DNA of 64,000 nt, taken from the IMG/VR virus record IMGVR_UViG_3300033075_001165. One strand, given 5' to 3'. This stretch comes from an uncultured virus (IMG/VR IMGVR_UViG_3300033075_001165). Lineage: Duplodnaviria > Heunggongvirae > Uroviricota > Caudoviricetes. The position numbers and the translations under genes were made by a program. The notes beneath the pieces were generated by a model. That model saw only the letters and a list, made by a program, of their open reading frames with translations, searched no databases and was not told the DNA's origin. This document shows positions 1 to 64,000 of the stretch, one piece after another; position 1 is the first letter of the stretch, and every line of letters begins with the position of its first letter.

Positions 1-97
1 GCGGATAAGCAATCATTGGAGGCTAAAGGAGCTTATAAGAAAATGACAAGCTTTTGTGACCATGCTACATTAGCCCCAACATCACCGAGAATAGTAG

Positions 98-370
98 ATG
101 AATTATTGTGTAATAAATTTAAAAGGAAATAAGATGACAAAAGTAAGAGTTGATTTTTATAAATACACAGGAAAACATTATGATTCATTTGAATACGTAA
201 GCGAGTTGCCGTGTTTTGAAATTCCTAAAATAAGAGATGAGGTTCAATTTAAATCTGAATTTATTAAAGGAATGAATTTTACTATTGAGGTAGATGAACA
301 GCATAAAGGGTGGAATAAGTATTTATTTTTAGTTGATATAAGCAGTTACAATGAACACAAACAGAGTTAA
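98..370 (+). CDS. hypothetical phage protein
   Basis: ORF track; overlaps the next ORF as in an operon. Confidence 0.55.
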   Translation: MNYCVINLKGNKMTKVRVDFYKYTGKHYDSFEYVSELPCFEIPKIRDEVQFKSEFIKGMNFTIEVDEQHKGWNKYLFLVDISSYNEHKQS

Positions 371-842
371 ATCGGCGGTTGCTAAGAGCTTATATCCTTT
401 CATCTTTACAAGTAGTAAAAGGGTGATGACTGTTAATTATTTTAATTTAATGGTGATATTACCTAATGAAGAATCAGCTTTACTTAACTTTCTAATAAAA
501 GAGAGTACTCAGTATAATACGTTTAAGTATTCAACAAGGTTGTTAGAGAAGTATAGGATGTATGTTAGTGCAGTTAAAAGGAACTTATCCGCCGATGTAA
601 ATTTTAATACAAACATCAAAATTACCCGCGAGGTGTTCATTAGATTGATTGAGAAAGGACTTCTGTTTAGAGTGGAGAATGAGTATGTGATTAACTTTGC
701 CCTCGCCTATTCCCATCAATATGAGAAACAAACAGATATATTTAGAAAATATTACAATGATATTGTAACTGGTCATAAGGATAATTGGGAACAATTGTTT
801 TATGAATTAAATGTACAAGTATTAAAACAAATCCGCCGATAA
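351..842 (+). CDS. hypothetical protein, possible winged-helix DNA-binding protein
   Basis: 163 aa; C-terminal 'REVFIRLIEKGLLFRVENEYVINF' resembles a wHTH recognition helix and wing. Confidence 0.5.
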   Translation: MNTNRVKSAVAKSLYPFIFTSSKRVMTVNYFNLMVILPNEESALLNFLIKESTQYNTFKYSTRLLEKYRMYVSAVKRNLSADVNFNTNIKITREVFIRLIEKGLLFRVENEYVINFALAYSHQYEKQTDIFRKYYNDIVTGHKDNWEQLFYELNVQVLKQIRR

Positions 843-1168
843 TGGAACAACAACTAAGAAAAACTATCGAAATAACCTCAATAGAAGCCCTTAAAACGAT
901 TCTATTTATGAAGTTTAGTATTACCTCACCTTTAGAGACATCGTTGTTTAGCGAGCTTTTAAAACTATCTGGCGGACAGCCCATAACTTTAACTCCAGTA
1001 ATAAGGGATGATATAGAAAAGAGAATAGGATATGCTGGAATAAGTACAGCTTTAGGGCGGATGGAGAAGACAGGAGTATTGAGAAGACAAAACAAAACAA
1101 TAGTATTCAGCCCCATTTTTAATAATTGGGATAAGACAGTACAAATATTATTCAAGATTAACTTTTAA
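842..1168 (+). CDS. hypothetical protein, possible winged-helix
   Basis: TAATG coupling to the upstream ORF; 'ISTALGRMEKTGVLRRQNKTIVFSPIF' is wHTH-like. Confidence 0.5.
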   Translation: MEQQLRKTIEITSIEALKTILFMKFSITSPLETSLFSELLKLSGGQPITLTPVIRDDIEKRIGYAGISTALGRMEKTGVLRRQNKTIVFSPIFNNWDKTVQILFKINF

Positions 1169-1652
1169 CCATTTCGCTAATCGTATGTGTATGGGTTACT
1201 TTACCATTTTTTACTGTGATATACAGTTGTTTACCTAATAAATCAGGGAGAGTAAAATCTTGTCCATCGATTAATCCTGCCGATGATGCAATACGACAAA
1301 TAATAGCATGGCATACAGCAGTTTTATCTGGGTTTTCTATGCGCTTATTGTTACGTACATCAACAGCAAACATTTCTTTTGATACAGGATGTTGTTTAAA
1401 TACGATATGAGTGGGTTTTGATGCGCCGATGGATTCTTCTGTATGGTATCCAATTAAGTTAATCCATTGGCTTATAAACGCTCCACCAGCCGATTTAAAT
1501 TTAATCCGCAGTTGAGGGGTACGGTCAGTCCAAAGATGCGGGAAGGCTTTAGCTAAATCATCTGACACTTCAGAGATAGTTACAAGATGAGTTCCGTCAC
1601 GTAATACGGAGTTGTTGCGGTTGTGGCTTTGTGCCTTAAAATTTGTTTTCAT
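1158..1652 (-). CDS. hypothetical protein, possibly OB-fold/DUF669-like
   Basis: 164 aa; 'DGTHLVTISEV...DLLGKQLYITVK' resembles DUF669-type phage ssDNA-binding proteins. Confidence 0.45.
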   Translation of the reverse strand: MKTNFKAQSHNRNNSVLRDGTHLVTISEVSDDLAKAFPHLWTDRTPQLRIKFKSAGGAFISQWINLIGYHTEESIGASKPTHIVFKQHPVSKEMFAVDVRNNKRIENPDKTAVCHAIICRIASSAGLIDGQDFTLPDLLGKQLYITVKNGKVTHTHTISEMVKS

Positions 1653-1703
1653 GGTTAAAATATTTTTAGGTGGATAAAAAGCGTTATATGTCCTTAGCTA
1701 CAA

Positions 1704-1762
1704 ATATCCCCTCTGTGCTCAATAAAACCTGTCAAGACAAATTGAGTAGTGAGAGGGGATAT
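1704..1762. repeat. intergenic inverted repeat (hairpin)
   Basis: ATATCCCCTCT-GTGCTCAAT ... ATTGAGTAG-TGAGAGGGGATAT between two minus-strand ORFs. Confidence 0.6.
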
Positions 1763-1766
1763 AGGA

Positions 1767-2084
1767 TTAATGTATTCCTTTCCATTCAATGGCAGCCATC
1801 GCCTGACGTTTAAGGGTGGCGGATAGTTCCGCGAGTATTAGCTCTAAATCGGTTAAATCTTTATCGTAAAGAGTGTCAAACATGAATGGGGTAGGGTTAA
1901 GATAATCAGAATAACCCAAGCAGAAGCCATTTAAAGCGCGTCCAGTCTTGAATATATCTTCAATGAGACAAACTTTTTCTTGGCGGATGCACACTTTAAA
2001 TCCTCCATCCTGTTCAATTTCAGCCATAACTTCATTAATCAATTGGTTAAGGCGTTTAGGCTGTATATTTGATATAGTACTCAT
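1767..2084 (-). CDS. hypothetical protein
   Basis: ORF track; co-oriented with neighbours. Confidence 0.6.
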   Translation of the reverse strand: MSTISNIQPKRLNQLINEVMAEIEQDGGFKVCIRQEKVCLIEDIFKTGRALNGFCLGYSDYLNPTPFMFDTLYDKDLTDLELILAELSATLKRQAMAAIEWKGIH

Positions 2085-2217
2085 ATAGCTTGGGATATTT
2101 TAATTAATATTTGTTTAATTGACTCCTTCGTTTTTTCATCAGTATGGGGGTTATCAATTTTAGTTTTTAAAATAGCGCTTGTTAAAGCGGCTTCGTCGAT
2201 TGTTAGTTTTAAGTCTA

Positions 2218-2457
2218 TCATAATTCTAATTTAGGGTTAGACAATTGTTTTTTAAATGTACGTGCAATATTATTAGCTTTAAATGTAAAGGGCAGTTTTT
2301 CTCCCCAAACGCGCTTATTTTCTGGGCTGTCATTTACCGTTATTATTCCTGAGCCACGTTTATGAAGGCTTACAATTGTAGCTGTATAACCTAACGATTT
2401 GTGTGTTATAACATCACCAACAGTTAAAATAAGGGTATTTAAAGCAAATGTTTTCAT
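2218..2457 (-). CDS. hypothetical protein
   Basis: ORF track; coupled to 2457..2666. Confidence 0.55.
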   Translation of the reverse strand: MKTFALNTLILTVGDVITHKSLGYTATIVSLHKRGSGIITVNDSPENKRVWGEKLPFTFKANNIARTFKKQLSNPKLEL

Positions 2458-2666
2458 TAGTCAGTTGTTTTATTTTCTTCTTTATAAAAGTGGCAGGCTG
2501 GTGTTTTACATTTTATTTTTAGCTGTCCATTATCGGTTAAATTGCTTTTAACTATTCCGCAATATTGTATAACTTTACTTCCGCAGTGGTGGCGCTGTCT
2601 GTGCTCACAAGTACGGCAAAATTTATCTGGGTATTGGGGCTCTATTTCAAAAAGTTTATTTTGCAT
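2457..2666 (-). CDS. small Cys-rich (CxxC) hypothetical protein
   Basis: CRTC...C...C...C...C, possible Zn binding. Confidence 0.55.
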   Translation of the reverse strand: MQNKLFEIEPQYPDKFCRTCEHRQRHHCGSKVIQYCGIVKSNLTDNGQLKIKCKTPACHFYKEENKTTD

Positions 2667-2857
2667 TTAGATTATAATGTTTTAACAGTTCTTTATCAGT
2701 AACAATTAACGGTTTATTGTTTTGTAATTTGGCGGCAATTTCGCGCAGTCTACGAGCGCAAAAACTGCCAGTCATTAACGCCTCTAATTTAGCGGCTTTA
2801 ATTCTTATATCAATTATATATTGTGGCGTTTCCATAAGTTTATAGTTTTAAAGGTTA

Positions 2858-3211
2858 TTAATCTAAAAGGGCTAATAAATGCGGGTCGTTTTCAATCGCT
2901 GGTAATTTGTCCGCGTCTTTAATATAAAATTGTTCAATAAAAAAATCATTTTGTTTTCCTTGTAAGAACATCATAAAGTGAAAACGGCTTAATACTTGGC
3001 GGAGCTCTAAAACATCGTTTAAATAGCCTAAAAATTCCGGTTCACCTTGTTGTGGCTTTCCCATATACCAGAATTTGTTTAGCCATATTTTAGGCTCAGT
3101 TTGTCCGCTTAGGTCGTCGTTAATTATTTCAATTTTTAACGGCATTTTTTGGCTCATTGCCAGCGCTTTTAGTTTTTGTATTGCGGTTTTCATAGTTTTA
3201 ATTTTTAACAT
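2858..3211 (-). CDS. hypothetical protein
   Basis: ORF track; early-type cluster. Confidence 0.55.
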   Translation of the reverse strand: MLKIKTMKTAIQKLKALAMSQKMPLKIEIINDDLSGQTEPKIWLNKFWYMGKPQQGEPEFLGYLNDVLELRQVLSRFHFMMFLQGKQNDFFIEQFYIKDADKLPAIENDPHLLALLD

Positions 3212-3281
3212 GTTGGTGCATTTGGAGGGTATTGTCCTAAATACTCTCTGCCTATTTGTTTTAATATGTTTCTAATTGTTT

Positions 3282-3473
3282 TCATGCTGGTAAAATATCA
3301 GTTATTTGGTAATTATATTTAATTTGTTGTTTTTTGTCAAAATAGGGCACAATTTTACCTATATCTTTAGCCTTCATTAGGTTGTATGTATATTCACTCA
3401 CCGTTATGTGTTTGATTTCTTTAGCTCCGCTAAATGTATCAACAAAAATTATTTTAATATGCTTAATGTCCAT
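3282..3473 (-). CDS. hypothetical protein
   Basis: ORF track; early-type cluster. Confidence 0.5.
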   Translation of the reverse strand: MDIKHIKIIFVDTFSGAKEIKHITVSEYTYNLMKAKDIGKIVPYFDKKQQIKYNYQITDILPA

Positions 3474-3484
3474 AACTTTAAATA

Positions 3485-3709
3485 TTAATGGTTAAATAAA
3501 ATTGAATCGCGGGTTAAATTTAATTGAATAGTATTAAATACACTCTTTTCAGCAGCTATACAAAACAGCTCTGTTTTTGGCTCTTTTATTGAATAGGCTC
3601 TTTTAACCACTTCAATAAATTCTTGTTTAGTGAATGGCTTAGTGCCTAATAAGTGCGCAAAATTGCGTATCTGGTCAATAAATAGGGGGTTTAAATTGGT
3701 GGCTTGCAT
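3485..3709 (-). CDS. hypothetical protein
   Basis: ORF track; early-type cluster. Confidence 0.5.
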   Translation of the reverse strand: MQATNLNPLFIDQIRNFAHLLGTKPFTKQEFIEVVKRAYSIKEPKTELFCIAAEKSVFNTIQLNLTRDSILFNH

Positions 3710-3930
3710 AGGTATTAATTTTTAAAAATTGTTGTTTAAATTGAATTTATGGGGGTTTTAGGGGGCTTTATTGTTCCTTAGCTACAATTATTTGCGCGGC
3801 GGATAAGTTTAGCCAATGGGTACTATAATAAGTGGTAGTGGGTTTTCTTGTGGTGCTCTTTCACCTTTACAAGTTTGCGGGGTTTGGTTTTCTCTTGGTT
3901 GCATATTTGACAGGGTTTTAGGGGTTATTA

Positions 3931-4128
3931 TTAAATAAATATATGTATAATTGTTTCGCTGCTGGTTTTGGTTATCGTTTCGCCCGTTTTTAGTTGGCTA
4001 AAATGATTCTGGCGCTGTCCCATTGCGTTAATATAAGATACTTGTATCTCTTTTGTATTAAAACTTTCGTTTTTGTAGCACTCGCCCAAACTTAGGCTTA
4101 TATATGCGCTTGTTGTTGTTTGTTTCAT
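3931..4128 (-). CDS. hypothetical protein
   Basis: ORF track; early-type cluster. Confidence 0.5.
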   Translation of the reverse strand: MKQTTTSAYISLSLGECYKNESFNTKEIQVSYINAMGQRQNHFSQLKTGETITKTSSETIIHIFI

Positions 4129-4207
4129 GGTAGTGTGTTTTAAATGGTTATTATTTTACTATTTCAACTGTAATGACGGTACAAAATGGCGTATCATTAG
4201 AATGTAG

Positions 4208-4480
4208 TTATTTAATTGGCTCTATTTCTAAATAGTTTTCTTTAAACTTACAAACACCTATACAATATTTATTGTAAATTGGTTGTTTGTCATAATCGTA
4301 GTTAGGGTGTCCTATAATAACAAGCCTAAAATCTGTGTTTTCGCGCTGGTCATCAAATTTTATCTTAGCATAGTCCATTGCTTTAGCAAGCGCCTGTATA
4401 CCGTTTTTAGCTAATATTACGGGGCTAGTTTGGGTGGCATAAAAACTGCCTATTCGGTGGTTAATTTTATATTTTTGCAT
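4208..4480 (-). CDS. hypothetical protein
   Basis: ORF track; ATG at 4480 preferred over the upstream TTG. Confidence 0.5.
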   Translation of the reverse strand: MQKYKINHRIGSFYATQTSPVILAKNGIQALAKAMDYAKIKFDDQRENTDFRLVIIGHPNYDYDKQPIYNKYCIGVCKFKENYLEIEPIK

Positions 4481-4775
4481 AACTGACAAATTTTAAATGT
4501 TTGATAATCAATAATTTAACGGCGGATAAAATCCTAATTTAGGTTATAATTGAGTGCTAAATATATTAGCTCATCAATAGTTAATAGTTGGTCTTTCATA
4601 GGTTAGTGTCTTGCTGTTGTGGTTCTACCTGTTGGGCGTAAATCCTTTTTCCCTTTTTCGTCTTTGTAAACCTCTAAAATTCTGCCGTATTGGTCAATAC
4701 ATTCGGCTGGGTTGTTTGGGTTTGGTATTAAACGTAGCCCGCTACATTTAACGCCTCTAAATACATTAGTTTTCA

Positions 4776-5042
4776 TTATTTACCAGTTTTAACAAGTTCA
4801 ACAATTCGTCTATTTAATTCAATAGTGTTGTAAGATTGAAATACTATGCCACCACCAAATTGCTTATTGTGGTATTTGCGTCCTCCGATTTTATTAGCTA
4901 ATTTAATAGCATTAGCGTAAGATTCTTCAATACTGTTTGCTGTTGTTCCCATTTTATTAAATACAGTAAAATGGCACACATAACGGGGGTTTCCGTTTAC
5001 ATCGTTTTTGATGCGAGTGAATTCGATTTCTTTAGTTTTCAT
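4776..5042 (-). CDS. hypothetical phage protein
   Basis: 88 aa 'NDVNGNPRYVCHF...GGRKYHNKQFGGGIVFQSYN'; first gene downstream of a TTGTAACCTTTT box. Confidence 0.65.
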   Translation of the reverse strand: MKTKEIEFTRIKNDVNGNPRYVCHFTVFNKMGTTANSIEESYANAIKLANKIGGRKYHNKQFGGGIVFQSYNTIELNRRIVELVKTGK

Positions 5043-5546
5043 AATTGACAGGTTTTAAAGGTTAATAATTGTTTGCATTGCTAATATACTTGTTATACTG
5101 TTTAAGCTCGTAAAAGGTTACAAAGAATTATAACAAATTAATGCAACCTTAATATAACTTACTATGTATCAAATAGATTAATTTTGTTTTACGTTTAATC
5201 TTTTATTCATTATGCAACTATTCGCGCAGGCTATTACTATACATACTAAGGCGCATATATAATATAACAGCGGGCAAATAAACCACACTACAAGCCAATA
5301 TACAACACACATTACAATTTTAAACGGCGGATGAACCCACTATTTAGTCCCTTCAAATCCTTATACTATCTATAAACCTACACATACTAATTATAACAGA
5401 TATTAACCAAACCACTAAACACCCCATAAAAAACAACACAAGAACCAAACCAAAAACCACCCAAAACAAAGGGCAGGGATATTATATCCTTTATATATTA
5501 ATGTACTAAAAACTAATTTTTCGCCTGATACGCATTTAAAAGCCTT

Positions 5547-5762
5547 TTAACGAGCTTTAGTTAAATTCTTAGCATTACCCCTTCCTTTGATTTTAATCAC
5601 TCTAATGGCAAATAAACGATATTCTACGCCATTTCTATTAAATGTATTAGCCTTTCGTGTTGAGTTGTTGTATGATAATCCTGCGCTAATAATAGCCTGT
5701 TTGCGTGTTGTGAAGGCTTTATCTATTGGCTCATTGCCCTTTGTTATTATGTATAATATCAT
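5547..5762 (-). CDS. small basic hypothetical protein
   Basis: ORF track; TATATTTG box upstream on the minus strand (5786-5793). Confidence 0.5.
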   Translation of the reverse strand: MILYIITKGNEPIDKAFTTRKQAIISAGLSYNNSTRKANTFNRNGVEYRLFAIRVIKIKGRGNAKNLTKAR

Positions 5763-6136
5763 GCTAAATAGTGTTAAATACAGGGCAAATATAGCTATTA
5801 TTTGCGACTCTACAAGCGATTACAGTCTCAAATAGGGGCTAAATGTATTAAATAGCAGTGCTAAGCAATGCAGGCAACACACAGGGCAGGGCTAAATCTA
5901 TATAATATAACAAAACTGTTACCAAATTTATACCCTTATATTCTGCAACAAATTTGTTAGATTTCACAACAAACGTTAAAAACCCTAAATAAAAACAAAA
6001 AAAAAGAGATTCCTTTTTATTTCTCAATCCTCAAAAAACAAGCCCCCCGTACAGGCGGATGAAATCGTAATCCGTAAATGGGGTATATAGTATCCCTCCC
6101 TTACCTATAAATAATTTTTTAAATAGTTATTGTTTA

Positions 6137-6159
6137 TTGTAACCTTTTATGTATATTTG
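6137..6159 (+). promoter_or_regulatory. TTGTAACCTTTT box plus Bacteroidota-type -7 promoter element (TATATTTG)
   Basis: TTGTAACCTTTT at 6137-6148, TATATTTG at 6152-6159, ATG at 6183. Confidence 0.6.
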
Positions 6160-6182
6160 TAGTATAAATATAAAAACTGGAT

Positions 6183-6392
6183 ATGAAAAAAATAAGGTAT
6201 TGGGTTGTTAGGTTATTTTTAAGTTATGAGGAGATGTTGTTGTTGGGGGAGGCTGTTGATAGGAGGATTGAGGGGTTGGAGAGATATAGGGTTTTGGAGA
6301 AGACGGCGGATAAAGATTTTATTGATATGGATTTAAGGGTATTGTGGGGGTTGAAGACTGGTATTTGTTTATTTGAGGGTAAAAAGAGATAG
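6183..6392 (+). CDS. hypothetical protein
   Basis: ORF track; first gene of the plus-strand arm. Confidence 0.5.
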   Translation: MKKIRYWVVRLFLSYEEMLLLGEAVDRRIEGLERYRVLEKTADKDFIDMDLRVLWGLKTGICLFEGKKR

Positions 6393-6465
6393 TTGTTGGT
6401 AAAATCTAATGGTGAGTAATGGGTATAAGATGTATATTTGTATAATTAAAAACCGATAAGAAATA

Positions 6466-6831
6466 ATGAAAGTAAAAGTTAGATGTAATTGTGAGTGTCA
6501 TAAAAGTGATGTGGCGATGATGCACTTTATGCCTTGTTGTGATAATGGGTGGGTTTTAACAGAAATCCCTGATTTTGTAGAAAAAACAGACTTAGAAAAG
6601 TTTGTAGAGTTGTATAGGGGTTTTGGGATAGAGTGTAAGGTAAATGAAACTGAGGAGTTTAAGGGTTCATCGGCGGGTCAAAAAATTAAAACCATAGTGC
6701 TTCAAAACCCCTTTGGCGATGAAATAAAGTCCGATACAATCACTTATTCTGATAAGATAGTAGGTAACGCCTACACTAAATTAGTATTCTCTAACGAAGG
6801 TAAATTCATAGAACAAGGTATATGGGAATAA
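6466..6831 (+). CDS. hypothetical protein
   Basis: ORF track; TATATTTG at 6433-6440. Confidence 0.6.
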   Translation: MKVKVRCNCECHKSDVAMMHFMPCCDNGWVLTEIPDFVEKTDLEKFVELYRGFGIECKVNETEEFKGSSAGQKIKTIVLQNPFGDEIKSDTITYSDKIVGNAYTKLVFSNEGKFIEQGIWE

Positions 6832-7196
6832 AGTACAAAATATCCCATAACTATGGTTTGGATATAAAGGGTGTAAGAGCTGTTTATAGTTGTTGTTGCT
6901 TGTTAAGTGATGTTGATTTGTATTCAGGGGGCGACAATGACCCTATAAGTTGGACACACTTGGATGCGGACTTGTTGGCAAAGGATGATAATGGAAGGTG
7001 TTTGCCTTATGATGTTACTGTTAGTTTGTTTGCGTTGAATGTGGATAGGGACAAGCATTTGCTTGAGGATATGCCAAGAAGGTTAAGGAGAAGTGGTCAG
7101 GCGGTTGCTGTACACATGGTGGTGTTTGATGGATTAAAGGAATACGAAGAATACATGAATAATAACGATTGTTTAATACAACAGGAGAATAATTAA
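6822..7196 (+). CDS. hypothetical protein
   Basis: ORF track; overlaps the upstream ORF. Confidence 0.55.
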   Translation: MGIKYKISHNYGLDIKGVRAVYSCCCLLSDVDLYSGGDNDPISWTHLDADLLAKDDNGRCLPYDVTVSLFALNVDRDKHLLEDMPRRLRRSGQAVAVHMVVFDGLKEYEEYMNNNDCLIQQENN

Positions 7197-7205
7197 CTAA
7201 AATAT

Positions 7206-7973
7206 ATGAAAATAAAAAAAATCGCCATTAAGGGCAACGGATTCGCGGGACTACACATCACGCATTTAATTCAAGAAAAGGATGCTAAAGGTCGTTTATT
7301 TATTAATGAGCGAACCGATAAACGTAAACAGCCTATCCATTTAGGTTTGGAGAATAAATTTAAGGAATTGCGTCCTTTTTATTTGGAGCTATGTAGAATT
7401 TTACGAGGCGATGAAGATAAAGCCACTAAAGATTACACTATTGGCGAAACAGAGATTACTGGCTTACAAATAGTGATTGACACTACTGAGGATGAAGGGA
7501 CTGGATTTATTATCGAGGGATGTATTGCCTCTGTTGGCGATAAATACATAAAACCTAAAACGGCTAAAATTGAATCGGGCGATGGGTATCATAATTTTGA
7601 TGCGGTACAATTGATTATTAAAGAGATTGTAGAGGAAGTTAGAGCTTATGCTAATGGAAGTGTAGTGGCGAGCGATAGTGAGGTGTTGATTAGATATATG
7701 GAAAGAAACAAAGAAGAGGGAATTGAGATTGAGGCTATCAAAAATATGTCGGCGGATGAGCAGAAAGAATTGTTAACATCGATTTTAGAAAAGAAGTTTG
7801 GAATGGTGGTAATGGGAAATGATGATTTAGTTGTTGACGAAGATACCGATATTACAGAAGATTTAATTGGTGGTAAAAGTGAAGAAATTAAAGAAGAAAC
7901 ATTTACGCTAAATGCTGAAACAAATGTTATCCCTATTACATTAAACCCTTCACCAGAACTTAAAAAAGCATAA
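7206..7973 (+). CDS. hypothetical phage protein, acidic C-terminus
   Basis: 255 aa ORF coupled (TAATG) to the nuclease gene. Confidence 0.7.
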   Translation: MKIKKIAIKGNGFAGLHITHLIQEKDAKGRLFINERTDKRKQPIHLGLENKFKELRPFYLELCRILRGDEDKATKDYTIGETEITGLQIVIDTTEDEGTGFIIEGCIASVGDKYIKPKTAKIESGDGYHNFDAVQLIIKEIVEEVRAYANGSVVASDSEVLIRYMERNKEEGIEIEAIKNMSADEQKELLTSILEKKFGMVVMGNDDLVVDEDTDITEDLIGGKSEEIKEETFTLNAETNVIPITLNPSPELKKA

Positions 7974-8722
7974 TGGGTCACGGACTATTTGATGAAAAAG
8001 TGGCTTTAGAGCCTATTAGCCACACTTATACTGATAAGGAGGGGTTGAACTATATTTCGGTATCAAAAGTGCTTAGTATGTTATCTGAGCCTTTTGAAAA
8101 TACATGGGCATTTAAACAAGCCACTCCTGAAAAATTAATCGAATGGAAAAAAAAGGGTGATGACGCAAGGGAGCACGGGACGAGTGTGCATAATGCCCTT
8201 GAAACTTATAATAAATTCAAGACTTGTGAGAATCCTGAATGGGAAGAAGGATTAAAGAGTGTGTTAGAAGTTTATAAGGGTTGGAGAAGTTATGATGAGA
8301 TATGTTTGTATAACGATGAGTATAGGATAGCTGGAACTGCTGATAAAATTTCGGCGGTTGGTACAGGAAAAAATGTTTCTGTTGTTATTTCTGATTTTAA
8401 GACAAACATCTCAAAGGGGATTCAATTTCATAGTGATTACAGTAAAACTTTATACGCTCCCTTTGACCATTTGCAAGATTGTAATTATGTAAAATATAGT
8501 TTGCAGTTAAGTTTGTATGCGTATATGTGGGAAAATTTAACTGGAAGGAAAGTAAAGCGGATGTTTATACATTTTATTCCGCCAGACGACTTTACGAAAC
8601 ATCAAATTATACCTGTTAACTACATGAAGCACGATGTAAAGCTATTATTAGAAACATACAAGCCCCAAATAGATTTATTACTTAATAAAAATAAGGTAGA
8701 ACAAGAAAACGAAGCGTTTTAA
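7973..8722 (+). CDS. PD-(D/E)xK (Cas4/RecB-like) nuclease
   Basis: GTSVHNALE, E-x8-AGTAD, DFKT and YSLQLSLYAY motifs. Confidence 0.85.
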   Translation: MGHGLFDEKVALEPISHTYTDKEGLNYISVSKVLSMLSEPFENTWAFKQATPEKLIEWKKKGDDAREHGTSVHNALETYNKFKTCENPEWEEGLKSVLEVYKGWRSYDEICLYNDEYRIAGTADKISAVGTGKNVSVVISDFKTNISKGIQFHSDYSKTLYAPFDHLQDCNYVKYSLQLSLYAYMWENLTGRKVKRMFIHFIPPDDFTKHQIIPVNYMKHDVKLLLETYKPQIDLLLNKNKVEQENEAF

Positions 8723-8773
8723 AATAATTTCCTATATTTGCTGTAACAGCGAGAGGCTGAAACACAAATATAT

Positions 8774-9307
8774 ATGAGTTATTTATTTTACATTGACCCA
8801 ATAGGTCAAAACCCTGTCTTACACCCCGATTGCTTAAAGCTTTGTCCAGAGCTTAGTGTATTAGATGAAAAAGAAGCATTTTGTTTAATATTAGCATACG
8901 ACAATTTTTCACCATATAGACAGTTTGCAGAACAAGAGCGAATTTATCGTGCGTCAATGCAAGTTTTTAATGACAACAATCCTAAACTATTTTCTTCACA
9001 TAAATGGCAAAACGCTGTTGTTGCTTATCAATCTTTGCAATATAATCCTAAATTAGAGCTTATTAAAACATATCAGGCGAAAATTCAAAAGATGCAAGAG
9101 TTAATTGAGGCGGATGACGCTGAAGGTACTATTAACAAATGCTTAAAAATTATTAAGGAATTAAGGAATAGTATTGCTGAATTAGAGAATGAGATACTTG
9201 AAGGATTTCAAAAAGAAGGGCAGCTAATAGGTAAAGCCGATTTAAGTTGGCTTGAGGTGTTAATGCGTAATAAACAATTGTTTAATGCTAAAACAGCCAA
9301 AAAATGA
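8774..9307 (+). CDS. putative terminase small subunit
   Basis: directly upstream of and overlapping TerL (ATGA); helical, coiled-coil C-terminus. Confidence 0.45.
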   Translation: MSYLFYIDPIGQNPVLHPDCLKLCPELSVLDEKEAFCLILAYDNFSPYRQFAEQERIYRASMQVFNDNNPKLFSSHKWQNAVVAYQSLQYNPKLELIKTYQAKIQKMQELIEADDAEGTINKCLKIIKELRNSIAELENEILEGFQKEGQLIGKADLSWLEVLMRNKQLFNAKTAKK

Positions 9308-11337
9308 ATTTCTTAAGAGACATTCCGTATAAAGGAAAGGGATTTTGTCCTAATCCTGTTGTAAAATTTGGTATTCCAAAATATGCTGATAGCAGATTAA
9401 ATAAAAAGGTTGTAGGTACGCCAGCTCACGATGAGTACTGGTCGGAACAATTGTATCGATGCCTTCATGGTTATAATACTGGTGGAATATTTATACCAGC
9501 TCGTTTTTATTATTACATGAATTTTAATTCAATGGCAACAATTAACGGTATAATTAACCCTGATTTTGTTGACTTACATTTAGAGCTTGCTTATTTAATT
9601 GATTATGCAAAAGCTAACGGTAAAAATATTCTTTGTGCTAAAAAACGTAGAGCTGGTATTTCTGAGGCAACACAAAAAATGGTTGTGGATTATGGATGGC
9701 GATTTAGTTTAAGTTATCAGGCTGGAATTGCCGCTGGTCAGGATATATATGCTCAGGATTTTATGAAAAAATGGCGCTCAGCCGATTCTTTAATTGTACC
9801 AGAATTTAGAACTAAGAAATTAGTTAATAATGATGATGAAGTAGTGGCTGGATATGAAATTAGAAATTCGGACGGCGCTAATGAAGAAGGAACAAAGAAT
9901 ACAATCTATGTACGTACTATGTTTAAAAATCCCAATTTGTTTAAAGGGTTATTTTTAAATGATATTATTGCAGAGGAAGCTGGAGAGTTTGAGAAGTTGA
10001 AAGAATTTTATGGTGCTTCTCTTGCGTGTTTGAAGGATGGTAATACACAGATAGGTACTTTTTTTGGATACGGTACTGGCGGTAATATTAATAAGGGTAG
10101 TAGAGATTTTAAAGAAATGTGGTACGAGCCAGACGCTTTTAATGCTATTAAATTTTTAATAACAGCAGGTAGGTTTCACAAACCTTATTACGGCGGATGT
10201 GGACTTGCAAAACCAATTATTCCTAATTTATTAAAAGCACATAAAGAATGGGAAGTTATAGGGAAAGAAGATACGCAGGCGGCTATTGATGCTATTAAAA
10301 AGGAGCGTGAGATTTTACTTAAAACTGGAGACAAGAAAGGATATTTAGATAGCTTACAAAACTACCCGTTAGAAGAAAAAGATATTTTTAGAAAGACTAC
10401 TGTTAATAATTTTGATACAGAGAAGTTAAACGAAGCTGAATATAGAATTTCAACTAATAATAAAAAGTATTCACGTTGGAAATTAGAATGGATTAAAGAT
10501 GCAAATGGTATGTTAAAAATGCCTATGCAAGTAACGGCTATTGCTGCTAAACCCGAAGATGATGCTGAGCAATGTGTTTATATTTTAGATACCGAACATC
10601 CAAGAAAAAATTATGCTAATTTATATGTGGCTGGACTTGACTCTTATGACCAAGATATAGCAAAAACATCTAAATCTTTAGGAGCAATGTGTGTTCTTAT
10701 TCGTAGCAATACTATTGAAAACGCTTTACAAAAAGCTCCAGTTGCCGTTATATGTACTCGTCCGCCTCGTAAAGAAATATTTTACGATATGTGTTTGAAG
10801 CTTTCCGTTTATTATAATTTAAGGAATAATGTATTGGTTGATGTTGCAAAACCTCAAATATTAAAGTATTTTGAGGATAGGGGGTGTCAAAATTATTTAG
10901 CATATAGACCAAAGAAATTTGAAAGTGAAAAAACTGAGCAATCCCATACGTTTGGATTAAGTTTAAATCTTTATTCTCGCCCTTTAATGGTTGGTTTAAT
11001 GGAGGCTGCGGTTTATTATAATTCTAAAGATATATGGTTTAATCATGTTGAAGAGTTGGAGAATGGAAGTAAAGTACAATGTGATTTAATTAACCAGTTA
11101 GGAAATTTTGATGAAGCTGAAGTTGGTTCAGATAATGACTTGGCGGATGCTTATGGTATAGCTTTGGTACAAGACGTTAGTTGTGAACAGTCCCCTCTTA
11201 ATGAAGACGATGTTAATCCTGACGAAATATTTAACCTTCATTCTGGTGTATTTGATGCTAATGGTGAGTATCATCATAACGCAGAAAGCTTATCGTTGAA
11301 AACAGATGAACAAGACAGTGACGTGTTTGGTATTTAG
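9304..11337 (+). CDS. terL: terminase large subunit
   Basis: Walker A-like KKRRAGIS, Walker B IIAEEAG, coupling motif GTGG, nuclease AGLDSYD and NDLADA; crAss-like type. Confidence 0.92.
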   Translation: MNFLRDIPYKGKGFCPNPVVKFGIPKYADSRLNKKVVGTPAHDEYWSEQLYRCLHGYNTGGIFIPARFYYYMNFNSMATINGIINPDFVDLHLELAYLIDYAKANGKNILCAKKRRAGISEATQKMVVDYGWRFSLSYQAGIAAGQDIYAQDFMKKWRSADSLIVPEFRTKKLVNNDDEVVAGYEIRNSDGANEEGTKNTIYVRTMFKNPNLFKGLFLNDIIAEEAGEFEKLKEFYGASLACLKDGNTQIGTFFGYGTGGNINKGSRDFKEMWYEPDAFNAIKFLITAGRFHKPYYGGCGLAKPIIPNLLKAHKEWEVIGKEDTQAAIDAIKKEREILLKTGDKKGYLDSLQNYPLEEKDIFRKTTVNNFDTEKLNEAEYRISTNNKKYSRWKLEWIKDANGMLKMPMQVTAIAAKPEDDAEQCVYILDTEHPRKNYANLYVAGLDSYDQDIAKTSKSLGAMCVLIRSNTIENALQKAPVAVICTRPPRKEIFYDMCLKLSVYYNLRNNVLVDVAKPQILKYFEDRGCQNYLAYRPKKFESEKTEQSHTFGLSLNLYSRPLMVGLMEAAVYYNSKDIWFNHVEELENGSKVQCDLINQLGNFDEAEVGSDNDLADAYGIALVQDVSCEQSPLNEDDVNPDEIFNLHSGVFDANGEYHHNAESLSLKTDEQDSDVFGI

Positions 11338-11378
11338 TTAGAAAAATTTTATTACTTTTATCCAAACTCAATAATACT

Positions 11379-13589
11379 ATGGCATATCAAAAGCTCCCAA
11401 ATATAGCGGTTTCAGAAAAGGACAAAACTCAAGAATGGGCTAAAGGATTTTTACTATACGCGCGATATTTATTAAGCACTTACGATTGGCGTAAGCAAGA
11501 AATGACTTCGCTTTATCAGTCTTATAATGGTGTAAAAACACAACAACATAATGATATATGGCAAAAGACTTATGGTAAAGCTAATAAAGCTAAATATATT
11601 GCTTATCGTGCGGGACAAACTAAAATTGATTTGCTATTAGGAGAGTGGTTAAAACGACCATTAGCGGCAACCGTTGAAACTATTAACATTGATGCTATTA
11701 GTGAAAAGATGCGTCAAATGGATTTTATGATGGGTGCTATGTTAGCAAAACCAGCTTTAGAGGATTTAAAAAATAAAGCTGGCGTTGATGTAATGGAAGG
11801 TGCTGAAATTCCTAACTCAGAAGACGACCCATTATGGGAGAAATATTCACCTAAAGATAAGTGTGAAGATATAATGCAACTCATTATAAATGAGCAGATT
11901 AAGGAGCTTGATTTGATTAGAAAATTCGGCGATAATTTCAAAGATATTTTAATTACAAGTTCTTGTTATGGTAAGTTAGAAATTAATGAGAATGGAGATG
12001 TTGATTATATTTGGATTGACCCTCGTGACGCTATATTTCAAGAGATTGAGAATGATTATTTCTTAGAAAAAAGTCCTATTAAAGGAGCGAGACAAAGATT
12101 GCCTATTTATGAAGTATTGAGACGTTGGGAATTTACGCCAGCCGAGAAACAAACTTTAGAGGAAATGCAAAACAACTGGGTTAATAGCTGGTCAACTAAT
12201 CGGTGGATGGGCGCTTTAAACAACAGAGAATTGCTTTTAGACGTTATTCATGTTGAGTGGAAGGCTATGAAGCCTAAATACTTTAAAGTAGCCCCTAAGA
12301 GCAAGAATAAGCTTGAGTGGGATGCTACAAATCCTGATGTTACTTTTGAAATAGATGCTAAGCAGTACGAGAACAATAAAGAAGCTTTTGATAAAGATGT
12401 AGAGGCTGGCAAATATAATGTAGAAACAAAGTGGGAGGAAGATTTATGGGAAGGCACTATGATTGGTGGGGTAATATTTAAAAATATGCGCCGTAAACCA
12501 TTCCAAATGCGTAGACATGATGCTCCCGCTTATATATTGGACAGTTCTTATATGGGAATTAATTTTGGAACAACTGACGGGTTAAGAATTTCCATGCAAA
12601 AGAGATTAGAAAATTTCGATAACATATTTGATATTATTATGTATCAAATATTGAAGGAATTAGCTAAGATGAAGGGTAAAGTAATGATGTATGACAGGGC
12701 AGCGTTGCCGAAAAAGCGTACATTAAAAGATATAGCTTACGATATGACTAACGATAGTTTTATTGACGTTGATAGTTCGGCGGCTGGAAATTTCGGTAAT
12801 CGTAATTTGTCGGGGATGGAATTGTTTAAAGAATTTGATTTAGGATTAAGTCAATCAGTACAACAATTATTAATTCTTAAAGACCAAATTTTAGCCACAA
12901 TGGATAGGCTTACTGGTATTAATGAAACAAGAGAGGGTAACATTCAAGCTTCTGCTACGGTTACAAACTCACAACAAGCTATAGAAAATTCAAGAACGCA
13001 AACAGCTTCCATGTATTATGCAATGGAATTGTTTACTGAGCACGTTTTAACACGGGTTGCAGAGGCTACTAAAGTGAGTTATGCTTTTTACAAACAAGAT
13101 AAAGGTGAACAAATACTTGGTAGTGATAAATTTAAATACATGCAAGTAACGCAAGATATTGGATTTAGAGATTATGGGGTTCACGTTCAAAGTGGCGGAC
13201 GTTATAATGAGATAAAGCAACGTATGCGCGGGTTATTAGAGTTTTCATTAAATTCTAAACAAATTGAACCTTTAGATGTATTGAAATTTGAATTATCTGA
13301 AACGTTTGTAGAGGCTAAACAAGTATTTGAAGATGCTTATATAAGAGTACAAGAAATAGCAGCTAAACAACAAGCGGCAGATGCTCAAACACAACAAGCT
13401 ATGCAACAACAACAATTACAAGCTCAGCAACAAATGCAAGCGGAACAATTGTCTAATACTGAGAAATTAATGTTAGATAAAATTGAAGCTGAAACAGAAG
13501 GGCAAATTGCTATAGATGATAATAAGTCAAAGAATAAAATGTTTAATGACCAGCATCAGGCTGAAAATAAATTTTTGTCAGGACAATAA
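11379..13589 (+). CDS. portal protein
   Basis: 736 aa after TerL; 'LTGINETREGNIQASATVTN' and Gln-rich coiled-coil barrel typical of podoviral/crAss portals. Confidence 0.88.
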   Translation: MAYQKLPNIAVSEKDKTQEWAKGFLLYARYLLSTYDWRKQEMTSLYQSYNGVKTQQHNDIWQKTYGKANKAKYIAYRAGQTKIDLLLGEWLKRPLAATVETINIDAISEKMRQMDFMMGAMLAKPALEDLKNKAGVDVMEGAEIPNSEDDPLWEKYSPKDKCEDIMQLIINEQIKELDLIRKFGDNFKDILITSSCYGKLEINENGDVDYIWIDPRDAIFQEIENDYFLEKSPIKGARQRLPIYEVLRRWEFTPAEKQTLEEMQNNWVNSWSTNRWMGALNNRELLLDVIHVEWKAMKPKYFKVAPKSKNKLEWDATNPDVTFEIDAKQYENNKEAFDKDVEAGKYNVETKWEEDLWEGTMIGGVIFKNMRRKPFQMRRHDAPAYILDSSYMGINFGTTDGLRISMQKRLENFDNIFDIIMYQILKELAKMKGKVMMYDRAALPKKRTLKDIAYDMTNDSFIDVDSSAAGNFGNRNLSGMELFKEFDLGLSQSVQQLLILKDQILATMDRLTGINETREGNIQASATVTNSQQAIENSRTQTASMYYAMELFTEHVLTRVAEATKVSYAFYKQDKGEQILGSDKFKYMQVTQDIGFRDYGVHVQSGGRYNEIKQRMRGLLEFSLNSKQIEPLDVLKFELSETFVEAKQVFEDAYIRVQEIAAKQQAADAQTQQAMQQQQLQAQQQMQAEQLSNTEKLMLDKIEAETEGQIAIDDNKSKNKMFNDQHQAENKFLSGQ

Positions 13590-13626
13590 ATCTTAATATA
13601 TTTACAATCAAATTAATACATAAAAG

Positions 13627-14898
13627 ATGCCAGAAAATACAGAAATAGGAGTAGTAGAGCAACGAGAGGTTGCCACCACGCCTGCTGAAGTAAAGAATGA
13701 CGTGTTTTCTATTTTAGAAACAGAGCCAACTTTTCAATCAGACAACAAAGGCAGCACTGCCGAAGTAACAAAAACGCCAGAAGAAATTGCGGAATCAAAA
13801 GCTGCTGAAACAACAGCCCAAACCGAAACTTCTGCTCAATTAGTTGAAAAAGCTAAGGAATTAGGATTACCTGAAACCGCAACGGCGGATGATATTAAAG
13901 TAGCTGAAGCAAAAATTGCCGATGAATTAAAGACTAAGGCTGTAGAATTAGGATTACCTGAGACTGCAACTAAAGATGAAATTGCGGCAGCTGAATTAGC
14001 TAAAACAGAAACAGAAGGTTTTGTTAGTAAAAGCGAAGTAGAAACAGGGATTTTAGGTGCTGAAGATGGCACTTGGAAAGCTTTAATGTTAGCTGAAGGT
14101 TTAGAAGTTCCAGCTGATTACGATGAAGAAAAGGGGTTTGAAATTTATAAACAAGCCGAAAGCGCTAAATGGCAATCTGAAATAGAAAAAGCTAAAGCTG
14201 AAGCTCAAGAATCTGTTTTATCGACATTGAAGCCTGAATTAAGGGCAGCTATTGAATTAGCAAATTCTATTCCTGATATGACAATTGAGCAAGTTTTATC
14301 GCCGACTCTTGAAATAGATAATTTATTAAAATTAGATAAAGAATCTTTAGTAAGAGAAGAAGTTAAAGCTAATTTCCCTCAAATGACCGAGGAAATGGTT
14401 GATATTAAAATGCAAGAATATAAAGACGCTGGTACTATTGACACGCGTTATGATATGGTAAAGTTGCAGTTAGAAACAAACAAAAAACAAATACAAGATT
14501 TTCATAATCAGAAAATACAAGAATATCAGGCGAAACAACAACAATCTAAAATTGAGGCTGTTCGTAATTTTAATGCTCAAACAAGTAAGGCGCTGGACGG
14601 GGTTCAGACGTTTTTGGACAAAAAAATTACGGACATTGACCGACAATTTCTCCGCAACAAGATTGATAACGGAGCGATAGATAAGTTGAGGAATGACCCT
14701 GTACAGCTCGCAAGAGCAATAGCTATGTTGGAGTTTTACGACAAAGGAATAACAGGATACGAGAACAGGGTTCGAGAAAAAGTCCTATTAGACCATAAGA
14801 AAAGCTTACATAACACGCCTGTTACACCTACAACTGGAGGCGGACAACCAGTAGTGGCAAAACAACCGATAAAATCAGGATTTGACATTTTAGATTAA
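13627..14898 (+). CDS. putative scaffolding / head assembly protein
   Basis: acidic, helical; between portal and capsid; internal repeat KA(K/V)ELGLPETAT. Confidence 0.6.
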   Translation: MPENTEIGVVEQREVATTPAEVKNDVFSILETEPTFQSDNKGSTAEVTKTPEEIAESKAAETTAQTETSAQLVEKAKELGLPETATADDIKVAEAKIADELKTKAVELGLPETATKDEIAAAELAKTETEGFVSKSEVETGILGAEDGTWKALMLAEGLEVPADYDEEKGFEIYKQAESAKWQSEIEKAKAEAQESVLSTLKPELRAAIELANSIPDMTIEQVLSPTLEIDNLLKLDKESLVREEVKANFPQMTEEMVDIKMQEYKDAGTIDTRYDMVKLQLETNKKQIQDFHNQKIQEYQAKQQQSKIEAVRNFNAQTSKALDGVQTFLDKKITDIDRQFLRNKIDNGAIDKLRNDPVQLARAIAMLEFYDKGITGYENRVREKVLLDHKKSLHNTPVTPTTGGGQPVVAKQPIKSGFDILD

Positions 14899-14948
14899 AA
14901 GGCTTTTGAGGGTAAAAAAATTAACTTAAACCTCAAAAACTAAAAATT

Positions 14949-16442
14949 ATGGCATTTAATGGTCAAATAAGTATAGTTCAAGGTACATTTTCGACATCGA
15001 CTTGTACAGATGAAAATGACTTAATCAGAAATCAAGCTCTAAAACCAGCTATCCGCGACATTTTAGAGTTCAAAAACAAGCGTTCTATTATGACGCTATT
15101 AACTGACGGAGCTGTTACCCCTTATGGTATCAATCCTGATGTTCCAATGAAGAAAAAACTTGTAGAAAGTACAGGTAAACTTATTGGTAATAAAGCATAT
15201 CGTTTTGACGTAATTGGACGTATCGAAACAAGTGCTGTGATTTTATCACAAATTGGTGCTTCTGCAACTGGCGGTTCATTCCAACTTTTAATGAAAGACC
15301 AATACCTTTACGAAGGTGCAATCGTAGTATTTAACTCACGTTTACAAGCTCGTGTAATGGATAATGGTACAGGTAGTCCAACTTCTGGATTTATCTATAC
15401 ATTCCAAACTGTTGATGGAACTACTTTCAGCTGGACTACTGACGTTGCTGGTCAATCAGGTGTTTACACTTGTATGATGAATAACTCAGCTTACGGTGAG
15501 GGTTCATTACGTGGTTATATGCGCGATAAAAAACCTGATGTGTTTGTTAACCATACAACTATTCAGCGTAAAACAGCGGCTATTACTGGTTCTGCGGATT
15601 CTGACGTACTTTGGTATGAATTTTCTAATGAAAAAGGAATGGCTCGTGGTTGGATGTACGCTAAAGTACAACAATTAAAAGCTCAAATGTCTATTGAAGA
15701 TGAGCGTAACAAATTATTTGGTGTTTCTTCTATGAAGAACTCTGATGGTTCATTACGTACTATTTCTGCTTTAGGTAATGATTTAGAAACTGGATTACCA
15801 ATTATTACTGGTGATGGTTTTGAACAACAAGTTAATGGTAATAATATCTTATTTGGTTCAGGTTCTGATGGAAATCCGACTGCCGATGACTTTGAAGATA
15901 TTATGCAAACTATGCAACTTGATTCAAACCAAGTTGATGAAATTGAATGGTATGCTATCATGGGTACAGCTGCTTATGCCAACTTACAACGTGTTGCGCC
16001 AACAATTTCTGGAAATCAAGGTACACAATTGTTCCAAAACGTGGCTCAATCTGACCAAGCTGGCGGAGCAAAAGTTGCTACAGGATTTAACTTTATGCGT
16101 TTAAATATTAACGGTAACAGCGTAATGGCTATCAAACATACAGCGTTTGACGATTCACGTATGTTTACTGATTTAGATGCTCAAGGTAATCCAAATATGT
16201 CAAGTACTATTTTCTTCATTGGTATGACTAAAGCTGGTTACGGTGACAGTCCTACAATGGAAATCCTTTCTAAAGGAGCTAATGGTGTTAACCGTAAAAT
16301 GATTGATGCTGATTATATCGGTTTAACTGGTAAATCAGGATTTGTTCAATCAGAGGTTGATGCTAACAAATACGCTTGTTTAAAAGAAGATATGTTAGTT
16401 GTTTACAACACTTCATTGTGTGGTATCATCTACAAATCGTAG
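14949..16442 (+). CDS. major capsid protein
   Basis: 497 aa, strong codon bias, position after the scaffold, crAss-like size, followed by a terminator. Confidence 0.85.
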   Translation: MAFNGQISIVQGTFSTSTCTDENDLIRNQALKPAIRDILEFKNKRSIMTLLTDGAVTPYGINPDVPMKKKLVESTGKLIGNKAYRFDVIGRIETSAVILSQIGASATGGSFQLLMKDQYLYEGAIVVFNSRLQARVMDNGTGSPTSGFIYTFQTVDGTTFSWTTDVAGQSGVYTCMMNNSAYGEGSLRGYMRDKKPDVFVNHTTIQRKTAAITGSADSDVLWYEFSNEKGMARGWMYAKVQQLKAQMSIEDERNKLFGVSSMKNSDGSLRTISALGNDLETGLPIITGDGFEQQVNGNNILFGSGSDGNPTADDFEDIMQTMQLDSNQVDEIEWYAIMGTAAYANLQRVAPTISGNQGTQLFQNVAQSDQAGGAKVATGFNFMRLNINGNSVMAIKHTAFDDSRMFTDLDAQGNPNMSSTIFFIGMTKAGYGDSPTMEILSKGANGVNRKMIDADYIGLTGKSGFVQSEVDANKYACLKEDMLVVYNTSLCGIIYKS

Positions 16443-16453
16443 TAAATAAACTT

Positions 16454-16485
16454 AAAGGGGGAAATTAATTAAAGTACCCCTTTTT
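16454..16485 (+). terminator. probable intrinsic terminator
   Basis: AAAGGGG...CCCCTTTTT after the capsid gene. Confidence 0.55.
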
Positions 16486-16524
16486 ATTGATAATTAAAAA
16501 GAGCGAGAGGCTCACTTATAAAAA

Positions 16525-17616
16525 ATGGAAAATAAACAACAAAATATTGATACAACATCGGAGTATGTTTTAATCAAAGACGGTAACGGGATGGAAATTA
16601 AACATATTAATTTCAACAACCCAAATATTTGCCCTAGACAGGGTATAATAGAAATTGAGGCAATGAAAAAAGTTGACTCAGAGCGTTCGGTATCTAACAA
16701 CGCATCATTCGCAAAATTTGAAGATAAAAGAACTGGTATTGTTTGGGGTATTCCTATGACAATTCATAATTTTAGTAAGCAAATTACTTACAAGCGTATG
16801 AAATTAGGAAATAATGTATTCTTTGATAGAACTATTCCTGAGCAAGCTGAAATGTGCTGTGTGTTATTAAAAGCGCTTGAGCTTGGTAAATTTAAAGACA
16901 CTAATGGTCGTCCGCGATTTAAAGTGCGCGATAAAGAAAAAGACGCTATGAAAGAAATCGATTTACGTACATGGAAGCGTAAGGCGGCGGATATTATTGA
17001 TTCAATTCCTTATGGAGATGAACTAAAAGACATTGCTCGTAATATGGGTATAAATCCTGATATTTTTTCTCCACTTGTATTAGCTAACGAAGTTTCTAAG
17101 GCTGTTGAGTTAAAACCAAAAGAGTTTTTGGATATGTATAACAGTCCAACAAGAGCGTTTTTATCAATTTTAACTAATGCACAAAGCATGGGTATTATTG
17201 AATTTAATCCAATGGAAGGTTATAAATATAGCGGAATGATACTTGGTAAAACTTCTGATTTAGCTGTTACTTATTTAAGTAAGCACCCTGATTTAGCTCA
17301 ATCAATTGCTACATTTACTGCTGATAAAAGGACTAAAGGCAAAGAAGCTTCTATTCCAGTAGTTAAATTGCCAACGGCGGTTGACCCTGAAAAAGAGGAG
17401 TTGTTAAGACAATTAGCTGAAATGAAAGCAAAATTAGCTGATAAAAACTTATCAACACCAACTGTTGAAAAAATAGCATCAGAAGGTGATTTAGAAGCTT
17501 TAAGAGCTGAAGCAAAAGCTTTAGGGGTTTCTGGGTGGCAAGTTAAAAAAATATCTTATGCTACATTAAAAGCTAAGGTAGATGCAAAAAAGCAAGCTGA
17601 TTTACAAGCCGTATAA
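16525..17616 (+). CDS. conserved post-capsid protein of crAss-like phages
   Basis: synteny after the capsid gene; C-terminal small helical domain 'LEALRAEAKALGV'. Confidence 0.6.
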   Translation: MENKQQNIDTTSEYVLIKDGNGMEIKHINFNNPNICPRQGIIEIEAMKKVDSERSVSNNASFAKFEDKRTGIVWGIPMTIHNFSKQITYKRMKLGNNVFFDRTIPEQAEMCCVLLKALELGKFKDTNGRPRFKVRDKEKDAMKEIDLRTWKRKAADIIDSIPYGDELKDIARNMGINPDIFSPLVLANEVSKAVELKPKEFLDMYNSPTRAFLSILTNAQSMGIIEFNPMEGYKYSGMILGKTSDLAVTYLSKHPDLAQSIATFTADKRTKGKEASIPVVKLPTAVDPEKEELLRQLAEMKAKLADKNLSTPTVEKIASEGDLEALRAEAKALGVSGWQVKKISYATLKAKVDAKKQADLQAV

Positions 17617-17644
17617 GCTTAACAACATCTTAAATACTAAATTT

Positions 17645-17671
17645 AAAGGGCGGATAATTACCGCCTTTTTT
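17645..17671 (+). terminator. intrinsic terminator
   Basis: GGCGG-ataatta-CCGCC followed by T6. Confidence 0.75.
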
Positions 17672-17699
17672 ATTTATCTTTACCTCAAAACATTAACTA

Positions 17700-18479
17700 A
17701 TGAATCCAATTGCAGCAAAGGAACGCGTTGATTCTTACCTTGACAGGTCAAGAACATCACGATTTACATTTCAACAATACAATATAACTTTTGTTATGGT
17801 GCAAAAGAAAATTGTAGAATTTTTTAAAGACAATGTTGATGAAGTGAGAAAATATTTATACACTCTTAAAAAAGACTCTACTCCAGCCGTAACAACATTA
17901 CAAACTACCGCTAACTATATTGTTAGTCATATAGATTATCCTACTGATTATTATTATTTTCAAGTGATGAATGTATTTGTAGATAATGTATTAGCCGAAG
18001 TAACACCTACGGATGACGGTCAATTAAATAGACAGTTGCAAAATACCTACACCGCGCCTACAAATAAATACATATATCAAAGAGAAGATGCTACTGGATG
18101 GAAGGTTTATAGAGGCACTACGGGAACTCCAACTTGCGAATTAACTTACATTAAAACGCCGTCTAATTTTTATATGGGAAATGAAAGTGATTTGATTGAG
18201 GAAGGAACTGGCGTTTTAACTGCTTTTACAAGTTATACGGCGGTTGAGGAAACTATTTATAACGGAGTTACATATAATCCAGCGGATACATTTACAACTA
18301 CCTCTGTTACTAATTTAACAAGTGGTCAGGTTATTTTAACGTCTATTTTGGTAGATAGTAATTTGCCAGAGCAAGTACAAGAAAAAATGTGTTGGGTAGT
18401 AGCTCAGATATTAAGTGGAAATATTAGTGATTTTAACAAGGCTATGTTTGTTGAAAAAGAAGTTAATAAAGTTAATTAA
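17700..18479 (+). CDS. putative head-tail adaptor / ring protein
   Basis: 'ELTYIKTP...LPEQVQEKMCWVVAQI' resembles adaptor proteins; synteny. Confidence 0.6.
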   Translation: MNPIAAKERVDSYLDRSRTSRFTFQQYNITFVMVQKKIVEFFKDNVDEVRKYLYTLKKDSTPAVTTLQTTANYIVSHIDYPTDYYYFQVMNVFVDNVLAEVTPTDDGQLNRQLQNTYTAPTNKYIYQREDATGWKVYRGTTGTPTCELTYIKTPSNFYMGNESDLIEEGTGVLTAFTSYTAVEETIYNGVTYNPADTFTTTSVTNLTSGQVILTSILVDSNLPEQVQEKMCWVVAQILSGNISDFNKAMFVEKEVNKVN

Positions 18480-18544
18480 GCAATGCTAAGGCGTTGCTAA
18501 TTAGTGTATATTTGAGTCATATTAACAATTAAAAACATAAAATT

Positions 18545-20152
18545 ATGTCAAGAACAAAAAATGAAGCAGTATTATTACGCACGTCCGCAGCGACTGATGT
18601 AATATGCAGTGGTGGGTACATCGCCATAGCTGGTTTGACTCCGACATGGAAGAAATTAGTTTCTTCTATTAAACAAGTTAAATATCGAGCTGAAGTTGTA
18701 CAAGTAATTAGCGTAGGTACAGTTGACACGGCTTGGACGCCTGTTGGTTCAACTACTTATGGAGTATTAATCGGTGATGTAACTCGTCAAGTAGCTGGAG
18801 CACAAGCTCAGTTAAAGCGTTACACTTATACCACTACCGCTTCTTTAGCTGTAGAAGGCACAACAGCAGCTTTGAGACGCGAATACATCAATGCTAAAAT
18901 CGTTACAGCTATTAATGCTGACCTTACAAATTATGTATTGGCAGCAAGCTTAGGTTCTGGTAACGGATTTACTATTACTGATGATGCTGGATATTACCCA
19001 GTTTATCAACAAGGTGGAACTAACCGTAATGGTGCTTCTACTGTACAAATTTGGGAAAATACAGATGGTTCAGGTTATGCACTAAACAATATCACTACTA
19101 CTACTGCGGCTGTTTATGCTCAAGGTGTTGGTGCTGATTTAGCGTTAACTAAACCAGTAATGGATTTCATGTATGGCAATTTAATTTCAGGTGATTTAAT
19201 TTTCCCTGCATTAACTGCCGCTGGATTACCAGCTATCTCTGGTCAAAAATATGACGCATTCGTTGTTACATCTTACAATTTAGTTGCGGCTCATAACCAA
19301 ACTGGTCAATTAGCATTACTTCCAAAAACTCAAATTATTTGGGTAGATAATGGAACTGGTTCTGATACGGCTAATGCTTCTGGATTTGCTACATTTGAGA
19401 ACGCAATGTTAAATACATTAGTTCAAGTTTATTCAAGCGACCCTTCTGCTATTACATTTATGAACAATAACGCTCCAACTTGTGGAGGCTTAAATACTGG
19501 TTTACCTTCTGGTGTTTCTTTAGCTGAAAACGTTATTAATTTCGGTAATGGTAATGCAACACACTACTATCCATTAGGAACTGCTACATTAGTTGCTTTG
19601 GCAGCTGATACAAATGGTATTGGCGTTGTGTTAGATGCTACCGCTGGCGAAGGTGTTGAATTATCAGCTCCTACATTTACTAATTCACAAAAATCATTTG
19701 TAGTTGGTAAATCTACAGCAAGTGTTTACGCTAAGATTTATTTAGATGATGCTTCTGGGGTTAATCCTATGTTAGTTGGTTTCCGTAAAAAAGCGGCTGC
19801 TAATGCTACATATACATCATACACTGATTATGCTTTTGTAGGAATTATTGGTACTGCTAATCCAAACACTATTTATACTTCAACAGAAATTAATAGTGCT
19901 GGTAATACTAACGTAGATACTACTCAAACTTGGGCTGACGGTGTAACAAAAACTTTAGAAGTTCGCGTTGATATTGCTGGTGCAGTAACTTTCTATATTG
20001 ATGGTTACAAACCAACAGTAACACAAGCTATTACTTTTGATGCTGGTGATGAAATGATTCCTGTATTCTGTTATGCTTTACAATCGGCGGATATTGGAAC
20101 TCCATCTATCTCTCAAGGTATCTTCGTTCAAGATAACAAATGGAGAAGCTAA
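18545..20152 (+). CDS. abundant structural protein (auxiliary capsid/decoration-like)
   Basis: 535 aa, capsid-like codon bias, own TATATTTG box (18507-18514) and terminator. Confidence 0.6.
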   Translation: MSRTKNEAVLLRTSAATDVICSGGYIAIAGLTPTWKKLVSSIKQVKYRAEVVQVISVGTVDTAWTPVGSTTYGVLIGDVTRQVAGAQAQLKRYTYTTTASLAVEGTTAALRREYINAKIVTAINADLTNYVLAASLGSGNGFTITDDAGYYPVYQQGGTNRNGASTVQIWENTDGSGYALNNITTTTAAVYAQGVGADLALTKPVMDFMYGNLISGDLIFPALTAAGLPAISGQKYDAFVVTSYNLVAAHNQTGQLALLPKTQIIWVDNGTGSDTANASGFATFENAMLNTLVQVYSSDPSAITFMNNNAPTCGGLNTGLPSGVSLAENVINFGNGNATHYYPLGTATLVALAADTNGIGVVLDATAGEGVELSAPTFTNSQKSFVVGKSTASVYAKIYLDDASGVNPMLVGFRKKAAANATYTSYTDYAFVGIIGTANPNTIYTSTEINSAGNTNVDTTQTWADGVTKTLEVRVDIAGAVTFYIDGYKPTVTQAITFDAGDEMIPVFCYALQSADIGTPSISQGIFVQDNKWRS

Positions 20153-20176
20153 TAATTAAATAAATTAAACAACCTT

Positions 20177-20213
20177 AAAAAGGGGTGGGTAAAAAATCGC
20201 TCATCCCTTTTTT
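20177..20213 (+). terminator. probable intrinsic terminator
   Basis: GGGGTGGG...CTCATCCC followed by T6. Confidence 0.6.
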
Positions 20214-20229
20214 GTAAAAACATAAAATT

Positions 20230-20922
20230 ATGATAACAGAAAACAATACGGGCTTTGATGTCCATAATAAAAAAATACACAATATTGCAGATGGTTCTGT
20301 AGATAACGATGCTGTTAACAGAAAAAACTTATTGAAAGACAATAATACTTATTCTGGAGACGGTACTTATACTGGCTCTAACACATTTAGCGGGACGGTT
20401 ACTAATAGCGGGGCTATTGTGTCAAGCGCAACTACAGAGTCTTCAAGCGCTACAACTGGAGCTATTAAAACGGCTGGTGGTTTAGGTGTTGTTAAAAATG
20501 CAACTATTGGCGGTCAATTAGTAACAAGTAAAGAGATTGTTCAAAACCATACAGGGGTAGCTATTAACACTACTGCTGCTGGAACTTTGACAGTAGTTAC
20601 TTCTGGCGTTGTTGCTGGTTTGATTACATCAACCTCGGCTGCTGCTGTAACTGTAACATTAGACTCAGTAGCTAATATGATTACAGCTTTTGCTACTGCT
20701 GGTGTTACTATTACTACTGGTTCTCATCTTCATTTCTTAATTGATAACAGTCAAGGTGCAAATACAGTAACTTTGGCGGTTGATGCTGGTGCTACTATTG
20801 CCGTTGCTACTTCTCCTATTACTGGTGGTGCTACTTTAACAGTTTCTACTGCTAATAAAGTTGGTCAATTTAGCTTATATTTAACAAGTACTACAACTGG
20901 TATTTTGTCAAGAGTATTTTAA
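20230..20922 (+). CDS. structural fibre/decoration protein
   Basis: Thr/Ala/Gly-rich; 'IHNIADGSVDNDAVN' and 'TGAIKTAGGLGV' resemble trimeric fibre motifs. Confidence 0.6.
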   Translation: MITENNTGFDVHNKKIHNIADGSVDNDAVNRKNLLKDNNTYSGDGTYTGSNTFSGTVTNSGAIVSSATTESSSATTGAIKTAGGLGVVKNATIGGQLVTSKEIVQNHTGVAINTTAAGTLTVVTSGVVAGLITSTSAAAVTVTLDSVANMITAFATAGVTITTGSHLHFLIDNSQGANTVTLAVDAGATIAVATSPITGGATLTVSTANKVGQFSLYLTSTTTGILSRVF

Positions 20923-20945
20923 AAACTTTTTCACTTATTTTTAAG

Positions 20946-20972
20946 AGCAATGCTAATAACATTGCTTTTTTT
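20946..20972 (+). terminator. probable intrinsic terminator
   Basis: AGCAATG-ctaataa-CATTGCT followed by a T-tract. Confidence 0.6.
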
Positions 20973-20997
20973 GTTATTTTTATCAAAACATTTACAA

Positions 20998-21528
20998 ATG
21001 GACAACACTAAACAATTAGAAGAAATACAACGCACACTAAGAGCTGGAATAAATTCTGGAGGATTTACAACATTGGTTAAATTAACTGGAGCGCAAATTG
21101 GGGTTTCTGGTGCGGCCTATGCTACTGGAGATGTGTTGGGTGATACAAGCCCAATCGCTGTTGAAGTGGTTCGTGGCAAAAATGGAACTGGAATTTTACA
21201 ATCATTAATTATTCAAGATTTAAGCAAACAAAGTATTGCTCTTGATATGGTGGTTTTTGATTCTAATCCAACAGCTACAACGTTTACAGATAATTCAGCT
21301 TTAGATATTGCGGATGTGGATTTGCCAAGAGTAATTGGTGTTGTAAAGATAGAGTCTACTGACTATGCTGCATTTAATGACAGCTCAGTTGCAACAAAAA
21401 CAGGAGCAGGATTAGTGTTACAAAATTATTCAGATTTAAATAAAGTATGGGTTTGCTTTGTAACAAGAGGCGCTCCTACTTATGTAGCAGATGAATTATC
21501 AGCAGTAATTGGAATTTTACAAGACTAA
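20998..21528 (+). CDS. putative structural protein
   Basis: beta-rich; ATG at 20998 preferred because the ORF-track start overlaps a terminator. Confidence 0.6.
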   Translation: MDNTKQLEEIQRTLRAGINSGGFTTLVKLTGAQIGVSGAAYATGDVLGDTSPIAVEVVRGKNGTGILQSLIIQDLSKQSIALDMVVFDSNPTATTFTDNSALDIADVDLPRVIGVVKIESTDYAAFNDSSVATKTGAGLVLQNYSDLNKVWVCFVTRGAPTYVADELSAVIGILQD

Positions 21529-23117
21529 TGCCTAACATAAATATAAATAGAAGGATTATTCTACCTTCAAGGACTACGCTAACGCCGCCTCCCGTATCAG
21601 GCGCTAAGGTTTGGCTTCGTGCTAATGGACTTGTAACAGGGGCTACAACATCTTATGGCACTGTTGATGGTTCAGGAGAGGTGACTCAATGGACTGATTT
21701 AACAGGTAACGGAAACCACGCTACTTATGTAGGTGGTACTGGCACATCTCCTAACTTAACAGGAACTGTTGGAACTAATACAAAAAATGGTATAACCTTT
21801 GACGGAGTATTAGATAATTTACAGATTACTAATTTAGCATTATGTAAAAACGTATCAGGGATTACAATTTTTGTTATTTTTAAAACAATAGCCGCTGTTG
21901 GTGGTGTTACCGAGAATGAATTAGTTTTTATTGGAACAGATAACGCTTCAAGAGGGCGTTTGTCAATTACGTATGATTCTACTTCTGGCAGATATAGAAC
22001 TCGTTCAAGACGCGTTGATGCGGATGACACTTCTCATCAATTATTAGGAAATGTAGTTAACACAAATAGTAATGTATTATGTTCTTCAATAAATTTTTCA
22101 ACAGGATATGGTTTCTTTACAGAGAATGGTTCTGTTATAAATTGGGACACTGATACAAACTCAACTACTGGAAATTGCGGGAATACTAACTCGGCTCAAA
22201 TCTCTATTGGTAATTTAATACACGCAACAAACTATCCATCTAATGCAGTTATAGCGGAAGTATTAATTTATGATACACCCTTAACCGTTTCGCAAGTTGC
22301 TTCTGTTAACGAATATTATCAATCTTATTATGGAATAGCGTCAGCTTCAAACTACGCAACACAAGCTGAGACTACGACTTATTTAAACAGATTAACAGCA
22401 TTAGGATATACTGCTCCAAGTTCAACTTGGATAACTCACTTTAATAACTTAATAGCTAAACAGGTTGCTAATGCTAATGGATTCTCTAAAGTAGATAGAT
22501 GGGGATTGTTTGAAACTGAAACCGAGAACCCTGCATTAGTAGATATTAAAGATACAACCAAGTCTTTAACATTAACTTCAACAACTTGGGACACTAAAGG
22601 GTTTATCGGAAACGGTACAACTTCATTTATTAATACAAACTTAAACCTTTCAACAGGAACAACTAACTATACTCAAAACTCTGCAATGCTTTTAGCTTAT
22701 GGTAGAAAGACTGCGGTTCATGCAGGGGTTATAATGGGGGCTAAGGCTGCAAGTGATTTGGCTAAACTTTATCCAAGATTTACAGACGGTAAGATTTACG
22801 GAGGGGTTAACAACGCAACAGGAACAACAGCAAGCGCTACAAACTTCTCAGCCTTTAATATAACAGGAACAAGACGAGCTTTATCTACTACTGAGGCTGT
22901 ATTCTGGGGTAATGAATTAGAAACGGCTGCCGCAAGGAATAGTACTGGTAGACCCGCTGTAAATTTATATTTATTAGCTCATAATAATAATGGTACGGCT
23001 GCTGAGTTCTATGCAGGACAAATATCGACTTATATAGTAGCCGCAGCTACGTTTGATAGGGATGCGTTTTTAGTGGACTATAAAACATTTGAAGCCGCTA
23101 TTGGAATAACATCTTAG
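21528..23117 (+). CDS. LamG/concanavalin-like virion protein
   Basis: 'VWLRA...QWTDLTGNGNHA...GITFDG...IAEVLIYD' lectin-like signature. Confidence 0.7.
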   Translation: MPNININRRIILPSRTTLTPPPVSGAKVWLRANGLVTGATTSYGTVDGSGEVTQWTDLTGNGNHATYVGGTGTSPNLTGTVGTNTKNGITFDGVLDNLQITNLALCKNVSGITIFVIFKTIAAVGGVTENELVFIGTDNASRGRLSITYDSTSGRYRTRSRRVDADDTSHQLLGNVVNTNSNVLCSSINFSTGYGFFTENGSVINWDTDTNSTTGNCGNTNSAQISIGNLIHATNYPSNAVIAEVLIYDTPLTVSQVASVNEYYQSYYGIASASNYATQAETTTYLNRLTALGYTAPSSTWITHFNNLIAKQVANANGFSKVDRWGLFETETENPALVDIKDTTKSLTLTSTTWDTKGFIGNGTTSFINTNLNLSTGTTNYTQNSAMLLAYGRKTAVHAGVIMGAKAASDLAKLYPRFTDGKIYGGVNNATGTTASATNFSAFNITGTRRALSTTEAVFWGNELETAAARNSTGRPAVNLYLLAHNNNGTAAEFYAGQISTYIVAAATFDRDAFLVDYKTFEAAIGITS

Positions 23118-23118
23118 T

Positions 23119-23475
23119 ATGGCAGACGCTCCTTTCAATAACACAAATATTAAGCCCTCTGATATTACCTTATTAGATATTGTTAAGGCTATAAAGAACG
23201 GAACTGAGTATGAAACTCGGATGACGAATCTTAATGATTTCTTTGGGGAGAATCTTTCTTTAACTTTTGAGCAAATTTACGGAGACCCTTATCTTAGTGC
23301 AACACTTGGGCCAGTCTTAGAAGAAATTGATAAAATCTTAAAGGCGCATACAAAAGAATTATTATATTTGAATAGATTACTGGCTTTACTTTTGTTTGAG
23401 TTAATTGAACAAGGAATAGAGATAGAATCAAAAGAATTATTAGAAGAATTAAAAATATATTTAGCAAAAAAATAA
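23119..23475 (+). CDS. hypothetical structural-region protein
   Basis: ORF track; tight packing. Confidence 0.6.
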   Translation: MADAPFNNTNIKPSDITLLDIVKAIKNGTEYETRMTNLNDFFGENLSLTFEQIYGDPYLSATLGPVLEEIDKILKAHTKELLYLNRLLALLLFELIEQGIEIESKELLEELKIYLAKK

Positions 23476-23476
23476 C

Positions 23477-23824
23477 ATGGAGAATCAAGGTTTAAATCCA
23501 GATAATCAGCTAGTAACAATTAACACTGATTGGAACAACAATACATTAACTACTCAATACGGTTCAAAATATCAATATTTAGTAGAGCAAGGAAAAGTTT
23601 ATTATGCAGCTTCACAAACTGCAACAACTTGGTCAGTAGCTTTAAACGCAGCTTTACAAGCGTTGTATCCAACTAAGTATATTGATATTTATAGTGATTT
23701 TAATGGCGGTAGTGGTTTGTTGAAATATGAATTATCATCAGGAGATGGAACACACTTGTCAGCACAAGGTCAAACTCAGGCAGCAAGTAGTTTATTAACA
23801 GCCTCTCCATCAAGTTTCTTGTAA
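23477..23824 (+). CDS. hypothetical protein ending in an SGNH-hydrolase-like C-terminal fragment
   Basis: 'YIDIY...GDGTHLSAQGQ' (DxxH block) without a GDS block. Confidence 0.5.
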   Translation: MENQGLNPDNQLVTINTDWNNNTLTTQYGSKYQYLVEQGKVYYAASQTATTWSVALNAALQALYPTKYIDIYSDFNGGSGLLKYELSSGDGTHLSAQGQTQAASSLLTASPSSFL

Positions 23825-23828
23825 GAAT

Positions 23829-24056
23829 ATGGCAGATTATGTTCCAGTTGGAAATCCCAACGCGCCTAATACTGTTTCTTTAGCAGATTTAGTGCAAACA
23901 TATAATACTGAAACAGGAAAGCAATTTCCTACAAGGTGGCAAAATATTGCTGACCTAATAGCTCCTTTAGTAACAACGGAATGGGGAAACATTCCACAAA
24001 CTCCAACAATAGATAATCAAAAAGATTTATTAGCTTTGGTTAGCCTTAGAATATGA
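23829..24056 (+). CDS. hypothetical protein
   Basis: ORF track; N-terminus loosely similar to 23119..23475. Confidence 0.5.
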   Translation: MADYVPVGNPNAPNTVSLADLVQTYNTETGKQFPTRWQNIADLIAPLVTTEWGNIPQTPTIDNQKDLLALVSLRI

Positions 24057-26563
24057 TTTTATTAAAAACAACAGACATATTAAGGTTTCGTTTAAGCGGG
24101 GCTGTAACAACAAATCAATTAGATTTTGTTACATCGTTTGTTGATATAACTGGATTTTCTCCAAGTAATAATTCAGGAACAAGTAATGACGCAACTAATG
24201 TTACAATTATAGGTTCACCTTCTGCTGGAGTAAGACAAGTTAAATTTATATCTATTGTGAATGTAGACACTACTGGCGCTACGGTTACAGTAGAGCAATA
24301 TGATGGTGTTAACGCGAGGCAATTACTAACATGGACGTTAGATGTTTATGATACGCTGTCTTATGTAGACAGTGAAGGATGGAAAGTTTTAGATGCTTTT
24401 GGTAAAACAAAAGTTACAACAGGCGTTGGAAGTGCTGGAAATATAGTTTTTAGTGCGGGTACACAATCAGCTGTTTTAGATACAGTTATTTTTAGTAATA
24501 GTAATAGGGTAAGTTTTGGATTAGCTGGTTCAACAATTACCGCTAAACACGCATTAAATTTTTCTGCTGGTACTACAAGTAATAATGTTAGTGACGGATT
24601 GGTGTTTTCAAATTCAAACGGAGTTTCATTTGGATTGAACGGAAGTACAATTACGGCAAGTGTTTTGGCTGGCGGCGGGGGATATTTATCTGCTGGTACG
24701 CAAACTGGTTCGTTAGGCACAGTGTCTTTTAAAAATACTAACAATGTTAGTTTTGGAATGGATGCTCAAACAATAACAGCATCAGTTGCAACAAGTTTGT
24801 CAAATATAAATGTATCAGCTGGCACTACATCAAATAATTTATCGGCATTTGTTTTATCTAATTCAAATAATGTAACATTTGGACTTAATGGTTCAACTAT
24901 TACAGCAAGTGTTACAGTAGGTTCTACACAAGGTTCTATCAATGTTAGCGGAGGTACAACAAGTGGAAATTTAAGTGCTATTACTTTTTCAAACTCTAAT
25001 GGCGTTAGTTTTGGTTTAAACGCTGGGACTATGACAGCTTCGGTTAACGCTTTAAGTAATATTAATATTAGCGCTGGAACTACATCAAATAATTTAACAG
25101 CCTTAACTTTTAATAATTCAAACGGGATTACATTTGGGCTTAATGCTTCGACAATTACAGCAAGCCATAATGGGCTTACTACCGCAATGGCAAGTGACGC
25201 GGGTAGTAATTTTGTTAATACATCGGCTGGATTAAATCTTACAAACATTTCCGCAACTTTTAATTCAAATAGCATTAGTTTAGCTGTGGCTGACCCAGTT
25301 AATACAGCTGGATTAATTAGTGCTATTAATGTTTCTGCTGGAACTACTTCAAATAATTTATCGGCGGTTGTTTATAGTAATAGTAATAATGCAACATTTG
25401 GTTTAAATGGTAGCACAGTAACTATTAGCTCTCCTATAAGTTTAAGCGCTGGAACGACTAATGGAAATTTTACAAATGTTGTTTTTTCAAATTCTAATAA
25501 TGTAAGTTTTGGCTTAAACGATTCAACGATTACAGCAAGCATAAGTCAAACCAATCAAAATATTAGCTTCTTTGCTTTAGGGAATACAACTCAGAATTCA
25601 TCAACCGTATTGAACGCTTCGCAAATATCATTCAATGGACTTGGTGAGCTTAGTGTTGGTTTTAGTAATGGTTCTATTAACTTGAGTGCTAATGTAGATG
25701 CCATAACAGCTTATGGAGTATCAAATACAACTCAAGGAACAAGCGGAACGTTAAGCATAAATTCTTTATCTTTTAATGGCGCTGGGGGTATTAGTGTAGG
25801 AATATCTAATGGTAGTATTGTTATCTCTTCTCCAGTGCTATCTACTTATGAGCCATATCCAGCATTAGGATTAAGTACTGTTAACGTTGGTATTGCTACT
25901 AATACAAGTGCAGGTATTTCTGTATTCCCTTTTTATGTAGATGAGTTTGTTAGTGCTGGAGTATTAAACATTCCTTTTTCAATGAACTTTTTAACAGTTG
26001 GAACGTCATCTGGTCAACAAACTATAGGACTGGCTTTAGGGTTATATTCAAGAAATGTTAGCACTCTTAATTCAATAGTGTCTACATCGTTTTCTATAGG
26101 TGTAACTGGAAATAACTCATCTTATACCATAAATCAACCAACAACAACGGCATATACTGGGTATAATGGAACTGGAGCAACAAATAGCGCTGGTTCAAAC
26201 ATAACTTCAGGATATACTGGACAAAAATTAATTCAATTTCCTATAAATACTTTATTAACAGTTGGAGATTATTGGCTGGCAATGATTGGTACTAAATCTA
26301 CATCTTCTGTTAACGTAGGTTTGTCTATGTCGTATATGGGGGCGGCTATGCCAGCTGGATTAAGCGCCCTTGCTCCAATAGGCTCATTTAGTAGTGGTTT
26401 TACAACTGGTTTTAATCCTATTGGCGGTAGATGGAATATAATGCAAGGGTTGTGGACAAGTGCTGGTAGCGTAACAATGATTCCCGCATCTATGGCTCAT
26501 AACTCTATTTCTGCTACAAATAACATGAACACTTACCCCTTAATGAAATTTTGGTCAACATAA
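24053..26563 (+). CDS. repeat-rich tail fibre / receptor-binding protein
   Basis: multiple ~38-43 aa repeats SAGTTSNNLS..FSNSNxVSFGLNGSTITAS; Ser/Thr/Asn/Gly-rich. Confidence 0.75.
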   Translation: MILLKTTDILRFRLSGAVTTNQLDFVTSFVDITGFSPSNNSGTSNDATNVTIIGSPSAGVRQVKFISIVNVDTTGATVTVEQYDGVNARQLLTWTLDVYDTLSYVDSEGWKVLDAFGKTKVTTGVGSAGNIVFSAGTQSAVLDTVIFSNSNRVSFGLAGSTITAKHALNFSAGTTSNNVSDGLVFSNSNGVSFGLNGSTITASVLAGGGGYLSAGTQTGSLGTVSFKNTNNVSFGMDAQTITASVATSLSNINVSAGTTSNNLSAFVLSNSNNVTFGLNGSTITASVTVGSTQGSINVSGGTTSGNLSAITFSNSNGVSFGLNAGTMTASVNALSNINISAGTTSNNLTALTFNNSNGITFGLNASTITASHNGLTTAMASDAGSNFVNTSAGLNLTNISATFNSNSISLAVADPVNTAGLISAINVSAGTTSNNLSAVVYSNSNNATFGLNGSTVTISSPISLSAGTTNGNFTNVVFSNSNNVSFGLNDSTITASISQTNQNISFFALGNTTQNSSTVLNASQISFNGLGELSVGFSNGSINLSANVDAITAYGVSNTTQGTSGTLSINSLSFNGAGGISVGISNGSIVISSPVLSTYEPYPALGLSTVNVGIATNTSAGISVFPFYVDEFVSAGVLNIPFSMNFLTVGTSSGQQTIGLALGLYSRNVSTLNSIVSTSFSIGVTGNNSSYTINQPTTTAYTGYNGTGATNSAGSNITSGYTGQKLIQFPINTLLTVGDYWLAMIGTKSTSSVNVGLSMSYMGAAMPAGLSALAPIGSFSSGFTTGFNPIGGRWNIMQGLWTSAGSVTMIPASMAHNSISATNNMNTYPLMKFWST

Positions 26564-26601
26564 TTTTGTTATGGTTATATTTTTTTATTACTTTTGTGGA
26601 T

Positions 26602-27312
26602 ATGATAGTAGGATTAGAATCTGGAATACACAATCAAGACTTAGAAAAATCAGCACAAAGAATAATCGAGGGCGGTTCATGGAAACACCAACGTGTTATT
26701 ATGCTTATCCCAGCTGGTAAAATGATTTCAACTAAGGTTTACCTTTCACACTGTTCATTAATATTCCCTCCTAATAATGCTTCTTTTAAGATGGCTTGTA
26801 TAGGCATGGAAGTTGGCGAGGCTTTTAGTCAAGGTATAGAGCAAATTTTAGCCCATCCTGATTTAAGTAATTGGGAGTATATTCTAACAATAGAACACGA
26901 CAACATCCCCCAACCTAACGCTTTAATTCAGCTTTTAGAACGCATGGAGAAGCATCCTGAGTTTAGCTGTGTTGGAGGGCTTTATTGGACTAAAGGAGAG
27001 GGAGGCGTCCCGCAGATTTGGGGTGACCCTAAAGATGTGTTGAATTTCAGACCCCAACCGCCAGACCCTAATGGTGGACTTGTTGAATGTACTGGTACTG
27101 GCATGGGTTTTAATCTATGGAGAATATCTATGTTTAAAGATGAAAGGCTGCGTAGACCGTGGTTTAAAACTTTAACAGGTAGTGATGGAACTGGAGTCGG
27201 GACTCAAGACCTTTATGCGTGGTCTGATTTTAAAAAACACGGCTATAGATGTGCTATTGATTGCTTAGTCAAAATAGGTCACTATGATGTTGAAAATGAT
27301 ATTGTATGGTAG
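26602..27312 (+). CDS. glycosyltransferase family 2-like protein
   Basis: YILTIEHDN (DxD-like), TGMGFNL, TQDLY...GYRCAIDCLVKIGH GT-A signature. Confidence 0.75.
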   Translation: MIVGLESGIHNQDLEKSAQRIIEGGSWKHQRVIMLIPAGKMISTKVYLSHCSLIFPPNNASFKMACIGMEVGEAFSQGIEQILAHPDLSNWEYILTIEHDNIPQPNALIQLLERMEKHPEFSCVGGLYWTKGEGGVPQIWGDPKDVLNFRPQPPDPNGGLVECTGTGMGFNLWRISMFKDERLRRPWFKTLTGSDGTGVGTQDLYAWSDFKKHGYRCAIDCLVKIGHYDVENDIVW

Positions 27313-27333
27313 AATTAAAACTAAAATAAATAT

Positions 27334-27915
27334 ATGGAAGAAATAGTAGAAAGAATTGCAGTAGATTTAGCCTGCGGACAAAACAAAATAACTTTAGAAA
27401 GATTAGGGTGGAAGGAAGGAAAAATTATAGGCGTTGACATTGCTGGTGATTGTGATATAGTTCATGATTTGTTTAATACATTTCCATATCCATTTGCAAA
27501 TGAGTCGGTGGATGAGATTTTTAGCTCTCACTTTATTGAGCATATTCCTATGGAGTACGTAGAGATTAACGGCAAGTCTAAGGATAAGTTATTTGCTTTT
27601 GTTGATGAGTGTTATAGGATGCTTAAAAAAGGTGGTAAAATGACTTTAATATTCCCAAACGCTATGTCGGTGAGAGCGTTTCAAGACCCTACACATAGAA
27701 GATTTATCCCTGCAATGACCGCATACTATTTTAGTAAACACTGGAGAGATATTAACAAATTAGACCATTACAATGTAGATTGTGATTTTGATTTTGTTAT
27801 TGGCGAATCAGTTAATGGTAATTGGGTTAACAGGAGCAATGAAGCTAAACAATTTGCTTATGCGAGTTATTGGAACGTTGTGGATGACTTGCACTTTATA
27901 ATGACAAAGAAATAA
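27334..27915 (+). CDS. class I SAM-dependent methyltransferase
   Basis: VDLACG, GVDI, SSHFIEH, ECYRMLKKGG, DPTH motifs. Confidence 0.85.
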   Translation: MEEIVERIAVDLACGQNKITLERLGWKEGKIIGVDIAGDCDIVHDLFNTFPYPFANESVDEIFSSHFIEHIPMEYVEINGKSKDKLFAFVDECYRMLKKGGKMTLIFPNAMSVRAFQDPTHRRFIPAMTAYYFSKHWRDINKLDHYNVDCDFDFVIGESVNGNWVNRSNEAKQFAYASYWNVVDDLHFIMTKK

Positions 27916-27935
27916 ATTATAAAACATTTACTAAC

Positions 27936-27959
27936 AGCCCTTTAATTAGGGCTTTTTTT
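27936..27959 (+). terminator. intrinsic terminator
   Basis: AGCCCT-ttaatt-AGGGCT followed by a T-tract. Confidence 0.75.
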
Positions 27960-28139
27960 ATTATTTTTACTAAAATTTAACATTATGTCAATAACAGTAT
28001 CACAATTTAAAACAGCTTTAGCAGATGCGATAAACGCAAAAGCAAGCGAATTAGGATTAAGTCCTTTTTGATATTATGCAATTTACAAAGTCTGATATAT
28101 TAATGATAGTAGTAACAATAACATATTCAATTTATAATT

Positions 28140-28403
28140 ATGTCAGACAAAGACGTTGAAGTATTAAAACGAAACGTGGATAAAATATTGCTATTATTAA
28201 ATAGTGATGATTCTACCAAAAGAATGGGAGTTGTTGAAAAGTTAGATAAGCTTTCATCTGACTTTCATCAATTTATAAATAAATACGAGCAAGCTCAAGC
28301 TGTTAAAAAGGCTACTATTGGAGCATGGGCTACTATAGGTGGAATTGTAGCATTAGTTGCTAAATGGATAGTAACATTAATATTTGAATATTTTCATTTT
28401 TAA
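28140..28403 (+). CDS. membrane protein of the lysis module
   Basis: coiled coil plus C-terminal TM segment; upstream of the endolysin. Confidence 0.6.
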   Translation: MSDKDVEVLKRNVDKILLLLNSDDSTKRMGVVEKLDKLSSDFHQFINKYEQAQAVKKATIGAWATIGGIVALVAKWIVTLIFEYFHF

Positions 28404-28478
28404 TATTGGAAGGTCACATATCAAATAGAAGGCTTAATTATTTTAAGGAGTTAAAAACAAAACCTAAAACCAAAAAAG

Positions 28479-28946
28479 ATGCACAAAACAATCGAAATAG
28501 CAACGGCGGAAATAGGAACAAAAGAATCTCCAGCGGGGTCAAACAAGGTTAAATATAACACTTGGATTTATGGCAAAGAGGTTGAAGGGTCAGCATATCC
28601 GTGGTGTGGCGCATTTGTATCTTGGGTTTATGATAAAGCTGGTATGCCTTTAGGAAATGTTGGATTAAAAAAAGGATTTGTTGGATGCCCATACGCTGTT
28701 GAAAAATTAGCTAAGTGGGGTAAAATAGTAACTATTCCTGAGTCTGGCGATATATCTTTTTATGATTGGCAAGGAGATGGTAAATTTGACCATACAGGAA
28801 TTTTTAAAGAAGATATAGGGCAAGGATATTTTTGGGCGATTGAAGGTAATACATCTGCCTCAAATGCTTCTGATGGTGGTGAAGTTGGTTTGATGCGAAG
28901 AAAGTATAAAAATTGTATATTCGTAAGACCAAATTCAAAAGTATGA
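28479..28946 (+). CDS. CHAP-domain endolysin
   Basis: PWCGAFVSW, DHTGI and IEGN motifs. Confidence 0.9.
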   Translation: MHKTIEIATAEIGTKESPAGSNKVKYNTWIYGKEVEGSAYPWCGAFVSWVYDKAGMPLGNVGLKKGFVGCPYAVEKLAKWGKIVTIPESGDISFYDWQGDGKFDHTGIFKEDIGQGYFWAIEGNTSASNASDGGEVGLMRRKYKNCIFVRPNSKV

Positions 28947-29200
28947 AAGAAATAGTTAGAAAATTAATTGGCTCTCTTGACACTCACACAAAGAATGTTT
29001 TTTCTGCACGTAAACTTTCTGCTTTTGTAGTTGTTTTACTCATAATTATAACTCATGTTAAATGGTTTAAATCTGACCATTGGGAATATTTGGAAGGTGT
29101 TATTGCATTAGATTATGGATTTATTTCATTATGTTTGGGGATGACAACTTACGAGGCTATTAAAAATAAACAAATTAATAATGAAGAAACCAAATCATAG
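28943..29200 (+). CDS. putative holin
   Basis: two hydrophobic segments; ATGA overlap with the endolysin. Confidence 0.6.
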   Translation: MKEIVRKLIGSLDTHTKNVFSARKLSAFVVVLLIIITHVKWFKSDHWEYLEGVIALDYGFISLCLGMTTYEAIKNKQINNEETKS

Positions 29201-29519
29201 AGACTTAGCTATTTTAGGAATATCTTTATTTATAGGGATTATTATAGGCTGGTCGATAAAAGCTATCCTTGATAGCAGAAAAGAGCCTGTAACTATTGAG
29301 AATCCTATCAACGAGGCTTTAAAACGCGGATATGATAGTTTAAGTGGTGTTATATCAGTAAAAGAAGCTGAAATAAGAGAGTCTGAGAAACAAGACCGCA
29401 TAACAGATTCTATATTAATTAATAGTAATAAAGTAATAAAAAAAGATTATGACAAACTTAAATCGATGGATGATAGTACTTTTTATAACTATCTCAAATC
29501 TCGCTTCGGCACAAGATAG
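29181..29519 (+). CDS. putative spanin-like inner-membrane protein
   Basis: N-terminal TM plus coiled coil; in the lysis cassette. Confidence 0.5.
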   Translation: MKKPNHRDLAILGISLFIGIIIGWSIKAILDSRKEPVTIENPINEALKRGYDSLSGVISVKEAEIRESEKQDRITDSILINSNKVIKKDYDKLKSMDDSTFYNYLKSRFGTR

Positions 29520-29844
29520 ATTTTGCTTTACAAGGTCTGAGGTTGAAGCTATGGCTTATCGTGATTTAAGGGCGACAAAATTAGAAAATGACTCTATTGA
29601 AATGGCAAAAGCTATTGAAAGAAAGAATAACGAAATAGCTATTCATAAGTCAATCGAGAATGATTTAAAAGAGCAAAATAAAGCTCAAACTATACTGGCG
29701 GGTAATTATAAAGCAACCGCTATAAATTTCCAAGAAAAATATACAAAAGCTCAAGACAAAGCTAAGTTTAGGGGCAAGGTGTTAATAGGTTCATTAACTT
29801 TTAATGTGCTGTTAATCACTGGGCTTGTACTTTTAGTGAAATAA
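29449..29844 (+). CDS. putative spanin-like partner
   Basis: overlaps the previous ORF by 71 nt; signal peptide, coiled coil, C-terminal TM. Confidence 0.45.
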   Translation: MTNLNRWMIVLFITISNLASAQDRFCFTRSEVEAMAYRDLRATKLENDSIEMAKAIERKNNEIAIHKSIENDLKEQNKAQTILAGNYKATAINFQEKYTKAQDKAKFRGKVLIGSLTFNVLLITGLVLLVK

Positions 29845-30238
29845 TTTAACAATTTTAATTTTGGTTATTTAAATTTATAACCTATATTTGTAGCATGAAA
29901 TTTTTACGAAGGGGCTATTTACACATAATGTTAATTATCGGATGTTTACGAAGGATAATTTCACGTTATGTTAATATAGCTTTGGAGTGTCGACCGTTAG
30001 GAGACACAAGGCAGAAGGGTAAAAATTTCATCGGGGCGATGTCTCTGCGATTTTGTAAAAATCGACTAAGTACGGGTCAGGAAATTGTTAGTTTAAATAA
30101 TGAGGATTTAAGCCAATCTTGTCTTTTAGTTGGCGAATATAAAAATCAAGAAGATGTTTTTGTTAAAGCTTCAGATGCTTTATTACCTTATCAAGGTTCG
30201 TACCAACTGCATAAAAATCCATAACGCCGATTGAACAT

Positions 30239-30336
30239 CCGCATTTAGCTCAATGAATAGAGCGCTATCCCTTGGACAACTTGTTCCCGCAAGCCCCACT
30301 GGTTGAGATGCGAGTTTGAATCTCGCCGTAGTACCA
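30239..30336 (+). pseudogene. degenerate tRNA-like element
   Basis: D-arm TAGCTCAATGAATAGAGC, T-arm GCGAG-TTTGAAT-CTCGC, 3' CCA; acceptor stem does not pair and the anticodon region is oversized. Confidence 0.45.
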
Positions 30337-30413
30337 AATTAAAGTGTTACAATGTAGAGGAAAAGCTGTTGGTTTCGACCCCCGCAGAACGTGACCACTA
30401 ATTTTTGTAACCG

Positions 30414-30440
30414 CCCCAATCCGTACGGTTGGGGTTTTTT
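30414..30440 (+). terminator. intrinsic terminator
   Basis: CCCCAATCCGTACGGTTGGGG followed by T6. Confidence 0.75.
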
Positions 30441-30487
30441 ATTAAAGAACATGTTGTAAAGGTACACTTTTTTTATAATTAGTCAAA

Positions 30488-30509
30488 TTGTACGTACAAT
30501 GTACGTACA
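30488..30509. promoter_or_regulatory. tandem palindromic operator candidate (TGTACGTACA x2)
   Basis: TTGTACGTACAA at 30488-30499 and TGTACGTACA at 30500-30509, ~30 nt upstream of the RHH gene. Confidence 0.55.
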
Positions 30510-30541
30510 AAGTTATAAACAAATGCTATATTTATAGTGTT

Positions 30542-30688
30542 ATGGCAAAGAAAGAGCGTTTGGAAATCCGAATGGATAAAGAAACCAAGGAACTGCTTGA
30601 TAAATTAGCAAAAAACAACAAGAGGAAAATGGCTGACTATCTACGATTACTTATTGAGTATGCAAGTAATAATGAAATCCAGTTTTAA
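30542..30688 (+). CDS. ribbon-helix-helix (CopG/Arc-like) DNA-binding protein
   Basis: MAKKERLEIRMDKETKELLDKLAKNNKRKMADYLRLLIE: alternating beta strand plus two helices. Confidence 0.8.
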   Translation: MAKKERLEIRMDKETKELLDKLAKNNKRKMADYLRLLIEYASNNEIQF

Positions 30689-30816
30689 ATACAGAAGATT
30701 AGCTGAAATTTTGGGTGCGAGAGCCGTGCGATATGCCAAATGGCATTTACGACCGTTTTAGGGAGTTGCCATTGTGGGGCTATTTACCCGAAGGGCAAGG
30801 AACGCGAGTTTCGCAG

Positions 30817-30898
30817 ACATAACGATTAATTATAGCTCGATTCTCGAACTAACATATTTGACACCAGCAGGATGAATCGACTATAATTAACGTTATGT
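30817..30898. repeat. isolated attC-like hairpin
   Basis: ACATAAC-GATTAATTATAGCTCGATTC ... GAATCGACTATAATTAAC-GTTATGT: 25-bp stem with two single-base bulges. Confidence 0.65.
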
Positions 30899-31037
30899 AT
30901 CAATAGCAAAGATTGTGCGGTGGGGAGACTTTGTGCGTAAGCGGGAAGTTGAGGTTGTTAGACCGCCATAAAAGTTGAGGTTGAAAACTGTATATAATCG
31001 CTGAGGTTTGAAATAAAAAAATAGTTATATTTGGCTT

Positions 31038-31904
31038 ATGCCAATTAAAAAAAGTATTGTAGATAAAATACAGTTAATAGCACAACGTTTTGTGCAGAAG
31101 GATGACGACCCAACGCCTGACCGTTTAATCTCAAACATGATTGACGATGTAAGGGCACAATTAATAATTCGTAATTACAAGAACGAAGAAACTGTAGATT
31201 TTGCTTGGCTATCACAACCTTTTTATGTTGACTTTTACAAAATTACAGTGGGCGATGACCCTAATGATACTTTCTGTAATTGTAATATGATGAAAGCTGA
31301 AATACCCCCAGTTATATCTTTAACAAATCCTAATGCAAACAATCAGGATGTAGGTATATTTTCTTTGTTTTCAGCTTGTGGGAAATACGCTTATTACCCA
31401 CGTCCTTTACAGATGTTACAAAACATCCCTAAAGACCATACGTTTAGTAAATTCAAATATTACGCCAGATACAATACAGTTATTTATGCAACTGGAGAGG
31501 CTACAAAATTGAGATTGTCGCCGATATTATTATATCCTGAAGATGGTTTTGTTATTAATTCTGCGCCGATAACAAGTGGAAGTATTGTAAGTGGTACAGT
31601 TTATATAGTTAAGTTCGGAACTGTTGTTTATAATACAGTTACTTATTACGCTAATGATACATTTACAGGAGCTTCTGCTACTACATTTACAGGTACAGGA
31701 AAAGTTTATTTACAAAGTCAAGTAACGGCTTTTGAAGAAACTACTGATTATCCTGTTGGTGGAGAAATGGAAAGGGAGATTGTGCTTGAAATATTGACAA
31801 AAGAATTTGGTATTGAAGAAAGTATGATTAGTGAACTTAAAAACGATAATAGCGATGACCAAAAAACCCAAACGCAACCACTACAAAAACAAGGGAGTTT
31901 ATAA
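31038..31904 (+). CDS. putative tail ring / structural protein
   Basis: crAss-like synteny; 'DYPVGGEMEREIVLEIL' C-terminus; TATATTTG at 31026-31033. Confidence 0.6.
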   Translation: MPIKKSIVDKIQLIAQRFVQKDDDPTPDRLISNMIDDVRAQLIIRNYKNEETVDFAWLSQPFYVDFYKITVGDDPNDTFCNCNMMKAEIPPVISLTNPNANNQDVGIFSLFSACGKYAYYPRPLQMLQNIPKDHTFSKFKYYARYNTVIYATGEATKLRLSPILLYPEDGFVINSAPITSGSIVSGTVYIVKFGTVVYNTVTYYANDTFTGASATTFTGTGKVYLQSQVTAFEETTDYPVGGEMEREIVLEILTKEFGIEESMISELKNDNSDDQKTQTQPLQKQGSL

Positions 31905-32322
31905 TGAATCCCGCGTAATAAGTAGTTTGCAAAAACGAATTAAGAAAATGTTTGGTTTTACTCCTACAAGTTCTGAAATTCGTAAAGTTTGGAAAAATTA
32001 TTGCGGTATGATTGGAGAAGGATTAGCTAAAAATGAAGTAATAAAGTTGGATAAAAAGAATAAAGTGTTTGTTTTAGGTGAGAGATTAAAGGAGGGTACA
32101 ACGGCACATAGGTTAGCTAAAGAGGGTAAAACATTAAGTAGAGATAAAATAGTTAAAATAAAAAAAATAAACGCGAGACACTTGGGAATTAAATATAAGA
32201 TAGAATTTGAACATACAGGAGTTTTAAGGGATGATGTTTATTTCACCGCCCATAAAAACTTATCACATTCAGTTCATAACGCTTTAATTAATACACAAGT
32301 GAATTATAGTATAAAGCCATGA
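31855..32322 (+). CDS. basic IHF/HU-like protein
   Basis: very basic; 'IRKVWKNYCGMIGEGLAKNEVIKL'; position before the tail tubular gene as in crAss-like phages. Confidence 0.5.
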   Translation: MTKKPKRNHYKNKGVYNESRVISSLQKRIKKMFGFTPTSSEIRKVWKNYCGMIGEGLAKNEVIKLDKKNKVFVLGERLKEGTTAHRLAKEGKTLSRDKIVKIKKINARHLGIKYKIEFEHTGVLRDDVYFTAHKNLSHSVHNALINTQVNYSIKP

Positions 32323-33080
32323 GTATAAATAAAGCCATAAGTATTCAGAATCCAGTTATAGATGCTATAACATTACTTGGTTTAGACCATGATAAGGATA
32401 AGCCCGTGTTTACACGTTGGGCTGAGCTTGCTGAAAAAGAAATTGGAACTAAAGCGGCCTTAGAACGTAAACGAGTAGTGCTTACTATTGAAGGATGTGC
32501 GGCTTGTTTGCCAAATGATGCAGAAATATTAGAAGGGGCTATTTTAGGTGACCACGGTTGTGGATGTGGAGATTTATTTGATTCTACATTTTGCGGACAA
32601 GGTGGTGTTTTTTCTGTTAATAACTCAAGTGGAGATATGGGTAGTTTTTTGATTGTGGATGTTGTTAAAACAGGAGAACAGCCTTATGGATTTGTAAACT
32701 ACACAATACAAGATAATAAGTTAGTTTTTTCTGCCGATTATGACGGAAAAAAGGTAACAGTACAATATCAAGGATTAAAAACAGATTGTGATGGCTTTAT
32801 TGAAATAAGTCAAAATCATGTAGAGGCAATTACAGAATTTATAATGTGGAAACATTATGTAAGAAAGAAAAGAAAATCAAGTGCTGAGTTTCAACAAATG
32901 ATGTTACATCAAAAAGAATGGTTTAGGCTTTGTTCACACGCAAGAGCTGATGATAATCAATTAACACCTCCTGAAAGAGAACGTATTGCACAAATGATTA
33001 GCGACCCTTATGCGGGACGCGGACTTGCAATAGGCATGAGAACTACACTTGGATTTGGAACTAATATAATGGGCTTATAA
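32319..33080 (+). CDS. tail tubular protein (P22 gp4-like)
   Basis: 'NYTIQDNKLVFS..DGKKVTVQYQG...VEAITEFIMWK'; precedes the stabilization protein. Confidence 0.65.
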   Translation: MSINKAISIQNPVIDAITLLGLDHDKDKPVFTRWAELAEKEIGTKAALERKRVVLTIEGCAACLPNDAEILEGAILGDHGCGCGDLFDSTFCGQGGVFSVNNSSGDMGSFLIVDVVKTGEQPYGFVNYTIQDNKLVFSADYDGKKVTVQYQGLKTDCDGFIEISQNHVEAITEFIMWKHYVRKKRKSSAEFQQMMLHQKEWFRLCSHARADDNQLTPPERERIAQMISDPYAGRGLAIGMRTTLGFGTNIMGL

Positions 33081-36000
33081 TGCAAGTAGGACAAAATATA
33101 CTCGACCATACTAATACCTTTGAAGGGGGCATGAATAAGGATAGTAGTGTTCTTTTACAGCCCGATGGTACTTATAGAGATGCCAGAAATTTTCAAGTAA
33201 TAACACATGATGGTAATAATTATACCGTTGAAGATGTGTTAGGAAATAGACTTATTTTCACATTACCAATAGCCTATGATGCAGTGGTTGCGTCTTTTCA
33301 AGATGCGCCGATGCCAATAGGATTTATCTCATTCCCTGACAAGTTGATTGTTTTCCATACAAACAATGAATCGTCTAGTGGCGGTTATGGAGCAATAGGC
33401 GTATTATTTTTGACTAACATAGGTCAGAGTATCGCTTCCGACCCACAATCCATAACCGTTGGAGTTAATACATGGACATTTGATGGATATGTTCCGCTTT
33501 ATGTTCACGAACAATTGAAGTTTTCTAAAATGTATAAAATAGAAGGCTTTGCTTTTCCTGAGAATGACAATATAGGCAGGGTTTATTGGACAGATTATTT
33601 CAATGAACCAAGAGTGTTTGACACTTTAAATCCGATTTTTACTACTTATTTTGCAGACACTGAACTTGTAACTGGCACTCAGTATATGGTAATAAGTGGA
33701 GCTATTACGCATAACGGGAATAATTATGGAGTCGGATTAACTCCAACAACAACCGCATGGGGAAATATTTTTACAGCCGCTAATTCCAATTATACTGTAT
33801 TGGACGGTCAGGCACTAGTTATACAATATCTTCCTTATCAATTATTAAGTTGGACGCCTTCTCGTTCTTTAGGGGCGATGGTATTTAATTCTTATGGAAC
33901 TGGAACTAAACGATGTGGTTCGCACATGTATTTTTATCGTTTAGGTAAACGTAGTGAGAATTATGTTACTTCGTGGTCGTATGGAGCTTATCCAATTCAT
34001 GTGGGTGTAGAAAATGACGCTAATGTTTTGACAGGTAATCCGTTTCACGATTTTGTTGGTAATGGTTCTACAACCACGGTTGTAACAAGTGATAAATCTA
34101 TAAAGCTTGATGTAAGTAATATTGATACAAATTTTGATGTTATACAATTAGCTTGTGCTGAATATGTGCAATTGTATGATGTACCTTATGCTATTTCAAT
34201 AGTGGTAGAAGCTACTATTACAGGTAGTGATATGACGCTTGAAGATTTTGGAAATACTAATTTAGGAAATTTAACGACGGATGATATTACATTATTTCCA
34301 GCAAGTATTCTTAAATGTAAAACTATAACTACAAATAAGAACTATAATATTATTGCTAATATAACAGAGAGAAGTGAACTTACTTTTAGTAAAGACACGG
34401 TAAGTATTAGTTCGTTTGAATATCCTATGATTATTCATGGTGATGATGGTCATATTTCAACAAGTTGTGTTAACGGATTTGTTTATGCCAATGTAAGTCC
34501 AACAGCCGCTTTATCCACCAATCCTATTGCTGGTTCTATTATGCCATTTTCTTATTGGTTAGTGACATTTGGAAATTTTACTACAGATACCGTTTCTTAC
34601 AATGGTACTTTGTACGTGACAGGAGATGTTATAACAGGAGTTGCTTCGGCAGCTGGTATTAATGCTCAAAATACAATTACGTTTACTGGTACGGCTTCGG
34701 TTAGACCGTGTGCTAACTTAAATAAATACACAGCTTCAAACGGGGCGCTTGTTAGAAATGCTCATCAAATAAGAACTGGATTTTGGGATTATAAAGACCC
34801 CTTAGTTAGTTCAATGTTAAGAGGGTATTGGTCACATGAGAAATACAGATTTGGTGTTTTATTTTATGATAAGAAAGGAAATCCTTTTTATGTAAGGTGG
34901 TTAGGTGATTATCAAATGCCTTTAATTGCGGATAAGTTAGGGTTAATGCGTAGTGATAATTATTTAGGTTATGATAATTGGTCGCTTAATCCGAGTTTAA
35001 TTAATATTGATGGATTAGAATTAAGTCAAGATATAATTGACCAAATAGATGGATTTAGTATTGTAAGAGCGCCACGAGATGTAAGGATTGTAGCTCAAGG
35101 ACTAACATTACAGAATAATGTTATTGCTGGAGCTTCGACTATGTATCAACCAAGCGATTGTGTTTTAAATAATGTGGCTACTATTGCCGATAGAATTTAT
35201 ACATGGTTATCGCCCGATAATTTTTTACCTAATTTCCCAGAGAAACAGCCATTGGGTGTTGTTGGAGATTCTATGGAAGAGGCTTGTTGGGTAAGTGGTG
35301 TTACTTGGGGTAATGACCCAATTTTTGGTCAGCCGATGACTTATAGGAGTAATGGTGGCGGAGCAAGTAAAGATTATCATGTTTATGCTAAATTCTTTAA
35401 TCAAGACCAAGACCCATCTTCTGTTGGCATTTTAAGAACTGCTGAAATTGTAAGATACATTGATATTGGAGAAGATGAGAGTGTAGTTAATTTATTTGGT
35501 TTTAGTGGTATTGATTATGTAAATGGAAATATTCCTACGCTTGCAAATAACTTTACAAGTGATTTTTGCACAAGCGGTGGTATAGGCGTAACAATGAACG
35601 GTAGACATTTTACTGGTGGTAAGAAAACTATTATTTCAATGGGTAATATAGCTCATTATAATCAATATCCATCTGGTACTGTTTATACAGCTGGTTCTAC
35701 TATACAGCAAAAGATTATAATGAATTACGTTAAGGAATTACCTAATCCTTATGGTGGAACTGGGGATAGTGCCGTTGCTAATACTTTATATATTTCAACT
35801 GGTCACTATCAACAAATAGATTCGACTACATTAACCAATACTCAAGTTACTAAATTGGTTCTTACAAATGTTGTAGGTGTTTTTGGTGTAACTAATACTG
35901 TTACAGGAAGTATTTCTGGGGCTATTGGCACTGTTTCAAGTGTAATAGGAACAAATGTTTACATTACGCCTTTAGTTGGTACGTTTGCGGTTGGTGACGT

Positions 36001-37711
36001 TGTTACTGATGGAACTTCTGGCGCTACTGGAGATTTAACTTCATTGGCGGTTGTTTATTTATTTAATGGAATTCAAGTGGGTGGAGGAGATTGTTTTACA
36101 TCTCTTATTGACCACGGATACGGATTGCAAAATACTAATTATGCAGTTTGTTCTATTGGGTTATATTATCCTTGTGAATGTAATTCTAATTATGATTTAA
36201 GGCGCGGACGTAAAATTTCCAATCAGGGAATGGGTGGAGCTTCAGGCGGGGTGTCGTGGATACCTACCGCTTTAGAGGATTATTCTTATAACCCAGCTTA
36301 TTCAAGTGAGGGGGTTAATTTTGAATATCCAGCCCTACCTGTTAATTTTTTAAACTCTAATCGTTTTCCAACAAGAGCAAGGTTTGCTGGACAAAAAATT
36401 ATTGGAGAGCTTATAGATAGCTTTAGGGTGTTTTTAGCCAACGATTATAAAGATGTTGATGTTCAATTAGGGGAGATAAATAACGTTCGTGCTAAAGGCG
36501 ATTATGTGTATTATTGGCAAAATCATGCAGTAGGGTCTATGCCTATTTTAGAACGTCAAATGATTTCACAAACAGCGGGTTCTGCTACTTCGTTAGGAAC
36601 AGGTGGTGTTTTAACTCGTTTTGATACCATTAGTACTAAGTATGGTAATCAGCATCAGCATGGATTAACAGATACTGAATTTGGGTGGATATGGTTTGAT
36701 ATGCGCAATAAGGATGTTTGTGTAATGGGATTTGGCGGACAAACACAGGAGATAACTGTACCTACTGGAATGAAGTCTTATTTTAGTGAAATATTTTTAG
36801 AAAGGTTAACAGTTCTTTATAGTGATACTTATCTTAATTCGCAAACGTTTGATATTAGTTCTGACCGCCCTTTAATTGGTACAGGTATAGTGGGTGTTTA
36901 TGACCCTAAGAATAAGATGAGTTATCTCACTTTTAAATTCAGGTCATATAAAAAAGATATTGTTGACCCAGATACTTATGACCAATATCAGATTTTAAGT
37001 AAAGATTTTACTATTGGGTTTAGTCATGTGTTAAATAAGTTTATAGGGTTTTATGATAAAATGCCAGCTATTTGGCATAACCACAACCAAAGTGTTTTAT
37101 CTGCAAACAATCCTAAAAACATTGAACGTTATTACGCCCCAGATATGGTTGTTCCAACTCCTTTTGAGGATGGATTTATTATTAAAGACGGTGTTAAAGA
37201 ATACATTTGCAGATTACATCAGGATGTTGTTGTTTATGCAACGCCTCCAGACCCAGCTATGTTTGTTGAAATTAATACTACTAATGAAATTTATATTGAG
37301 AATGAAGAAATGACTCCTAGTACGGTTATATTAGGGTATGAGCGAAATAAATTTTATAATAGAATAGTTAACAATGAAATTCAATTTGTAGTTAATCCAA
37401 AAGTTCCACAAGCGTTTGCTATTGATAATCAGTTACAAGTTGGAAATACTACTAACTTTAATGAATTTTATTATGAAACCGAAACTAAATCAGCTTCGGA
37501 TGTTGGGGTTAAAAGCTGGAATAGAGATTATCAGTTAATAGATGAAGGATGGAATAATAATTTGCCGATAAGCTCAACTGGCAAGCTATCAGGGTTTTAC
37601 GTTATGGTTAAGTATGTTAAGATGAATTGGAATCCTACTAATATTTTATTGTTAGCTACTAATGTTAAGGTACTTCAAAGGGTAAGGTCATTCTTTAAAT
37701 TAAAGTACTAA
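33080..37711 (+). CDS. tail stabilization / muzzle protein (P22 gp10-like)
   Basis: 1543 aa; N-terminal NTFEGGMNKD...YRDARN, VYWTD..NEPR and YRFGVLFYD motifs of crAss-like proteins. Confidence 0.8.
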   Translation: MQVGQNILDHTNTFEGGMNKDSSVLLQPDGTYRDARNFQVITHDGNNYTVEDVLGNRLIFTLPIAYDAVVASFQDAPMPIGFISFPDKLIVFHTNNESSSGGYGAIGVLFLTNIGQSIASDPQSITVGVNTWTFDGYVPLYVHEQLKFSKMYKIEGFAFPENDNIGRVYWTDYFNEPRVFDTLNPIFTTYFADTELVTGTQYMVISGAITHNGNNYGVGLTPTTTAWGNIFTAANSNYTVLDGQALVIQYLPYQLLSWTPSRSLGAMVFNSYGTGTKRCGSHMYFYRLGKRSENYVTSWSYGAYPIHVGVENDANVLTGNPFHDFVGNGSTTTVVTSDKSIKLDVSNIDTNFDVIQLACAEYVQLYDVPYAISIVVEATITGSDMTLEDFGNTNLGNLTTDDITLFPASILKCKTITTNKNYNIIANITERSELTFSKDTVSISSFEYPMIIHGDDGHISTSCVNGFVYANVSPTAALSTNPIAGSIMPFSYWLVTFGNFTTDTVSYNGTLYVTGDVITGVASAAGINAQNTITFTGTASVRPCANLNKYTASNGALVRNAHQIRTGFWDYKDPLVSSMLRGYWSHEKYRFGVLFYDKKGNPFYVRWLGDYQMPLIADKLGLMRSDNYLGYDNWSLNPSLINIDGLELSQDIIDQIDGFSIVRAPRDVRIVAQGLTLQNNVIAGASTMYQPSDCVLNNVATIADRIYTWLSPDNFLPNFPEKQPLGVVGDSMEEACWVSGVTWGNDPIFGQPMTYRSNGGGASKDYHVYAKFFNQDQDPSSVGILRTAEIVRYIDIGEDESVVNLFGFSGIDYVNGNIPTLANNFTSDFCTSGGIGVTMNGRHFTGGKKTIISMGNIAHYNQYPSGTVYTAGSTIQQKIIMNYVKELPNPYGGTGDSAVANTLYISTGHYQQIDSTTLTNTQVTKLVLTNVVGVFGVTNTVTGSISGAIGTVSSVIGTNVYITPLVGTFAVGDVVTDGTSGATGDLTSLAVVYLFNGIQVGGGDCFTSLIDHGYGLQNTNYAVCSIGLYYPCECNSNYDLRRGRKISNQGMGGASGGVSWIPTALEDYSYNPAYSSEGVNFEYPALPVNFLNSNRFPTRARFAGQKIIGELIDSFRVFLANDYKDVDVQLGEINNVRAKGDYVYYWQNHAVGSMPILERQMISQTAGSATSLGTGGVLTRFDTISTKYGNQHQHGLTDTEFGWIWFDMRNKDVCVMGFGGQTQEITVPTGMKSYFSEIFLERLTVLYSDTYLNSQTFDISSDRPLIGTGIVGVYDPKNKMSYLTFKFRSYKKDIVDPDTYDQYQILSKDFTIGFSHVLNKFIGFYDKMPAIWHNHNQSVLSANNPKNIERYYAPDMVVPTPFEDGFIIKDGVKEYICRLHQDVVVYATPPDPAMFVEINTTNEIYIENEEMTPSTVILGYERNKFYNRIVNNEIQFVVNPKVPQAFAIDNQLQVGNTTNFNEFYYETETKSASDVGVKSWNRDYQLIDEGWNNNLPISSTGKLSGFYVMVKYVKMNWNPTNILLLATNVKVLQRVRSFFKLKY

Positions 37712-37769
37712 TTTTTTGTAACCTTTTAATAAAAGCGTGGTATAACTATATAATTCAAAACTTAATATT

Positions 37770-38384
37770 ATGTATTTAGACATTCCAAGAAATCCAAAAA
37801 GTAACGGATTAATATTCTTAATCTGTTTAGCAATTTTTATGCTGATGTGTGCTGTTGCTTGCGAGGGACAGGTTTACAAGGCAACCGACATTCCAATGAT
37901 AATGAATCGGACTGACTCTATATCGAGGCTTGAGTTATTAACAGCTAAGAAGTTTCATAAAAAACTTAATGAGTATCGAAAACAGAAAGGTGTTTGTGAG
38001 CTTAGATGGAGCGATACGCTTTATATATTAGCTATGAATCATAATGCTTGGATGAGTTATAATAAAACTCTTTTAAGCCATGAAGAATTTAATTTTAATA
38101 CTCAAAATTTTACTGGAGAAACAACAAGAGATAGATTGGATTATGTTTGTGAGACAAAAACAGTTGGAACTTATGAAAATTGTGCTTGGTTCGGAGCTTT
38201 TGATAAAACTATTGAGCAGATGTCTGAAGACGGGGCTTTAACAGCATTTAATATGCTGAAAGATGACAAGCCACATTGTGCGGTAATGATTAATCCTAAT
38301 AATAAAGTTCACGGTGCTCATTTTTCTTATAAAGGCAGATATTGTACAAGTGAATTTTACGGAATGAGGCTTGTTAAAAATTAG
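37770..38384 (+). CDS. secreted CAP/SCP-domain protein
   Basis: signal peptide; LNEYRKQKG..L.WSD.L...A.NH..WM, LSH, ENCA, PHCAVMINP. Confidence 0.75.
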   Translation: MYLDIPRNPKSNGLIFLICLAIFMLMCAVACEGQVYKATDIPMIMNRTDSISRLELLTAKKFHKKLNEYRKQKGVCELRWSDTLYILAMNHNAWMSYNKTLLSHEEFNFNTQNFTGETTRDRLDYVCETKTVGTYENCAWFGAFDKTIEQMSEDGALTAFNMLKDDKPHCAVMINPNNKVHGAHFSYKGRYCTSEFYGMRLVKN

Positions 38385-38434
38385 TATTTAATCTTATTAT
38401 ATTTATTGCTATATTTAAGCCAAAATCATAAGCA

Positions 38435-41400
38435 ATGAAAGCTCCTAAAATAGGTTATCAAGACGGCGGTAAAACTAAAAAACAATTAGATTATTCTAAA
38501 AGTAAAAAGGTTGAAAAAACACCTGAACAACTTATAAGTGAGGGGTATAAAGAAGAAAAAAAAGACGGCAAAACGTATTACGTAAAGCAAGGTCAATCTG
38601 ATACTCCAAAATCAGAAACTCCAAGAAGGGTTTATCCAGCTCCGCCCAAAAAATCATCTACGGTTGGAAGCGGAAAGCCCCAGTTGCCAAGAAGAACACC
38701 TCCAACAACATTGCCTCCAACAGAGAAAGATTTTCAAGATATAGTTTATATTGAAGATAAAGTGCCCCCATTAGTTGGTGTTAATACAGATATTGAAGCT
38801 AAAGGCGAAGAAAAAAGAACGGCTTTAGGAACAAATGCTTATATGATTTCATATCCTGATACAAAAGGTGGAGGGGGGATGTCTAAAGCTACTGAGGTTA
38901 TATTTAATAATGACCCGACTATTGGAAAAATTGGCGACCAAATCATATACGACCCAGTAACTGGTAAACCAACATTTACTGGTAAATCTCAAAAAGATTT
39001 TACTTCTCAAAATATGGGGTCAATTAGATTGATAAGTAACGATGTAAATAAAAATTCAGTAGATTATCAATTAAGTAATAGCAAAAATCCAGTGGCAAAT
39101 ATTGGAGATAAGATGCAAGAAACAACAGCACAAGGATTAAATGCACCAGTTATTGATAAAACAGAACAAGGAATTAATACAGGGTTATTAGATATTAATA
39201 CTTTGCCAACAACAGAACTTAAAAAAAGAAACGCGGAGATTCCCGTAACGTCTCCTAAATTTAAGTCAGGTGGCAAAATAATGAAGGCTCCTAAAGGAAT
39301 TAAAGTTAAAGGCTATTTACTTGGCGGAGAAGTTGAACAAGAGAGAGAAGAAGGTTATAGCAGGGCAAATCCTGAACAAGATAGAGCAACGGCTCAATTA
39401 GACGCAAATGGAAATCCTATTTTGTCAAACAATACATTACCACTAAGTACTGGTACAGAATTTAAAACACAAGGCGATGCTCCTTTATCAACAACGCCTA
39501 CAACAGCATTAGACGATAAAAGTCAGCCAAAACAAAAAACAGGTAGTGGATTTGGAAGTAAATTAGGTTCATCGTTAGGATGGATGCAATATGCTAATAT
39601 GGCTAAAGAAGGAGCTTTAGCAACAGTAAAAAAAGACACAATTACAGACCCTACAACTGGTAAAGACGCTACGGGATATAAAGATTTTAAAGGTCAAGCC
39701 ACACAAGTTTGGGCTACACCAACTCATGAAAAAATAATTGACGAAGCTAAGAAAGGTAATTACGGTAAGGCGCTTTTATCATCCGACCCTCTTTTAGGAA
39801 ATGCTTATGCTTATTCGCAATTAAGAAAGGGTAATGAAAAATATAATCAAGCTTTAGAAAACATTGAAACGCAAAAAAAGAATGAAGGCGCTCAAACGGC
39901 TTTAGGAAATGCTTTAGCAGCACGAGAAAACGGCGAAACTGGATATAGTGCCGTTAATCCATATAGACGTGATGCAAGTATTGATGAGAAGAAAGTTAAG
40001 ACAAAAGAAAATGCTTTAACTCGATTTGGTGACGCTTTAAATTTTGCCAAAGGCGGTAAAATTGTTGGCGCTGGCACTCCTAAATCTGATAGCATTAACG
40101 CTAAGATTGAAGACGGTAGTTTTGTTGTGCCAGCCGAAAATGCAAAAGAGGCTGAAATCATAAGGAAGGTAGTTCTTAAAAAAGCACCAAGTGTAAAAGC
40201 TAAATTAAATCAAAAAGGTGGTGAGAATGTAAAGCTTAGTAATGGTGAACATTTGTTTACACCTAATGAAGTTAGTAAAATTGAAGCTTCTGGAATAGAC
40301 TTAGATAGATTAGCGCCAGATGCAGATAACGGAAATAGTTTTGCTGGTGGTGGAAAAACTGGAAATGATAGTGATTATCCTAAAGAATTAGATAACAAGT
40401 TTGACTCTTTAAGACAAAAAACAGAAGAAGATTTACGCAAAGCTTTTCCTGATAAAGAAATTAAAGTTGTTTATAAAGGAAAAGAAAGAAGTTTAGCTGA
40501 CCAAAAGAAGCAATTTGATAAAGGCTCATCTACTACTAAATTTGGATTACATGGTATTGGAGCGGCGAGAGATTTTAATATTATAATTAATGGTAGAGTT
40601 TTGGGAAATAACAAAGAAGACCATAAAATATACCAAGATTACTTATGGAAAAATGCTGAAAAAAGCGGGTTATATCATTTGAAAAAGGATGAATTTGGAG
40701 GAACTGACCCTTATCATATTGGATTGGTGGAAGAAAAAGGTGACGGGACGGCTTTTAAAAAATTAGTAGAAATGTATCCTGAAATTACCAAAACAAAACA
40801 GTTTCAGAACTCGTTAAAAGAATTACGGGATATTAAGGCAAAAAATCCTAATGATACTACTTATGATTCTTTTTTAAATAGTGTAAAAGATGTTAAGCCA
40901 GAAGTTAAAAAAGAAGATTCTTATACAGATGATTTATCTACTATATTTAAAAACAATAAGCTAAATACAAAAACGGAAGATAAATTTAGTACAGACTCTG
41001 AAAAACAAAAAATAGAATCCGAAAAATTATCCAGAGAAAAAGCTATTTCAGAGAAAAAAGCATCTGATAAAAAACTACATGAAGCTGCTCAAAATGAATC
41101 TAATTGGAATCCAGACGGTACAGCTAAATTAAATTCAAATAAAGGTGATGTTATTAACGGAATTAATAATACAGCAGTAGCTTCTTTAAAAGCACCAAAA
41201 GGAATTAAAATAACAAATACGCCAACACCAGAAACACAGTCACAGACTGAAGCGACAGTGAAACAGGGAGAAAATACAACTAATGTAAATGACAATGAAT
41301 CTAATTATGTTAATACTTGGGATAGAGCCTTAATTAATAAGGCTAATGCACCAACAGCTACAACAGAAAAAGCACAAACTGTTAACGACCCTAACTTAGA

Positions 41401-42043
41401 TAAATATAATAAAGATTTAAAAGAAGCTGAAAACAGAACTCCGCAAGGTGGTGGCGATAAAGGTAAAAGCTGGAAAGCTTGGTCGCCGATGTTTGGAAAT
41501 TATTTAGGAAATGCTATTGAAACAGGAGCTTCATTAGCTCAAATAAAATTAGGGCGTGATGCTTTAAATAAAGCTGGAGCAAGACCCGTTGGAGAGATTG
41601 ACCCTTCGTTTCAAGCTAATGTAGACCGTGCTCATGCTCAAAGTAAATATGGTTTTACGGCAGAGCAAAACGCTTTAATTAATCAAGAGAATCAAAATGC
41701 TACAAACGCAGCAAGATTCGCGGCGCGCAATTATTCTGGCGGTAGTGGTGGTAATGCTTTCAACATGGAGCGCAGTGCTATTAATGAAGGTTGGGGTAGA
41801 GGATTACAAGCTAAAATAGCTAATACAAATTTAATGCTTGATAAACAACAATTAGACAATCAATTATCTTTACAAAAAGCAGAAATGAGTAGACAATTGT
41901 TTGAAGATAAAATGGATGCGTTTCAACAAAATCAACAAGCTGGAGCTTTACTTAAACAGACTGGCTGGAAAAATTTAATTGGAGCTACAAGATATGCAAG
42001 TGCTTTAAATAGTATTAATCAACAAAATCAATTAGGACAATAA
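38435..42043 (+). CDS. internal virion / ejection protein with M15-like peptidase domain
   Basis: 1202 aa, low complexity, repeated (Y/F)xxGG(K/E) motifs; RSLADQ...GLHGIGAARD...DPYHI. Confidence 0.65.
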   Translation: MKAPKIGYQDGGKTKKQLDYSKSKKVEKTPEQLISEGYKEEKKDGKTYYVKQGQSDTPKSETPRRVYPAPPKKSSTVGSGKPQLPRRTPPTTLPPTEKDFQDIVYIEDKVPPLVGVNTDIEAKGEEKRTALGTNAYMISYPDTKGGGGMSKATEVIFNNDPTIGKIGDQIIYDPVTGKPTFTGKSQKDFTSQNMGSIRLISNDVNKNSVDYQLSNSKNPVANIGDKMQETTAQGLNAPVIDKTEQGINTGLLDINTLPTTELKKRNAEIPVTSPKFKSGGKIMKAPKGIKVKGYLLGGEVEQEREEGYSRANPEQDRATAQLDANGNPILSNNTLPLSTGTEFKTQGDAPLSTTPTTALDDKSQPKQKTGSGFGSKLGSSLGWMQYANMAKEGALATVKKDTITDPTTGKDATGYKDFKGQATQVWATPTHEKIIDEAKKGNYGKALLSSDPLLGNAYAYSQLRKGNEKYNQALENIETQKKNEGAQTALGNALAARENGETGYSAVNPYRRDASIDEKKVKTKENALTRFGDALNFAKGGKIVGAGTPKSDSINAKIEDGSFVVPAENAKEAEIIRKVVLKKAPSVKAKLNQKGGENVKLSNGEHLFTPNEVSKIEASGIDLDRLAPDADNGNSFAGGGKTGNDSDYPKELDNKFDSLRQKTEEDLRKAFPDKEIKVVYKGKERSLADQKKQFDKGSSTTKFGLHGIGAARDFNIIINGRVLGNNKEDHKIYQDYLWKNAEKSGLYHLKKDEFGGTDPYHIGLVEEKGDGTAFKKLVEMYPEITKTKQFQNSLKELRDIKAKNPNDTTYDSFLNSVKDVKPEVKKEDSYTDDLSTIFKNNKLNTKTEDKFSTDSEKQKIESEKLSREKAISEKKASDKKLHEAAQNESNWNPDGTAKLNSNKGDVINGINNTAVASLKAPKGIKITNTPTPETQSQTEATVKQGENTTNVNDNESNYVNTWDRALINKANAPTATTEKAQTVNDPNLDKYNKDLKEAENRTPQGGGDKGKSWKAWSPMFGNYLGNAIETGASLAQIKLGRDALNKAGARPVGEIDPSFQANVDRAHAQSKYGFTAEQNALINQENQNATNAARFAARNYSGGSGGNAFNMERSAINEGWGRGLQAKIANTNLMLDKQQLDNQLSLQKAEMSRQLFEDKMDAFQQNQQAGALLKQTGWKNLIGATRYASALNSINQQNQLGQ

Positions 42044-42044
42044 T

Positions 42045-43550
42045 ATGGCAGAGTTTGGACAGGTTTTAGGCGACGCCGTAGATTTTCAGGCTGATGCCAG
42101 AATTAATGATTTATACCGTCAACAAGAGGGTTTAGCGAGAAAAAAATCTCAACTTGAAGCTGAGGCTAAAATGTTTGCGGATGATACTCGCTATCAAAAT
42201 GCAATGAATCCTTTTGACCATAAAAGAGTTAAAGAATATGCTCAATCAAAGATTTATGAATTAGGAGAATGGCAAAGACAAAATCCTAACTGGAAAATTG
42301 ACCCAACATTAAGGGCGCAATATCAAAACAGGGTTGATGATATTAAGAGTAATGAATATTCAATAAATGGAATGGCGTCTGATAGTAATTATAAGGCTTA
42401 TGTAAATGATTTACAAGAGGTATCAAAAAACCCTCAATTTCATGACGTTGGGGCTTATGATGAAATAGGAAAGCAGTGGCAAAATTATCAACAATATGGT
42501 AATCAAAATGGATTAGAGGCTGCTCAAAAAGAGGGTTATAAGCCATTTGTTTATATGAAGCCTAAAGACTTTGTTGATTTAAATGAAGTTTATAGGAAAA
42601 CAGGCAGTTCCATACAAGCTAAAGGTCTTGAATATTTAAATAATGGGAGGGATGGAGCTTTTAAAACTTTTGCAGAGCAAAAAGATTTACAAGCGGAAGC
42701 TGAGGCTATTTATGCTCAAAACAAAAGACAGTTAGATTTAGAATATACAGCTAAAGGAATAAATCCTGTTGAAGAAGTTATGAAAAAATTAGATGGGTAT
42801 GTGCCTATTAAATTTGATATTGGTGATAAAAACAGGTTAGGTGAAGAAATGGCACTTGCTAAATATAAACATAGTTTAGACCAAGCTTTAGCTAATCCGA
42901 ATGTTTCTCCTTATAAAGTAACGATTTTAGATACTGGTTATGCAAGACCTCCAGCTGAAAAATTAGCTAAGACTTTTGGTTCTACACCGAGACACACTTT
43001 ACCTGCTGGAAAAGATGGAGTGCCTATTGACAACACTGGAGATACTTTTTATTACGATGGAGATATTTTTGATAAGGGATATAGAGAAGATGGTAAATAT
43101 CAAAAAACAGGAGTAAAAACAGCGACTGGTTTTGCTAAAAAACCATTATCGTTTGGAGTTGAAGCTGGGTATCTTTATGACCCAACTGGATTAAGTGGCG
43201 ACCCTGCTTTAAAAAATACTGACTATTCAGATTATGAAATTAGACCTGAATATAAAAAATTTGTGTCTTTTATAGATTCTCCTATTGATAAAAAAGGAAA
43301 TACTACTAAGGTTTTAAAAGTTAAATCAAGAGTTGATATAAATGCTAACGAGCCGTCATATTTAGCGGAATGGGATAAGAGTATCCTAACCACTAAACAG
43401 CGTGATGGTATTGGTGTTTCTCAAAATCCATTAGGAACTGGAAGCGGTGCAAAAAATCCACAAGGAGCGCCATTGGGGTCAATAGTAACAAATAAAAAAA
43501 CAGGAACTAAATATCGTGCCGTTGAAGGCGGATGGGAAGTTATAAGATAA
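42045..43550 (+). CDS. putative ejection protein
   Basis: 501 aa, helical; between two large internal-virion genes. Confidence 0.55.
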   Translation: MAEFGQVLGDAVDFQADARINDLYRQQEGLARKKSQLEAEAKMFADDTRYQNAMNPFDHKRVKEYAQSKIYELGEWQRQNPNWKIDPTLRAQYQNRVDDIKSNEYSINGMASDSNYKAYVNDLQEVSKNPQFHDVGAYDEIGKQWQNYQQYGNQNGLEAAQKEGYKPFVYMKPKDFVDLNEVYRKTGSSIQAKGLEYLNNGRDGAFKTFAEQKDLQAEAEAIYAQNKRQLDLEYTAKGINPVEEVMKKLDGYVPIKFDIGDKNRLGEEMALAKYKHSLDQALANPNVSPYKVTILDTGYARPPAEKLAKTFGSTPRHTLPAGKDGVPIDNTGDTFYYDGDIFDKGYREDGKYQKTGVKTATGFAKKPLSFGVEAGYLYDPTGLSGDPALKNTDYSDYEIRPEYKKFVSFIDSPIDKKGNTTKVLKVKSRVDINANEPSYLAEWDKSILTTKQRDGIGVSQNPLGTGSGAKNPQGAPLGSIVTNKKTGTKYRAVEGGWEVIR

Positions 43551-43553
43551 TCT

Positions 43554-46500
43554 ATGAGCAAAAAAGACGTTTTAAGAGAGTTGCCTCAAGGAGATTATGA
43601 AGTAACTCCCCCTGTTGGAGGTGAGCCTAAGCAGTTATTAAAAGAATTGCCAAAAGGTGACTATGAAATTCAACAACCTAAATCTGAAATTCCTTTTATT
43701 ACTAATTTTGGTTCAGAAGGATTAGACACTGGTGGTGATAATAAGTTTGAGGAAATTATAAACAACATCCCCGACTTAGATGACAGTAAAAAAGAAACTA
43801 TAAGGGATTTAGCTAAACGTGGTGTTAAGGGAGAAGAATTAAGTAATTCAATATTAACATTACAAGGCAAACACCCCCGTCAAGACGGTGGCTTTAAATA
43901 TTATTTAAATGATAAAGGATTACCAACACCTTTAAAGAATAACGAACGCCCTCCAGTTGGTCACGAAGTGGCAAGTATTTGGGGAAGTCAAAAGGATGCT
44001 AATGATGATGCTTGGTATACAGATTTAGCAAAGACTGTTTATAACGTATTACCAGCAACGGCTGAAAATGTTGTTGATTTAGTTCAAACTGTATATGAGG
44101 CAGTAACAGATAAAGAAAGTGAAAATTTAAACTCTCTTAAAAACGCAGCTAATTATTTGAAGTTTTCTAAAGACGAAGATTTAAACAAATCAATGTTTAA
44201 CACTCAAGGCATAGATGAGTGGGGAGATTTGCTTGACACCAAACGATTAGATTTTACGCCCGATGCTATTTGGGGAACTGTTAATGGTTTACTCGGAAGT
44301 ATAGGAGAATTCGTAATAGCTGGCTCAGGAGCTTCTAAAGTAGCTAAAGGAGTAACTGGTATTAATGAATTAACAAAAGGCGCTCAAATCGCTTCTAATG
44401 CAGTAGCTTCTACTTTAACCAACTTAGGCGAGGTTAGAGATGCTGCAACTGAGATTGGATTAACAGGACGTGATAGAGCGTTATTTACCGCAGCCGTAGC
44501 TCCAATTATTTCGGCAGTTGATGTTAAATGGGGATTAGCTCCAAAGATATTTGGTAACACAGTAGCTCAGGAAGAAAAGAACGCGTTCCTAAAAGCATTA
44601 GGTAAAGCTATTCCGAGAGACGCTGAGGGCAATATTACAAAAGAAGGGGTACAGGAGCTTGCTAAAGTAACAACGACTGGTTATACACAAGTGGCTAAAA
44701 AACTTGGTCAATTAACAGCAGGCGATGTTTTACAAGAAGGTAGTCAAGAAGCTACACAACAATTTATACAAAACGCTGGCGAACAATTATGGGATAAATT
44801 AACGCCTGATGAAAAAAAGAAATTTGGCACAGATGCTTTTAGCCCCGAATCATTTGCTGAATACATACAAAATGGTTTAGCTGGATTAGTAGGTGGAGCG
44901 CCAACGGCATTTGCTTATAACAAAGCTAAGGCAGTAGCTAAACAAGAGAATCAGAATAACAGTGCTTTTGAGGTGGCTAAAGGCGGAGAAGAAGCTTATA
45001 ATGCTTTTAAGGGTAATGTTGATTTAGCAGTTAAGAATGGTAACATGACTAAAGAGGAAGCCGATAATGCTCTTTTGAAAGTTAACACTTACAAACAATA
45101 TTACGACCAGACTAAGGATACTAAGCTGAATGATGAACAAAAGAAAACGGTTTTTGGGCTGACATTTGAGAAGGCTAATTTAGAATCTCAAATACCAACT
45201 GAATATGAAGAAAATAAATTGAATGCTATTGAACAAGCTAAAATTAGCATTAAGAAAAAAGAGGCTAAGGATATTCAAAGTGAAATTGATAAAATTTTAT
45301 TGGCTGATGAGCTTTTAAGAAAAGATACAGTATCGGCTAAAAAAACTATTGAAGAAGTAGATAAACATTTAACCCCTGAAAAACCAAAAGAAGGAGCTCC
45401 TAAAATGTCAGGTAGCTTAAAAGAATTATATGAAAGACACGCTGGGGAATTAGGTAGTCTTGAAGAAAAACCAGTTAAGAAAGAAAAGAAACCCGAAGTA
45501 GTTGAAACAAGAACATTTGAAGAAATTCCTTTTGCAGATTGGAATCAAAAAAGAGATAGTCAAAAGTTTAAAGTATTGTCGGAACATTTAGATACAACAA
45601 ATACTACACAAACTGGTGAACTTAAATTAATGAAGGGCGGAGAAGGTGAGATTACTAACGATACGGTACACATCAAATTACCTAACAATAAATGGGTGAT
45701 ACTTGCGTCTTCTGCTACTGATAGTAAAACAAAACTTCGCGGACACTTACATATTGAAAACTTGCCAAAAGATTTTGACGGGCATAAGGTTGTAATTAAA
45801 CCAACCCGATTAACAACTGGACGAATTGTACTCCCTGTATATAATGCTGAAACTGGAAAACATGTAGGGTATGTACGTGAAGACAACACAGGAAAAGCTA
45901 ATGAAAAACTATTTGCTAAAAGGGCTGAAAAAATTGGGGCTGATGAAGCTGCTAAAATTCAGGATAAGGAAATAGAGGAACTTCAACATTTAAAAACAGT
46001 TAAACTAACTAAAAATGAAATCGAAGCAACCAACCGACCTATTAGTGAAAATCAACCAAGCGTTAAAGAAACTACACAAGAAGTTGAAAAAACGCAACCT
46101 AAAACAAAAGAAATCGTAGAACCGACTTCGAAAGAAGAATTTATTGCCGATAGACTCGAAGCATTAAAAGCTAACGAGGATGCTGATTATGACCCTTCTT
46201 TAGAGCCGCTATATACTAAAGCATTTGGAGAACAATATGACAAACAAAACAGACCAGCAGAAGGGGATACCATTACACAAGAGGAATCTACCGCCAGAGA
46301 CAATAAAGAAATTTCTGGAGAAGTCAAGGAAGTTAGCTCTAAAAAGCCACGAACAATCCGAAAAGGCACAAAACGAGCCAACCAAAAAATAACTGACCCT
46401 ATAAGGGTTAAAGCCTTAGAAATTGAATCTGACAAGCCTTATGATATTGTAGAGCAATATTTCATTAAGAATGGTTCGATTAAATTTGGCGAGATTTATA

Positions 46501-49500
46501 AGTTATTTAAAGGGAGCAAAAAGGAATCTAATAAAAGATTTAGTTTACAAAATAATAACGCCCCTACTTTAAAAGCATTGGCGGATGATTTATGGACATC
46601 TTATAGCGACTTAGGCTATGGAGATAGATATACATCAATGGACTTCTATAACGCAATTGAAGAGGTTTTAAATAACTTCCATTCTCGTACAGATATGGCT
46701 CAGGATTTAGTGAGCCGATGGGAAGTAAAAATTGACCCACGTGAACAAATTATTTCTGATGAGTTAAGTATATCTGAAAAACAAGGGGTTGAAGAAGAGG
46801 TGGGAAATATTATTGATGAAGCTGAGAAACTTGGGAACGATGAGATTTCTAATCTTGCCGACAATCAAGATGAATTTGATGTTTGGGGAAATAAGATACA
46901 AGATATAATTAGACGTGATGATATTGATGATGTTAATGAAGTGTTTCAAAAAGAAGGTAAGGGCACTAAGACTGATTTAAACACTGTTATTGATAGAATT
47001 AAAGAAGTGATGCCTAATATAAATGTTGTTATTGACGAAACTTTAGAAGGTTCAGGCAAATGGACTCCAAAGACAAGCACATTAACAATTAATCCAAATA
47101 AAGCCACTAAAGATACTCCTATTCATGAAGCTGGGCATATTTTAATAGATGCTATGGGAGGCATGAATAATAGTGTTATAAAGAAAGCTACTGACCAACT
47201 TCGTAATACAGAATTATGGAAAGAGATTTCTGAATTAGAGGCTTATCAAATAACTGAAGAGTTTACAGAAAACGATTTAGCTATGGAAGTATTAGCTGAG
47301 GCTATCGGGCGTGAGGGTGAGGGTATATTTGATGATAAGGTGCAAGAAAGTAGATTTAAAACATATCTACAATATATTTTTGATTGGTTAAAACGTAACT
47401 TAGGATTAGAGAAGAATATCGCTAAGAATTTAGCAAAACAAATTATCGGCGGGATTCGTACAAAACAAATTAAAGGTGTTGGTACAAAAGAGCAAAAACA
47501 AGATACAACTAAAAAGAAGTTTAAGCCCTTTGAAGAAAAATCCCGTGAACAACAAATTAAAGCTTTAACATTATCTTTTGAGCAGTATAGCGAACGGGCA
47601 CTAAAATATGACCCAATTGCTGATGCTGATTATATTAATGAAGTGAATGATAGATTAGAAAACGAGGAACTTACAGAAAGAGAAAGAGATATTTGGGAAG
47701 CGGTTAAAGCAGAATTACAAGCAAGAAAAAAAGAAGCTTTAAAAGCTTGGTTTCAATATCGTGAAGATATGAAGGAGGGAGTAGATATTAAAGAAGAAGC
47801 CCGCGAATTAGAAGATGCTTTTAAATCAAAAGAAATAACTGAAGAAGAATTTAACGAAGGTTTAATTGAGCTTTATAACAGAATAAGCGGATTCCAAAAA
47901 TTTGCCCGCGAAACTGCCGAGAAAAACATTATGAATACGCTTGCGTATAGAATGTTTAGACTTGGTAAAGAGAACGCTAAAAAGAATGAGCATTTTGTTG
48001 AGGAAGTGGCTAATAAGGCGGATGTTGGTAAGCTTGCTGTTAAACTAATGAACTTAGGTCATGCCAGCGAAAAAATTCCTGAATTACAAGTATTTAGTAA
48101 GGATGTTTTTGAACCCGCAGTAATGGATATGACCACCGAAACTCGAGAAAAAAAGAATACTTATGAGAAGTTGGGCACGGCGGTTATTAAAGAAGCAAAT
48201 AAGAAATTAGGAATTAAAGGGAAAGCTCAATCTTTATACAGTTCCGATAGTGCTAAGTATTTTGATTACATGGATGACGGAGAAGGGAATCTAATTACAG
48301 TGTCGCAAGCTGAAGCTAAAGGGTTAAGTGATGCTCAAATTAATTTTCTTAAATATCAGCGCGAATTAATTGCTGAAATGCAAGGGATGATAAATGACCC
48401 CGCTGTCTATAATATGCCAATGCAGGTGCTTAAAATCGACCCTACATTTCAGGAAGCTTATAAGGCGGATGGTATCTTACAGGCGTTTAGTAATTTCTTA
48501 GGTACAAGTTATAACATTAAACAAGTTAGAATAGAATATACAAACCCAAATACTGGTAAATCAGAAACAACTGAATTTGGTAATATAGAAAAAGAACTTT
48601 TGAATTATGGTAAAAAGGGCGTTAAGGAACGTGCTAAAGCATTAGTTTTACTTCTTAAATACAATCTTAAAGCTAAACGCCAATTAAGAAAAGGGGTTAA
48701 TGCTGATAATACAGAAAATCCTTTATTAATTAAGAATAATAGTCAGTATTCATTAGATTATAATGGAAAGCTATCCAGTAAATTTGATAAACCGCGCGAT
48801 AAGAATAGAGGTTATTCTAAGGATTTTTACAGGGCTGGTATTGAGTTTATAGATGATATGCTCCATGTAAAACACATGAGTAAATTAGTGCCTATAATCA
48901 ATTCTATTGAGCATTTAAACAAAGAAGGGTACTTAGAACATGAAGCCAAGCCCAATGTGGCTAAATGGGTGCAAGAATGGAGGGATTTACATTTATTCAA
49001 GAATCCTGTTGAAACAACTCCTGAAATAGATGTTGCATTAAGATTTATCAGAAATTTAACATCAGCTACAACAATGATGTATAACATCCCAGCTTCTGCT
49101 TTAAACTTATTTATGGGTATCTACAATAACTGGCGGGCAGAGAATACGGAGAAAATGGTAACGGGTCATGCAAGATTATTTGGCAAGCTTAGTAAACATA
49201 AACCAACTAAAGATTATGCTTTTGGTACAATTAACCCATACGCTATTGATATTTTAAGAAAGTTTCATGTAGTGTCTACTGACCTTGATTCTAATCCTAA
49301 AACTAATGTAGCTAAATTCTTTACTGAGCTTGGTCACGCTTTAACACGATATGGTGAGTTTCAAATTCAAGGCTCTATGTTTTTAGGACTTATGACTAAA
49401 GAAGAATATGATAGCTTTGAATATAAAAAGAATAAGCAAGGAATTGATGAATTAGTATTTAAGGATAATATTAGTAAAGAAAAACAAAAAGAATTAAAGG

Positions 49501-50129
49501 ATAAATTTATCGCTTATAAAAATAGAGTTTCAGATATTCAAGGTAAGTATAACGAAAAAGACCGCCGTAATATTATGAATGGTGAGCTTGGTAAGGCTGC
49601 GTTTCAATTCAAGGTTTGGATGCCAGATTGGTTTAAGGAACGCTTTGGAGGACGTTATATTGATGCTAATGGTAAAACAAGAGAAGGTAGTTGGACAACT
49701 GTATTTAACGGCGGATTAAGTGAGCTTAGAAAACAAATAAAAAGCAAAGGGTTTAAGAATACTTTTTTAACTAATGAAGAAAATAAGAGTTTAGAAGCTA
49801 AAAATATATTATCTAATATTAAAGGATTGATGATGGTAGCATTCTTTTGGGCGCTTGCTCATCAAGATAGTGATGACGATAAAAAGCGTAAAACAGCTTT
49901 AGATGCTCAAAATGCTTTATCTCAAATGTTATTTATATTTGACCCTAACACATTAAAGTGGACAGTTACAAGACCAGTAGCGGCTTTAGGGACTGTTGAA
50001 AAAATGATTAATGTAGTGGAAGATATTAAGAATCATGAAGCTAAGAAGGCTGGCAAGGATATTATGAAATTAGTGCCCGCTAATAAAGTTTTAAAAATTA
50101 AGGAAACGGTTGAAGATTTAACAAAATAA
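43554..50129 (+). CDS. large internal virion / ejection protein with HExxH motif
   Basis: 2191 aa; DTPIHEAGH...EVLAEAIG zincin-like motif near 47120. Confidence 0.65.
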   Translation: MSKKDVLRELPQGDYEVTPPVGGEPKQLLKELPKGDYEIQQPKSEIPFITNFGSEGLDTGGDNKFEEIINNIPDLDDSKKETIRDLAKRGVKGEELSNSILTLQGKHPRQDGGFKYYLNDKGLPTPLKNNERPPVGHEVASIWGSQKDANDDAWYTDLAKTVYNVLPATAENVVDLVQTVYEAVTDKESENLNSLKNAANYLKFSKDEDLNKSMFNTQGIDEWGDLLDTKRLDFTPDAIWGTVNGLLGSIGEFVIAGSGASKVAKGVTGINELTKGAQIASNAVASTLTNLGEVRDAATEIGLTGRDRALFTAAVAPIISAVDVKWGLAPKIFGNTVAQEEKNAFLKALGKAIPRDAEGNITKEGVQELAKVTTTGYTQVAKKLGQLTAGDVLQEGSQEATQQFIQNAGEQLWDKLTPDEKKKFGTDAFSPESFAEYIQNGLAGLVGGAPTAFAYNKAKAVAKQENQNNSAFEVAKGGEEAYNAFKGNVDLAVKNGNMTKEEADNALLKVNTYKQYYDQTKDTKLNDEQKKTVFGLTFEKANLESQIPTEYEENKLNAIEQAKISIKKKEAKDIQSEIDKILLADELLRKDTVSAKKTIEEVDKHLTPEKPKEGAPKMSGSLKELYERHAGELGSLEEKPVKKEKKPEVVETRTFEEIPFADWNQKRDSQKFKVLSEHLDTTNTTQTGELKLMKGGEGEITNDTVHIKLPNNKWVILASSATDSKTKLRGHLHIENLPKDFDGHKVVIKPTRLTTGRIVLPVYNAETGKHVGYVREDNTGKANEKLFAKRAEKIGADEAAKIQDKEIEELQHLKTVKLTKNEIEATNRPISENQPSVKETTQEVEKTQPKTKEIVEPTSKEEFIADRLEALKANEDADYDPSLEPLYTKAFGEQYDKQNRPAEGDTITQEESTARDNKEISGEVKEVSSKKPRTIRKGTKRANQKITDPIRVKALEIESDKPYDIVEQYFIKNGSIKFGEIYKLFKGSKKESNKRFSLQNNNAPTLKALADDLWTSYSDLGYGDRYTSMDFYNAIEEVLNNFHSRTDMAQDLVSRWEVKIDPREQIISDELSISEKQGVEEEVGNIIDEAEKLGNDEISNLADNQDEFDVWGNKIQDIIRRDDIDDVNEVFQKEGKGTKTDLNTVIDRIKEVMPNINVVIDETLEGSGKWTPKTSTLTINPNKATKDTPIHEAGHILIDAMGGMNNSVIKKATDQLRNTELWKEISELEAYQITEEFTENDLAMEVLAEAIGREGEGIFDDKVQESRFKTYLQYIFDWLKRNLGLEKNIAKNLAKQIIGGIRTKQIKGVGTKEQKQDTTKKKFKPFEEKSREQQIKALTLSFEQYSERALKYDPIADADYINEVNDRLENEELTERERDIWEAVKAELQARKKEALKAWFQYREDMKEGVDIKEEARELEDAFKSKEITEEEFNEGLIELYNRISGFQKFARETAEKNIMNTLAYRMFRLGKENAKKNEHFVEEVANKADVGKLAVKLMNLGHASEKIPELQVFSKDVFEPAVMDMTTETREKKNTYEKLGTAVIKEANKKLGIKGKAQSLYSSDSAKYFDYMDDGEGNLITVSQAEAKGLSDAQINFLKYQRELIAEMQGMINDPAVYNMPMQVLKIDPTFQEAYKADGILQAFSNFLGTSYNIKQVRIEYTNPNTGKSETTEFGNIEKELLNYGKKGVKERAKALVLLLKYNLKAKRQLRKGVNADNTENPLLIKNNSQYSLDYNGKLSSKFDKPRDKNRGYSKDFYRAGIEFIDDMLHVKHMSKLVPIINSIEHLNKEGYLEHEAKPNVAKWVQEWRDLHLFKNPVETTPEIDVALRFIRNLTSATTMMYNIPASALNLFMGIYNNWRAENTEKMVTGHARLFGKLSKHKPTKDYAFGTINPYAIDILRKFHVVSTDLDSNPKTNVAKFFTELGHALTRYGEFQIQGSMFLGLMTKEEYDSFEYKKNKQGIDELVFKDNISKEKQKELKDKFIAYKNRVSDIQGKYNEKDRRNIMNGELGKAAFQFKVWMPDWFKERFGGRYIDANGKTREGSWTTVFNGGLSELRKQIKSKGFKNTFLTNEENKSLEAKNILSNIKGLMMVAFFWALAHQDSDDDKKRKTALDAQNALSQMLFIFDPNTLKWTVTRPVAALGTVEKMINVVEDIKNHEAKKAGKDIMKLVPANKVLKIKETVEDLTK

Positions 50130-50158
50130 TTAATATATTTACCCTAAAATTTAACTAA

Positions 50159-50782
50159 ATGTCAGCTCCTTCAATAAGTCCCGATGTTACCACAAACACT
50201 ACATGTGATGGATTAACATTCAATGATACTACAGTATATACTGGCACAGATATTACAACGGCTCAAGTGACAAGTGCTACTATTAGATTGGCATATTCGT
50301 CTCTTGATACAGCTATACAATATGTGTTTACAATATCAAGTAACGTTGTTACGGCAGTTACGCTGGCGGTATCTTCAAACGAGCCAGTTGATATTTCATC
50401 TTACATAGGTGATACTATTAGTGATGCGTTTCCATTTGTAGATTTCGATTTATCGGGCGATTATGGTGTAACTATTCCAGCAGTAGAAGACGGCGTTTAT
50501 TATACAACTTATCGTGTGCAAGGTAATAACGGTTCTCCTTTTAGTTATACTGGTACTCAGCAAGTATTAATTTCTTGCGCAGCGTGTTGTTGTGTGGCTG
50601 GATTATTTGCTAATTTGGATGCAAATTGCGGCTGTAGTGATAAGGCGTGGATGAAAGCTATGCGTGCTCAGGCGTATTTAAACGCTTCAAGATTTGCAAC
50701 TGATGTTGGTGATGTAGATAATGCAGTGGCGGCTTTAAATTTGGCTACAGGGATTTGCGAAGGAAACTGTAATTGTGGATAG
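50159..50782 (+). CDS. Cys-rich putative structural protein
   Basis: 207 aa; Cys-rich C-terminus. Confidence 0.6.
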   Translation: MSAPSISPDVTTNTTCDGLTFNDTTVYTGTDITTAQVTSATIRLAYSSLDTAIQYVFTISSNVVTAVTLAVSSNEPVDISSYIGDTISDAFPFVDFDLSGDYGVTIPAVEDGVYYTTYRVQGNNGSPFSYTGTQQVLISCAACCCVAGLFANLDANCGCSDKAWMKAMRAQAYLNASRFATDVGDVDNAVAALNLATGICEGNCNCG

Positions 50783-50783
50783 T

Positions 50784-51524
50784 ATGAAAAAAGGATATAT
50801 ATACTCTTTAAATGACCCTATTACAGATATTCCAAGATATATTGGATGGAGTGGTCAATTGGAAGCGAGATATAAACGTCATTGTAATACTAAAGAAAAA
50901 ACCCATAAAGGGCATTGGATAAGAAAACTTAAATCCGAAGGACTTAAACCGAATTTAGAAATTATTGATGAGGTGAATATTGAAGAGTGTGCTTTTTGGG
51001 AACAACACTATATTAGCCTTTATAAATCTTGGAATTTTAAATTAGTTAATTCATCTTTTGGAGGAGAGGGGACGATAGGATATAATATGCCTTCTTGGGT
51101 TAAAGATAAAATTGTAAAAACTAAAAGAGAAAATGGTACTTTTGAAATTGCTTCTAAAAAAGCGGCGGAAACATGGTTGAAAAATCCGAGAAGATTGTTA
51201 GTTTTAAAAGAGGTTGCTATAAAAAATAAGGAAAACGGCACGTATGAATTAGCTCGAGAAAGAATGCGAACTGATAAAAATCCAGGAAAAAAACAAATGA
51301 AACCTGTTTTACAATACGATTTTGATGGAACGTTTATTAAAGAATGGGAATCAGGAGCAGGCGCTGGTAAAAAACTTAATATATCAAGGGAGCGCATAGG
51401 AAGAAATTGTAGGAATATATTAAAAACAGCTGGTGGATTTCAGTGGAAATATAAAACAAATGAAATTATATACAATATAAGTCCAATTGTAGCAAAAAGG
51501 TCTTTAAGATTTAAAAAATTATAA
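50784..51524 (+). mobile_element. free-standing GIY-YIG homing endonuclease with NUMOD1-like C-terminus
   Basis: GYIY...RYIG, H, E and N motifs; KPVLQYDFDG..IKEWES...TAGGFQWKY. Confidence 0.85.
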
Positions 51525-51543
51525 AACTTTAAAATAAAATATT

Positions 51544-52038
51544 ATGTGTTTAAATAATTGCAATTGCGTAACAAGAATAGTATCAACTCGGGGTGCTACG
51601 GGGGCTACGGGAGCGACTGGCGCAACGGGAGCTACAGGTGCAACTGGGGCTACGGGAAGTCCACCTCCAACTTATTATACCTATCAAGGGTATTCATCAA
51701 CTAATGATATTTACGCTGGTGGTAGTGGATATTTATATCAAGTTTCTGGGGGATTACCAGCTGGAACTAATGTAGTTTATGATATTATGTTTAATATTTC
51801 ATCAACGGCAGCAAGAACTGTAACTTTATATCCAGTAGTTAACGGAACGCCAGATACAACATATCAAGTGGTTGTTACTATGCCAGCTCCTGTAGGTGGT
51901 GTTAGTAGTATTAATGTTCCTATGTCTGGATTTGCGGCTTATGCAACTGGCAATTCTTTTAAAATAATGGTTATGGCTGATAGTGGAACGGGAACTCCTG
52001 TATTAAAAACGGTGATGGGTCATTATTATGTTATTTAG
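51544..52038 (+). CDS. collagen-like repeat protein
   Basis: (Gly-Ala-Thr)x7 at ~51590-51655 followed by a beta-rich domain. Confidence 0.75.
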   Translation: MCLNNCNCVTRIVSTRGATGATGATGATGATGATGATGSPPPTYYTYQGYSSTNDIYAGGSGYLYQVSGGLPAGTNVVYDIMFNISSTAARTVTLYPVVNGTPDTTYQVVVTMPAPVGGVSSINVPMSGFAAYATGNSFKIMVMADSGTGTPVLKTVMGHYYVI

Positions 52039-52317
52039 ATGTTAGTAGCTGACGATATATTTTTAACGGTTTTAAGAGCCAAATGCACTGCGGGATGTTG
52101 GGCAAAGCAATTGTCTGATAGATTTTATTCTGGTGATAATATCACTTGTGATGAGAAGAAATTCATGCTTTTAACACAATGGATATTAATTATGGAAGGG
52201 TATTATTGTGATAATTATGATACAAATAATTCGCAGATAACCCCCGACTATCCATGTTTAACCGAAACCCAAGCAGAACAATTATTAGCTAAAATTAAGA
52301 TAATGATAGGTATTTAG
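52039..52317 (+). CDS. hypothetical protein
   Basis: last ORF of the plus-strand arm. Confidence 0.6.
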   Translation: MLVADDIFLTVLRAKCTAGCWAKQLSDRFYSGDNITCDEKKFMLLTQWILIMEGYYCDNYDTNNSQITPDYPCLTETQAEQLLAKIKIMIGI

Positions 52318-52639
52318 ATTTCATACCTATCTATTCTTTATTGTGTTGGGTTAATTTAGCGTTATAGGTGTTTCTAATGATTGTTTTTTCAAGTATCAAT
52401 TCATGTTCTGTGATTTTTAAAAACGCTTGCCTGTATTTTTTAGGGCTATTTATAGCAACCCAAATCTTTTACCCTCAATTAATTGTGTAAAAAGTTCAAT
52501 ACATTGGTCATAAGTTTTTTTAGACCCATAACCACCATAAACAAATTTTCCAGTTTCCATCTTTTCATTTCCTCCCTTTACAGGTTAATTCTTGCAATTA
52601 TAGTTTGGCGTCATAAGTTTATAGTTAATTCAGTATTGG

Positions 52640-52882
52640 TTAATGAAATACTTCATCGTATTGTTTTCTTCCTTGCCAGTATTTTGATTTGAATTTTACT
52701 TCTATAGGTTTTTTACCTAAACAAACACAGCAAAGAATTGATTTTTTGCCTTGATGAGCTTCTTTATAATAACATTTATGTGGGTCTATAGGCTTTAATC
52801 CATGAAACTTATCTGCTTTAATACTACATGAAGTTAGTATAATTGAAATAAGTAATATTTTAATAATTTTCTTTGCTTCCAT
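52640..52882 (-). CDS. putative lipoprotein
   Basis: basic N-terminus, hydrophobic stretch, lipobox LTSC; TATATTTG at 52887-52894 (minus). Confidence 0.55.
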   Translation of the reverse strand: MEAKKIIKILLISIILTSCSIKADKFHGLKPIDPHKCYYKEAHQGKKSILCCVCLGKKPIEVKFKSKYWQGRKQYDEVFH

Positions 52883-52895
52883 ACTTCAAATATAG

Positions 52896-53036
52896 TTAAT
52901 TGTTATGGGTTATTGTTTTTGATTCTTTTTTTTTATTTATGCGACGTTGCTTTAAGTGCCAATAAATTTCAAACCCTAAAAAATAGACAACACAAACAAC
53001 ACACAGCCAATAATAAATCTCAAATACGTTATACAT
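52896..53036 (-). CDS. 46-aa membrane peptide (not in ORF track)
   Basis: MYNVFEIYYWLCVVCVVYFLGFEIYWHLKQRRINKKK...; ATG overlaps the end of the upstream ORF. Confidence 0.45.
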   Translation of the reverse strand: MYNVFEIYYWLCVVCVVYFLGFEIYWHLKQRRINKKKESKTITHNN

Positions 53037-53535
53037 CTTTCACCTCTTTCCCTTCTTCTGAGTTGGTGTATTTAGTTAAGACTCCCTGTGATATGTGCCA
53101 AAATAATTCATGACTTGATTCTTCGGGATTACAGCTTGTTCTTATTTGCTCTAATGCTAATTTAAAATCTTCTTTCTCCCCCTTCACTTCATCGAGTTCG
53201 GATTGGAGTGATTCATTTTCATTCTTTAATTCAATATTAGCCTTAATGAAATCTTGAGGGGTTTCAAAAAATAATTTATCGTATTTTGCTTTCAATTCCT
53301 CAATCTCTCTCTTAGATTCCTCTAATTGTTGGGAGGTTATTGGTTCGTAGTGATGTGTTGTATTTCCTACTACTTTACATTCAGAACCACAAGTAGGACA
53401 ATTTGTTACTGATTTAATAGCTTCTATTGGTGTTTTTCTCATTGGACACTTTATAGAATGACAATTAGTAAAATCTTTAGTTCTGCATTTCGGACATTCC
53501 TCTGCCGTTAAAGGCTTTTGTTTGTTATTGGTCAT
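53029..53535 (-). CDS. hypothetical protein with Zn-ribbon motifs and coiled coil
   Basis: CPKC...C...C and CPTC...C motifs. Confidence 0.6.
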   Translation of the reverse strand: MTNNKQKPLTAEECPKCRTKDFTNCHSIKCPMRKTPIEAIKSVTNCPTCGSECKVVGNTTHHYEPITSQQLEESKREIEELKAKYDKLFFETPQDFIKANIELKNENESLQSELDEVKGEKEDFKLALEQIRTSCNPEESSHELFWHISQGVLTKYTNSEEGKEVKDV

Positions 53536-53699
53536 TGGGTTGGTGGTTTAATTATTATTAATGGATTCTATTTTATAATGAGCGGTATCTGTATAACAAA
53601 TTTGGCTTATTTGTTCGACGGGAATTGTATCTGTGAAAACTAAATGTTTTCTAATCATCTTATCTACAATAAAAACACAACTATATACTTTTCTAACTT

Positions 53700-53969
53700 T
53701 CATTTCAATATGAGGTTCATCCGCCGTTTAATTTCATTTTCGCTACAATCAGATAAATTGATTATAAAGCCACTTTCAAACAAGCTGTCGGTATATTTCA
53801 AAGCAGTGTTAGCTCTGGTATATCCTAATTTATAAGGTCTGTAATAGTCTCTAATTGAGTCTTGGTAGATTTTTGTATTGTCATCGGCGGATATTTTTGC
53901 TTTAAATAAGTAATACGATAATCCCATTAGAATTATTATCACTATTAAAAATTGTTTGTCTCTTTTCAT
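53700..53969 (-). CDS. hypothetical membrane-anchored protein
   Basis: N-terminal TM; TTGTAACCTTTT box upstream (53994-54005, minus). Confidence 0.55.
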   Translation of the reverse strand: MKRDKQFLIVIIILMGLSYYLFKAKISADDNTKIYQDSIRDYYRPYKLGYTRANTALKYTDSLFESGFIINLSDCSENEIKRRMNLILK

Positions 53970-54017
53970 ACTACCTTTAACGAATGATATTAAAAAAGGT
54001 TACAAAAAATTATTACT

Positions 54018-54479
54018 TTATTTATATTGTTTCTTAAGCTCTGATTCTAAGGCAAATACTCTTTCCCAATTTTCGCCAGTTAATTCTGAACGCGGATTAA
54101 AATCAAATTTAGAATGACAGCCACTACCATCTATTTTGTAGCACATTATACGTATATTATTAGGGTCTAAGCGGGCTTCTGGGCATCTGCTTTTTCTGAG
54201 TATATGAGCAAAATTATGATGTGTTATAAGGCTTATTTTCTCTTTACATACAAAACATCTTGTTTCAACATCGCCAAGTTTTTCAAGGACAATTTCAAAT
54301 ACATGTTTCTCTCCCGTAGCTTCTTTTTTGTAAACATATCCGCCAGTTTTTTTGCCAGATGCTTTCTTTTTAGCTTGCTTATTCTCATGATTACAATATT
54401 GACAAACCCCGCTTTTAACGGGGATTATCACATCTGTTCTTGAGCACTGAACGCAATTTCCTATATGAATTTTGAACAA
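54018..54479 (-). CDS. HNH/NinG-like nuclease
   Basis: CFVC...AHIL...NNIRIMC...CHSKFD. Confidence 0.65.
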   Translation of the reverse strand: MFKIHIGNCVQCSRTDVIIPVKSGVCQYCNHENKQAKKKASGKKTGGYVYKKEATGEKHVFEIVLEKLGDVETRCFVCKEKISLITHHNFAHILRKSRCPEARLDPNNIRIMCYKIDGSGCHSKFDFNPRSELTGENWERVFALESELKKQYK

Positions 54480-54522
54480 TTTTGTTAGATTTTAAGCATA
54501 GTTAAATTATAGAACAATTTTG

Positions 54523-55041
54523 TTACGCATTCCCTTTAGGATTCTCAAGGTCTAAAGCTTCGAGTTTAGCCACATTAGCAAATCCTTCTTTTCTTGAGTC
54601 ATTACGTTTTTCCATACGCCCTTTAAACGCTGGTACAATGTAAGTTTCGGGGGTTACTGCACAATAGATGTTATGTTCATTAACTACTAAGTAAGTGTTA
54701 CCGTCAGAATGTAGTATTTGAAAGTAATTTTGATAAGCATCAAATAACACTCGCTGAGATATTTTGATAGGCAACGACACATCTGCCCCTAATCGCGCGA
54801 TAATTCCAATTTTAGTATCCCCTTCTTTATCACCAGTCCCTCTTAGGAATATACCTGAAGGTGTTTTGCGGTCTTTTTGTACTGCTGGTAATAATAAAAT
54901 TTGATTTTTAAAAGGAATGGGGAGTCCTAATGGCGGAGTCCACTCGTCTTCTGATTCTAAAGCATAAATCTCTTTTAAGATTTCTTCTTTACGTTCTGCT
55001 CTTTCTCTTTCGATTTTCTGTGTAAATGTTTCTTTTTCCAT
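54523..55041 (-). CDS. GroES/Cpn10-like co-chaperonin
   Basis: 'PFKNQILL...KTPSGIFL...GIIARLG...RVLF...YLVVNEHNI' mobile-loop pattern. Confidence 0.7.
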   Translation of the reverse strand: MEKETFTQKIERERAERKEEILKEIYALESEDEWTPPLGLPIPFKNQILLLPAVQKDRKTPSGIFLRGTGDKEGDTKIGIIARLGADVSLPIKISQRVLFDAYQNYFQILHSDGNTYLVVNEHNIYCAVTPETYIVPAFKGRMEKRNDSRKEGFANVAKLEALDLENPKGNA

Positions 55042-55043
55042 TG

Positions 55044-55628
55044 TTATTTATCTTTTATTATAATTACTACTTTTTGTTCAATTTGTTTTACTTTAATTTG
55101 AGAGGGGATAAACTTAGATACAATTCGAGGGCTATCATCGGCGATAATTTTCATTTTAACTAACGCGTCGCCTATATGTTTAAAGCTGGCACAAAAATTA
55201 TCCCAGTCCATAAATCTATTTTTATATCCAATGTATTCAATAGTTACTTCGCCTATATGTTGTCTCATTTTGTTTTCTCGAAGCTGTTGAGATATGATAG
55301 TTTGATAAAGCTCTTTTTGTTTCTTTGTATTTGACCAGTGACTTCTCATTAATCCTTTACTTCCGTTTAATCCAGCTATTAATCCGTCAATTACTAATAC
55401 AGAGTGTTGGGGTAAAGAAATGGACGTAGAATCATTAATTTCAGTAGGTTTAGTTAAGGTGTGCGTTTTTCTTTGAACAGAAGCGTTAGTTTCTATTGGA
55501 ATATACCCTTTCTTTTGCCCTATAAACCCCTTTTTTATAACAGGAGGTATAAAGTTGCCATTAACATCTTTAGTGTATCCACGCTCAAGAAACCAGTCCT
55601 CTGTAAAATTATCAGGTTTTTTAGCCAT
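55044..55628 (-). CDS. RusA-like Holliday junction resolvase
   Basis: DWDN...K...DAL......DD motif. Confidence 0.75.
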   Translation of the reverse strand: MAKKPDNFTEDWFLERGYTKDVNGNFIPPVIKKGFIGQKKGYIPIETNASVQRKTHTLTKPTEINDSTSISLPQHSVLVIDGLIAGLNGSKGLMRSHWSNTKKQKELYQTIISQQLRENKMRQHIGEVTIEYIGYKNRFMDWDNFCASFKHIGDALVKMKIIADDSPRIVSKFIPSQIKVKQIEQKVVIIIKDK

Positions 55629-55803
55629 TGGTTAAAAATGAATTTAATATAGTTCTATTTGGGCTATTGCCATAAATCATTTTCATTAATTGACTTGCTT
55701 GTCTTGTAGAAATAAGGATTAAATCTTTCTTTACCCGTTTTTTTAATTTTCGGAGTAATCGTTTACATTTATACCAATCTCTTCTCATTACTTTACCCTC
55801 CAA
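55621..55803 (-). CDS. small basic hypothetical protein
   Basis: ORF track; overlapping operon. Confidence 0.4.
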   Translation of the reverse strand: MEGKVMRRDWYKCKRLLRKLKKRVKKDLILISTRQASQLMKMIYGNSPNRTILNSFLTNG

Positions 55804-56033
55804 ACTCTATAACCAGATGCGGTTTTTCTTTTAATAAATTCACGTTTAATGTACGGCATTTTGCCTTTAACAATTAATCTTCTAACCCTTGAGCAATTTT
55901 GTAAAAACCCGTACGATTCGTGATTTGTTTTAAAAAATATACTATCTCCTGTTTTCATTTTAATAATGATTTCGGATATTCCTTTTACGCCAATTTTTGG
56001 AGGCGGTATAGGTATGTTTTTTTCTATTTTCAT
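55788..56033 (-). CDS. small phage DNA-binding-like protein
   Basis: 'MKIEKNIPIP...MKTGDSIF...GYRVWRVK' is a recurrent phage motif pattern. Confidence 0.6.
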   Translation of the reverse strand: MKIEKNIPIPPPKIGVKGISEIIIKMKTGDSIFFKTNHESYGFLQNCSRVRRLIVKGKMPYIKREFIKRKTASGYRVWRVK

Positions 56034-56362
56034 TTAAATAGTTCTTGGTGTTTTTTAAGATTATTTATACACTCCAATTCATTATACGCTGATATTTCAT
56101 ACACAATTTTTCCTTTTTTAATCATTGGCTCTCCTATGGTTAATAAAATTTTTATCCCATATCGAAAACATAACCATAGAACTTGAACTTGTGTAAGTCC
56201 TGAAAAATTCTCCTCTTTACGATAGTTCGACATTTGTGATTTAGTTAAAATCATACCCCTCTCCTCAGCATCTTTAATGATATGAGCGTTTTTTAATCCA
56301 AGTTCATTCCATCGTGTTAAGAGGCATTTGTGTATTCCTTTTGATTCTTTAATTAAGTCCAT
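56030..56362 (-). CDS. putative HTH regulator
   Basis: 'LTKSQMSNY...QVLWLC' is Xre-like. Confidence 0.45.
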   Translation of the reverse strand: MDLIKESKGIHKCLLTRWNELGLKNAHIIKDAEERGMILTKSQMSNYRKEENFSGLTQVQVLWLCFRYGIKILLTIGEPMIKKGKIVYEISAYNELECINNLKKHQELFK

Positions 56363-56364
56363 AA

Positions 56365-56685
56365 TTATACAGTGTATTCTTTAGCAAATTGTTCCCACAT
56401 AAATTTAACGGGGGACTCTTTAATTTCTTTTACATTTAGTTTTAATTCTTCAGGAGTGATTTTACCTTGATAAAGAGTTTGTCCAACTACATATTTACCA
56501 TCTTCTCTTATTTCAATAATTAATACTTGAGAGTTAGTTGATTCATAAGATTCTGCACCTCTGCAAATAGGGTTTTCATACACTTCACCGCGAAATTCTA
56601 ATCCTATTTCTTTTCCTTTTTTGTTAATTAATCCATGTTCTGTGTAGTTATGGATAATCGTGTTTTCTGGGGTTATTGTTTCCAT
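56365..56685 (-). CDS. hypothetical protein
   Basis: ORF track; tight operon. Confidence 0.55.
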   Translation of the reverse strand: METITPENTIIHNYTEHGLINKKGKEIGLEFRGEVYENPICRGAESYESTNSQVLIIEIREDGKYVVGQTLYQGKITPEELKLNVKEIKESPVKFMWEQFAKEYTV

Positions 56686-57141
56686 TTATTTTTTAATAAT
56701 TGTTTTATAATATCGTGAATGATACTGCTCAGGGTCGGGGGTTGAAATATCATTTTCATCACACCAAAATCTTACTTTTTCTATAAACTCTGAGTATTCT
56801 TTTTTACTTAAATCGGCGCTACTTCTTACTTTATGCCTAATGTAGCTTTTGTCGGGCGTTACAACTTGTTCGGTGTAGCTTAGAAACAAATCAGCGAAAA
56901 ATTCATGTATCTTATCATTGTTTTCAAAGTGAGCAAAATATTCAGAGTTTTTGCAAGCTGAATATATTGCCCCCCTTAGATACCCATGCATGTCGATTGA
57001 AGGTTTTTTATGCTGTTCTTCAATTATCTCCACAAAATTCTTTCCTTCAAGTTCTTGCAATTGTTGTTTATAAAGAAAGGGATTATCATACAGCTTTTTG
57101 CCGTTGACTACCCTTCCTCTATGTTTAATTACAAGTTTCAC
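56686..57141 (-). CDS. NinB-like recombination protein
   Basis: 'SSADLSKKEYSEFIEKVRFWC...I.TPDP' C-terminal pattern. Confidence 0.65.
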   Translation of the reverse strand: MKLVIKHRGRVVNGKKLYDNPFLYKQQLQELEGKNFVEIIEEQHKKPSIDMHGYLRGAIYSACKNSEYFAHFENNDKIHEFFADLFLSYTEQVVTPDKSYIRHKVRSSADLSKKEYSEFIEKVRFWCDENDISTPDPEQYHSRYYKTIIKK

Positions 57142-57144
57142 AGA

Positions 57145-57915
57145 CTAAAACGGAAGGCCACTTTCTTCATTAGTATCAACACTATCTACACCTTGTATAA
57201 TAGCATTTTTTATGGCGGGGTCAGCGAGATTAGATTTACTGCTATTAACCGTTTCTGTGGCTACTGGCGCATTATTTGTAACGGCTGGTGTTTCGGTAGG
57301 GGCGGTGGCGTTACGTTCAAAATAAGCCTTTAAATACTCCTGTAATGTTTTGTCTAATTCAATAGCTTCAAGATTAGTTTCTTCTTTAATCTTTACAGCT
57401 TCAAACTTAGGCTCAAAATATTTTGTAGCTCCTTTTTTAGCGGGAGTGGCTGATTTAACCGTAACAGCACACTCCATAATTTTATTAGCTTTACAGAATT
57501 CAATCCAACTTGATAAAGCAGAACCGCGCATTTGAATGTTGGCTAATCCTAAATTTTTGCCATCCATTTTAATTCCAATATACACCGATTGACAGTATTC
57601 AACTCCGTCTGCCGCCATTTTAGCCTTAATTTGTTCCCAAGTTCCAGTCATTTCAAGTCCTTTCTTAGAACGAACTGTTATAAGGTCTTTACGAATATCT
57701 TTTACTTCATTACTCCAATAACCGCCTTGATTGGCATCATTAAACCCTTTTACAGTAGCGCAAGTATCAAGTACTAAAAATGTGAAGGGTAAAGGAACAT
57801 CAACGTTTTGTTTTAATTCCTTATCATAATATTTAAAATTTCCGTTACTTCCTGACCATTCGTAAAAACGTGCTGCTGGATTAACTAATTGTTCATTTGG
57901 ATTACTTCTACTCAT
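57145..57915 (-). CDS. putative single-stranded DNA-binding protein
   Basis: beta-rich core, flexible linker, acidic tail ending LPF; TATCTTTG at 57959-57966 (minus). Confidence 0.6.
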   Translation of the reverse strand: MSRSNPNEQLVNPAARFYEWSGSNGNFKYYDKELKQNVDVPLPFTFLVLDTCATVKGFNDANQGGYWSNEVKDIRKDLITVRSKKGLEMTGTWEQIKAKMAADGVEYCQSVYIGIKMDGKNLGLANIQMRGSALSSWIEFCKANKIMECAVTVKSATPAKKGATKYFEPKFEAVKIKEETNLEAIELDKTLQEYLKAYFERNATAPTETPAVTNNAPVATETVNSSKSNLADPAIKNAIIQGVDSVDTNEESGLPF

Positions 57916-58004
57916 TTTATTTGTTTTTTAGATTATTAATTTATCGGTTTATATTTTACAAAGATACTAAAGGTTATTATATTTTACAACTTTATTTTAA
58001 GATA

Positions 58005-58286
58005 TTAACTAAGTAATTCTAAATCAGTGTAATTAGTTTTAGTGTTTCGTTTTTTATGGTATTTACGTTGATATTTTTTGCGGGATTTTGTTAATCCTTT
58101 CTTCTTATTTCCATGTGTTTTTATAACTCCAAAAAAGGGTACGTCCAATCTAAATACCTGACCTCTTTTTAACACTCTGTTTATAGGAGAAACATAAGAC
58201 TGTATTATCATACGAATGGCTTTTTCTTCAAATCTTGGATTCATCCGCGATAATTTTCTGTAAATATTATCCTTCTTAACTAGCAA
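58005..58286 (-). CDS. HU/IHF-like basic protein
   Basis: 'RVLKRGQVFRLDVPFFGVI'; overlaps the integrase stop. Confidence 0.5.
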   Translation of the reverse strand: MLVKKDNIYRKLSRMNPRFEEKAIRMIIQSYVSPINRVLKRGQVFRLDVPFFGVIKTHGNKKKGLTKSRKKYQRKYHKKRNTKTNYTDLELLS

Positions 58287-59172
58287 TAGATAGTGTTTTT
58301 GTTTGATTTAAAGAATTATTTAATAACAAAGCGTCTACCTTATCAAAGTTGTTTTGCATTCCTTGTATGGTTAATCTGCAATAATAATCGCGGGTAGTTT
58401 GAATATCGGCGTGTCCTAAAAATTCACTTACGTACATATCAGAAGCGCCGTTATCAAGTAGGTGGGTGGCACGGGATGAGCGTAATATATGTGGATAAAC
58501 TCTTTTATCTATTCCGCAAAGCTTGGCAGTGTTTTTAATAATATTTTCCACTGATTTAGCGGAATATTGCAATCTACCACCATCACCGTTAAATACATAA
58601 ACGTGGGGGACAAAATCGGCTAAGTATTGGATAAGTAGTTCTTTTGTTTGTTCAGGGATTGTAATCACTCTGCTTTTACCATATTTGCTTCCTATTATTG
58701 TTATTCTTCTATCGTGGGATAAATGCTCTATTTTAAGATTAAGTAGTTCTCCGCGCCTTAAAGCGCCATAATAAAGCAAATTAATAATCGCCAGATGTTT
58801 TAAATAAATAGGGGCATTACACATAGCCATACATTCTTGATAACTTAAAATGTTAGGAGTTTTAAGGGGATTGTCGTGATATTCTAAGTTTTTACATTGA
58901 GTGTATTTGCCATTAATTTTATAAAGACGTTTTATAGATGCTATGAATGAATTTATATAAGCTGGAGAATATTCTTGTTCTTTTAAATAAACAATATAAT
59001 CTTCAAGTTTTTCTTGGTTGCACAGTAGCACTGAAATAGAGTCAAATTTACCCCATTCCATAAACATTCCTATGTTGTTACAATAAGTTTTAGCAGTTTT
59101 GAAATTTCCACCAACTGCCAAAATCTTTCGACTAAATTTTTTTAAAAATTCTTTATTTTCTTCTTGTAACAT
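58276..59172 (-). CDS. tyrosine recombinase (integron-like integrase lacking the IntI-specific insertion)
   Basis: LRRGE (R), SKYGKSR (K), HILR, LGH and terminal Tyr (TTRDYY); SAM-like N-terminus. Confidence 0.92.
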   Translation of the reverse strand: MLQEENKEFLKKFSRKILAVGGNFKTAKTYCNNIGMFMEWGKFDSISVLLCNQEKLEDYIVYLKEQEYSPAYINSFIASIKRLYKINGKYTQCKNLEYHDNPLKTPNILSYQECMAMCNAPIYLKHLAIINLLYYGALRRGELLNLKIEHLSHDRRITIIGSKYGKSRVITIPEQTKELLIQYLADFVPHVYVFNGDGGRLQYSAKSVENIIKNTAKLCGIDKRVYPHILRSSRATHLLDNGASDMYVSEFLGHADIQTTRDYYCRLTIQGMQNNFDKVDALLLNNSLNQTKTLSIAS

Positions 59173-59224
59173 ATTGATTGTTAATTTGTTTTTATATAGA
59201 ATGCGTTAATAAGAGAGTTATGTT
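59173..59224 (+). other. attI-like primary recombination site (crossover G|TT at 59217)
   Basis: GTTATGTT at 59217-59224, 45 nt from the integrase start; no hairpin on its left; complementary to AACATAAC at 59669-59676. Confidence 0.6.
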
Positions 59225-59743
59225 CAATTTTATTTTATTAATTTTTAAAAGCCTACGCACCTATGTTCGTGTATAGTCAATCCCTCTATCATCATAATCC
59301 CAATCACTATCAATAGTAAATTTATCAATCATTTCTGTTTGGTATTCTATTGATTTTTTCAGCCCCTCAATTTGCGTTTTAAGTCCTTTTACTTTCAACT
59401 CTCTTTGCTCTTTAATGTATTGTTTTGCTTCATCTAAACTTTTGAAATATTTATCTGAAACCATACTTAAACAAATTCGCCAATTGTATTCAGTTCCTCT
59501 GCTTCTCAACGCTCTAACAAATGCGTATCTGTCTGTCAGGTTTACGCAATCACGTTCCCATATTCTAACTAAATCATCTTTTACTACATACACTTTGAAA
59601 AATTCCATTTCCTTCGCTTTTTTAAAAATTAATAAAATAAAACTGCCACACACACTTGCCTACGCACCAACATAACACAACCTAAAATCAAACCGCCATC
59701 ACCAAACCGCTTATAAAGGCGGTCAGCTTTTAGCTTGATGCCG
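59218..59743. mobile_element. gene cassette 1 (ORF plus attC-like site)
   Basis: GTTATGTT...AACATAAC ends; extra 25/26-bp terminal inverted repeat. Confidence 0.7.
59261..59608 (-). CDS. cassette-borne hypothetical protein
   Basis: ATG at 59608 (MEFFKVY...) lies just inside the inverted repeat; 115 aa with C-terminal coiled coil. Confidence 0.65.
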   Translation of the reverse strand: MEFFKVYVVKDDLVRIWERDCVNLTDRYAFVRALRSRGTEYNWRICLSMVSDKYFKSLDEAKQYIKEQRELKVKGLKTQIEGLKKSIEYQTEMIDKFTIDSDWDYDDRGIDYTRT

Positions 59744-59749
59744 TTAGCG
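59670..59749 (+). repeat. attC-like site 1
   Basis: ACATAAC-aCAAcCTAAAA..ACCGCC / GGCGGT..TTTTAGcTTG-atgcc-GTTAGCG imperfect hairpin. Confidence 0.7.
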
Positions 59750-60595
59750 GTAATGCTAAAAACCGCATCGCTGACAAGCAATCTCATAATATTTAGGTTC
59801 TTTTTCAATCCCGATAAATTTACGGTTAAGTTCTTTTGCAGCCAAGCAAGTAGTTCCGCTTCCCATAGTGTTATCCATCACATTCATTCCTTCGTTAGTA
59901 AATGTACTAATCAACCACTTTAATAAACCTATTGGCTTTTCTGTTCTATGCTTTGCAATACTTGGATGTATTTTTTCAAAAGTCAATATACTTTTAGGGT
60001 GTTTCATATCACCAAGTATTTCTTTATTATCCACAAAATCAAACGCACCATAGTTATTATTGGCAGTTTGTTTTGGCTTCCCTTTACTGTGGTTTGGTTT
60101 TCCTTTTACTTTTTGTGGGTTGTAAATCGGCTGTTTTCTATAAAATACCATTATATCCTCGTGGCTTCGTAAAGGCATCCTGTTTGCGTTTAAAAATCCA
60201 CTTGTAAGCACTTTGTCCCAAATCAAATTGTATTTATGGTTTTTATCACTAAGCATCATTAATGCAGTAAACTTGTCCTGCCCAAATAAAACAATCGGAG
60301 CGTTTGGTTTTACAATTCGCCAATACTGTTCCCATAAATTTTCAGGGTCAATCATTATATCATCTTTATTTTGCGTTACCTCATAAGGCAAATCGCAAAG
60401 CACCATATCAATACTATTATCAGGTATCAAAGGCATAATATCCAAGCAATCGCCTTGAAATAAAGCACTACCGCTAACATCGGCTATATGCAATAGCGGG
60501 GTCGGTGCGTTCTTCAACATTTGTTCTACTATCATCATTCGTTCTATATTTTAAGTTTTGTGTTTCAAATCCGCTACTGCACATAGCCGTAGTCG
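59744..60595. mobile_element. gene cassette 2 (DNA methyltransferase plus attC-like site)
   Basis: GTTAGCGGTAATGCT (59743-59757) matches the reverse complement of AGCACTACCGCTAAC (60464-60478) at 14/15. Confidence 0.75.
59756..60538 (-). CDS. N6-adenine/N4-cytosine DNA methyltransferase (beta class)
   Basis: DLPY catalytic motif N-terminal; HRTEKP and DNTMGSGTT SAM-binding motif C-terminal. Confidence 0.92.
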   Translation of the reverse strand: MMIVEQMLKNAPTPLLHIADVSGSALFQGDCLDIMPLIPDNSIDMVLCDLPYEVTQNKDDIMIDPENLWEQYWRIVKPNAPIVLFGQDKFTALMMLSDKNHKYNLIWDKVLTSGFLNANRMPLRSHEDIMVFYRKQPIYNPQKVKGKPNHSKGKPKQTANNNYGAFDFVDNKEILGDMKHPKSILTFEKIHPSIAKHRTEKPIGLLKWLISTFTNEGMNVMDNTMGSGTTCLAAKELNRKFIGIEKEPKYYEIACQRCGF

Positions 60596-60601
60596 TTATA
60601 C
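60472..60601 (+). repeat. attC-like site 2
   Basis: CGCTAAC-at-CGGCTATATGCAATAGCGG ... CCGCTACTGCACATAGCCG-tagtc-GTTATAC; 17/19 stem. Confidence 0.8.
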
Positions 60602-60615
60602 ATCATTTTATACTA

Positions 60616-60637
60616 CAAAGATAATAAAAGGTTACAA
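60616..60637 (-). promoter_or_regulatory. promoter firing into the cassette array (TTGTAACCTTTT box plus TATCTTTG)
   Basis: minus strand reads TTGTAACCTTTT-AT-TATCTTTG, the same architecture as 6137-6159. Confidence 0.6.
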
Positions 60638-60687
60638 TATTTAATAACTTTATTTGTTAAATGTTTAAAACTTGGTTCATCCGCCGA

Positions 60688-62055
60688 TTAAAACGTTTCA
60701 TTACTACCACTTGAAATACCCTCTGGAACGTAATCAGAGTACTTAGAATAGCGTCCGTCAAATCGGGCATATACAGGTCTGGGTGTAACATATCTGCTCT
60801 TACCAAGCCCTATTTCAACTACACCCTTTAAACTATTGCCGTTTTCATCCACTGGATTCTTATCATAATATTCTGGGCGGTATAACAACAACACTAATAT
60901 ACCAACAGCCTCGATGCCTCCTGAGCCTTTTAAATCGCTCATGCGAGGGCGAGGGGGCACACGTCTTTCAACATCGCGGGATAACTGAGATAATAGCACC
61001 ATGCAAATATTGTATTTCTTAGCGATATTATTTAATTGTTGACAACGCAAGTCTAATATCTGTTCATCTGATTTATTTTTTATTTCGTCAGGGGTATTGT
61101 TCATTAACTGCAAGTAATCTATAAAGCAAAGGATAGGGATAGTCATCGGCGTTTTTTTTCGCATCTTTCTAAATTTATTCTCCACATATTGCCAAGTTAT
61201 ACCCGCGGTATCATCTATCAACAGATTGTCTTTAAATCGATTTCTTATTCCTTTAATGACGTTTATATCATCTTCGCCAGCGTTCCCGCTTCTAAGTGTA
61301 AAAGAATTGATTTCTGTGGCGTTTGATATGATGTTAGTCATAATCTCAATAGCTGGCATTTCAAGGCTAAAGAAAATAGTTGGCACTCTATCTTCAATAG
61401 CATTCTTTTTTAAGATGGTAACAAGAAACGCGGTTTTGCCCATTGCAGGGCGACCAGCGATTATATTAACCCCCTGCATTATGCCGCCAGTTTTTTCATC
61501 AAGTTCTTTTACTCCAAATGAATATCCAACTAAGGCTTTTTTATTTTCTTTAAGGTCAATTATCCTTTGTAAGGCTTCTTCAAAATATTCATCAATCTGT
61601 TTATCTTTAGATACATTATTTATTACCCCTTCAATATCTGTAATCTTGTTTTTAACCTTATCCAACACTTCTTGAACTTCACCATGTTCTGAACTAAAAT
61701 CCGTATGAGCTTCATAGAGTACGGGTAACATTTTTCGGCGGACAAGATTATCAAATAGTATTTTCACCTTTGGCTCAGACTTAAGTGACGTGTTCATGTC
61801 AAATACAGCTTTGGAGCATAAATCTATTGATGTGTTTTTAGGATAACCAAGTTTTGTAAGTTCGTTTAAAAGAATAGAGAAATCGGTGGTAATGCTTTTT
61901 TGATGATTAAGCTTTATTATTTTATAAACCTGTTGTTTTATTTTAGAGGTAAAAATATGTTCTGAAACAAGGTGTTCGCAAGTTTCAAATAGGTCGGGCT
62001 TAGAACAGTATGTTCCAAGAATTTTATTTTCTATGTCATCAAGGTTACTGGTCAT
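60688..62055 (-). CDS. dnaB: replicative DNA helicase
   Basis: AGRPAMGKT, FSLEM, IDYLQL, LSQLSR, SDLKGSGGIE. Confidence 0.95.
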   Translation of the reverse strand: MTSNLDDIENKILGTYCSKPDLFETCEHLVSEHIFTSKIKQQVYKIIKLNHQKSITTDFSILLNELTKLGYPKNTSIDLCSKAVFDMNTSLKSEPKVKILFDNLVRRKMLPVLYEAHTDFSSEHGEVQEVLDKVKNKITDIEGVINNVSKDKQIDEYFEEALQRIIDLKENKKALVGYSFGVKELDEKTGGIMQGVNIIAGRPAMGKTAFLVTILKKNAIEDRVPTIFFSLEMPAIEIMTNIISNATEINSFTLRSGNAGEDDINVIKGIRNRFKDNLLIDDTAGITWQYVENKFRKMRKKTPMTIPILCFIDYLQLMNNTPDEIKNKSDEQILDLRCQQLNNIAKKYNICMVLLSQLSRDVERRVPPRPRMSDLKGSGGIEAVGILVLLLYRPEYYDKNPVDENGNSLKGVVEIGLGKSRYVTPRPVYARFDGRYSKYSDYVPEGISSGSNETF

Positions 62056-62600
62056 GATTTAAAATTTAAATAAGCAAATTCGCCAAAAAGTTCTTTGGCT
62101 TTTTTATCATAAGCTAAAGCTGCGTCTAATTCGTTTTTAAAACATCCTATGTGTATTTTTTTATTTTGAAATCCAATTGATGCAGTCCAAGAATAATATT
62201 CTTTTTTTATTCCGTGTTTAAGAGTGTGTTTTGTTTTTTTTAATGTAACTCCTTTGTAAATGGAGAATAGGTTTTTGTTAAACCCTCTATTAATATTGTT
62301 TTGAGAATGAGTTGCTATTCTTAAATTTATTTTCTGATTATTAACTCCGTTTCTATCGGCATGGTCTACAAATGTTTTTGGGTCTGTTAAATTCATTATA
62401 AACCTATGCATTTGCACCATTTGTCGTTTTCCAGTTAAATTATTTTTTATTCCCGCAGTAGCGTAAAAACAACTATCTCCCTTGATGGCATTCCAATTAT
62501 ACATATTTACTTTAAAAAAATCTTCGTCATCAACTTGAGCAAATTTTGGAGCGTCCTTGTGCTTGTTTTCTTTAAATTTGTTTAATTTTATTAATTTCAT
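62052..62600 (-). mobile_element. HNH-AP2 homing endonuclease-like protein
   Basis: MHRFI...VDHADRNGVNN...NLR..T.SQN plus AP2 domain YKGV...W.A.I...HIG.F..E.DAALAYD; ATG at 62600 preferred. Confidence 0.85.
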
Positions 62601-62723
62601 ATTTAAAATGTTCCCTACTCCACTAAAGGCTACACCGCTACCCTTATGGGTATTGGACAATAATGTTTCGGGAATATTTTTAATGTTTTTCATAGAACGA
62701 TGTAGCGGCACAAAGATGCTAAA

Positions 62724-63089
62724 TTATTCTTTTTGAAAAAAATTATTTACTACTGAATTTTCTTTGTTATTAACAATTTTATTGACCTCAACAAACCAAA
62801 CTCCCATCATTTTTTGTTTCCAGTTTTTCACTTGGTTTCCTTTAGAATCTTTCCATCCAGCTATGTCATAGTAATTAAAAGCCTTTTCTGCTGAAACTTC
62901 ACTATACCCTTTCTCTTTAAAATAAGCTTTTACTTCTTCAAGTGTCGGTGGAATAAACTTAGGCTTCACTTTCTTATTATAAACACCAAGTTTAGTGAGT
63001 TGAATATTCCCATCTACTACTATATATTTAAAGATAGTACCGTTCATTACGAACTCAGTTGATTCGGGGATTATAATAGGCTTGCTCAT
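62724..63089 (-). CDS. replication initiator / helicase-loader-like C-terminal domain protein
   Basis: 'FIPPTLEEVKAY...AFNYY...GW......VKNWK' seen in Bacteroidota phage replication proteins; upstream of dnaB. Confidence 0.6.
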   Translation of the reverse strand: MSKPIIIPESTEFVMNGTIFKYIVVDGNIQLTKLGVYNKKVKPKFIPPTLEEVKAYFKEKGYSEVSAEKAFNYYDIAGWKDSKGNQVKNWKQKMMGVWFVEVNKIVNNKENSVVNNFFQKE

Positions 63090-63436
63090 TACTCCTCAAT
63101 TATAGGATTCTGAATAGTTACTTTGTTTTCTACTGGGGGTACTTGTTCTGCTAAATCACTTATAATACCTTTTTGCAACGATTTAAGCTCACTTATCAAC
63201 CTTACTACATTATGCTTATGCGCTTTGTAATGCTCGTTGTAAAGAGGTCTATTGGATTCTTTTACTTTGTTTTGATAATCCAGTGTATTCTCAGCAACAA
63301 TTTGAGCAAAAGAAACGGCGGCTAATGCGTTTTTGGTGGAATCAAGTTCGCTCATATCTTCGTCAAAAGAGATGCTAAATGTTTTGTCGTCATATTCTAT
63401 TGAGAAATTTAGCGACCCTGTTAGTTTTTGTGTCAT
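63089..63436 (-). CDS. hypothetical protein
   Basis: ORF track; TAATG coupling. Confidence 0.55.
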   Translation of the reverse strand: MTQKLTGSLNFSIEYDDKTFSISFDEDMSELDSTKNALAAVSFAQIVAENTLDYQNKVKESNRPLYNEHYKAHKHNVVRLISELKSLQKGIISDLAEQVPPVENKVTIQNPIIEE

Positions 63437-63437
63437 A

Positions 63438-63998
63438 TTATTTGGTTTTTCTATTGTTTATTTCATCAAATGCTTTTATTGCCTGTGCCTTACTTACAAA
63501 TCCATCTACTTTATATCCCTTTATCCTTAATAAATTTACCTGTGCCTCACTTGCTGGTTGAGATAAAAATATTTCATTAATCTGTTGTTTTGTGTAAGCT
63601 ACATCTATAATATTAAATCCCCAATTTTTTATTGCATTAAGCTGGGCTAAAGTTGCAGGCTCACTCATCTTAGGAGAAAGGTTTAGTTTAACACGGGGTA
63701 AAATTAATAAATTTACATGTTCATCTTTGTCTCTGTTAGTATCTATTTTTGTTAATCTTATTTCCCTGTCCTCAATTAATTTTTGTCTTTTTTCGGCTGA
63801 TATAAAACATCTGTCTTGAGGTTCTTTTTCTTTTTCAATTTCGTGACAATTAATTAAATTATGTTTAGTGGTTAAATCGATAAAATCTAATACCGTCATT
63901 TTTTGACCAAATCTTCTAACGTAATTATCGTCTTTTAAACGAGTGCCGCGCCCTAATTGTTGAATGTATCGTGCCTTAGATTTAGTGGGTGCTACACA
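63438..63998 (-). CDS. superfamily 2 helicase, C-terminal part (truncated by the window edge)
   Basis: frame is open to the window end: ...PTKSKARYIQQLGRGTRL (motif VI)...MTVLDFID. Confidence 0.8.
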   Translation of the reverse strand, partial: CVAPTKSKARYIQQLGRGTRLKDDNYVRRFGQKMTVLDFIDLTTKHNLINCHEIEKEKEPQDRCFISAEKRQKLIEDREIRLTKIDTNRDKDEHVNLLILPRVKLNLSPKMSEPATLAQLNAIKNWGFNIIDVAYTKQQINEIFLSQPASEAQVNLLRIKGYKVDGFVSKAQAIKAFDEINNRKTK

Positions 63999-64000
63999 TC

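Follow-up and report, generated by a model that had tools for sequence, protein, structure and literature searches.

A candidate integron-type cassette platform beside a Xer-like recombinase in a tailed phage

Introduction

Integrons are defined, also in standard software, by an integrase carrying a special domain that reads the bulged bases of attC sites. The locus described here raises the question of whether cassettes of the integron type can be gathered beside a tyrosine recombinase that lacks this domain and, if so, which enzyme moves them. It lies within a 64,000-nucleotide stretch (‘the window’) from an uncultured tailed phage (IMG/VR record IMGVR_UViG_3300033075_001165), whose host group is probably Bacteroidota. 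We favour, with a probability of roughly 0.6, the reading that the locus serves a tailed phage as a compact platform for integron-type gene capture, with the adjacent recombinase or a host relative as the likely catalyst.

Results

Layout of the module

Read from left to right in window coordinates, the recombinase-plus-cassette module and its borders contain the following features:

57949..58004, minus strand: promoter-like AT-rich repeat of the module (TATCTTTG on the minus strand); direct repeat of 60606-60655
58005..58286, minus strand: small basic ORF, 93 aa, overlapping the recombinase stop
58276..59172, minus strand: Xer/XerA-like tyrosine recombinase, 298 aa (PF00589, 5e-27), without the extra domain of integron integrases
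59173..59216, minus strand: attI-like region of 44 nt, separating the start codon of the recombinase from the terminal crossover site
59217..59224, plus strand: terminal simple site GTTATGTT, with the G|TT junction at which the array meets the recombinase side
59217..59742, minus strand: cassette 1 (ORF130), with 26-nt end repeats at 59225-59250 and 59620-59645
59670..59745, plus strand: attC-like site 1, from AAC (59675-59677) to GTT (59743-59745); hairpin with an internal loop
59743..60594, minus strand: cassette 2 (N6/N4 DNA methyltransferase), with end arms at 59743-59757 and 60464-60478
60476..60597, plus strand: attC-like site 2, composed of AAC, 2-3 nt, a 19-bp stem, a 71-nt loop, the returning stem, 5-6 nt and GTT
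60606..60655, minus strand: second copy of the promoter-like repeat at 57949-58004, immediately upstream of the array

The two cassettes together occupy 59217-60597. The two repeat copies flank the entire module (repeat listing), and, by comparison with a promoter consensus, the copy at 57949-58004 may act as a promoter. G001, a related virus record, contains one match to the copy at 60606-60655; this record, the nearest one, matches only positions 1-49832 of the window, and is thus uninformative on the cassette locus. Pfam and PHROG searches matched no family to the small basic ORF. In cassette 1, the true start of ORF130 (MEFF) is at 59608 and its stop at 59261, giving a protein of 115 aa, for which there is a 116-aa homologue within an array of a 462-kb phage record. 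The methyltransferase gene of cassette 2 spans 59756-60538 (PF01555, 1e-27); its product probably blocks host restriction enzymes.

Hairpin sites in the window

A sequence-only reading of this DNA had described two units with paired ends, and the motifs are found where it placed them: GTTATGTT (59217-59224) and AACATAAC (59670-59677) are complementary at 8/8 positions, GTTAGCGGTAATGCT (59743-59757) and AGCACTACCGCTAAC (60464-60478) at 14/15; as they now sit, the flanks of the hairpins match at TAAC/GTTA only. The hairpin of unit 2 is likewise real, with the position of its closing GTT corrected to 60595-60597. Two further features had been missed: a 26-nt inverted repeat (25/26; 59225-59250 and 59620-59645) that adjoins the 8-mers, of a kind for which none is expected by chance (100 shuffles), and a direct 11-mer at 59251 and 59658.

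By themselves, the 8/8 and 14/15 pairs are weak evidence against chance; a repeat listing contains 139 inverted pairs in 2.9 kb. Across the 64 kb of the window our hairpin scanner returned four sites of score at least 9, and five shuffles gave 1-5 such sites each, with 60476-60597 (score 16) the sole site standing out. In this site 2, the arms 60481-60499 and 60571-60589 pair at 17/19 positions to form an ungapped 19-bp stem interrupted by two A.C mismatches only, with no bulged bases seen, and the methylase reading frame includes the cassette-end arm at 60464-60478 (codons VSGSA). The scanner permits no bulges, such that bulged members would go undetected; it did not pick up site 1 in the window, which folds with a z-score of -3.6 on the minus strand and has a homologous site, scoring 11.5, in another locus (L163). 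For both hairpins the minus strand folds better than the plus (-17.0 versus -12.5 and -18.0 versus -14.4 kcal/mol). It is comparison with other loci, rather than pairing internal to the window, that settles the reality of the cassettes.

The same sites in other phages

An exact 18-mer from a site 2 arm occurs in 49 IMG/VR phage contigs, accompanied by the right arm in 45 and by the GTT plus flank in 43. Homology among these loci ends at the GTT: the element itself is near-identical, whereas the flanks that follow are of 39 distinct types among the 43 (median pairwise identity 0.40). On the other side, the left neighbour of site 2 is the methylase in 45/48 loci; in the other 3/48 this place is taken by a Mom-family gene, a different methylase or a short unit, with divergence exactly at AAC. 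Homology of the methylase cassette begins at 59741-59744 in 30 loci. The cassettes are discrete units in many unrelated phage backbones, bounded exactly at GTT; with these breakpoints and unrelated flanks, the proposal of mobile integron-type cassettes bounded at G|TT stands.

The pairing of cassette ends extends across loci. The 15-nt end arms covary in five cassette types, synonymous changes in the coding arm being mirrored in the 3′ arm. Drawing on 122 sites of score at least 12 in related loci, we find at least 9 of 12 complementary bases in 41/70 neighbouring site pairs, as compared with 6.3% when partners are shuffled; the spacers of these sites are 1-3 nt and 5-6 nt long, and stem mismatches in 121 distinct sites comprise 221 of A.C type versus 64 of G.T type. 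In L163, the end design of cassette 1 surrounds a different gene inside an array, complete with a covarying 25/26 repeat, and the cassette-1-type end (59217 side) adjoins a hairpin site.

Two other classes of element were considered and dropped. An inverton built around ORF130 and its 26-nt repeat does not fit the covarying ends found on another gene within the L163 array, and no strand-changing joint was reported among the contig joints. A terminal-inverted-repeat transposon is at odds with homology that continues through the hairpin on one side only.

Empty site and contig joints

The sequence-only reading had also predicted an empty site, and one contig of metagenome run X5 joins 59216 to 60595 with five shared letters (GTTAT); the contig has a depth of about 4, its shorter side measures 30 letters, and the joint is marked ‘between: not known’. 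This is a natural variant precisely without both cassettes. The ends of cassette 2 are themselves covered at ~3 to 25 times the depth of their flanks (runs X1, X5 and X7).

Two further joints bear on the recombinase. One contig of run X7 joins 57931 to 60614, with 28 other letters between, skipping the whole module; another joint, 57971 to 59138, skips the recombinase alone. Judging by these joints, the module with the recombinase might be a mobile insert in its own right. In runs X5 and X7 some of the recombinase region is without cover; alleles too divergent to pass the 85% threshold may account for this, and the gaps do not count as evidence that the region is absent.

A Xer-like recombinase at the end of the array

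As had been claimed, the recombinase is not an IntI: its TIGR02249 match (80.9 bits, cut-off 265) is split into two stretches, and in a structural model of pLDDT 88 the extra domain is missing, no additional helix being present between H174-187 and H205-218. Its scores against NCBIfam XerA_Arch (155 bits, cut-off 220), XerD (118.7, cut-off 329.6) and XerC (106.8, cut-off 335) also lie under the equivalog cut-offs; despite this, the closest solved folds are XerA/XerD. A search of the PDB by sequence returns XerA first and then XerD, and Foldseek orders XerA ahead of VchIntIA; sequence alignment with IntI4 is confined to recombinase residues 208-264. Alignment A1 predicts Y264 as the catalytic tyrosine.

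In all four small-recombinase loci with upstream DNA (the window plus L005, L007 and G016), the terminal AAC is found 37-60 nt upstream of the recombinase start codon (45 in the window). A motif, T-A/C-Y-Y-W-T-W-TTAA-C/A-GCAT, follows this AAC in the window, L007 and L005, and in weaker form in G016 (alignment A2); the enzymes at these array ends belong to two lineages, with 56-59% and 33% identity to that of the window. From synteny only, we infer that the adjacent recombinase may move the cassettes. IMG/VR pattern scans with the recombinase and DnaB gave no close locus, a profile scan gave L005 and one weak locus only, and GenBank phages yielded no close recombinase relative (best 32%). About 80 close homologues stand outside the loci placed here.

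The cassettes could instead form a recombinase-less attC cluster (CALIN), moved in trans by a host enzyme at infection, with the phage recombinase employed in some other job such as lysogenic integration or dimer resolution; the window does have two attC-like sites and no IntI, as a CALIN would. Among the 49 records with the site 2 hairpin, most of them fragments, 48 have no homologue of the window recombinase, and only three contain a PF00589 match of any kind. Two of the 49 are rated complete: one is without PF00589, and the other encodes only a 432-aa integrase, 1.6 kb past its array. Arrays of up to 15 sites likewise occur without an adjacent small recombinase; arrays therefore persist without one in cis, and the hosts carry a relative of ~380 aa next to arrays in their own genomes. 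Set against this are the 37-60 nt distance, held in all four loci, and a motif common to three of the four across two recombinase lineages. Moreover, in a negative control of 134 loci around generic Xer genes (1.14 Mb; mostly 23-36% identity, from metagenome and genome scans), at least two sites were found only at L005 and at one Treponema MAG locus (L118, two sites). On balance we think a cluster served purely in trans unlikely, albeit deserving of serious attention.

Relatives in Flavobacteriaceae

The A1 profile matches 187/301 Flavobacteriaceae genomes, and none of the 301 contains an IntI over cut-off. On these chromosomes the same type of site is found beside the ~380-aa recombinase relative, arrays adjoining the matched gene in 13/30 top loci and in 4/4 extended loci.

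These bacterial loci also bear on a different reading, in which the recombinase and small ORF (about 57932-59216) would make up a small mobile element with the GTT core as its target, as opposed to a shuffling enzyme; insertion sequences and introns targeting attC sites are known. The joints that skip the module or the recombinase alone would fit such an element, as would the direct repeat bracketing the module and the location of many bacterial recombinase relatives at contig ends, as for multi-copy elements. To the left of the recombinase, however, we see neither a hairpin nor a paired end, and in the four extended bacterial loci the position of the gene next to a long array does not vary, and in three of them a divergently oriented neighbour is conserved as well. 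We judge this reading improbable.

In the bacterial arrays, the cassette genes precede their own attC sites in the arrangement expected for a platform promoter, unlike in the phage, where cassette genes are on the opposite strand and have their start codons within the hairpins; a role for the hairpins at the RNA level is therefore conceivable too. Taken further, they might be RNA or transcription signals alone (terminators or 5′ translation-control stem-loops), the genes being shuffled by homologous recombination between these repeated signals, a scheme that has been put forward for promoter-stem-loop cassettes in T4-type phages. The start codon and first ~20 codons of the methylase do lie in the site 2 hairpin loop, and mismatches are G.U-compatible on the phage mRNA strand. 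The polarity of sites in bacterial arrays is the same, though, and there places the A.C mismatches on the mRNA strand, so the bias tracks the DNA strand and not the transcript. The boundaries fall at one fixed trinucleotide between unrelated flanks, the end-pairing rule plays no part in homologous exchange, and no Rfam family was matched; taken together, we give this explanation very little credence.

Discussion

Section 3.4 of Qi et al. 2023 (PMC9892861) describes attC clusters in virulent phages with methyltransferase cargo, treating them as classical integron parts and reporting no recombinase beside the phage clusters. The earlier remark that no description was known is therefore superseded; the components of the distinct system it proposed (cassettes, a non-IntI enzyme and its placement at the array end) are borne out. 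Phage attC clusters, and one site of the same family in Polaribacter phage P12002L, are thus already known from that source. The site in question, P12002L_attC1 (L190, 30008-30057), is a short-loop family member with the common gtagcc-GTTAG end; called with HattCI, it was, according to the text of the paper, the one of six sites that IntI1 failed to recombine. That an IntI1-active P12002L site might be the family member was ruled out, the supplement identifying it as the IntI1-inactive attC1. With published clusters that include a site of this family, the integron-type identity of the window cassettes can be regarded, on sequence grounds, as secure.

We propose the following mechanism for a gene-capture platform of this type. 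On the plus strand, a recombinase gene pointing left is followed by a 44-nt attI-like region ending at G|TT 59217, and then by the two cassettes. Each cassette opens with TT and a run of 8-34 nt complementary to the bases preceding its closing AAC; at its other end stands a bulged attC-like hairpin, the final base of which is also the G of the GTT that follows. One strand would fold—the minus strand of the window, in which nearly all stem mismatches turn G.T—presenting a pair of duplex arms that flank an unpaired spacer, 1-3 nt long on one side and 5-6 nt on the other. A single-strand exchange at G|TT, with either the attI-like site or another hairpin as partner, could then be carried out by the recombinase, and replication would resolve the product, as in integrons. 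The catalyst would probably be the adjacent recombinase or, in the many phages without one, the ~380-aa relative of their Flavobacteriaceae hosts. Since most of the cargo consists of DNA-modification enzymes, phages would probably gain a fast way of exchanging anti-restriction genes.

More broadly, we see about even odds that this is a second, non-IntI integron-type lineage of compact Xer-like enzymes and bulge-free, G.T-biased hairpins, common in Flavobacteriaceae chromosomes and taken up by their phages, some of which, this one included, would bear the entire platform and swap anti-restriction genes with it. A site family showing no bulges travels with domain-less recombinases in phages and in the 187/301 Flavobacteriaceae genomes, none with IntI over cut-off. 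Were the enzyme active, the definition of integron-type gene capture would broaden, the failure of one published phage attC site with IntI1 would be explained, and phages would have a direct route to the exchange of anti-restriction genes. The window makes a handy test case, since 2.7 kb of it suffice for the enzyme and its attI-like site, both cassettes and a naturally occurring variant with the empty site.

How does the system compare with those already known? In Treponema-type integrons the integrase gene is oriented like the cassettes, a shared direction also seen in the window; their enzymes, in contrast, are counted as IntI. The dif modules of Acinetobacter plasmids are accessory-gene modules bounded by Xer-type sites and, as here, are discrete units with sites for a Xer-type recombinase, but those sites are ordinary 28-bp duplexes and not hairpins with paired cassette ends. 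In CTX-phi-type integration, host XerC/D acts on folded single-stranded phage DNA at the chromosomal dif site. Common to both are a Xer-type enzyme, a hairpin whose two inverted arms are separated by some 70-90 nt and enclose a central bubble, and, in our model, one strand exchange followed by replication; there, however, a whole phage integrates, whereas here single genes would move within phage genomes.

The differences from integrons lie in the enzyme, which has no IntI-specific domain, and in the sites: stems of the window family are ungapped, site 2 lacking the extrahelical bases that mark the recombined strand, and strand bias comes instead from A.C/G.T mismatches and an uneven spacer; end pairing covers 15-34 nt as opposed to 7; and the phage genes are on the other strand, starting inside the hairpin and not upstream of their own attC. 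The likeness, closest to sedentary chromosomal integrons, is nevertheless extensive. In both, the recombinase gene adjoins a simple site ending in G|TT, next to an array of mostly single-gene units that each end in an imperfect AAC...GTT hairpin, and the window sites show the AAC/GTT cores and unpaired central spacer of attC. One strand folds better than the other and one site family is common to many cassettes; finally, the two ends of any one unit are complementary to each other, and this end pairing with crossover at G|TT, characteristic of integrons, is what the 41/70 paired neighbours, the GTT breakpoints and the empty-site joint reveal here.

Organisation of the module and its phage

The window derives from a tailed phage, with genes for the large terminase, portal and major head protein, and its positions 1-49832 are matched by IMG/VR virus record G001. 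All genes in the region of interest are carried by the minus strand, in the order:

60688-62055, minus strand, DnaB helicase
59756-60538, minus strand, N6/N4 DNA methyltransferase (PF01555, 1e-27), cargo of unit 2 (59743-60594)
true start (MEFF) at 59608, minus strand, ORF130, cargo of unit 1 (59217-59742), the start being shown by a homologue of 116 aa from a phage record of 462 kb
58276-59172, minus strand, tyrosine recombinase, 298 aa
after the recombinase, minus strand, basic ORF, 93 aa

Next upstream of DnaB, and overlapping the start of that gene, is an HNH endonuclease gene (phrog_99; 62052-62711), which may be a homing-type insert. G001, otherwise 95-99% identical, has no match at 21015-23635, 37880-39269 or 40358-41376, which are replaced or variable segments of the structural-gene region; internal repeats (24746-25539) in an 836-aa ORF at 24053-26563 produce several offset G001 matches of 67-82% identity. 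An AT-rich element of ~50 nt with TATCTTTG (minus strand) recurs ahead of gene blocks: copies at 57949-58004 and 60606-60655 bracket the recombinase-cassette module, with a third at G001 41523-41566, corresponding to about position 6200 of the window.

The motifs named in a sequence-only reading of the window are each found where it placed them; the hairpin with which it ended unit 2 stands, the position of the closing GTT being corrected to 60595. It did not notice that the left hairpin arm of site 2 (60476-60597), like the arm at 60464-60478, is coding sequence, and it missed an extra 26-nt inverted repeat (25/26; chance expectation, none) flanking ORF130. The methylase start codon sits within the 71-nt loop of site 2. 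When scanned for the pattern AAC-stem-loop-stem-GTT, the window yields four sites scoring at least 9, versus 1-5 in shuffles, with only 60476-60597 (score 16) standing out. From the window sequence alone the case for cassettes is weak; it is comparison with other loci that decides it.

Cassette boundaries in other phages

An exact 18-mer of the left hairpin arm of site 2 is present in 49 IMG/VR contigs, and the ~120-nt AAC-to-GTT element is near-identical throughout their alignment. The right arm is found in 45 of the 49, and in 43 contigs GTT gives way to mutually unrelated flanks (39 distinct 15-mers; median pairwise identity 0.40). On its left, the hairpin is bordered by the methylase in 45/48 loci; the remaining three diverge on that side exactly at AAC, the same hairpin and ~20-codon leader opening a Mom-family gene in L143 and a different methylase in L145, and the same hairpin preceding a 337-nt unit in L151. 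At the other boundary, 30 loci begin to match the window's methylase cassette at 59741-59744. Sequences on the left of the opening GTT are again unrelated among loci, with a hairpin of like build there in many. Directly past the methylase hairpin, two loci have very short units (L156, about 3116-3160; L161, 975-1005, both in the orientation of the alignment). In these units 12 nt lie between the GTTAGCAAA that opens the unit and the TTTGCTAAC that closes it, and they look like gene-less cassettes; a comparable short unit stands ahead of the recombinase in L007 (122-150).

The 15 nt ahead of AAC are complementary to a 15-nt stretch, opening with GTT, at the opposite end of the gene; in two methylase alleles, synonymous changes in the coding arm are mirrored in the 3' arm. 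The end-pairing sequences of L143, L145 and L151 are specific to each locus. Across 53 loci and the window, 122 sites score at least 12, and 41/70 neighbouring pairs show at least 9/12 complementary bases between the post-GTT stretch and that before the next AAC (versus 6.3% with shuffled partners); many of the failing pairs skip over a weaker site. Fifteen consecutive sites are found in a complete 73-kb phage record (G048). Locus L163 holds a twin of unit 1: its GTTATGTT/AACATAAC ends are identical, its covarying 25/26 repeat encloses another gene, and its left neighbour is a hairpin site. The end-pairing described holds generally among these cassettes.

For both hairpins of the window, the minus strand gives the better fold. 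Stem mismatches, counted over 121 distinct sites set to a common polarity, comprise 221 of A.C type, 64 of G.T type and 31 others, the A.C excess meaning G.T pairs on the opposite strand. This is the coding strand in phage and the template strand in bacterial arrays of like site polarity; the bias therefore tracks the DNA site rather than a transcript.

Logan contigs from four metagenome runs, compared with window 57000-62000, break or change at 59216-59228, 59258-59261, 59606-59609, 59743 and 59761, and again at 60462, 60494-60499, 60576-60600 and 60607-60614. The empty site predicted from sequence has its counterpart in run X5, where a single contig (depth about 4; shorter side 30 letters; intervening sequence entered as 'not known') connects 59216 with 60595, the two sides sharing the five letters GTTAT. 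Cassette-end depth is about 3 to 25 times that of the phage backbone (X1, X5, X7), as expected if the ends are common to other genomes. We regard the cassettes and their site-specific mobility as secure (probability about 0.9).

By Pfam family, 58 distinct cassette ORFs comprise N6/N4 (21), C5 (4) and Dam-type (1) methylases, Mom (1), PAPS-reductase-like (2), DUF4326 (1), HTH (1) and 27 without a family. The methylase cassette beside the recombinase of record G016 (L195 8287-9061) has been split into overlapping ORFs of 133 and 141 aa, the probable cause being a frameshift.

The adjacent recombinase

The recombinase matches PF00589 and a SAM-like N-domain, is nearest XerA/XerD/XerC in NCBIfam (under every cut-off), and by sequence matches the structures of XerA and XerD; alignment to IntI4 is limited to the last 57 aligned residues. 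Its structure model, which is confident (pLDDT 88), resembles XerA most and VchIntIA next. The view that it lacks the insertion defining IntI is borne out by a score of 80.9 bits, in two stretches, against the integron-integrase model (cut-off 265), and by a model with no extra helix at the position of the IntI added domain.

Several observations favour a link between this enzyme and the cassettes. In the window, and also in L005 (enzyme 56% identical to the window's), L007 (59%) and G016 (33%), the final cassette closes on a bare ...YAAC that forms no hairpin, and the start codon of the recombinase follows 37-60 nt later. A motif just past AAC is common to the window, L005 and L007, and a chain of at least five sites lies upstream in L005. 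Arrays are absent from 134 loci of generic Xer-like genes (1.14 Mb), the exceptions being L005 and a single Treponema locus. The latter, MAG locus L118 (141-398), came to light through its Xer-like gene and has a pair of neighbouring AAC...GTT hairpins that score 14.5 and 13; Treponema is a carrier of unusual integrons. A profile from the recombinase alignment (A1) matches 187/301 Flavobacteriaceae genomes (E <= 1e-40; ORFs of about 375-420 aa). A site lies within 1.5 kb in 13/30 top loci, and all four extended loci have arrays (2, 4, 11 and 11 sites) beginning 450-1200 nt beyond the recombinase gene. An integron integrase over cut-off is found in 0/301 of these genomes, the best partial hits being the A1-matched genes themselves, aligned with positions 1-180 only of the 315-position profile. 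A conserved, divergent ~125-aa cysteine-rich ORF (CxxC...C...C) lies just upstream of the ~375-aa recombinase in L229 (4493-4873), L231 (4089-4469) and L232 (4514-4888), with none listed at the corresponding place in L230, the fourth extended locus.

Counting against linkage, a homologue of the window's enzyme occurs in just 1/49, and any PF00589 match in just 3/49, of the phage records with the methylase hairpin, which are mostly fragments (two are rated complete).

Comparison with published phage attC sites

Our full-text search of open-licence papers and preprints found no account, for phages or Flavobacteriaceae, of arrays of this type being driven by an Xer-like enzyme, which does not prove absence. 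In the IntegronFinder paper (PMC4889954), recombinases near attC sites without the IntI domain are judged not to be IntI. Qi et al. 2023 (PMC9892861) described, in 17 phages, attC clusters that have no integrase and carry methyltransferase genes, and showed recombination by IntI1 of 5/6 sites tested. The site between two methylase genes of Polaribacter phage P12002L (L190 30008-30057), with the build and the gtagcc-GTTAG end of the window's site, is P12002L_attC1 in the supplement; by the text of the paper, attC1 is the one site without a verified IntI1 product. Replicated synteny, the absence of IntI from host-family genomes and the failure of IntI1 on this single published site incline us towards the adjacent Xer-like enzyme as the putative recombinase of the cassettes.
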